Notes under the pieces: model-generated | Told to the model about the DNA's origin: nothing | The model's database searches: none | Seen by the model: only the letters and a program-made list of their open reading frames with translations | Shown: piece by piece, positions 1 through 32,000 of the stretch | Layout: each line of letters opens with the position of its first letter | How positions within the stretch are numbered: the stretch's first letter is position 1 | Source of the DNA: Desulfacinum hydrothermale DSM 13146 | Lineage (GTDB): Bacteria > Desulfobacterota > Syntrophobacteria > Syntrophobacterales > DSM-9756 | Assembly: GCF_900176285.1 (NCBI RefSeq) | Contig: NZ_FWXF01000001.1 | Span: 73,582 to 105,581 of the forward strand | DNA: 32,000 bases | Reading direction: 5' to 3' | Made by a program: the position numbers and the translations under genes

Positions 1-322
1 GCCAACGATCCTGATGGGGGTAGCGGCCCATGGCCACCACCTCGGCGCAGGAATAGGGAAAACGCACCTGGGAGTCCTGGAGAACCACGGCCGTCTTTTG
101 GGCGCGTTGCCGGGAGGAAAGTTCCTCCAGCGGACGGCCGTCGATGGTGATGGTCCCGCTGTCGGGCCGAAGGTATCCGGTGAGGGCCAACAGCAGGGTG
201 GTCTTGCCCGATCCGTTGGGCCCCAGGATGCCCACGAACTCTCCCCTTTCCACGTGCAGGTTCACATCCCGCAGGACGGGCCGCCCGGGATAGCCGCAAT
301 GCAAATGGGACACGCGAATCAC
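1..322 (-). CDS. ABC transporter ATP-binding subunit (FecE/BtuD/HmuV-like), N-terminal part only; the gene runs off the left edge
   Basis: Manual minus-strand translation from GTG at 322 gives [50 protein letters not shown]..., with Walker [10 protein letters not shown]. The GTG overlaps the TGA stop of the upstream permease (GTGA). It is absent from the ORF track because it is truncated. Confidence 0.8.
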
Positions 323-1374
323 GCCAGAACCGCTTTCCTTTTGCTCAAAAGTAGATAACAGAAAAAGGGTGCCCCCAGGATGGCGGTCACCACGCCCAAG
401 GGGATTTCCTGGCCGCCGGGCAGGATGGACCGGGCCAGGGTGTCCGAAAGCAGAGTGAGAAGGGCCCCCGTTGCCAGGACGGCGGGCAAGAGCCGCCCGT
501 GTCGGGGCCCAAGCAGGAGCCGGACCAGGTGGGGGACCACCAGGCCCACGAATCCGATGACGCCGCTCACCGCCACGGCGGCGGCGGTGATCAAAGAGGC
601 GGCCGCCAGGAGGCGCAGCCGCACCTGCGATACGTCCACACCCATCTGATGGGCGGAAACGTCCCCCAGGGCCAGGAGATCCAGTTCCCTGACATAAAAG
701 AAGATGACACAAACACCTCCCACGAGATACGGCAGGATGATGAGCACGTGCTGCCAGCTTCTACCCGACAGGCTGCCCATGATCCAAAAGACGATGGTGG
801 AAAGGGAGTCTTCGTTGAGGCTCTTGAGAAGGCTGATCCAGGCGGAAAGGAAGGTGGAGACGATGATTCCCGCCAGCACCAGGGTGGCGGTTTGAACGCG
901 GCCGTCCATGCGCCCCAACAGCAGCACGAGTAGGAGGGCGCCCGCCGCTCCGGCGAAGGCCGCCACCGGAAGGGTTCCCAGGCCCGCCAGGTTCCAGGCC
1001 CCCCATCCACCCAGGATGGCCAAAGAGGCCCCAAAGGCCGCTCCCGAGGACACCCCGAGTGTGAAGGGATCGGCCAGCGGGTTGAGGAGCACCCCTTGGT
1101 AGACGGCGCCCGCCAGGGCCAAGGCCGCTCCCACCAGCAGGGCCAGGACGGCGCGGGCCAGGCGCACGTTCAAAACGATGTAACGGGCCGTTTGTTCGGC
1201 CTCCGTTGTGGGCCCGGAATGATAGGGATGGGAAAGAATCCTCAAGACCTGGGAGGCTTCCAGGTGGAAGGGGCCCACCGCGGTGCACAGGAGGGCGCAG
1301 GCGGGCACCAGGAGTCCCACCACAGTCCAGAAAAGGAAGAGCCGGTGTGGGACGGGACGCCGTGGGCGGCTCAT
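319..1374 (-). CDS. FecCD/BtuC-family ABC permease (corrinoid or iron-chelate importer)
   Basis: 351-aa ORF that is hydrophobic throughout, with family-typical segments ([19 protein letters not shown]-terminal ILGAPFF). ATGA overlap with cbiL and GTGA overlap with the downstream ATPase indicate one operon. Confidence 0.88.
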
Positions 1375-2087
1375 GTGTCCAGGCCCTGCCTTTTGAGGAT
1401 TAAGAGGGATAGGTAATGGGGGTTGAGTTCTGAGAGCTTCTCAAAATCCTTTTCCACCGTCTGCCCTTCCAGACCGCATCGGCTCACGAAGCAGCAGCGG
1501 TCCTCCAGGCCCATGGCCCGGATCTGCTCCAGGATCTGGGGAAATTTCTTGTAGGTCTTCATGAGCACCACATTGTCGGAAAAGGGGAGGACGTGACCCA
1601 GGGCCTCACCGCCCTTGGCTCCGGAAATGACCGTGAAGGTCTCTTCTGCTTCCGCCAGAGGGACTTGCGCGCAGGCCGCGGCTGCCTGATAGGCCGTGAT
1701 GCCGGGGATGGTGACCACGGGCACCTGGGGCAGGCGGCTGCGGACCTTGCGGAGCAGGTAGATGAAGGTGCTGAAGGTCATGGGATCCCCCAAGGTCACG
1801 AAAGCCACGTCATGGCCGGCTTCCAGCTTTTCCACCACGGTGAGGCAGTTGGCGTGCCAGGCCCGTTCCAGGTGGGTCTTGTCGAAGGTCATGGGGAAGT
1901 CCAGCAGATGGATGGAAGTGTCCGGGGGCACGTGCTCCCGGACGATCTCCAGGGCCAGGCTGTAGTCGTTCTTACTGGAAGACGCAGCGAAGAGATGGTG
2001 CACCTTCTGGAGGGCCTTGACGGCCTTGATGGTCAGAAGATCCGGGTCTCCGGGACCCACTCCGATGCCGTAAAGAGTTCCCAGCAT
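1371..2087 (-). CDS. cbiL: Cobalt-factor II / precorrin-2 C20-methyltransferase
   Basis: 238 aa. N-terminal tetrapyrrole-methylase motif LYGIGVGPGDPDLLT, plus VTLGDP and GITA motifs. Length and layout are typical of CbiL/CobI. Confidence 0.85.
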   Translation of the reverse strand: MLGTLYGIGVGPGDPDLLTIKAVKALQKVHHLFAASSSKNDYSLALEIVREHVPPDTSIHLLDFPMTFDKTHLERAWHANCLTVVEKLEAGHDVAFVTLGDPMTFSTFIYLLRKVRSRLPQVPVVTIPGITAYQAAAACAQVPLAEAEETFTVISGAKGGEALGHVLPFSDNVVLMKTYKKFPQILEQIRAMGLEDRCCFVSRCGLEGQTVEKDFEKLSELNPHYLSLLILKRQGLDT

Positions 2088-2260
2088 GTCCTTTTCCTTT
2101 CACCCATGGCGCCTTTGTCCCTTTCTGGGATCGCGCCTCCCCTGCTCGTGTCGGCCGGTCCGTGAACCGATGGTTGCGCGGGGTTTGGGCCCCGCAGCTG
2201 CCAATGAAGGGACAATCTATTGCCGTTTGCCGGCTCCGAGCTTTCTTGAAACGTCTTCCT

Positions 2261-2296
2261 AAAAAGCCGTCCGGAAATGCCCTACCGGCTTTTTTG
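2261..2296 (-). terminator. Weak hairpin flanked by A and T runs; possible expression platform of the short B12-like element
   Basis: Minus strand reads AAAAAAGCCGGTAGGGCATTTCCGGACGGCTTTTT. AGCCG/CGGCT (or CCGG/CCGG) can pair and are followed by T5. The stem is short and the loop long. Confidence 0.3.
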
Positions 2297-2410
2297 TGGG
2301 TTCCTGACCGGTTGAAATGGCGCCGGCCCCGTGGTGCTTTTTGAATTCTCGGACCGCCTTGTAGGCGCCTATCACTTCCCCACGAAGGACGGGGAACTTT
2401 TAGGCCCCCA
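2297..2410 (-). promoter_or_regulatory. Short cobalamin-riboswitch-like element upstream of the cbiL-ABC importer operon
   Basis: Minus strand contains TGGGGAAG, then GGCGGTCC (compare GCGGTCC in the canonical copy), then AGCACCACGGGGCCGG, then B12-box-like CCGGTCAGGAACCCAC. It lacks the long extension hairpin of the other copies. Confidence 0.4.
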
Positions 2411-2445
2411 TCATGCCCCTAAGAGCCCGTCCGGGACGCCCCGAT

Positions 2446-2622
2446 GGCTCCCTTCTTGTGCGGACGGAAGGTTGGGGTAGCAACCGGGCCCGTGCTGCCG
2501 GCCTGCCCTTCGCCGGTAGGGGGCGAACCCAGCCCTGGAAGGCTCCCAAAGAGCCACAGGCACAGTGGGATTTCAACTAGTTAGAAACCTCCCGAAAGGC
2601 TGAAAGGCCATTGTCACACAGC
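2446..2622 (+). promoter_or_regulatory. Divergent cobalamin-riboswitch-like element oriented antisense to cbiC (orphan)
   Basis: Plus strand contains CCTTC..GAAGG hairpin, ACGGAAGGTTGGGGTAGCAACCGGGCCCGTGCTGCCGG, GAGCCACAGGCACAGTGGGATTTCAAC (identical to 5268-5295 apart from one 1-nt indel) and B12-box-like AGTTAGAAACCTCCC, followed by AAAGGCCATTGT. Confidence 0.5.
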
Positions 2623-2625
2623 CTC

Positions 2626-3294
2626 CTAGCTCGGTTCCTTCTGGGCCAACTCCAGGAGAGCATGCAGGATGGCCACGGCCACGGTGCTGCCTCCCTTTCT
2701 TCCCCGAACGGAGATGGAAGGGATCTGTTCCGCCTCCCACAGGGCGTCCTTGGCCGTGGCGGCCTGGACAAAACCCACGGGAACCCCGATCACCACGGCG
2801 GGCCGCACGTTTTCTTCCCGCCACAGCCGCAGGACCTCTTGAAGCGCCGTCGGGGCGTTGCCCACCGCCACGATGTTTCCCTGCAGCCGCTCCCCCATCT
2901 TGCGAAAGGCGGTCACGGAACGGGTCAGGCCCAGTTTTTCCGCCAAGAGGTGGGTTTCGGGGTCCGCGGCCGGAGTGAAGACCGAGTTGCCGAACCATTG
3001 GAGCCGCCAGGGGGAAAGACCCACCTGGATCATCCGCGTATCGGTGTAGATGGTGGCCCCGTTTCGCAAGGCCCGGGTGGCGGCGGAAACGGCTTCCGGA
3101 TGGATCCGGATGAGTTGGGCGTATTCGAAGTCGGCGGTGGTGTGGATCACTCTACGGATGATGGTCCAGACCTTGGGCTCGAAGGAGTGGGGGCCCATCT
3201 CCGCCTCGATGATGCGAAAGCTCTCTTCCTCGATGTTCCGGCCGGCCTCCACCAGGCCCGGTCGAAACCCCGTTCCGTTGCTTTCCGTATCCAT
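2626..3294 (-). CDS. cbiC: Cobalt-precorrin-8 methylmutase
   Basis: The 222-aa core of the 291-aa ORF starts at MDTESNG (ATG 3294). It contains IHTTADFEY and VAVGNAPTAL motifs typical of CbiC/CobH. The longer ORF start would overlap the riboswitch terminator. Confidence 0.9.
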   Translation of the reverse strand: MDTESNGTGFRPGLVEAGRNIEEESFRIIEAEMGPHSFEPKVWTIIRRVIHTTADFEYAQLIRIHPEAVSAATRALRNGATIYTDTRMIQVGLSPWRLQWFGNSVFTPAADPETHLLAEKLGLTRSVTAFRKMGERLQGNIVAVGNAPTALQEVLRLWREENVRPAVVIGVPVGFVQAATAKDALWEAEQIPSISVRGRKGGSTVAVAILHALLELAQKEPS

Positions 3295-3310
3295 GTGCTT
3301 CCCCACTTTC

Positions 3311-3347
3311 AAAAAAAAAATCCTTGAAGCCTTGCGGCTCCAAGGAT
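3311..3347 (-). terminator. Rho-independent terminator (riboswitch expression platform) 17 nt upstream of the cbiC start
   Basis: Minus strand reads AUCCUUGGAGCC-GCAA-GGCUUCAAGGAU followed by U10. This is a 12-bp stem with one G.U pair and a GNRA-type tetraloop. Confidence 0.85.
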
Positions 3348-3449
3348 TGCACCCGTTTCTCTTCATCCCTTGCCGGCAGAGGGTCTGCGCATCGGCCGAA
3401 CCCTTCGCCGAAAAGGCACCGTTTCCCATCCGGTGTCCTTTTCCTCGGG

Positions 3450-3612
3450 CCTCAGGCAGGTCTTCTGGCTCACGGATCACTCTACTTGCCGCCCTTCCCA
3501 TCGCTCAAGTGTTGCGACAGTGGCTTTGCGGCGTTCGTCCCCGTTTACAGCGGCGGGACCGCGACGGATTCGCACCGTCTTCCCTTTTAAGCCCTTGCAG
3601 CGGGCACCTGAT
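3450..3612 (-). promoter_or_regulatory. Canonical cobalamin (AdoCbl) riboswitch aptamer
   Basis: Minus strand reads CAGGTGCC..AAAAGGGAAGACGGTGCGAATCCGTCGCGGTCCCGCCGCTGTAA..GCCACTG..GGGAAGGC..GAGCCAGAAGACCTGCC. All hallmark blocks including the B12 box are present, in the right order and upstream of cbiC. Confidence 0.9.
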
Positions 3613-3826
3613 CCCGGCTCCTTGTCAAGGAACCACTCGCAGCTACTCTAGCCGATCCTGTTCTTTCGGTCAATGAAGGATCTCGGGGCGTGTGACGCGC
3701 CATGGACGGTCCAGCGACGGAAGCGCCGGGGTGGACAGGCGGAAGGCTTGGTGTCAGAATGCCTTTTCTTGGAAATCGATGGGCCGGGCCGTGGAATCGG
3801 GCGCCAAAGAGGGACATGGTGGGAAA

Positions 3827-5122
3827 ATGAGCGGTACGAGTGGGCAAAAGTCGAAGGGGCGTCGCCGACTTCGAATGGGTTTCAGTACCGGAACGGCCAT
3901 GACGGCGGCGGCAAAGGCCGCCACCCGCTGTCTCCTTTCCGGGGTGTCCCCCCGGTCCGTGGCGGTGCGCCTGCCGGTGGGCTACTACCTCCCCGTGGAT
4001 GTGGCCTGTTGTGCCGGACATGGCGACTGGGCGGAGGCGGTCGTCATCAAGGACGGCGGGGACGACCCCGACGTGACCCACAAGGCCCGTGTGTGCGTGC
4101 GCCTGTGGCTGGCACCCCCGCCCACCGGTCGTGGGACCGATCCAGCGGCTGTCGGATCGGACTGGATTCGCCTGACGGCGGGAGTGGGGGTGGGGCGGGT
4201 CACCAAGTCCGGGCTCCCCGTGGCCGCGGGCGAACCGGCCGTGAACCCGGTGCCGCGCCGGATGCTGGCCGAAAACTTGTTCGAGGAGTTGGAACGTGTG
4301 CCGGACCTGGCCGTGGAGCGGACCGTGGCGGGCGGCCCGGGGGAAGGACGGCCCGGGAAGGCGGCCGTCTGGTTGCCGGTCCCTGAGTCGGCTGTAAAGA
4401 ATCCTGTGGCTTCCATCCATGTGGAGGTTTCCGTGCCGCGGGGAGAAGAACTGGCTCGCCACACGCTCAACCCACGGTTGGGCGTCGTGGGCGGGATATC
4501 CATCCTGGGCACCACGGGCCTTGTCAAACCCTTCTCCCATCAGGCATACGAAGAGACGATCCAGGTGGCCCTGGACGTGGCCCGTGCCAACGGATGTGCC
4601 CAGGTGGTGTTCAGCACCGGCGGAAAGAGCGAGAAGCTGGCCCGTGCCCTCCTGAACGGACTTCCGGCGGAATCTTTCGTGCAGATTGCGGATTTCTTTT
4701 CTTTTGCCGTGAAAAGGGCCGTGGGGGCGGGATTTCGCTCCATCGTCCACAGTGTCTTTTTCGGCAAGGCGGTCAAGATGGCCCAGGGAAACCCCTACAC
4801 CCATGCCCACAAGGTGGCCTTGGATCTGAACACCGTGGCCCGGTGGGCGGCGGGCGAAGGGGTGCCCCATGAAGCCCTGGAGCGGATCCGCGGGGCCAAC
4901 ACGGCCCGTCATGCCCTGGAGATTCTGAAAGGGTTCTCCGGCCTGGAAGGGGCCCCGTTCCAGGACGCGTGCCAGCGGAACGTTTCCCCGGCTTACCGGG
5001 TGGTGCGCCGGATCGCCCAGGAGGCGGTTCGGCAGTCCAAGGCGATGGCCGGGCCGGAAGTGGCCGTTCGACTCCTTCTCTTTGACTTCGATGGAACGCT
5101 CCTAGCCGATGTGACGGCTTAG
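3827..5122 (+). CDS. cbiD: Cobalt-precorrin-5B C1-methyltransferase
   Basis: Contains LRMGFSTGTAMTAAAKAA near the N-terminus and GISILGTTGLVKPFS. I chose the start at MSGTSG (3827) by spacing to the LRxGxTTG motif; ORF-track start 3692 and ATG 3875 are alternatives. Confidence 0.88.
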   Translation: MSGTSGQKSKGRRRLRMGFSTGTAMTAAAKAATRCLLSGVSPRSVAVRLPVGYYLPVDVACCAGHGDWAEAVVIKDGGDDPDVTHKARVCVRLWLAPPPTGRGTDPAAVGSDWIRLTAGVGVGRVTKSGLPVAAGEPAVNPVPRRMLAENLFEELERVPDLAVERTVAGGPGEGRPGKAAVWLPVPESAVKNPVASIHVEVSVPRGEELARHTLNPRLGVVGGISILGTTGLVKPFSHQAYEETIQVALDVARANGCAQVVFSTGGKSEKLARALLNGLPAESFVQIADFFSFAVKRAVGAGFRSIVHSVFFGKAVKMAQGNPYTHAHKVALDLNTVARWAAGEGVPHEALERIRGANTARHALEILKGFSGLEGAPFQDACQRNVSPAYRVVRRIAQEAVRQSKAMAGPEVAVRLLLFDFDGTLLADVTA

Positions 5123-5139
5123 GGCTTGGTTGAAAACGC

Positions 5140-5340
5140 CCGGTTGGCTTCCTTCTTCTGCTGAGGGAAGGTGGGGGCACCAGGCGGGCCTGGGCCGCCG
5201 GTCCGGCCTTGGGGCAGTGGGGCCCGTTCCGAACCCGCCCCCATGAGCCTGTCTGAGAGCGCAAAAAGAGCCACAGAGCACAGTGGGATTTCAACGGGGC
5301 AAAAATTCCAAAAGGCCCAAAGGCCATTGTGGAACAGCGT
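5140..5340 (+). promoter_or_regulatory. Divergent cobalamin-riboswitch-like element between cbiD and cbiET
   Basis: Plus strand reads GAGGGAAGGTGGGGGCACCAGGCGGGCCTGGGCCGCCGGT, which aligns block-for-block with the canonical AAGGGAAGACGGTGCGAATCCGTCGCGGTCCCGCCGCTGT. It also has GAGCCACAG (GCCACTG block) and GTGGGA. It ends about 50 nt before the cbiET start. Confidence 0.55.
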
Positions 5341-5391
5341 CCTGGTTGAGTGGAGGAACGGGTGGAGGAAAGCTGGAAGGACCGGGAGATC

Positions 5392-6639
5392 ATGGCGCGG
5401 GGGGGGTGGGAGCCACCCACCGTCGCCGTGATCGGCGTGGGCGCTCGGGCGGAGGAGTGCTCTCCGCAGGCCAGGGCCTTGATTGACCGGGCCCAGGTTC
5501 TGGTGGGGGGGACCCGGCTGCTGGAGCTCTTTGAAGAACACCCGGGTCGGAAAATCCCGATCCGGTCGCCTCTGGATGCGGTTTTGCAGCGGATCCAGGA
5601 GCTGAGCGAGACGCGACGCGTGGTCGTGCTGGCTTCGGGAGATCCCCTCTTTTTCGGGATCGGGCGCCGTCTGCTGGAACGTTTCGGACGAGACCGACTG
5701 TTCTTTGTTCCCGCCCCCACAGCGGTTCAGGCCCTGTGCGCCCGGCTGGGAACGCCCTGGGACGATGTGCGGGTGGTGAGCCTTCACGGCCGTGAGCCCA
5801 CCCGGGAATGGATGTGGCACCTTCGCATGGGCACACCGGTGGCCCTGCTCACAGACGCACGAAACACGCCGGCCTGGGCGGCGGAGCAATTGTGGGCCTC
5901 CGGCCTGGACGCGGCGCTGCTGTGGGTGGGAGAAGACTTGGGGCTGCCTTCGGAACGCATCGGCCGATTCACGGCCGCCGAGGCGGCCCGGCGCTCCTTT
6001 TCTCCCCTCAACGTGGTGTTGGTGCAACCCCAGGAGGTGGGATCCGCCGCCGGGGATGCCCCCCTCTTCGGCATTGCCGATGATGCCTTTTCCCACCAAC
6101 GGGGGCTCATCACCAAGCGGGAGGTGCGAGCCGTGGTCCTGGCCCTGTTGCAGCTCCGGCCGGGGCAGGTGCTCTGGGACCTGGGGGCCGGCAGCGGAGC
6201 CGTGTCCGTGGAAGCGGCCCGCCTGACGCCCCTCCGGTCCGTGTGGGCCGTGGAAAAGGTGCCGGAAAGGGCCGCCGTGATCCGGGAGAACGTGCGCCGT
6301 TTTCACTGCGGGGAGATCCAGGTGGTGGAAGGGGATGCCCTGGAACAGGTGGACCGGCTCCCCGATCCGGATCGGGTTTTTGTGGGTGGCGGCGGAGCCC
6401 ATTTGCCCGCCTTGTTGGAGAAGGTGCGGACCCAGGTGCGTCCCGGGGGAAGAATGGTGCTCACTTCGGTCACCTTCCAAAGCTTCGCCCGGGTGCAGGA
6501 TTTTTCCCGAGCCCATGGACTTTCCCTGGAAGCGGTTCAGATCCAGGTGAGCCGCGCCGTGCCCATCGGAGACACTTCCCGTTGGGAGGCGCTCAACCCG
6601 GTGACGGTATGCGCCATGGACTGTCCCGTGGCACCGTGA
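5392..6639 (+). CDS. cbiET: Fused CbiE-CbiT (cobalt-precorrin-7 C5-methyltransferase / cobalt-precorrin-6B C15-methyltransferase, decarboxylating; CobL-like)
   Basis: The N-terminal half is tetrapyrrole-methylase-like (VAVIGVG, LASGDPLFFG). The C-terminal half is a class I SAM methyltransferase (VLWDLGAGSGAVSVEAA). Start at MARGGW, with GGGAG 5 nt upstream. Confidence 0.9.
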   Translation: MARGGWEPPTVAVIGVGARAEECSPQARALIDRAQVLVGGTRLLELFEEHPGRKIPIRSPLDAVLQRIQELSETRRVVVLASGDPLFFGIGRRLLERFGRDRLFFVPAPTAVQALCARLGTPWDDVRVVSLHGREPTREWMWHLRMGTPVALLTDARNTPAWAAEQLWASGLDAALLWVGEDLGLPSERIGRFTAAEAARRSFSPLNVVLVQPQEVGSAAGDAPLFGIADDAFSHQRGLITKREVRAVVLALLQLRPGQVLWDLGAGSGAVSVEAARLTPLRSVWAVEKVPERAAVIRENVRRFHCGEIQVVEGDALEQVDRLPDPDRVFVGGGGAHLPALLEKVRTQVRPGGRMVLTSVTFQSFARVQDFSRAHGLSLEAVQIQVSRAVPIGDTSRWEALNPVTVCAMDCPVAP

Positions 6640-6665
6640 CCCTGAAAAGAGATGGAGTGGCAAAG

Positions 6666-7454
6666 ATGGCCGACGACCCAAAAAGGCAAGACCCGCGGGT
6701 CTTCTTCGTGGGGGCGGGGCCCGGTGATCCGGAGCTCATCACCGTCAAAGGGCGGCGTCTTCTTCGGCGGGCGGATCGTGTGGTCTATGCGGGATCTCTC
6801 GTTCCCCGAGCCCTTTTGGATGAATGCAAGCCGGGAGCGGAGCTCTTCGACAGTGCCCCGCTGACCCTGGAGCGGACCCACGCCTTGCTCGTGGAGGCGG
6901 TGCGAGAGAACCGGATCGTGGTGCGCCTCCACACGGGGGATCCCGCCCTGTACGGGGCCATCCAGGAACAGATGAACCTGCTGGATCGGGAGGGGATCGC
7001 CTATGAGGTGGTTCCTGGGGTGTCCGCCGCCTTCGCCGCCGCGGCCCGCATCGGATGTCAGCTCACGTTGCCGGAAGTGTCCCAGACGGTGATCTTCACC
7101 CGGACCGCCGGGCGAACGCCCGTACCCGATCGGGAATCGCTCTCAAGTCTGGCGGCCCACGGCTCCACTATGGCCATCTACCTGAGTGTTTCCCAAATGG
7201 AAGCCGTGGTGGAGGCGTTGCGCGGAGCCTATCCGGAGGAGACGCCCGTGGTGGTGGTCTATCGGGTGGGCTGGCCCGATGAACGCATCCTTCAAGGAAC
7301 CCTGGCCCACATCGCCGCCAAGGTGCGCGAGGCGGGTATGGACCGGCAGGCGGTGATCCTGGTGGGGGAAGCGCTGAATCCCAAACGGTACGGGACCCGG
7401 TCCCGTCTCTACGACCAGTCGTTCAGCCATGGATTTCGATCCTCTCGCCCCTGA
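6666..7454 (+). CDS. cbiF: Cobalt-precorrin-4 C11-methyltransferase
   Basis: 262 aa from MADDPKRQ. Contains VFFVGAGPGDPELITVKG, HTGDPALYGA and PGVSA motifs. Confidence 0.9.
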   Translation: MADDPKRQDPRVFFVGAGPGDPELITVKGRRLLRRADRVVYAGSLVPRALLDECKPGAELFDSAPLTLERTHALLVEAVRENRIVVRLHTGDPALYGAIQEQMNLLDREGIAYEVVPGVSAAFAAAARIGCQLTLPEVSQTVIFTRTAGRTPVPDRESLSSLAAHGSTMAIYLSVSQMEAVVEALRGAYPEETPVVVVYRVGWPDERILQGTLAHIAAKVREAGMDRQAVILVGEALNPKRYGTRSRLYDQSFSHGFRSSRP

Positions 7455-8577
7455 TCTTCCCCGCCCGGTGGCGGTGCTGGCGCTCACGGCCAACGGCACC
7501 TCGGTGGCCTTGCGCCTTGGCCGTGAGCTGGACGCCTGCACCGTCCACGTGCCTCGACGCCATGGCTTCGCCTTGGCCATGGGGGCTGAGCCTTTCGATC
7601 GGCTGCGGGAGCGGGTCGGCGTGCTCTGGAAAGGGCATGGCGCCCTGGTTTTCGTCATGGCCACGGGCATTGTGGTGCGTTGCATCGCCCCGCTTCTCCG
7701 CCACAAGAGCTGCGATCCGGCGGTGGTGGTGGTGGACGAGAAGGGCCGGTTCGTCATCAGTTTGCTTTCAGGGCATTTGGGCGGCGCCAACCGGCTGGCG
7801 TGCCGTATCGCCCAGGTCCTGGGGGGACAGGCCGTCATCACCACGGCCACGGACGTGGAAGGAAAGACGGCCGTGGATCTCATGGCCCGGGAAGCGGGCC
7901 TGGAAATCGAGGCGCTGGAGCACCTACCGCGGGTGACCCGGGCGGTCCTGGAAGACGAGCCCTTCTGGATCCTGGATCCGGACGGATGGCTCAACCGCTA
8001 TCGGGACCGATTCCCTCGGGCGGTGTGGGTGTCGGTGTCACGGGAGATCTTCACCTCGGGGAAAGGGCCGAGACAGGTCGGTCGGATCCTTTCCGATCGG
8101 TTGTCCGCCCTGGGCATGGACCCACGAGACACGCCCGGCATCTGGGTTGGGGAATGGCTGCCTCCCAGAGGGCTGTTGGCCCTCTGTTTGCGACCCCGGG
8201 TTCTTGCGGTGGGAATCGGGTGCAACCGGGGCACTCCGGCGGAAGAAATCCTGCAACTGGTCCGGGATGTGTTCCAGCAGCACCGGCTGTCGCTTCAAGC
8301 CATTCGAACACTGGCCAGTGGGGACCTCAAGGCCCATGAGCCGGGCCTTCTGGAATCGGCACGGGTCCTGGACCGGCCCATCCAATTCGTCCAACGTGCC
8401 GAATTGCAGACGGTGGAGGTGCCCAACCCGTCGCCTGCGGTCAAGGCGCACATAGGAGTGGAAAGCGTATGCGAAGCAGCGGCTCTTCAAACGGCCCGGA
8501 ACGGTCGGCTGATCGTTCCGAAGCACAAGACTCGAAACGTTACGGTGGCGGTGGCTCGGGACGCCTCACCGTGGTGA
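7429..8577 (+). CDS. cbiG: Cobalt-precorrin-5A hydrolase
   Basis: 382 aa. Contains the CbiG-type block ATGIVVRCIAPLLRHKSCDPAVVVVDEKGRFVISLLSGHLGGAN and the C-terminal GIGCNRG..ESVCEAAAL domain. It overlaps the cbiF end by 26 nt. Confidence 0.9.
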   Translation: MDFDPLAPDLPRPVAVLALTANGTSVALRLGRELDACTVHVPRRHGFALAMGAEPFDRLRERVGVLWKGHGALVFVMATGIVVRCIAPLLRHKSCDPAVVVVDEKGRFVISLLSGHLGGANRLACRIAQVLGGQAVITTATDVEGKTAVDLMAREAGLEIEALEHLPRVTRAVLEDEPFWILDPDGWLNRYRDRFPRAVWVSVSREIFTSGKGPRQVGRILSDRLSALGMDPRDTPGIWVGEWLPPRGLLALCLRPRVLAVGIGCNRGTPAEEILQLVRDVFQQHRLSLQAIRTLASGDLKAHEPGLLESARVLDRPIQFVQRAELQTVEVPNPSPAVKAHIGVESVCEAAALQTARNGRLIVPKHKTRNVTVAVARDASPW

Positions 8578-9350
8578 GCCTGGGGCCGGGGGATGCCCTC
8601 CACCTGACCCCTCGGGCCCGGCAGGCCTTGGAAGAGGCGGATGTGATCGTGGGCTACAAGACCTATGTGGATCTCATCCGCCCCCTTGTCCAGGGAAAGG
8701 AAGTGCGGGCTTCCGGGATGAAGCGGGAGATTGCCAGGTGCCGGGAGGCCATCGAGGCGGCGGAGGAAGGCCGGCGGGTGGCGCTGGTTTCCAGTGGCGA
8801 TGCGGGAATCTACGGCATGGCCGGTCTGGTCTTCGATGTGTGTCGGGCCAAAGGCCTGCCCGTGAGGACCTGGGAGGGAGCCGAAGGGGGGAAGGCTCAG
8901 GGCCTGCGTGTGGAGGTGGTCCCGGGGGTGGCTGCCTTCAATGCGGCCGCGGCCCTGCTCGGAGCTCCGCTCATGCACGATTTCGCCGCCGTGAGCCTGA
9001 GTGACCATCTGACCCCGTGGGAACGCATCGAAAGGCGCCTGGATGCGGCGGCCGGCGCCGATTTCGTCATCGCCGTCTACAATCCACGCAGCAAAAGCCG
9101 TCCCGATCTGCTGGAAAAGGCCCGTGGGATCCTGTTGCGTCATCGGAGCGCGGAGACGCCCGTGGGTGTGGTGCGACGGGCCATGCGGGAAGGCCAGCGC
9201 TGCTGGATCACCACCTTGGGCGGGCTGGATCCGGAGGAGGTGGATATGCAGACCGTGCTGCTGGTGGGAAACAGCCGCACCTACGTGTGGGAAGGGCACC
9301 TGGTGACCCCCCGGGGCTATCTGGATAAGTACGGCGAAGAGAATCTTTGA
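8571..9350 (+). CDS. cbiH: Cobalt-factor III / precorrin-3B C17-methyltransferase
   Basis: Contains SLGPGD, SSGDAGIYGMAG and PGVAAFNAAAA motifs. I chose the GTG start at 8571 (GTGGTGA overlap with the cbiG stop). The only upstream in-frame ATG (8469) would overlap cbiG by 109 nt, so the start is uncertain. Confidence 0.85.
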   Translation: MVSLGPGDALHLTPRARQALEEADVIVGYKTYVDLIRPLVQGKEVRASGMKREIARCREAIEAAEEGRRVALVSSGDAGIYGMAGLVFDVCRAKGLPVRTWEGAEGGKAQGLRVEVVPGVAAFNAAAALLGAPLMHDFAAVSLSDHLTPWERIERRLDAAAGADFVIAVYNPRSKSRPDLLEKARGILLRHRSAETPVGVVRRAMREGQRCWITTLGGLDPEEVDMQTVLLVGNSRTYVWEGHLVTPRGYLDKYGEENL

Positions 9351-9431
9351 CTGGGGTTTCCGGGGTGGGTGCCCAACAATCGGGTGAACCTCGGCGCCGC
9401 GGCGGCGGACTGAGCCGCTCTCAGTCCAACC

Positions 9432-10334
9432 TCAAGACATGGTTCCGGCTTCCGCCTGGAAAGTCTGCAGGATTTCCTCTTGCAGGGCGATGAGCTTTGC
9501 TTCACTCAGCTTCAACGCCCGCGCGCTGGCAACACCGGCCATCTCAAGCTCCGGCCTCTTGGTGGGTCCCAGTTCCAGCTTGTGGCAGAAGGCGTTGGCC
9601 AGATGAACGATCACGGCGAGGGCCGGCAGGATCTTGGCCCTGGCCGGGTTGTGGTGGCATCCGATGGCCTCGTCGATCTCTTCTGGAAATTGCCACTTTC
9701 GGGCCAGGAGCCGGCCCACTTGGGCGTGGTCGAACCCGAAGACCTCCCTTTCCAGCTTGGCAAAAGACAAGGACGGATCGCTGTAAACCTCCTGGATGAT
9801 CAGGCGCATCTGGTCAGGGAAACGGGTGAACAGGATCATCTTGCCCACATCGTGAAGAAGTCCGGACAAGAAGGATTCATCCACCCGGGAATAGCGAAGG
9901 CGGACGGCGATGGTCCGCGCGGCCAGAGCGCAACCCACCGAATGCTCCCAGAGCAGCTTTTCCGTGAGCCCAAAGGGATCGAAAAGGTCGCGGGTGACCG
10001 AAGCGATCACCAGGGAGCGCACGGTCTTCATGCCGATGATCACCACCGCGTCGCGCAAGGTGGCAATGCTCCGAGACCGGGCGTAAAAGGACGAGTTGGC
10101 CAGTTTGAGCACACGGGCTGCAAGGGACGGGTCCTGGGCAATGAGCTTTTGAATGTCGTTGGCGTCGGCGTCCGGGTCGCTAATCTTTTTGATCACCAGG
10201 CTGGCCACGTGCGGCATGGCCGGCAGGTCGCCTGTCATTTGAACCAGTTTGTCCAGATCGGGCGAGGTCTGGGCTGCCTCCATAACAATTCCGTCCTCTG
10301 GCATGAGATGGGGTTGCACTCGATACTTTTTCAT
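9432..10334 (-). CDS. HDOD domain signalling protein
   Basis: 300 aa. HD-related output-domain layout with GLLHDVGK and HH...A motifs. Confidence 0.8.
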   Translation of the reverse strand: MKKYRVQPHLMPEDGIVMEAAQTSPDLDKLVQMTGDLPAMPHVASLVIKKISDPDADANDIQKLIAQDPSLAARVLKLANSSFYARSRSIATLRDAVVIIGMKTVRSLVIASVTRDLFDPFGLTEKLLWEHSVGCALAARTIAVRLRYSRVDESFLSGLLHDVGKMILFTRFPDQMRLIIQEVYSDPSLSFAKLEREVFGFDHAQVGRLLARKWQFPEEIDEAIGCHHNPARAKILPALAVIVHLANAFCHKLELGPTKRPELEMAGVASARALKLSEAKLIALQEEILQTFQAEAGTMS

Positions 10335-10457
10335 AATCGGTGCGAGGAGGAAAAAAGTTTAGGCCAAAATCGCCGCCCGGCGTGCAGGGGTGGGTGGTGC
10401 GGAGGTCTCTTGTTTCCTTTCGCATCGCCCATGGCTTCGCCAGAGCGGTCTCAAGGG

Positions 10458-11015
10458 TCAATCGGAAGATACGCGGCGTGGGGAGCTCGCAGCGTCGTCT
10501 TCCGATGTCTTCACCCCAAGGACCCCATACCTCAGGAGAACGAGCTCCGCCCCCACCCGTTGCACCTCCTTCAGGGTCAAGTCCATGGCGATGTCGGGAC
10601 CGAAAAGGCCCAGTCCGGTGCCGAAGATTTTCGGAGAAACCGTGACGATGACGGAGTCGATGAGGCCTTGGCGGGCGAAGAGGGAGTTGATGTGGGGGCC
10701 GCCGGCCAGGATGACTTCCTCGTAGCCTTGCCCTTCCAGCCACTCAAGGATTCGTTGGGGTGGATCCCCGGAAAAGACCAGGTTTTCCCATGGGGACTTT
10801 CGGGATGGATCGCGGCTCATGACCACGTTGAGACGCCCTGGCAGAGGCTTTCCCAGGGTGTCGAAGGTTCGCGATCCCATGATGATCACGCCCGCCCGAC
10901 GACTCAAAGCGGCGAACACCTTCTTGTCCTCCGGAGGGGTCCAATCGGGAAAATGGTCGGAATTGCGGGCGATCCGACCGTCCAGTGTCATGGCCATGAG
11001 CAGGGTGACTTGCAT
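10458..11015 (-). CDS. RibD C-terminal / dihydrofolate-reductase-like reductase
   Basis: 185 aa. Contains MTLDGRIA and IIMGSRTF motifs and an Rossmann-like GG motif (ILAGGPHIN), typical of the RibD_C/DHFR-like family. Confidence 0.75.
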   Translation of the reverse strand: MQVTLLMAMTLDGRIARNSDHFPDWTPPEDKKVFAALSRRAGVIIMGSRTFDTLGKPLPGRLNVVMSRDPSRKSPWENLVFSGDPPQRILEWLEGQGYEEVILAGGPHINSLFARQGLIDSVIVTVSPKIFGTGLGLFGPDIAMDLTLKEVQRVGAELVLLRYGVLGVKTSEDDAASSPRRVSSD

Positions 11016-11049
11016 GGTGGTGGCTCCGCTTTGGGTCCAGGTCCGGCTT

Positions 11050-12153
11050 TCAGCGAAAGAGCTTTTCGTATTGTGGATAGCCTTCCTTGGCCAGATCTTT
11101 GGCGGGCACGAATCGCAGCGCGGCGGAATTGATGCAATAGCGCAGGCCGGAGGGGGGCGGTCCGTCGGCGAAGACGTGCCCCAGATGGGAATCGGCGTGC
11201 CGACTGCGCACTTCCGTTCTCACCGTGAAAAGGGACCGATCCTCGCGTTCCACCAGGTTGTCCGGTTCCAGCGGGCGCGTGAAGCTGGGCCAGCCGGTTC
11301 CGGAATCGAACTTGTCCAAAGAGCTGAAAAGCGGCTCGCCGGAAACCACGTCCACATAGATGCCGGGTTGCTTGTTGTCCCAGTATTCATTTCGGAAGGG
11401 AGGCTCCGTTCCATTTTCTTGGGTCACCTTGTACTGCATGGAGGTGAGCTTCCGTCTGAGTTCCGCCTCCGTGGGTTTGGAATAAGGGGATGGACCGCTT
11501 TCTTCGGATTTGTGTTGGGGCTCCTCCTTCCAGGTCTTTTTGAGGAAGCTGTCCCGTCCCGAATGGAACCGATAGAAGCGGTAGCGTAACGGGGACTTCT
11601 TGTAATAGTCCTGGTGATAGGTTTCCGCCTCGTAGAATCGTTCCAGCGGTCGGATCTTCGTCGCAATGGGCTTGGAGAAACGGCCGGAACGAGCCAAGGC
11701 TTCCTTGCTTTCCTGGGCCAACCGCCTCTGTTCTTCCGTGTGATAGAAGATGGCCGTGGCGTATTGGTCGCCGCGGTCCACGAACTGCCCGCCGGGATCG
11801 GTGGGGTCCACATGCCGCCAGAAATAATCGAGAAGCTCCTGGTAGGTGACCTTCCGGGGGTCGTAGATCACCTGGACCGCTTCCAGATGGCCGGTGGTCC
11901 CGGAGGAAACCTCTTCGTAGGAGGGGTTTTCCGTGTGACCGCCGGTATAGCCGGAAATCGCTTCCACCACACCTTCCAGCTTCTCAAAATCCGCCTCCAC
12001 GCACCAAAAACAGCCACCCGCGAAGGTCGCTCGCTCCAGATTCTTCTTTTCTTGCGCCATGACGCCGTCTCCTGCTGGCAACCACCCCGATCCCATTCCC
12101 GCGGCAAGCACCAGGATGAGGATCCAAATGGCTCGGGTTTTTCCCGTTTTCAT
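11050..12153 (-). CDS. msrAB: Secreted bifunctional methionine sulfoxide reductase MsrA-MsrB
   Basis: N-terminal signal-like hydrophobic segment. MsrA motif GGCFWC, and an MsrB half with RYCINSAAL. Confidence 0.9.
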
Positions 12154-12406
12154 TGCCCACTCCTTCGGCCTCCTCCGTCCCTGTGTGAACCTGGGGCGAA
12201 AAAGGCTCCTGATCGTTCAACGTGCTTCTTGGACTATAAGCACGGTCGGGAAGGAAGGCACGTAAGAGGCGGACTTGTGGGCGGGGGGCGTGGGGCGTGG
12301 CGTCCCGGGTCCGTTTTTGCACGGGCCCTGGCACGGGAGGATTTCCTTCTGGAAAGATCCTCGCGGTGCGGCGGCCGCTTCGCTGGGCAAGGGGCAGAGG
12401 GGGCTT

Positions 12407-12703
12407 TCAACAGCAGCCTGAATCCAGACTGCAGCAGGAATCGCCTGTCCTTCCCAGAACCGAATTGATCACCGCCTGGGCGCACCCCACTCCCGTCTGG
12501 ACCCGGATGGCTTCCGTGGGGCAATTGCGGGCGCAGGCGCCGCACTCCATGCACGCGTCCCGGTCGGTGATACGTGCCTTGCCGTTTTCCTGGACGAAGA
12601 CCCCGTGGGGACAGACGAGGGAGCACATGCCGCAGCCCACGCAGCGCGACGCTTCGTATTGGAGACTGACCACGTCCTTCAGATAGACCAAATTGCCTCG
12701 CAT
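12407..12703 (-). CDS. hgcB: HgcB, 2x[4Fe-4S] ferredoxin partner of the mercury methylation corrinoid protein
   Basis: 98 aa, starting 22 nt after hgcA. Two CX2CX2CX3CP motifs (CVGCGMCSLVCP, CMECGACARNCP), a conserved-position Cys74, and a C-terminus ending in CC. Confidence 0.85.
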   Translation of the reverse strand: MRGNLVYLKDVVSLQYEASRCVGCGMCSLVCPHGVFVQENGKARITDRDACMECGACARNCPTEAIRVQTGVGCAQAVINSVLGRTGDSCCSLDSGCC

Positions 12704-12725
12704 CTTCTTCTTCCCATCGCGGCGT

Positions 12726-13763
12726 TCACGATGTCCAGCGGGCCGTCAGCCACAAGCCCACGAAGGCCGCAAATCCTGCGATTTCCAGCGGTACGGCCCA
12801 GCGCATCTCCTTTTTGACGCCCGAAAGGGACGTGTAGGTGGACGCGCCGGTGAAGTTCATACCCAGATAGGCGGCCACGGAAACCGTTCCCAGGATCCAC
12901 GAAACCGCATCCAGGACGCCGGAGGCTCGCCCCGGGCCCAGGGGCCACAGCAGGGCGGTCGCCAGAAGTCCCGCCCAGATTCCCTTGGCGGCGAAGGCCC
13001 GGCCCGGCAGCCAGGGTAAAAGGAGCGGCGTGAGAACCGCTCCGGCGAAAACACCAGTGGTCATGGCCGTAACGGGCCCCAAGCCGAAAACGGCGGCCGC
13101 CGCCGCAAAGGAACCCGTGCCCAGGGCGCCGGCGAGTGCGAAAAAGATCACCGCCGCCAGTGCCAGCCACTTGAAGGCGTGCACCAGCTCCACGGGAATG
13201 AGGACCATCCGGTCGTACAAGCCGAAACGTTTACGGCGCATGGTGGGGGTGGCCTGCATGCCGGCATCGAGAAAGGCCGGCAGATCCCGGGCCTCCACCG
13301 GTCCAAACACCGCCTTGAAGCCGCATCGGGACCTGACCTTGTGGGCGGCCACTCCCGGGGCGCTCAGTTGCGGCAAAATGAGAAGACGGTGGTTCACCAC
13401 CCTGTCCAGTCCACTGGCTTGAACCCGAAAGACCAGCTCATCCGTCCCGAAGGTTCCCTTTCCCGCCGCACACCACACGTTGATACCCTTGGTGTCCAGG
13501 ACCAGGATCCAGGCGCAGCGGTCCTTCAAAGCCGATCGCAGATGGTCGAAGCTCAGCTTGTAATTGGCCGAGACCAGCACGGGGGCCTCCGAACCTGGTT
13601 CTCCCAGGGCGTAGAGGCCCGGATCCACCGTGTAGTGCATTCGGCCGACGCCCCAGCGGGCTTTTACGGTCCCCCAGCGGTCCCGACCCGTAAGCTGGCT
13701 CGAGACTTGGGGAATCGTCCCCGCGGCGGTTTCCACGCGGCCGATGACGAAGGGTTGATCCAA
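12726..13763 (-). CDS. hgcA: HgcA, corrinoid protein required for mercury methylation
   Basis: 345 aa. The diagnostic cap-helix motif GINVWCAAGKGTFG (Cys98, codon 13470-13472) lies in an N-terminal CFeSP-like corrinoid domain. The C-terminal half is strongly hydrophobic (multi-TM). TTG start per the ORF track. Confidence 0.9.
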   Translation of the reverse strand: MDQPFVIGRVETAAGTIPQVSSQLTGRDRWGTVKARWGVGRMHYTVDPGLYALGEPGSEAPVLVSANYKLSFDHLRSALKDRCAWILVLDTKGINVWCAAGKGTFGTDELVFRVQASGLDRVVNHRLLILPQLSAPGVAAHKVRSRCGFKAVFGPVEARDLPAFLDAGMQATPTMRRKRFGLYDRMVLIPVELVHAFKWLALAAVIFFALAGALGTGSFAAAAAVFGLGPVTAMTTGVFAGAVLTPLLLPWLPGRAFAAKGIWAGLLATALLWPLGPGRASGVLDAVSWILGTVSVAAYLGMNFTGASTYTSLSGVKKEMRWAVPLEIAGFAAFVGLWLTARWTS

Positions 13764-13827
13764 GCGGGGCGGGCTCGCCTGAGCCGCAGAAGAAGGGCTT
13801 CAGCCGCGGGGCCTTGCGGGTTCGCAC

Positions 13828-13843
13828 GGCAAGGGTTGAGCCA
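13828..13843 (-). promoter_or_regulatory. Candidate sigma-54 (-24/-12) promoter upstream of hgcA
   Basis: Minus strand reads TGGCTCAACCCTTGCC, with GG and GC at the exact consensus spacing (TGGCAC-N5-TTGC). It lies about 65-80 nt upstream of the hgcA start, inside the 200-nt MFS-hgcA spacer. Confidence 0.35.
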
Positions 13844-13890
13844 TGGGCAGGGTCGGCCGGGCTTGTGTGCCTTCATCCAGAGGCTTCGGG

Positions 13891-13914
13891 CTCATGGGAG
13901 CATCCTCTCATGGG
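13891..13914. repeat. Direct repeat CTCATGGG-N8-CTCATGGG upstream of the hgcA promoter candidate
   Basis: Exact 8-mer at 13891-13898 and 13907-13914. An AT-rich patch (13925-13950) lies next to it. Confidence 0.3.
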
Positions 13915-13963
13915 TTTCGAAAAGCTTATGGTCGTCTAAGAATATACATCGCTACAGCGGGCA

Positions 13964-15259
13964 TCAAGTCGGTTCTCCAGCGGGTCGCGGGGCGCGGCTA
14001 AGAAAACCCAGAGCCGCCAGGTTCCCCACGATGGACAGGATGGCGATGGGCTGGAAGGATCCAAAATGTTCCCATAGGGCCGGGCCCACCAGGGCTCCCA
14101 GAACCCTTCCCGCCACCAGCAGGCTGTAGTTGGCGGCCAGCCATTTGCCTCTTTCGCTGGGAGCCAACTGGGAGATGTAGGGAAAAGAACTCACCACGGA
14201 GAATTCAAAGAAGTAGGCCATGGCCATGAGGCTTGCCAGGGCCGCCGCCAGCGAATCGGTCACGAAGGTGAGCAGGAGGTAGCTGGCGGCGGTTCCCACG
14301 ATGCCAAGGGTGAGCCCCCTGCGCTTTCCCAGCCGGTCCACCAGGAGCGCCACGGAGATTTCCGCACAGAATTCGCTGAGACCCAGCAGCGTGGAAAAGA
14401 GCCCCAGCGACTGGACATTGAGACCGAACCGGGATTCCATCCACGCCCCGTAGACGATCATGACGTTTTCATTGCCGCAAAAAATACAAAAGGTGACCGC
14501 CAGCGCCAGCCAGATGCGCCGGGAAGGAACGTTGGGGGCCGCGCTGCCGGTTCCGGACCTTTCAGAAGAGGCCGGTTCGGGGCCGCCGCCCGCGGGCGCA
14601 TCGGGCAACCGGAAGGTGGCCGCAAACAGGAAGACAGCCAGTGCCAGCAGGAGCAGATAGGGCGAGTCCCACCCCCACCGGGCGATCAGCAGGCCGCTCA
14701 AGGGAATGCCCAGAAACCAGCTGGCGGACCAGGACGATTCCACCAGGCCCAGGGCGCGGGCCCTGTGGCGGTAACCCACATGGGCGCTCACATAGGATTG
14801 CACGGACGGATTGTAGACGGCCGTGGCCAGTCCCATCACCACGAAGCCGGTGAAGACGATCCAGTAGTTTTGGGAGACGGTGACCAGAAAGCAGCTGACC
14901 AGCAGGAAGGCGATTCCCAGAAGGAGCCCGGCCTTGTAACCGCGTTTCTCGGCGAAGATGCCAAAGGCGATTCCCGAAAGGCCCACCAAGGATCGGGCCG
15001 CCATCATGAGTCCCGCTTGTTCCAGGCTGATGCCCAACCCCCGTGCCATGGCCGGCAGGAAGGGATAGGCCACCCGGAAGCTCATATTGAGCACAATGCG
15101 ACTGGCGATGAGAAGGAGCCAGGTGCGGCCCCGCATACCCAAGAACACGGTCTCCATCCTGGTTCGGGAAATGGTGAGAATCCGCAAGACAAACCAAGGA
15201 CCTATACTCCGAATCGAAAAGGGACACAAGCGTTCCCGAAGGAGCTTGCCCGAACCCAT
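13964..15259 (-). CDS. MFS transporter, unknown substrate
   Basis: About 12 hydrophobic segments split 6+6 by a central loop (APAGGGPEPASSERSG). The true start is probably internal (METVFLG at 15157 or MRGRTW at 15136), because TM1 begins at WLLLIASRIV. Confidence 0.85.
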   Translation of the reverse strand: MGSGKLLRERLCPFSIRSIGPWFVLRILTISRTRMETVFLGMRGRTWLLLIASRIVLNMSFRVAYPFLPAMARGLGISLEQAGLMMAARSLVGLSGIAFGIFAEKRGYKAGLLLGIAFLLVSCFLVTVSQNYWIVFTGFVVMGLATAVYNPSVQSYVSAHVGYRHRARALGLVESSWSASWFLGIPLSGLLIARWGWDSPYLLLLALAVFLFAATFRLPDAPAGGGPEPASSERSGTGSAAPNVPSRRIWLALAVTFCIFCGNENVMIVYGAWMESRFGLNVQSLGLFSTLLGLSEFCAEISVALLVDRLGKRRGLTLGIVGTAASYLLLTFVTDSLAAALASLMAMAYFFEFSVVSSFPYISQLAPSERGKWLAANYSLLVAGRVLGALVGPALWEHFGSFQPIAILSIVGNLAALGFLSRAPRPAGEPT

Positions 15260-15579
15260 CTCCCATCATGCCTGAAGACTTTCGATCCTCGTTGTCTCGT
15301 TGGGGCTTCTTATCGCTAACCGGAGGCCTTCCACGATGGAAACGGATTTTCCCAGGACCTGGCACATCAGGGATCGGCCCGGTGCGCCAGCGCCAAGGTT
15401 TGTCCTCGGCGGTCCGGAAAAACTGCGTTCAAAGAGGGGGCGTCTTGGCGCCAAGGCAGGGAAAAGGCGGGAAGACAAGACGGTGGGCATCTCGCTCACA
15501 GCACCCGAAGGGCTGGATAGCCCGCCGGCTTAGGCCGGAATCCGAAATTGTTTCTCAGCCCCGAAAGGGTCGGGCTCCC

Positions 15580-15607
15580 AAGAAAACGCTTCGTTCTTTT
15601 CGAAGCG
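15580..15607 (-). terminator. Intrinsic terminator following the B12-like aptamer
   Basis: Minus strand reads CGCTTCG-AAAAGAA-CGAAGCG followed by TTTTCTT. Confidence 0.7.
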
Positions 15608-15644
15608 GTCTTCCTGAGAGCCTGCCCCATAAAGGCCTCGCGGC

Positions 15645-15836
15645 CGTTTGGGGCTTTCTGACCAGTTGAAACTTCACCGGCCCCGTGGTGCTAGACAGCC
15701 GCAGTGGGGGCGGGTTCAGAACCCGCCCCCACTGCGGCAGGGCCAGGCCGGCAGCATGGGCCCGTCTGGTAGTCCCAAGCTTCCGTCCGTTTAAGAAGGG
15801 AACCACCCTAGGGTTCTCCCACAGCCTTCTAGCCCC
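15645..15836 (-). promoter_or_regulatory. Divergent cobalamin-riboswitch-like aptamer upstream of MFS-hgcA-hgcB
   Basis: Minus strand contains GGGGCT, then GGTTCCCTTCTTAAACGGACGGAAGCTTGGGACTACCAGACGGGCCCATGCTGCCGG, then a 17-bp perfect hairpin (15698-15738), then GCACCACGGGGCCGG, then B12-box-like GGTCAGAAAGCCCC. The same block order is seen in the canonical copy at 3450-3612. Confidence 0.6.
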
Positions 15837-16191
15837 AGTGTCCTTCCACGTCCGGGCCGTTGCTCTCTGCATACACGCCCCGTTTGAAGTTTTCCACCGC
15901 CTCCCGAATCGTTCCGGACACCTGGGTGTAGACAGGAATGCCGGCGGCCTGGAGCGTTCGAAAGGCCTTGGGACCGCAATGCCCTGTGAGAACCGCGTCC
16001 GGTTTGTGGCGCGAGACGGTCGTGGCGGCCTGGATCCCCGCCCCTTGCGACGCCTGAAGGTTCTGCGTGTTGGGAACCACCTGGTAGTCCAAGGTCTCCG
16101 TATCAACCATGAGAAAATAGGGCGCCCGGCCAAAGCGAGCGTCCACCGGGCTGTTCAGGTCCTCACCCGAGCTGCTGACGGCCACTTTCAT
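15829..16191 (-). CDS. NifX/NifB-C-terminal (MTH1175-like, Nitro_FeMo-Co) domain protein
   Basis: 120 aa. MKVAVSS...RFGRAPYFLMVD... is typical of the small dinitrogenase FeMo-cofactor-binding-like family. Confidence 0.85.
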   Translation of the reverse strand: MKVAVSSSGEDLNSPVDARFGRAPYFLMVDTETLDYQVVPNTQNLQASQGAGIQAATTVSRHKPDAVLTGHCGPKAFRTLQAAGIPVYTQVSGTIREAVENFKRGVYAESNGPDVEGHWG

Positions 16192-16206
16192 GATGTCCCT
16201 CGCTTT

Positions 16207-17472
16207 TTAGTGATCACAAACATTGGCACCGGTCACCAAGTTCCCCTGGAGATAGCTGTTCACCAGAGTTTCGGGATCCAGGGCGGGAGCTCCCGTCAGG
16301 ACCTGAACCCCGCGTTCCTGGAACAGGCTGATGGCCCGTTGGCCCATGCCGCCCGCGATGACCAGGTTCACACCTTGTTCGGCGATCCATCGAGGGAGCA
16401 CACCGGGTTCGTGGGGAGGTGGGGTCCGTTCTTCCCTGCTTTCAATGCGGCCGTTCTGAACGGTCAGGATGGCAAACCGTTCGCAATGTCCAAAATGATT
16501 GCACAACATCCCGTTGGCCAAAGGGATGGCCACCTTGAAGTTGTCCTTTTCCATCCGCGGTACCTCCTTTGTCACATCGCTGGTCATGGCTTCGGTCTTC
16601 TCCTCCGGTAGAGGTGGAGAACACTTGTCAATCACTTCCGAAAGAAGCCCGTTGAGGCTCTCCAAAAAAGGTCCCGAAGCATCGGAACCGACCTCCAAGG
16701 GCATACCGGCGTCACCGGCCTCCACCACACGCGGTTCGAACGGCAGAGAGCCCAGGAAGGGAATGTTCATGCGTTCGGCCGTCTTACGGCCCCCTTCGGT
16801 CCCAAAAAGCGGAACGCTCTTTCCGCAATGGGGGCACACGAGCCCACTCATATTTTCCACCAGCCCCAGAATGGGCAGATGGGCCTTCCTGCAGAAATTG
16901 ATGGATTTTCTCACATCGCTCAGGGCCACCTCCTGTGGCGTTGTCACGATAACGGCGTGGACGTCCGGGATGATCTGGGCCACGCTCAGGGGTTCATCCC
17001 CCGTCCCGGGCGGGCAATCGATGATCAGATAATCCAGATTTCCCCACTGGACCTCCGAGACAAACTGGCGGATCACGCCGTGTTTGATGGGGCCGCGCCA
17101 GATAACCGCTGAATCGGGGTCTTCCAGCAGGCATTGGATGGAAACCACTTGCAGATTCTCGTTGACCTGGACGGGAACGAGATGTTTTTGGTCGTCCACC
17201 TGGAACATCCCCGTGATGCCCAACATCTTGGGAATGCTGGGACCATGCAGGTCCGCATCCATAAGCCCCACGCGATACCCCTTTTGGGAAAGCCCGAAGG
17301 CCATGTAGGTGGCCACACTGCTTTTCCCCACGCCACCCTTACCGCTCATCACCAGGAGCTTGTGTTGAATTCGCCGCAACTGCTCTTTCAACCGGAGCTC
17401 TTCAGCGGCTTCTTCCCTTTTTGCTGCTTCCGCATCCGTTCCGCACGTATGGGAAGGGCACGATGTAGCCAT
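16207..17472 (-). CDS. Mrp/ApbC/NBP35-type Fe-S cluster carrier ATPase fused to a C-terminal NifX/MTH1175-like domain
   Basis: Deviant Walker A motif SGKGGVGKSS and a CPHCG motif, then a C-terminal ~110-aa block (FKVAIPLANG..HFGHCERFAIL..) resembling the neighbouring NifX-like ORF. Confidence 0.88.
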   Translation of the reverse strand: MATSCPSHTCGTDAEAAKREEAAEELRLKEQLRRIQHKLLVMSGKGGVGKSSVATYMAFGLSQKGYRVGLMDADLHGPSIPKMLGITGMFQVDDQKHLVPVQVNENLQVVSIQCLLEDPDSAVIWRGPIKHGVIRQFVSEVQWGNLDYLIIDCPPGTGDEPLSVAQIIPDVHAVIVTTPQEVALSDVRKSINFCRKAHLPILGLVENMSGLVCPHCGKSVPLFGTEGGRKTAERMNIPFLGSLPFEPRVVEAGDAGMPLEVGSDASGPFLESLNGLLSEVIDKCSPPLPEEKTEAMTSDVTKEVPRMEKDNFKVAIPLANGMLCNHFGHCERFAILTVQNGRIESREERTPPPHEPGVLPRWIAEQGVNLVIAGGMGQRAISLFQERGVQVLTGAPALDPETLVNSYLQGNLVTGANVCDH

Positions 17473-17564
17473 GATCTTCTCTCCTTTTTCCTTTCAACGT
17501 CAGAATGGGATGGCAAACCGGAGGAGGTCCCGTGGTGCCAGACATCCTCCGGCACTTCAACTGT

Positions 17565-17581
17565 AGACAACTTTCGTGCCG
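17565..17581 (-). promoter_or_regulatory. Candidate sigma-54 promoter upstream of the mrp-nifX-like gene
   Basis: Minus strand reads CGGCACGAAAGTTGTCT. The GGCACG -24 element is good and the spacing correct, but the -12 element is TTGT rather than TTGC. It lies about 95 nt upstream of ATG 17472. Confidence 0.35.
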
Positions 17582-17669
17582 AATGGAGCCAAAGGGCTCT
17601 TCACTTGGAGATTCTTGGGATCCGAAGGGGACAGTGGGCGTTTCTCTCCTCCCGAGGGTGACCGGAGTT

Positions 17670-17686
17670 GGGTTCAGGTTGAACCC
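17670..17686. promoter_or_regulatory. Perfect inverted repeat GGGTTCA-GGT-TGAACCC (possible activator site or hairpin)
   Basis: Lies immediately after the activator gene stop codon (17687-17689) and about 90 nt upstream of the -24/-12 candidate at 17565-17581. Confidence 0.3.
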
Positions 17687-19135
17687 TTAGTCGCGCTCTA
17701 ATGGGGGCATCGTGTTCCCGGAGGGCTGCAGGGCCTCCAGGCCGTAGCGGCGGATCTTACGCCGCAGGGTGTTCTTGTCGATGCCCAGCTCACGTGCCGT
17801 GGCCATGCGCTTCCAGTTGTTGCGTTCCAGGGCTTCCCAAATGGCGCGCTTTTCGATTTCCTGAAGCGTCCAGCCCTGGAGCGGCTGGAACCCGCGCACC
17901 TCCTTTTGAAGGTGTTCCGGCAGATGGTCCGGGAGGATCCACCCGTTGCGGCACAGAATGAAGGCATGTTCAATGGCGTTTTCCAGTTCGCGGATGTTTC
18001 CGGGCCAATCGTGGCGCATGAAGACCTGAAGGGCTTCGGGGCTGAGGCCCAAAATCTTCTTTCCCTGCAGACGATTGAACCGATCGATGAAGTGTTCCAC
18101 CAGGAGAGGGATGTCTTCCCGTCTTTGGGCCAGCGGCGGAAGCCACAACTTGACCACGTTGACCCGGTAGTAGAGATCCTTGCGAAAGATCCCCTCTTCC
18201 ACCAGCTGGCTGAGGTCTTTGTTGGAGGCGGCGATGATCCGCACGTCCGCCTTGAGGCTCCTGGACGATCCCAAGGGTTCGTACACCTTTTCTTCCAGAA
18301 CCCGCAGGAGGCGCACCTGCAGGGCGGGGGACACGTCACCGATCTCATCCAGAAAGAGGGTGCCACCTTGAGCCATGGCGAAGCGGCCGGCCCGGCTCTT
18401 CTTGGCGTCCGTGAAGGCCCCCGCCACATGGCCGAACAGCTCCGATTCCAGCAGGGTGTCGGGCAGGGCCCCGCAGTTGACGGCCACGAAGGGGCCCTTG
18501 GACCGGCGGCTCAAGGAATGAAGCGTGCGGGCCAGTACTTCTTTTCCGGTACCGCTTTCCCCCTGAATGAGGACCGTGCTCTCGCTCTGGGCGATCTCCG
18601 GAAGGATCGCAAAGAGCTTCTGCATGGCGGGCGCTTTGCTCAGAATGTCTCCGAACCGGTATCTCTTGTGGATCTCCTGGCGCAGTTTCTCCACCACGGT
18701 GAGATCCCGAAAGGTCTCCACCCCGCCCACCGTTCGGCCGTGTTTGTCTTTCAACAGAGCCGTGCTGACGCTGATGGGTACTTCCCGGTTGGAGGCGTTC
18801 AGGATCGCCACGGGACGGTCCACCACCGGCCGGCCCGTCTCCATGGTGTGGCGCAGCACGCAGGCCGTCTCACACACACTGGCCCGGAAGACCTCACAGC
18901 ATGGACGGCCCAGGGCTTCTTCGGCTGGGATTTCCGTGATCCTTTCCGCCGCGCGATTGAAGAAGGTGACGCGAAAATCGGCGTCCACCGTGAAGACGCC
19001 GTCGGTGATGCTGTCCAGGATGGTCCGCGTCCATTCCGGAGCCGGCACGCCGGGATCGGCTATCCGCTTGTCTTCGGGATTGCCCGTGGGACACGCGGCC
19101 TTGTTCATGGAATCCATCCTGCGCATCATCCGCAC
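17687..19135 (-). CDS. Sigma-54-dependent transcriptional activator (PAS - AAA+ - Fis-type HTH)
   Basis: Contains a PAS region (ILDSITDGVFTVD...), Walker A GESGTGKEV, ESELFGH..GAFTDA, and a C-terminal HTH (ATARELGIDKNTLRRKIRRYGL). Several alternative starts lie at 19108-19135. Confidence 0.9.
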   Translation of the reverse strand: MRMMRRMDSMNKAACPTGNPEDKRIADPGVPAPEWTRTILDSITDGVFTVDADFRVTFFNRAAERITEIPAEEALGRPCCEVFRASVCETACVLRHTMETGRPVVDRPVAILNASNREVPISVSTALLKDKHGRTVGGVETFRDLTVVEKLRQEIHKRYRFGDILSKAPAMQKLFAILPEIAQSESTVLIQGESGTGKEVLARTLHSLSRRSKGPFVAVNCGALPDTLLESELFGHVAGAFTDAKKSRAGRFAMAQGGTLFLDEIGDVSPALQVRLLRVLEEKVYEPLGSSRSLKADVRIIAASNKDLSQLVEEGIFRKDLYYRVNVVKLWLPPLAQRREDIPLLVEHFIDRFNRLQGKKILGLSPEALQVFMRHDWPGNIRELENAIEHAFILCRNGWILPDHLPEHLQKEVRGFQPLQGWTLQEIEKRAIWEALERNNWKRMATARELGIDKNTLRRKIRRYGLEALQPSGNTMPPLERD

Positions 19136-19173
19136 TTCGTCATCCGAAATGCGGGCTGGGTGATGGGTCTGCC

Positions 19174-20043
19174 TCAGGGGCCGTCGAAGGCGAAGCCACA
19201 GACGGCTTCCCAGATCCTTTCGATTTCTCTCATGACTTGCGTTTCACCATAATCGACCAGGCTCCGCCCGTCAACTTGGGCCCGGGTGACCAGGGGATCG
19301 AAGGGAATGTGGCCCACAAAACGGGCGCCGGACGATACCGCCGCTTCCGCGATCCGATCCGCCTGGGCCCTGTGCAGGTCGGCCTTGTTGATGCAGACCG
19401 CCGCCGGGACCTTGAAATGTCGGGTCAATTCCAAGACTCGTTCCATGTCGTGGCGCCCGGACTGGGTGGGCTCGGAGACCACGAGCACCGCGTCGGCGTT
19501 TCCGATGGAGGCAATCACAGGGCAGCCCACACCGGGGGGGCCGTCGGTGAGGAGGCGCTCCACGCCCTCTTCTTCCGCCAGGCGTCGGGCTTCGGTGCGA
19601 ACAAGGGACACCAGCTTTCCGGAATTTTCTTCGGCAATGCCCAACCGGGCATGGACCATGGGCCCATAAGGAGTCCTGGAAACGAACCACTCCCCGCACG
19701 TCTTTTCCGGGAAGTCCACCGCCCCCGCAGGGCACAGGTGGGCGCACACCCCGCACCCTTCACACAGAAGCGGTTCCACGCGAAAGTGTTCGTTGATCGC
19801 TCCAAACCGGCACCAATCCAGGCAAAGACCGCATTGGGTGCACTTGTCCGAATCGATGACGGCCTCATGGCCGGCCGCAAAGGGATGGCGTTCCAGGAGT
19901 TCAGGCCGAACCACCAGGTGCAGATCCGCCGCGTCCACATCCGCGTCGCACAGGACCACTTTTCTCGCCAAGGCGGCAAAGGCGGCCACCAGGCTCGTCT
20001 TTCCCGTGCCCCCCTTACCGCTGATAACCACCAGTTCCTTCAT
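19174..20043 (-). CDS. MinD/ParA-family P-loop ATPase with 2x[4Fe-4S] ferredoxin insert
   Basis: Contains SGKGGTGKTS, plus CTQCGLCLDWC and CEGCGVCAHLCP motifs inserted after the P-loop. Confidence 0.85.
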   Translation of the reverse strand: MKELVVISGKGGTGKTSLVAAFAALARKVVLCDADVDAADLHLVVRPELLERHPFAAGHEAVIDSDKCTQCGLCLDWCRFGAINEHFRVEPLLCEGCGVCAHLCPAGAVDFPEKTCGEWFVSRTPYGPMVHARLGIAEENSGKLVSLVRTEARRLAEEEGVERLLTDGPPGVGCPVIASIGNADAVLVVSEPTQSGRHDMERVLELTRHFKVPAAVCINKADLHRAQADRIAEAAVSSGARFVGHIPFDPLVTRAQVDGRSLVDYGETQVMREIERIWEAVCGFAFDGP

Positions 20044-20058
20044 TCAAGAGGCTCCTCT

Positions 20059-20916
20059 TCAGCAGGCTGCTTTCCAAGACCGCAGGGTCTCCAGGATCTT
20101 TTCGTAGAGCTGTACCATGGCCTCTTTCCACTGGGGAAGCACCTCCACCAGCAGGCTTCCGCGGGCATAGGCTTCGGCCGTTTTCTTGTCGAAGGGCATT
20201 TCCAAGAGGATGGGGATGCCCTGCTGCTCGGCAAAGCGGTGGACCCGGCGGTCCCCGATGTCGCATCGGTTGATCACCAGTCCCATGGGCAGACCCAACT
20301 TGCGCACCGCGCCCACGGCCAGTTCCAGGTCGTTGAGGCCGAAGGGGGTGGGCTCCGTGACCAGCAGGGCAAAATCAGCTCCCCACAGGCTGGCCACCAC
20401 GGGGCAGGAAGTGCCGGGGGGAGCGTCGATGAGAGTGAGCTCCCCCTCCAAACCCTGATGCTTTCGCACCTGCTCGATCAAAGGCGGCGCCATGGCCTCG
20501 CCCACCCGAAGGCGTCCTTCCACAAGGCTCACCATGCCCCGGCAGCCCCAGCGCACCTCCCCCACCAGGCGCTTGGACCAGCCGATGGCCTCTTCTTGAC
20601 AGACAAGGGCGCACCCTCTGCAGCTATGGCACAGCTCCGGGAAGGTCATGGCGATTTCGGGCAGGATGGCAATGGCGTTGAACTGGCAAAGTTCCTGACA
20701 GGCACCGCACAGGCTGCACCGTTCCGCATCGATTTCCGGTACGTCCAGGTGGAACAGCTCCGACCCCGTCCAGCGAGGTTGCAAAAAGAGATGCGCATTG
20801 GGCTGCTCCACGTCGCAATCCAGAAGGGTTACAGGCTTTTCCAGACCGGCGGCCAGGTTGCACGCAATGGTGGTCTTGCCGGTGCCCCCCTTGCCGCTGG
20901 CGATGGCGATGATCAT
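20059..20916 (-). CDS. MinD/ParA-family P-loop ATPase with 2x[4Fe-4S] ferredoxin insert (paralog)
   Basis: Start at MIIAIASGKGGTGKTT (ATG 20916, GGGAGGGA RBS, ATGA overlap with the upstream ORF). Contains CSLCGACQELC and CHSCRGCALVC motifs. The 50-aa N-terminal extension in the track is spurious. Confidence 0.85.
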   Translation of the reverse strand: MIIAIASGKGGTGKTTIACNLAAGLEKPVTLLDCDVEQPNAHLFLQPRWTGSELFHLDVPEIDAERCSLCGACQELCQFNAIAILPEIAMTFPELCHSCRGCALVCQEEAIGWSKRLVGEVRWGCRGMVSLVEGRLRVGEAMAPPLIEQVRKHQGLEGELTLIDAPPGTSCPVVASLWGADFALLVTEPTPFGLNDLELAVGAVRKLGLPMGLVINRCDIGDRRVHRFAEQQGIPILLEMPFDKKTAEAYARGSLLVEVLPQWKEAMVQLYEKILETLRSWKAAC

Positions 20917-21539
20917 GCGTTCCCTCCCCGAACCATGGCTGTGCCGCATTGGGGACATACGACCTGTGTGCATGGGATGCCCCGCTGATGCTTTACCTTT
21001 TCTCCACACTGGGGACAGACACAGGTGCCGGCCGGTGCGCCCTGGCCGCGGCCGGCCCCTTGGCAAGCGCCTCTTCTTTGGCCTCCACCCCCCTGACCTC
21101 GGCCCTGTCCCCCGCCGCGCTGTCCGGATCCTTTTCCGCTACCAAATGCCATGATGTCTCCTTCCGAATGGATTTTCGGGGTGGGTGGTCCAGGCCTTCG
21201 GTATCGCCTGGGTCCACGACACCCGGGCAGCCAGAATCTGCTCTGGTCCAGCTTCCCCTCTTTGTAAGCTTCCAGGACTTCTTCCAGCTCGCCCGCCACC
21301 CCATGGATGATGTGGATGCCCAGTCCTTGGGCGTAATGGAGCAGCTCCGGGCTCAATGCACCGCAAATGAGCGTGCGAATCCCTTGCGCCCTCAATGCGG
21401 CCAGGCGTTGGTAGGGACGGGAATCCGACAGATCCAGGAGTTTCGCACTGGAATCGCCGGCCATCCCCACCACCACGATCTTGGTGCTCCAGTCCAATAC
21501 CGGGGCCACCCGGCCCCGCAAAACCGCTATCGCCACCAT
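20913..21539 (-). CDS. NifX/MTH1175-like domain continuous in frame with a Gly/Arg-rich segment and a CxCPxCG..CPxCG zinc ribbon
   Basis: Start at MVAIAVLRG (ATG 21539, GAGGAGGAG RBS). There is no stop before 20913. An internal ATG at 21152 has its own GGAAGGAGA RBS, so the tail may also be made separately. Confidence 0.65.
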   Translation of the reverse strand: MVAIAVLRGRVAPVLDWSTKIVVVGMAGDSSAKLLDLSDSRPYQRLAALRAQGIRTLICGALSPELLHYAQGLGIHIIHGVAGELEEVLEAYKEGKLDQSRFWLPGCRGPRRYRRPGPPTPKIHSEGDIMAFGSGKGSGQRGGGQGRGQGGGGQRRGACQGAGRGQGAPAGTCVCPQCGEKVKHQRGIPCTQVVCPQCGTAMVRGGNA

Positions 21540-21567
21540 GGCCCGTCTCCTCCTCGCCGGCTCTGAA

Positions 21568-21584
21568 AAGCATTCTTCATGCCA
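21568..21584 (-). promoter_or_regulatory. Candidate sigma-54 (-24/-12) promoter for the nifX-like/minD-like operon
   Basis: Minus strand reads TGGCATGAAGAATGCTT, with GG/GC at consensus spacing. It lies about 30 nt upstream of ATG 21539, with the RBS in between. Confidence 0.55.
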
Positions 21585-21712
21585 AGCACGTCGGTGCGGA
21601 GCCGGGGACGGAGGACAGGGCTCACAATCTAATATAAAAACGTTGGGATAGGGCCTGACAGAAGAAGGAAGGGGGAGGGTTGGTGAAGAGGAGAAAAAGG
21701 CAGTTGGGGCCC

Positions 21713-21737
21713 CGGGTGGGTTCAAAACGCACCCACC
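21713..21737. promoter_or_regulatory. GC-rich inverted repeat GGTGGGT-N9-ACCCACC (terminator of the upstream small gene or activator site)
   Basis: 7-bp arms extendable by CCCC/GGGG. Contains GGGTTCA. It lies about 55 nt after the rubredoxin-like stop codon and about 130-150 nt upstream of the -24/-12 candidate. Confidence 0.3.
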
Positions 21738-21792
21738 TGGGGGGCCGTCCTTTATCCCAGCCTTTCAGCGGCGCAGTGGGAGCCGGAAGCGC

Positions 21793-21981
21793 TTACTTGT
21801 CCGACTTGTAGCTTTCCTGAAAGACTTGGGGATTGACGTTACCCGAATCCGGGCCGCCGCATTCGGGAATGTAGCAGGTCACATCGATGAATTCGCACTT
21901 TTCCTTGCAGGAAGGGCAGGTCTCCGGCGGGGTGGTGGCCTCCACGGTATTGCCGCACTTGTTACATTTCCAAACGCTCAT
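21793..21981 (-). CDS. Small rubredoxin-like zinc-ribbon protein
   Basis: 62 aa from [10 protein letters not shown] (GGAGGAGA RBS). The CxxC...CxxC pairs are CNKC and CPSC, with further Cys residues beyond them. Confidence 0.6.
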
Positions 21982-22167
21982 GGTCTCCTCCTCGATGAAT
22001 GGACAGTACCTCTCAAAAATACGTTGGAACCGCTTTCCCCTAACCTTAACCATCCCAAGGCGCCTAGCCAACGGCCGATCTTTTTATGGGCCGTTTTGGA
22101 ATCCGGTGGGCTCGCTCTTTTCAAAAGAAGGGCGGCTTGCCGTTCTTTTACCCGTCCGCCTGCCGGA

Positions 22168-22929
22168 TCACGGACTCACCAGCAGGCTCGAACAGGTGAG
22201 GCCCGCTTCGGCCTTTCGCAGCTCGGAGATGTCCACGGTTTCCACGGAAAATCCGGCTTGGCGCAGCATCCTTTCCGTCCGGGCAAATCCTTGGGCCACA
22301 AGCACCGACCGGTGGAGCCGCAGGATGTTGGCGGCTTCGGCTTCCTCTTCGGGGACTTCCAAAACGCGGAAGCCGCCGAAGGGCTCCATGTCGATCCACG
22401 CCGGGTAGGCCACCAGGGTGTGATCGTCGGCGGCCGTGACGGCGGTCTTGAGATGCAGACAGCCGTGCACCTGGACCGGCTTCACCTGGTAGCCGTGGGG
22501 AGCCAGGATGGCCCGAAGCTGTTCCATCCCGTCCCGGTTGGTGCGCAACGAAAGGCCCACAAACAAGGTCTTGCCCACGCGCAGGACGTCCCCTCCGTCC
22601 AGGGTGCCCGGGGCCTGGATGGCTGCCAGAGGGCGGTAGCGGGCCAACGCAGGCCGGATCCCGGCCACTTCCTCCCTTCGGGAAGGCGCCCCCGGCCGGC
22701 ATAGAACAGCGATTTCGTCCAGCACCACGGCGGTATCTTCCACGAAGACGGAATCCGGTAGATGCTCGTTGACGGTGAGTTCCTCCACGGAAAAGCCGTG
22801 GCGGCGCAGGACGTCCTGGTAGGCCGCGTGCTGTCGCCGGGCCCGATCCAGATCCAGCGGCTCCCTCACGCGATGGGTCAGTTCACATTGGTGGATGTTG
22901 GGCGAGACGCGATGGGTGATGGCGATCAT
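22168..22929 (-). CDS. Dimethylarginine dimethylaminohydrolase / amidinotransferase-superfamily enzyme
   Basis: 253 aa from MIAITHRV, with a C-terminal catalytic-type motif AEAGLTCSSLL. The rest of the 582-aa track ORF is antisense to the DUF554 gene. Confidence 0.78.
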   Translation of the reverse strand: MIAITHRVSPNIHQCELTHRVREPLDLDRARRQHAAYQDVLRRHGFSVEELTVNEHLPDSVFVEDTAVVLDEIAVLCRPGAPSRREEVAGIRPALARYRPLAAIQAPGTLDGGDVLRVGKTLFVGLSLRTNRDGMEQLRAILAPHGYQVKPVQVHGCLHLKTAVTAADDHTLVAYPAWIDMEPFGGFRVLEVPEEEAEAANILRLHRSVLVAQGFARTERMLRQAGFSVETVDISELRKAEAGLTCSSLLVSP

Positions 22930-23139
22930 TTCGTTAGCCTTCCAAGCGGAATGGGTTGGGTGTTCCGGAAATGAAGGATCACAGGTCACGGCCGTCCCAC
23001 GGCGGACCGCGGTCCATCCTACACGAACCGCTTGCCTCTTTCCACGGGGAGGTCTATGGTCTATCTTCCGTTGGGTCGGCATGGGAAAGCGGGAACTTTT
23101 CAGGGGCTTGGCACGCCGAGAAGGCGTTTCCAGAGTGGG

Positions 23140-23850
23140 ATGGCTATGGTCGGCACGGCGATCAATGTGACCACAGTGGTGACGGGGGGCCTCATCGGGA
23201 CCTTCCTGGGGGCCCGGCTTCCGCAAAACACGCAGCGTTCCGTGATGCACGGTTTGGGGCTCCTGACCCTGGTCATCGGCATGCAGATGGCCATGAAGAC
23301 GGAGAACGTTCTCATCCTGCTGGGGGCCATCCTGGTGGGGGTTATCGTGGGGGAGGGGCTGCAACTTCAGACGGGGCTGGAACGACTGGGCAACCGGCTG
23401 CAGGCCCTGTTCAAGGCGGGAACCCATTCCACGGTGAGCGAAGGCTTCGTGACGGCCAGCCTGGTCTTTTGCGTGGGGCCCATGGCCATCCTGGGATCCC
23501 TTCAAGACGGCCTGTCGGGCGATTTCAAGCTGCTTGCCATCAAATCCATGCTGGACGGCTTCGCCGCCATCGCCTTTTCGGCCAGCCTGGGCTGGGGCGT
23601 GCTTCTGTCGGCGGTGAGCGTCTTTTTGTACCAAGGAAGCATCACCCTGCTGGCCGCCGGACTGGACAGGATCCTCACCCCGGAAATGATCACGGAAATA
23701 TCCGCCGCCGGCGGGCTCCTCATCGCCGCCATAGGGCTCAAGCTCTTGAACGTAAAGGATATTCGCATCGCCAACTTTCTGCCGGCCCTGGCCGTAGCTC
23801 CGGTCATCGTGGCCCTGCTGCCGCTTCTCAAGGCCTGGTGGCCCTACTGA
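23140..23850 (+). CDS. DUF554 (YdfK/YqgA-like) membrane protein
   Basis: Close resemblance throughout to the YqgA pattern (GTAINV..GGLIG, FVTASLVFCVGPMAILGSLQDGL, LYQGSITLLA). Start at 23140 or 23146. Confidence 0.8.
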   Translation: MAMVGTAINVTTVVTGGLIGTFLGARLPQNTQRSVMHGLGLLTLVIGMQMAMKTENVLILLGAILVGVIVGEGLQLQTGLERLGNRLQALFKAGTHSTVSEGFVTASLVFCVGPMAILGSLQDGLSGDFKLLAIKSMLDGFAAIAFSASLGWGVLLSAVSVFLYQGSITLLAAGLDRILTPEMITEISAAGGLLIAAIGLKLLNVKDIRIANFLPALAVAPVIVALLPLLKAWWPY

Positions 23851-23887
23851 TCCAGGGACCGGCGCGGAAACGCCCAGGAGTCTACAC

Positions 23888-25387
23888 ATGAAGTGCACCG
23901 ACTTTCCCGAATCCATCCGTCCTTACGTGGTGCCGGAAGTGGCCGGCCGATACATCTATCGCTGTCTGGGCTGCCAGGCGACCTTCGGGGTGGAAGAGCT
24001 GCTCTACACGTGCCCTCAGTGCGGCAGCGTGCTCATGATCCGGGATGAGGACTGGGATCGGCTGAAGGCCATACCCGGTCCCACCTGGCGACGCATTTTC
24101 GATTATCGTGCCATGGTGACGGAACCGGCCCTCAAAGGGATCTACCGCTTTCACGAACTGCTGGGTTCGATCCTGCCCCTGGACGCCGTGATCTACCTGG
24201 GCGAAGGGCACACGCCTGTGGTGCAGGCCAACGCCAAGATGCGCGACTGGGTGGGTCGGCCGTTCTTCTTCAAAAATGACGGGCAAAACCCCAGTGCCTC
24301 CTTCAAGGACCGGGGCATGGCCAGCGCCTTCAGCTACCTCAATCACCTCATCAAGAGCCAGGGCCTGACCCAGGTGTTGGCTGTCTGTGCCTCCACGGGG
24401 GACACGTCCGCCGCGGCGGCCCTCTACGCGTCCTACCTGGTGGACGGAGTGACCTCCGCCGTGCTGCTGCCCCAGGGCAAGGTGACTCCCCAGCAGCTGA
24501 GTCAACCCTTGGGCAGCGGCGCGCGGGTCATCGAGATCCCCGGGGTCTTCGACGATTGCATGAAGATCGTGGAATACCTGGCGGAACACTATCCGGTGGC
24601 TCTCATGAACTCCAAGAACGCCTGGCGCATCCTGGGGCAGGAATCCTACAGCTACGAAATCGCCCAGGCCTTCGACTACGAGGTGGCCGATCTGGTGGTG
24701 ACGGTCCCCATCGGAAACGCGGGCAACATCACGGCGGTCATGGCGGGCTTTCTCAAGCTTCACGACCTGGGGATCATCACCCAACTGCCGTGGATCCTGG
24801 GCGTCCAGTCCCACCACGCCGATCCGGTCTATCGCTACTATCTGGAACCGGATCCCCAAAAGCGGGAATTCCGGCCGGTGACGGTGCAGCCCAGCGTGGC
24901 CCAGGCGGCCATGATCGGCAATCCGGTCAGCATGCCCCGGGTGGTCCAGCTGGTGGAGCAGTTCCGGTCCATCGCGGGAGACCAGGCGGTCCAGGTGGTT
25001 CAGGTGACGGAACAAGAGATCATGGATGCCATGCTGCGGGCCAACCGAAACGGGCACATCGCCTGCACCCAGGGCGGCGAGTGCCTGGCGGGATGGCGGC
25101 GAGCCGTTGCGGATGGAGCCATCCCGGACGGAAAGGTGGGCGTGCTGGACGCCACGGCCCACGCGCTCAAGTTCGCCATCTTCCAGGAAAAGTACTTTGA
25201 GGATCGCTTCGAGCCCGAATTCGGCGTGGTGCCCAAGGAAGAACTGCGGAATCGCCCGGTGCTGGTGCGCCCTCCCCAGGGGGTGCCCTGTCCGGTGCCG
25301 GGAGCGGGCATGGACGCCGAGTCCTTCCGCGCCTTCGTGACGGCCACGGGCGACGCCGTGGCGTCCATGCTTGGCTTGCGAAAATAG
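23888..25387 (+). CDS. thrC: Threonine synthase (long form with N-terminal zinc ribbon)
   Basis: Contains the PLP-lysine motif NPSASFKDRG, an N-terminal CLGC...CPQCG zinc ribbon, and CASTGDTSAA. Confidence 0.85.
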   Translation: MKCTDFPESIRPYVVPEVAGRYIYRCLGCQATFGVEELLYTCPQCGSVLMIRDEDWDRLKAIPGPTWRRIFDYRAMVTEPALKGIYRFHELLGSILPLDAVIYLGEGHTPVVQANAKMRDWVGRPFFFKNDGQNPSASFKDRGMASAFSYLNHLIKSQGLTQVLAVCASTGDTSAAAALYASYLVDGVTSAVLLPQGKVTPQQLSQPLGSGARVIEIPGVFDDCMKIVEYLAEHYPVALMNSKNAWRILGQESYSYEIAQAFDYEVADLVVTVPIGNAGNITAVMAGFLKLHDLGIITQLPWILGVQSHHADPVYRYYLEPDPQKREFRPVTVQPSVAQAAMIGNPVSMPRVVQLVEQFRSIAGDQAVQVVQVTEQEIMDAMLRANRNGHIACTQGGECLAGWRRAVADGAIPDGKVGVLDATAHALKFAIFQEKYFEDRFEPEFGVVPKEELRNRPVLVRPPQGVPCPVPGAGMDAESFRAFVTATGDAVASMLGLRK

Positions 25388-25473
25388 CGCCAAGCCCCGC
25401 CCCTCCTCGGGCAGGGGGCGGGCTGCCCTGGCACCGGCGGATCTTTCCGCCCCTGGGCGGCCTGCCGGCGGGA

Positions 25474-26364
25474 TCAGCGCAGGACCATCACAGAGGTCCT
25501 GCAGGTGCTCACGAAATGGCCGATGGAATCGGTCTTCTTCTTGAATAGGCGGGACAGGGGGGACTTCTTTCCCAGCCAGAGGGCCAGGAGCCCTTCGGTG
25601 ACCTGGGAGGAGATGAACTGCTGAAAATCGTCCGTTTCGCTGAAGCGGATGTTGGCCGGCACGCCTTTCCCCTTGTAGTAGTCGTAAACGGCATTGAGCC
25701 AGGGAAAGACCTCACGCTTGATGCCCCCTGCCTTGGTGAGACCCACCACCTCCAGCTCGGCCCCCGTGATGGAAGCCATCTGATTCATCATTTCCAAGGC
25801 GTCCTGGGTGATGTCGCTTTCGTCCAGGCACAGGAAGAGCTTGCGGATGGGCACCGCCTCTTTCACGAGGAGGACCGAGACCTCGGCTCCATCCACCACC
25901 TTCTGGGGCACCTGGGGATCGTCCTGCCACAAGCACTGCTCCCCGGGGGTGCATCCCATGACGATGAGGCTGCAGGCGTCCTCTTCGGCCGCGGCCAGAA
26001 TCTCCGATGCTGTCGGGCCGAAACGGACCCGGATCTTCAACTCCTTCATGGCTCCTCGCGCCACCTGCAGGTGTTCCCAAAGGCCTTGGCGAAGGCGGAT
26101 CCACTCGTGCTGCTGGCGGGTGGGAGCGTAGGGTGAGTTGCCCTCCGGCCAGTGGGTGAGAAACGCGTCCCGATACCGCGCGAGAGCTTCCAAAGTAGGA
26201 TGGGTGTGGGCCGGCACGGTTCCCGGAGCGGCCGCCTGTTCCATGGATTTGTCCAGAACGCCGAGGAAAGTGAGGTCCGCCCAGGTGTTTTCGGCCAACT
26301 TGGCGAGGACCTGCAAGGCGTGGGCGCTGTACGGGTGTTGGTCCGCAGCGAAGAGAATCCTCAT
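25474..26364 (-). CDS. Tandem universal stress protein (UspA) domain protein
   Basis: 296 aa with two USP-like halves (MRILFAAD..., KLFLCLDES...). A perfect AAGGAGGTGA RBS precedes the ATG. Confidence 0.75.
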   Translation of the reverse strand: MRILFAADQHPYSAHALQVLAKLAENTWADLTFLGVLDKSMEQAAAPGTVPAHTHPTLEALARYRDAFLTHWPEGNSPYAPTRQQHEWIRLRQGLWEHLQVARGAMKELKIRVRFGPTASEILAAAEEDACSLIVMGCTPGEQCLWQDDPQVPQKVVDGAEVSVLLVKEAVPIRKLFLCLDESDITQDALEMMNQMASITGAELEVVGLTKAGGIKREVFPWLNAVYDYYKGKGVPANIRFSETDDFQQFISSQVTEGLLALWLGKKSPLSRLFKKKTDSIGHFVSTCRTSVMVLR

Positions 26365-26639
26365 GATGTCACCTCCTTTTGCAGGAAACGTTGGGTGGAA
26401 GCCTCCATGGGGAAGCCCACGTCCATCGGCCTGGGGCGGCCGATTCCCGTTTCGGGGCTTCGGGCATCGAGCCCGAGCGCATCTGTGATTGTCATGTCAA
26501 AACCTGTCGCCAACGCATGTTCCCAGGGGGCGCTTGCACGGTTTGCTTTCGCAGAGCCGGGATCACGCCCCTACGGCGGCCCGGCCAAGCCGACCGCACG
26601 GCCCCACAGGGAGTAATCTGGGCGTTCTCAGAAAAGCTC

Positions 26640-27029
26640 CTAGGAACCAGCCCGCCTTTTCGCCTCCGCCCGGCGCACCACGTCCACGATCTCGTGGATC
26701 TTGAACGGCTTGGCCACGAAGTCGAACACGCCCTTTTGCAGGGATTCCTTGGCGGTCTCCATGGTGGCGAAGCCCGTGATGACGATGACCTCCGTGGACG
26801 GGGATTGGTTCTTGACCTCCGTGAGAAATTGCATCCCGTCGATCTTTTCCATCTTGAGGTCGGTGATCACCACGTCGAAATCTTGCTCCCGGGTCCGCTC
26901 CAGGGCACGGGTGCTGTCCGTGAAGGTTTCCACCTCATAGCCGGCCTTTTCGAACGCAGGTTTCAGTCGCTTGCAGACGATGGGCTCATCGTCCAGAATC
27001 AGGATCCGAGTCTTGTCTTCCTTATCCAT
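26640..27029 (-). CDS. Stand-alone CheY-like response-regulator receiver
   Basis: 129 aa. Contains ILILDDEP, VVITDLKMEKIDG and KPF, a complete receiver signature with no output domain. Confidence 0.9.
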   Translation of the reverse strand: MDKEDKTRILILDDEPIVCKRLKPAFEKAGYEVETFTDSTRALERTREQDFDVVITDLKMEKIDGMQFLTEVKNQSPSTEVIVITGFATMETAKESLQKGVFDFVAKPFKIHEIVDVVRRAEAKRRAGS

Positions 27030-29637
27030 GGGAGCCTCCTTTGGGCCTGGAGTCTTCCGGCCCTTCCGACGGTGATTCCAATAGACGCGTGAACCGGTCC
27101 AGGTGCCGTATCACTTCCTGGTCACTGACGAGTTGAACATCCAGCTGGCGGGTATAGGCCACAAGAGCTCCCACCAGCCGCAGCTTTTCCTCCATGGTGG
27201 CACGGGCCCGCTTCTTCATGCGGCCCACCACCAGATCCCCGTGGATCTCCACACGGAATCCCCAGCGGGCCAGCATCTCCGCGATGAATCGGGCGCGCCG
27301 GGCCCTGCGGGTCGAGTCGGTGACGCCGCCCAGAAAACGAAAGTAGATGTAGTTGTCATCGATCCGATCGGTTACATAGGCATCGATGATATTAAAATGA
27401 TACCCGATTCTCAAGTTGACGTTCATGTAGTTGGAAGAAACGACCGCCAAATTGAGCCCCACCTCTTGCAAGGAAGCCCGGTGGGTGTCGAAGGTCCGAC
27501 TCATGCTGGACATGAATGCGCCGAAATCCATGCCCACGGGCGTGCGTTCCCAGAGGTTGGAACCCACCAGTCCGGAAAGAAAAGCCCGCATGGGCACGGA
27601 GACGATATCCTGGAGTTGAAGGGTGCGCTCATGGGGATCGGCCTGCGTGCCTCCCTCCGCATCGATCACCCGGAGGTCCAGGGGGATGGAGGCCTGGAGC
27701 CGCTTGGGTTTGGATCCCGCCAGATGGGGCCCGGCCAGGTTGATGTTGGCCAGTTCCGCCACGGCCCGTTCATGGACGAAGCGCGTGATATCATGGAGGG
27801 TGCGACAACCCTGCGGACTGAACTGCGGACTCTGGGGATCCACCAGATTGAGCGGGGTGATGTGGCGGAGCAGACGTTGCAAAAGTCGGTATTCGTAGGA
27901 TTCTTCAAAGACCTCCCCCTGGGCCAGCTCGTAATAGCAAAGATCCTGGATACGGCCCCGATAGATCACGTTTTCATTGGCGTCCAAGGTGATTTCGTCT
28001 CCGGTGCGAAGATCCCGGGTGGCCGTTCGGGTATTGACCACGGTGGGGACCCGGAATTCCCTGGCCACGGTGGCCATGTGGCCCATGGGGGATCCCACGT
28101 CGGTGATGATCCCCTGCACTTGTCGGATCACCTGAGCCAGCCGCGGGGAACTTTCTCGGGCCACCAAAATGGCGCCGGGGGGAACCCGCTGCAGGTCCTC
28201 ATCGCCTTCCACGACGAACACGCGGCCCGCGGCGATGCCCCGCTGAACCACGTCGCCCCGCCCTGACCACACAACCGGCGTGTCGGCGGCGAGATCGGCC
28301 AGACGGCACGTGTCGGTATCCGTGAAGGGCTTGACGCGCAGCGGCCGGGCCTGAAGGATGACGAGCCGTCCGGAGGTGTCGAAGGCCCATTCCACGTCCT
28401 GAGGCCGTTTGAAATACCGCTCCAGAAGCAGCCCCGTGGAGGCCAACAGGCTGAGCTGAGATGAGTTCAGGCATGCCTTGGTCTGTTCCGGCTCCGGAAC
28501 CTCCACCCACTGCATGCCCCCACCCGGCTTCATGACCAGGGCCTCCTGCTTGTGCACCACGTGCATCTGCAGAAGGGGATGGGGGGGATCCCGGCTCACC
28601 TGGAAGCGATCCACCCGTCGGCTGCCTTCCACCACGGGAGGTCCGAAGCCCCAGGTGGCGGCCACGGTGATCATTTCCGAACGGGGCTCCACCGGGTCCA
28701 GAGTGTAGAGAACGCCACTCACCACGGCATCCACCATGACCTGACAGCCCACGGCCATGGCCCTTTCATGGCTCCGGAAGCCCTTGTCCCGTCGGTACCT
28801 CCAGGCCTCCGGGGAAAAGGTGCTCGCCAGCACCTTACGATAGGCCTGGACGAGCTTCCCTTCGCCGACATTGAGAAAAGACCGGTGCAGGCCCGCAAAA
28901 CTGTGTTCCGTGTCTTCTCCAGGGGCGCTGCTGCGCACGGCGAAAAAGATCTCTTCTCCTCCTCCCGTTCGACGCGCCACGGTTTCGATGCGGTGCTGGA
29001 TCTCGCTGGCAATCGCGTCGGGGATGTGCAGGTTCAGGATCTTCTCCTGCACGTCCCTCAATGCCTGTTCCAGGTCTTTTCCCTCGCGGGGGCCCGTTTC
29101 GTCCAACCGGGCGATCAGATCGTTGATTCCGGCGGCGTCCAGAAGTTCATGGTAGGCTCGGATGGTGATGGCGAAGCCGTCCGGGGTGGGCAGCTCCAGT
29201 ACGTTCCGCACCTCCGTCAGGTTGGCGTTCTTGCCTCCGACCTCCTCCCTCCAGTCCCGATTGCAGTGCTCGTAAAGGATCGTGTACGGGATCTCCTGCA
29301 AGGCCGGCCGCCCGGCCAGGATCTCCTTGATGGTCGCCTTGTTGCGCTCCAGACAGTCGTAGAGATCCATGTACTTCTGATGGCCGAGCGTGTTCAAGTC
29401 GTGAATCATGTGAAAGCACAAATCGATCAGCTTTTCACATGACGAGCGGATGTACTGGCTGTCGAAGACATACTCGCCGCTCAGCTTGTCGCCCATTTCG
29501 GCCATCAGTTCCAGGATCTCGTTGTTCCGGGCCAGGATCGATCGGAAGTACTCCAGTACCTGCGGCAAGGGAAGGGGAGATCTGCGCCGCGTCCAGCGGT
29601 TGAGCACTTGGCGAATCCTGGCCCCCAAAGCTTTCAT
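27022..29637 (-). CDS. PEP-utilizer family enzyme: PPDK_N ATP-grasp (PEP/pyruvate-binding) plus swivel phosphohistidine domain plus an uncharacterised C-terminal domain
   Basis: Start at MKALGARIRQ (ATG 29637, AAGGAAG RBS, 13 nt after the upstream stop). Contains GGKNANLTEV and the phospho-His motif GSPMGHMATVAREFRVPTVV (His codon 28078-28080). I recognise no PEP-binding TIM-barrel motifs in the last ~300 aa. Confidence 0.85.
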   Translation of the reverse strand: MKALGARIRQVLNRWTRRRSPLPLPQVLEYFRSILARNNEILELMAEMGDKLSGEYVFDSQYIRSSCEKLIDLCFHMIHDLNTLGHQKYMDLYDCLERNKATIKEILAGRPALQEIPYTILYEHCNRDWREEVGGKNANLTEVRNVLELPTPDGFAITIRAYHELLDAAGINDLIARLDETGPREGKDLEQALRDVQEKILNLHIPDAIASEIQHRIETVARRTGGGEEIFFAVRSSAPGEDTEHSFAGLHRSFLNVGEGKLVQAYRKVLASTFSPEAWRYRRDKGFRSHERAMAVGCQVMVDAVVSGVLYTLDPVEPRSEMITVAATWGFGPPVVEGSRRVDRFQVSRDPPHPLLQMHVVHKQEALVMKPGGGMQWVEVPEPEQTKACLNSSQLSLLASTGLLLERYFKRPQDVEWAFDTSGRLVILQARPLRVKPFTDTDTCRLADLAADTPVVWSGRGDVVQRGIAAGRVFVVEGDEDLQRVPPGAILVARESSPRLAQVIRQVQGIITDVGSPMGHMATVAREFRVPTVVNTRTATRDLRTGDEITLDANENVIYRGRIQDLCYYELAQGEVFEESYEYRLLQRLLRHITPLNLVDPQSPQFSPQGCRTLHDITRFVHERAVAELANINLAGPHLAGSKPKRLQASIPLDLRVIDAEGGTQADPHERTLQLQDIVSVPMRAFLSGLVGSNLWERTPVGMDFGAFMSSMSRTFDTHRASLQEVGLNLAVVSSNYMNVNLRIGYHFNIIDAYVTDRIDDNYIYFRFLGGVTDSTRRARRARFIAEMLARWGFRVEIHGDLVVGRMKKRARATMEEKLRLVGALVAYTRQLDVQLVSDQEVIRHLDRFTRLLESPSEGPEDSRPKGGSHG

Positions 29638-29650
29638 GCAAGGCTTCCTT

Positions 29651-30436
29651 TCAGTGGGCTCCTTTTCCGGCGCCGAAGATGAACCCCATGAGGAGACCAC
29701 CGACGATGGCCACCAGCGTGGCCAAGATCCCGTGCCAGAGGGCGTGCTGGAAGGCCATCTTCTTGATGAAGGCCGGGGTGCCCACCAAGCGGGCCCGGAT
29801 GGGTACCGAGGCGGAATCCACGATCCGGCCCTGCGAAACGGCATAGACTTCCAGATGATAGTCGCCCTCACTCAAGCGGGCCGGAATCTGCAGCGAGGCG
29901 CGGAAGGTCCGTGCCCCCTGCTCTTCGGGGCCGTAGGCGATGGACCCCACATTCTGCCGGTAGAGTCCCTCCTTCCTTTTTAGCTTGAGGAGCTCCTGGA
30001 AGAAAAGGTGCTTGTCTTCTCCTTCCGGCTCCATGGACACGCGAGACTCCAGCCCCTCCAGGCCCAGGGTCCAGATGCCGTGAGGATCATTGGCGTCCGC
30101 CTGGCCCAGGGCGTCCCAGGGTTTGGGTAGATAGAGCAGAAAGACGTTGGGAAAGTCGTGGAATTCCAAGGACCCACGGTTCATCCAGAGGCATCCGAGT
30201 ACCTTGCCCTTCTTTTTCAGATGCAGGTCGTCGGGAACGCCCACAAAGCGCACCACCACGTCTTGGTCCACGGCCACCCGCCCTTCCACGTTCAGGGTGG
30301 TGCCGTTGTAGAAGGTTCCGATCTCAAAGGCCTGGGGCTGGATGGAGACCTCCATGGCCTGGGCCGCGCCTAGGCCCCAAAGCGCCCAACAGGCTATCAT
30401 CGCCAGGATCCATTGCATGATCTTGATTCGCCGCAT
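29651..30436 (-). CDS. Signal-peptide protein with C-terminal TM anchor (possibly TIGR02186/Alph_Pro_TM family)
   Basis: N-terminal signal sequence (..WGLGAAQA/MEV) and a C-terminal hydrophobic helix (ILATLVAIVGGLLMGFIF). TGATG overlap with the upstream TSUP gene. The family assignment is from memory of typical TSUP neighbours. Confidence 0.55.
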   Translation of the reverse strand: MRRIKIMQWILAMIACWALWGLGAAQAMEVSIQPQAFEIGTFYNGTTLNVEGRVAVDQDVVVRFVGVPDDLHLKKKGKVLGCLWMNRGSLEFHDFPNVFLLYLPKPWDALGQADANDPHGIWTLGLEGLESRVSMEPEGEDKHLFFQELLKLKRKEGLYRQNVGSIAYGPEEQGARTFRASLQIPARLSEGDYHLEVYAVSQGRIVDSASVPIRARLVGTPAFIKKMAFQHALWHGILATLVAIVGGLLMGFIFGAGKGAH

Positions 30437-31380
30437 CAGTGTCCTCCTGCTTGTGCCACAAGAACGTCGGGGGTGAGCAAAAGGCCGAGCAACATCTTGA
30501 CCATCACCGCCAAGACCAGCACGGCCAGGATGATCTTCAGCTGATCGCCTTTGAGGCGCTTGCTGATCCGAGCGCCCACTTGGGCCCCCACGGTGGATCC
30601 CAAAAGGAGCAGGAATGCCAGCACGAAATCCACGGTGTGATTGCTATAGGATTGCATGATGGTCACATCGATGCACGTGAAGAGGATCTGGAAAAGGCTG
30701 GTTCCCACCACCACGTGCATGGGCATGCGAAGCAGATAAACCATGACGGGCACCATGATGAAGCCGCCTCCCACCCCCATGATCGCCGCCAAAATGCCCA
30801 CCAGGATGCCCAGCAGCAAGGGCATGAGCAACGACATGCGCACGCCCGAGCGCGGAAATTCCGTCTGGAAGGGAAGGGATGCCACGAAACGAGCGTAGGC
30901 GGAAGGCCGGGCCGGGTGGGCCGGGGCCGGCGCCGCTTGGGCCGCGCTGCTGCTGCGCAGGGACCGATAGCTTTCCTGGAACATGTAGACGCCGATGATG
31001 CCCAGCATGAGGACATAGGTGATGCTGATCAAGAAGTCCGCATTGCCCAACTGGCGTAAAATCTTGATGATCTGCACGCCCACCGTGCCGCCGGCAACCC
31101 CCCCCAAGAGCAGCAACAGGCCCATCTTGAAGTCCACGTTGCCCATGCGGAAGTGGGCGATGGTTCCCGACGTGGAGGCGCCCACGATCTGGTTGGAGTC
31201 GGAAGCCGCCGCCACCGTGGGGGGAATGCCGATCATGATGAGCAGGGGGGTCATGAGAAAACCCCCGCCCACGCCGAAGATGCCCGACAACAGCCCCACA
31301 AAGCCTCCCAACCCCAGGATGAGAAGCAGGTTCACGCTGTTTCCCGCAATGGGAAGGTAGAGATGAAAGGGTAGATGCAT
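30436..31380 (-). CDS. TSUP / TauE-SafE family anion permease
   Basis: 314 aa with two internal repeats, each carrying a GVGGGF(L/I)M motif, separated by a hydrophilic loop. Confidence 0.9.
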   Translation of the reverse strand: MHLPFHLYLPIAGNSVNLLLILGLGGFVGLLSGIFGVGGGFLMTPLLIMIGIPPTVAAASDSNQIVGASTSGTIAHFRMGNVDFKMGLLLLLGGVAGGTVGVQIIKILRQLGNADFLISITYVLMLGIIGVYMFQESYRSLRSSSAAQAAPAPAHPARPSAYARFVASLPFQTEFPRSGVRMSLLMPLLLGILVGILAAIMGVGGGFIMVPVMVYLLRMPMHVVVGTSLFQILFTCIDVTIMQSYSNHTVDFVLAFLLLLGSTVGAQVGARISKRLKGDQLKIILAVLVLAVMVKMLLGLLLTPDVLVAQAGGH

Positions 31381-31384
31381 GAGA

Positions 31385-31834
31385 TCAGTCCTCCTCCGTT
31401 GGTCCCATCGTCCGTTTGGGGTGAACGATTTCCACGGCGCATCCCAAGCGCGCCCGGATCTTATGGATCCGCATCAACGCCTCATGGTGGTCGCGTCGGT
31501 GCTTGTCCGGGATCCCCACGATCCACAGGGTCACCCGGTATTCGCGACAGAACCTCACAAGTGCCTCTTCATAGCTTCCCTCCGAGATGTGAATGTCCAC
31601 CGATACGCCGTCCGCCCGGGCTCCTTCGATGAGCATCTGCATCCGCTCTGCCACCTCGTCGCCGACCGAAAAAAGGCGGCTCGATGCGCCCGCCGCCCGG
31701 CTTCCCGGTCGCTCCAGGCTGAGTACGTAAAGGCGCGCCCCGATGCGACGCGCCAGGGAGATCCCCCGGGCCAAGGCACCCAATGCCTCCATGCCTTCAT
31801 CGCTGACCGTCACCACGATTCTTTCCATCGTCAT
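31385..31834 (-). CDS. Universal-stress-protein-like (adenine nucleotide alpha-hydrolase fold) protein
   Basis: About 147-149 aa from MTMERIVVTV. The ATG at 31828 has better GGGAG spacing than the one at 31834. The upstream part of the track ORF is probably not coding. Confidence 0.65.
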   Translation of the reverse strand: MTMERIVVTVSDEGMEALGALARGISLARRIGARLYVLSLERPGSRAAGASSRLFSVGDEVAERMQMLIEGARADGVSVDIHISEGSYEEALVRFCREYRVTLWIVGIPDKHRRDHHEALMRIHKIRARLGCAVEIVHPKRTMGPTEED

Positions 31835-31851
31835 CTCCCGCCGGAGAGGAA

Positions 31852-31868
31852 GGCAAGAAGGGTGCCCA
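31852..31868 (-). promoter_or_regulatory. Candidate sigma-54 (-24/-12) promoter for the USP-TSUP-...-CheY operon
   Basis: Minus strand reads TGGGCACCCTTCTTGCC, i.e. GGCAC-N6-TTGC with GG/GC at consensus spacing. It lies about 20 nt upstream of the first ATG. Confidence 0.5.
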
Positions 31869-31938
31869 GCACGTAACATATCGGAAGAAAAGGAAATTAT
31901 CTGATGAATCGGTGGATTTCCGAGGCGGATACCCCCGC

Positions 31939-31957
31939 TTGTTCCAATGTGGAACAA
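31939..31957. promoter_or_regulatory. Perfect palindrome TTGTTCCA-ATG-TGGAACAA (candidate activator/operator site)
   Basis: 8-bp arms and a 3-bp spacer, about 70-90 nt upstream of the -24 element, with an AT-rich patch (31885-31912) in between. A related half-palindrome, TTCCAATTTGAAA, lies at 31984-31996. Confidence 0.4.
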
Positions 31958-32000
31958 AAAAGGGGAGGAAAGGAAGATGTTTTGTTTCAAATTGGAATGG

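Follow-up and report, generated by a model that had tools for sequence, protein, structure and literature searches.

The orp (ORange Protein) genes of Desulfovibrio vulgaris Hildenborough (DvH), DVU2103-DVU2109, comprise orp3, orp4, orp5, orpR, orp7, orp8 and orp9. The operons are driven by two sigma-54 promoters, and Orp3, Orp4, Orp5, Orp8 and Orp9 associate in a physical complex (Fievet 2011, summarised in PMC6345978); in vitro, Orp9, also called MrpORP, donated its Fe-S cluster both to apo-aconitase and to other Orp proteins (PMC6345978). The activator OrpR responds to redox potential through a [4Fe-4S] cluster bound by its PAS domain, and its regulon as mapped by ChIP-seq in DvH is limited to the orp operons (PMC8359166). 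As a co-activator, IHF occupies DNA lying between the sigma-54 promoter and the OrpR site (PMC3897727), while orpR itself is driven by its own sigma-70 promoter (PMC8359166, Figure 1 legend). A link of the Orp proteins to cell division has been proposed by the DvH authors, who call the role itself "still unclear" (PMC8359166).

The window, a stretch of 32,000 nucleotides from Desulfacinum hydrothermale DSM 13146, contains a block of seven genes (g1-g7, Table 1), all on the minus strand between 15829 and 21981 as first described, whose content is very probably orthologous to DVU2103-DVU2109. The block thus represents the orp system, known from earlier studies in Desulfovibrio, in a host new to it. 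The resemblance to this DvH region noted in the original prediction is correct. Its description of the genes as having no assigned function and being functionally uncharacterised was wrong, as experiments on orp regulation, the protein complex and Fe-S maturation have been published and the NCBI annotation pipeline already calls the g6 family MrpORP. Profile-HMM comparison with Pfam and NCBIfam agrees with all of the earlier domain calls, and the gene coordinates required only small corrections; the outer limits of g2 stand, with its start moved to the ATG at 21539.

Table 1. Genes and candidate regulatory features of the orp block, in window coordinates
Feature	Position	Strand	Description
g1	21793..21981	-	62 aa; rubredoxin-like; PF21349 RUBY_RBDX 30.6 bits (cut-off 26.5)
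UAS1	21718..21734	-	GGGTGCGTTTTGAACCC; 17-bp imperfect palindrome; candidate OrpR-binding site for g2-g3-g4 operon
IHF-like site	21633..21645	+	TATAAAAACGTTG; AT-rich patch between UAS1 and P1; sequence match
P1	21569..21584	-	TGGCATGAAGAATGCT; candidate sigma-54 -24/-12 promoter; ~30 nt upstream of g2 ATG
g2	20913..21539	-	208 aa; NifX-like domain fused to Gly-rich, Cys-rich domain
g3	20059..20916	-	285 aa; MinD-like P-loop ATPase, CbiA/ParA and Fer4; Orp4-like by position
g4	19174..20043	-	289 aa; MinD-like P-loop ATPase; Orp3-like by position
Sigma-70-like match	19246..19274	-	TTGACG-17-TATGGT; inside g4 3' end, ~110 nt upstream of orpR
g5	17687..19135	-	482 aa; PAS, Sigma54_activat (AAA+) and HTH_8; OrpR-type sigma-54 activator
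UAS2	17670..17686	-	GGGTTCAACCTGAACCC; perfect-armed 17-bp palindrome; candidate OrpR site for g6-g7 operon
P2	17566..17581	-	CGGCACGAAAGTTGTC; candidate sigma-54 -24/-12 promoter; 94 nt upstream of g6 ATG
g6	16207..17472	-	421 aa; MrpORP (Orp9); Mrp/NBP35 P-loop and Di-Nase (NifX-like) fusion
g7	15829..16191	-	120 aa; ORP (Orp8) orange protein; Nitro_FeMo-Co 82.5 bits
41-bp palindrome	15698..15738	.	perfect; ~90 nt past g7 stop codon
Terminator-like hairpin	15587..15607	-	intrinsic-terminator-like hairpin and T-run; ~220 nt past g7; consensus match

The predicted Mrp/ApbC-NifX fusion is g6, which scores 540.1 bits against the MrpORP equivalog model NF041136 (cut-off 450) and matches ParA/NUBPL and Nitro_FeMo-Co in Pfam. 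The motifs GKGGVGKS, CPHC and TPPPHEPGVLP are all present, corresponding to the Walker A, CXXC and TPPPHxPGxxP types listed for MrpORP in PMC6345978. Its close homologues bear the name MrpORP, including a Desulfacinum infernum protein with 80% identity. In domain architecture and motifs g6 is the same as MrpORP (Orp9 / Dde3202) of D. alaskensis G20, and its length corresponds to the short form found in G20, which lacks the long linker of the DvH protein (PMC6345978). The stand-alone NifX-like protein of the original prediction is g7, whose closest match in a search of all solved structures is 2WFB, the D. gigas orange protein "ORP" (residues 2-114, E = 8e-21), followed by MTH1175; its sequence is also close to TM1290-type proteins. 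Binding of a Mo-Cu-sulfide cluster is predicted for g7 by homology.

The PAS-AAA+-HTH activator g5 carries the signatures of OrpR. Within its PAS domain, the motif C79-C-E81-x6-C88-x3-C92 (C-x-[DE]-x6-C-x3-C) has the spacing of C52, D/E54, C61 and C65 in DvH OrpR (PMC8359166), and its sigma-54-contact loop is the variant GAFTDA listed for DVU2106 (PMC4641369). Among the orp-linked activators of related loci, the Cys motif is found in 11/11 and GAFTDA in 10/11. The sigma-70-like match upstream of orpR may represent a possible promoter of its own, in a region where 2 such matches are found and 1.1 expected.

Both of the proposed MinD/ParA ATPases, g3 and g4, contain the deviant Walker A sequence GKGGTGKT and, as had been predicted, exactly two CX2CX2CX3C motifs each: CSLCGACQELC and CHSCRGCALVC in g3, CTQCGLCLDWC and CEGCGVCAHLC in g4. 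They share 32% identity (47% positives), and each ends in an amphipathic helix whose hydrophobic moment lies at the 98th percentile in g3 and is the highest of the whole protein in g4. These features fit the description of Orp3 and Orp4 (ferredoxin motifs, Walker A, C-terminal helix) in PMC6345978. The deviant Walker A and C-terminal amphipathic helix are also shared with the septum-site ATPase MinD, structures of which are among the nearest solved relatives of both proteins. In contrast to MinD, however, the P-loop of g3 and g4 is followed by a 2x[4Fe-4S] ferredoxin insert, their MinD profile scores (44-52 bits) fall far under the cut-off of 202, and the cluster is without minC or minE. For g4 a sequence search of solved structures found MinD proteins and ferredoxin domains as the closest relatives and no solved orthologue.

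The NifX-like protein with a Cys-rich tail, g2, combines two modules. Residues 1 to ~110 are NifX-like (Orp7-like), with a weak Nitro_FeMo-Co match of 25.4 bits, just below the 26.3 cut-off; a Gly-rich linker precedes the Orp5-like tail (aa 130-208), which has the pattern C-x-C-P-x-C-G...C-x4-C-P-x-C-G. Within the gene, a strong RBS (GGAAGGAG) and an ATG at 21152 have been retained. Homologues of g2 fall into 246 clusters (E <= 0.001); most of the best 120 of these 246 are ~200 aa long, with alignments that span almost the entire protein. In one orp locus (L009) the halves of g2 are encoded apart, by genes of 132 aa and 67 aa, and in three others (L010, L012 and L014) each half matches at a place of its own; in all four loci they flank MrpORP. 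At the head of the block, g1, the predicted rubredoxin-like zinc ribbon, has seven Cys, including those of CNKC and CPSC, and scores above the PF21349 cut-off and under that of NF045720. A 62-aa PF21349 gene occupies the same position in L081, L082, L084 and L085, and a g1-like ORF comes after the ORP gene in L001. The gene lies upstream of the first OrpR-type site, a search upstream of it at four loci, those of the window, L081, L082 and L084, found no sigma-54-like element, and no description of it was found in the DvH orp literature searched.

The junctions between genes suggest two sub-operons, g2-g3-g4 and g6-g7. An ATGA overlap joins g2 and g3, and gaps of 15, 38 and 15 nt separate g3-g4, g4-g5 and g6-g7, respectively; because g1-g2 and g5-g6 are separated by 253 and 214 nt, the earlier statement that all genes are joined by ATGA overlaps or gaps of 13-38 nt holds only inside the sub-operons. 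By consensus alone the two candidate sigma-54 promoters would not stand out, P1 having two mismatches and P2 a -12 element of TTGT instead of TTGC, and a consensus scan of the window is by itself not significant (23 matches, 16 expected). Both of the positions originally proposed, with starts shifted to 21569 and 17566, are nevertheless conserved in five related loci (L081, L082, L084, L002 and L001). Upstream of the g2 orthologues these have GGCA-N7-TG, at 45-51 nt from the ATG in the window, L081 and L084 and at 84-133 nt in L082, L002 and L001; upstream of g6 they have TGGCAC-N5-TTG[C/A] at -82 to -116. Since the base after TTG varies in the family (C, A or T), the TTGT of P2 is within range. 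The block looks self-regulated, as had been supposed.

Each promoter is preceded by a 17-bp palindrome. UAS1, centred ~155 bp upstream of the P1 -12 element, agrees at 14/17 positions with the DvH OrpR site GGGCGYRTTTTGCGCCC (PMC8359166), and its equivalent is kept upstream of g2 orthologues in L081, L082, L084 and L001. UAS2 begins directly past the orpR stop codon, ~110 bp upstream of the P2 -12 element, and similar palindromes stand at the equivalent place in the same four loci. The pattern GGGT-N9-ACCC has three matches in the window: UAS1, UAS2 and one that is non-palindromic. The IHF-like site differs from WATCARNNNNTTR by one mismatch; none was found upstream of g6. Past g7, the RNA of the 41-bp palindrome would fold into a 19-bp GC-rich hairpin (-54.9 kcal/mol, z = -5.2), probably a transcript-end or stabilising structure, with no T-run after it and no conservation in the five related loci. 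Matches to the intrinsic-terminator-like consensus number 9, with 8.0 expected.

Comparison with DvH reveals a shared protein set of two MinD-like 2x[4Fe-4S] ATPases, a small Cys-rich protein, NifX-like proteins, ORP, MrpORP and a PAS-AAA+-HTH activator, together with the OrpR Cys motif, the GAFTDA loop and a 17-bp palindrome in front of each of two sigma-54 promoters. The orthology proposed for Orp3, Orp4, Orp5 and Orp7 is set by architecture, position and published descriptions rather than by direct alignment. Differences are found in organisation: all genes are collinear here, whereas DvH has two divergent operons around orpR; orpR lies 38 nt downstream of operon A, unlike in DvH; a single ORF encodes both the Orp7-like and the Orp5-like module, which other orp loci carry as separate genes; g1 is extra; and the UAS half-sites are GGGTGC/GCACCC in place of GGGCGC/GCGCCC.

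The complete order, g1 included, also occurs in Desulfosoma caldarium, Desulfoglaeba alkanexedens and two Desulfosoma-related assemblies, and permuted orp gene orders occur in many other anaerobes, in keeping with the expectation of co-conservation. Downstream of the orp block, at a distance of two genes, are hgcAB, the genes for mercury methylation. The order orp, MFS, hgcAB is kept in the window and the Desulfosoma loci, the only places where the adjacency was seen, and it is absent from the Desulfoglaeba locus.

Other explanations of the block can be weighed against this evidence. That the genes merely lie side by side, with an activator that has other targets, might be argued from the two long gaps that break the array and from the imperfect promoter matches, but is highly improbable, as the seven genes have been kept together in different genera, with outer neighbours that are not the same in Desulfoglaeba as in the window and Desulfosoma, UAS-like palindromes occur in the 32-kb window only upstream of g2 and g6, and the DvH ChIP-seq regulon consists of the orp operons only (PMC8359166). 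Just as improbable is a nitrogenase-type module for FeMo-co carriage or maturation, in which the NifX-like proteins would be precursor shuttles and the P-loop Fe-S ATPases NifH-like. Three proteins do match Nitro_FeMo-Co (PF02579), which g7 and the C-terminal domain of g6 have in common with the NifX, NafY and NifB C-terminal carriers and which the N-terminal domain of g2 matches weakly, and g3 shows weak similarity to Fer4_NifH and BchX. These last similarities are far under the cut-offs (19 vs 25 bits for NifH, 22 vs 331 for BchX), the structure closest to g7 is that of orange protein 2WFB and not of NifX or NafY, g6 scores as an MrpORP equivalog, and, as originally noted, nitrogenase genes (nifHDK, nifEN, nifB) are not found among the other annotated genes of the window. 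Unlike those carriers, the proteins here belong to the ORP/MTH1175 branch and lack a nitrogenase context. We know of no FeMo-co role for this branch.

A less remote alternative, although still unlikely, accepts the same orp proteins and assigns them to storage or trafficking of Fe-S or Mo/W-S metalloclusters for other anaerobic enzymes, and not to cell division; in this lineage the enzymes served might include Fe-S or corrinoid enzymes encoded nearby, HgcAB for example. All structural proteins of the cluster are predicted metal-cluster binders, ORP binds Mo-Cu-S clusters (cited in PMC6345978), and both the in vitro transfer from MrpORP (PMC6345978) and the conserved order of orp, MFS and hgcAB are consistent with such a role. 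Against it, cell morphology is defective in the orpR mutant of DvH, an effect ascribed to loss of Orp proteins (PMC8359166), and the Desulfoglaeba locus lacks the hgcAB neighbours.

For the preferred reading as an orp system, every biochemical step of a working model is drawn by homology from the DvH experiments. OrpR (g5) would occupy the palindromes upstream of the two sigma-54 promoters. At low redox potential its PAS domain would bind a [4Fe-4S]2+ cluster through C79, C88 and C92, close to E81, and the AAA+ domain of the loaded protein would remodel sigma-54 RNA polymerase, probably aided by IHF-induced bending of the DNA, switching on operons A (g2-g3-g4) and B (g6-g7); oxidation would damage the cluster and turn both off. 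Because orpR follows operon A by so short a distance, read-through from P1 could add positive feedback. MrpORP would carry a [4Fe-4S] cluster on CPHC and load Fe-S clusters onto g3 and g4, which would join ORP, with its non-covalently held Mo/Cu-sulfide cluster, and the Orp5-like tail of g2 in one complex, which the amphipathic helices at the C-termini of g3 and g4 would probably attach to the membrane or the cell pole. According to the published working idea, the role of this complex would lie in cell division or morphology.

The seven minus-strand genes at 15829-21981 (g1 to g7) constitute an orp (ORange Protein) locus, for which the reference is DVU2103-DVU2109 of Desulfovibrio vulgaris Hildenborough (DvH). 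The product of g6 scores 540.1 bits against the NCBIfam equivalog NF041136, "iron-sulfur cluster carrier protein MrpORP" (cut-off 450), and its nearest database relatives, from Desulfacinum infernum (80% identity), Desulfosoma, and Desulfoglaeba, bear the same name. As in MrpORP (Orp9), a Mrp/NBP35 P-loop domain is fused to a Di-Nase domain, and the signatures given for this protein, GKGGhGK[ST], CXXC, and TPPPHxPGxxP (PMC6345978), appear as GKGGVGKS at residue 44, CPHC at 213, and TPPPHEPGVLP at 350. Likewise, g7 encodes a protein of the kind that typifies ORP (Orp8), about 120 residues long, with the NifX/MTH1175 fold and related to the D. gigas orange protein, which is its top match among all solved structures (2WFB, E = 8e-21).

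Orp3 and Orp4 are described as paralogous MinD-like ATPases (PMC6345978), and the same description fits g3 and g4, which each contain exactly two CX2CX2CX3C motifs, share 32% identity (47% positives), and possess a C-terminal amphipathic helix with top-ranking hydrophobic moments. Judged on motifs and architecture, these two genes probably correspond to the Orp3/Orp4 pair (DVU2103 and DVU2104). Redox sensing by OrpR requires C52, D/E54, C61, and C65 (PMC8359166); the PAS motif of g5, C79-C-E81-x6-C88-x3-C92, has the same Cys/acidic spacing and so marks g5 as an OrpR. Its sigma-54-contact loop is the unusual GAFTDA given for DVU2106 (PMC4641369), and among 11 orp-linked activators from related loci the Cys motif is found in all and the GAFTDA loop in 10. 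The DvH locus named in the original prediction was the right one. The accompanying statement that the cluster had no assigned function must be withdrawn, as the orp system is already named and partly characterized; a literature search found no functional work on ORP newer than 2021.

Gene calls and Pfam matches bear out the description of seven genes with these domains. The claim that all are joined by short overlaps or gaps needs amendment, together with minor coordinates: g2 and g3 share an ATGA overlap, g3 and g4 are 15 nt apart, g4 and g5 38 nt, and g6 and g7 15 nt, but the gaps between g1 and g2 (253 nt) and between g5 and g6 (214 nt) are long, and both contain candidate promoters.

Coordinates of the orp genes, their candidate regulatory elements, and neighboring features in the window
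Feature	Position	Strand	Product	Assignment or sequence
g1	21793-21981	minus	62 aa	Rubredoxin-like; PF21349 above cut-off
g2	20913-21539	minus	208 aa	N-terminal half weak Nitro_FeMo-Co, 25.4 bits (cut-off 26.3)
g3	20059-20916	minus	285 aa	CbiA/ParA P-loop + Fer4 (Pfam)
g4	19174-20043	minus	289 aa	CbiA/ParA P-loop + Fer4 (Pfam)
g5	17687-19135	minus	482 aa	PAS, Sigma54_activat, HTH_8 (Pfam)
g6	16207-17472	minus	421 aa	ParA/NUBPL + Nitro_FeMo-Co (Pfam)
g7	15829-16191	minus	120 aa	Nitro_FeMo-Co PF02579, 82.5 bits
P1, candidate sigma-54 promoter	21569-21584	minus		TGGCATGAAGAATGCT
P2, candidate sigma-54 promoter	17566-17581	minus		CGGCACGAAAGTTGTC
UAS1, candidate OrpR site, 17-bp palindrome	21718-21734	minus		GGGTGCGTTTTGAACCC
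UAS2, candidate OrpR site, 17-bp palindrome	17670-17686	minus		GGGTTCAACCTGAACCC
Strong Shine-Dalgarno inside g2	~21158-21165			GGAAGGAG
Sigma-70-like match inside g4	19246-19274
Perfect 41-bp palindrome	15698-15738			Core GGGTTCTGAACCC
MFS transporter	13964-15259
hgcA	12726-13763	minus
hgcB	12407-12703	minus
Anaerobic cobalamin-synthesis block	1371-9350
FecCD-type permease	319-1374
Mechanical ORF	22168-23916	minus	582 aa
DUF554 gene	23032-23850	plus

Because a sigma-54 consensus scan of the window, with 23 matches against 16 expected, is not significant alone, identification of promoters relied on positional conservation across loci. In a set comprising the window, L081 (Desulfosoma caldarium), L082 (Desulfoglaeba alkanexedens), L084 (a Desulfosoma MAG), and the more distant L002 and L001, every g2 and every g6 orthologue is preceded by a GGCA-N7-TG element; none precedes g1 in the four loci checked. 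The base following TTG at -12 varies (C, A, or T) in g6 promoters, so that the TTGT of the window falls within the family range. For both P1, before g2, and P2, before g6, a palindrome is found about 110-155 bp upstream of the promoter. These palindromes, UAS1 and UAS2, are similar to the DvH OrpR site defined by experiment, GGGCGYRTTTTGCGCCC (PMC8359166), and have equivalents in most of the related loci; the pattern GGGT-N9-ACCC, which both fit, has just three matches in the 32-kb window. As sequence elements, a putative sigma-54 promoter and a putative palindromic OrpR site would then precede both operon A (g2-g3-g4) and operon B (g6-g7). In DvH, an IHF site lies between the OrpR site and the sigma-54 promoter (PMC3897727); an IHF-like site with one mismatch occurs between UAS1 and P1, and none was found for P2. 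The sigma-70-like match inside g4 could be a promoter of orpR's own.

Another palindrome, perfect over 41 bp with 20-nt arms separated by 1 nt, is situated about 90 nt past the ORP stop codon. Its core (GGGTTC/GAACCC) resembles the UAS half-sites; the corresponding RNA has a folding energy of -54.9 kcal/mol (z = -5.2), with no T-run following. The palindrome has no second copy in the window, and it was rejected as a third OrpR site on account of its different spacing and its lack of conservation in five related loci.

A homologue search with g2 returned 246 clusters (E <= 0.001); most of the best 120 listed are unnamed proteins of about 200 aa whose alignments run nearly end to end. At L009, a Desulfobacteraceae locus, the two halves of g2 are separate genes, a 132-aa NifX-like gene just upstream of MrpORP and a 67-aa gene just upstream of the MinD-like pair. 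At L010, L012, and L014 the halves also match at separate sites, with the C-terminal part before the MinD-like pair. The 67-aa product, homologous to the g2 tail (aa 130-208), is Gly-rich and ends in C-x-C-P-x-C-G...C-P-x-C-G. As the DvH operons are orp7-orp8-orp9 and orp5-orp4-orp3 (PMC8359166), the 132-aa and 67-aa genes would correspond to orp7 (DVU2107) and orp5 (DVU2105) by position and architecture. On the same grounds, putative Orp7-like and Orp5-like modules are joined into one ORF in the window. Orp5, to which the tail might correspond by position, is a small Cys-rich homologue of the [2Fe-2S] protein encoded in the D. gigas ORP operon. Inside g2, the strong Shine-Dalgarno is followed by an in-frame ATG at 21152, the exact spot where the stand-alone Orp5-like gene begins in other genomes, so the small Fe-S module could also be translated alone. 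Elsewhere at L009 (6718-7437), the ORP-like gene carries an extension made up of a long Gly/Met-rich repeat (GMGMGRGGG...) and a short tail resembling a coiled coil, which is another route by which Gly-rich linkers join orp proteins.

A listing based on g6 yielded at least 80 loci, with neither DvH nor the closest relatives of the window among those listed. The best match spans a fused MrpORP in 29 of the 80 listed, of which 20 have an ORP-like gene and 15 the MinD-like pair, even though many contigs are short; in the other 51 it covers the Mrp domain only, and these are mostly ordinary Mrp paralogues without orp neighbors, a few being orp loci that encode Mrp and NifX separately. The DvH locus consists of two divergent operons around orpR, whereas the window has all seven genes on one strand, a fused g2, a conserved rubredoxin-like g1, and orpR 38 nt after g4. 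Collinear or permuted gene orders also occur at orp-type loci of other anaerobes, so divergence looks like a trait of the DvH layout rather than a defining one for orp.

Beyond sequence content, the proposed working of the system is drawn entirely from studies of DvH, where the Orp proteins form a physical complex and loss of the activator is accompanied by a morphology defect. OrpR would be bound at the two palindromes and, when the redox potential is low and its [4Fe-4S]2+ cluster intact, would activate sigma-54 RNA polymerase at both P1 and P2; on oxidation it would be inactivated (PMC8359166). Fe-S cluster maturation in the MinD-like proteins would fall to MrpORP (PMC6345978), and these proteins, with ORP and the Orp5-like module, would form the ORP complex. 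The working idea for this complex is cell division, its role being described as "still unclear" (PMC8359166); that the ORP proteins instead serve metallocluster trafficking seems improbable to us. Resemblance to the Min system is distant, with g3 and g4 scoring 44.5 and 51.7 bits on minD_arch (cut-off 201.75) and neither minC nor minE in the cluster. The NifX-like domains might suggest a nitrogenase-cofactor role, but NifX/NafY carriers bind FeMo-co or its precursor and are associated with nifHDK/nifENB and, as the original prediction held, no nif gene was found among the annotated window genes; this role is disfavored. Chance adjacency is also disfavored: the seven-gene order, g1 included, recurs in L081, L082, L084, and the related L085, and the window, Desulfosoma, and Desulfoglaeba each have a different gene upstream of g1.

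It is conceivable, if on balance doubtful, that orp in Desulfacinum, Desulfosoma, and Desulfoglaeba is a rewired variant combining three changes. The rubredoxin-like g1 may serve as an extra lineage-specific redox partner, and g2 could yield both a fused protein and a free small Fe-S protein. The 38-nt spacing of orpR from g4 allows read-through from P1, which may provide positive feedback on orpR, as opposed to its separate sigma-70 control in DvH.

Around the orp block, the window carries cobalamin-synthesis genes, MsrAB, hgcAB, an MFS transporter, a dimethylargininase-like gene, DUF554, and thrC. The hgcAB genes lie two genes downstream of the cluster, with the MFS transporter between; HgcA, with the NVWCAAGK motif, reaches 451.8 bits on NF040863 (cut-off 275), and HgcB, with two ferredoxin motifs and a CC terminus, reaches 126.8 bits on NF040864 (cut-off 99). 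The organism is thus a predicted mercury methylator. Window and Desulfosoma share a run of orp, MFS, an HgcA-sized gene (346-386 aa), a 97-98-aa ferredoxin, and Zn_ribbon_8 (L081 8760-14538; L084 8844-12039; L085 8856-12039); MsrAB ends it in L081 and L084, and the HgcA-sized gene has a CdhD Pfam match in L085. The run is absent in Desulfoglaeba (L082), and the orp-hgcAB adjacency looks lineage-specific rather than functional. In Desulfosoma the second of the MinD-like genes is separated from orpR by a universal stress protein (Usp) gene (L081 4976-5281; L084 4620-5078), which window and Desulfoglaeba lack. The cobalamin block includes CbiC, CbiD, CbiG, and several TP_methylase genes (one of them CbiE/T-like), and Desulfoglaeba (L082) has a comparable cbi block close to its orp locus. 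The 582-aa ORF is mostly spurious: only its last ~250 aa match dimethylargininase-type models, below cut-offs (243.5 versus 340 bits), its true start is likely the Met of MIAITHRV..., and DUF554 overlaps its upstream part on the opposite strand.

The orp family has already been surveyed and partly named by the NCBI annotation pipeline; this locus on its own matters little, adding one more member from a thermophilic sulfate-reducer lineage. Its worth lies in comparison: from the collinear layout, fused g2, and conserved rubredoxin-like gene it can be seen which components of the system travel together, and the conserved promoter/UAS pairs yield a cross-genus OrpR-site consensus, GGGTGC-N5-GCACCC.
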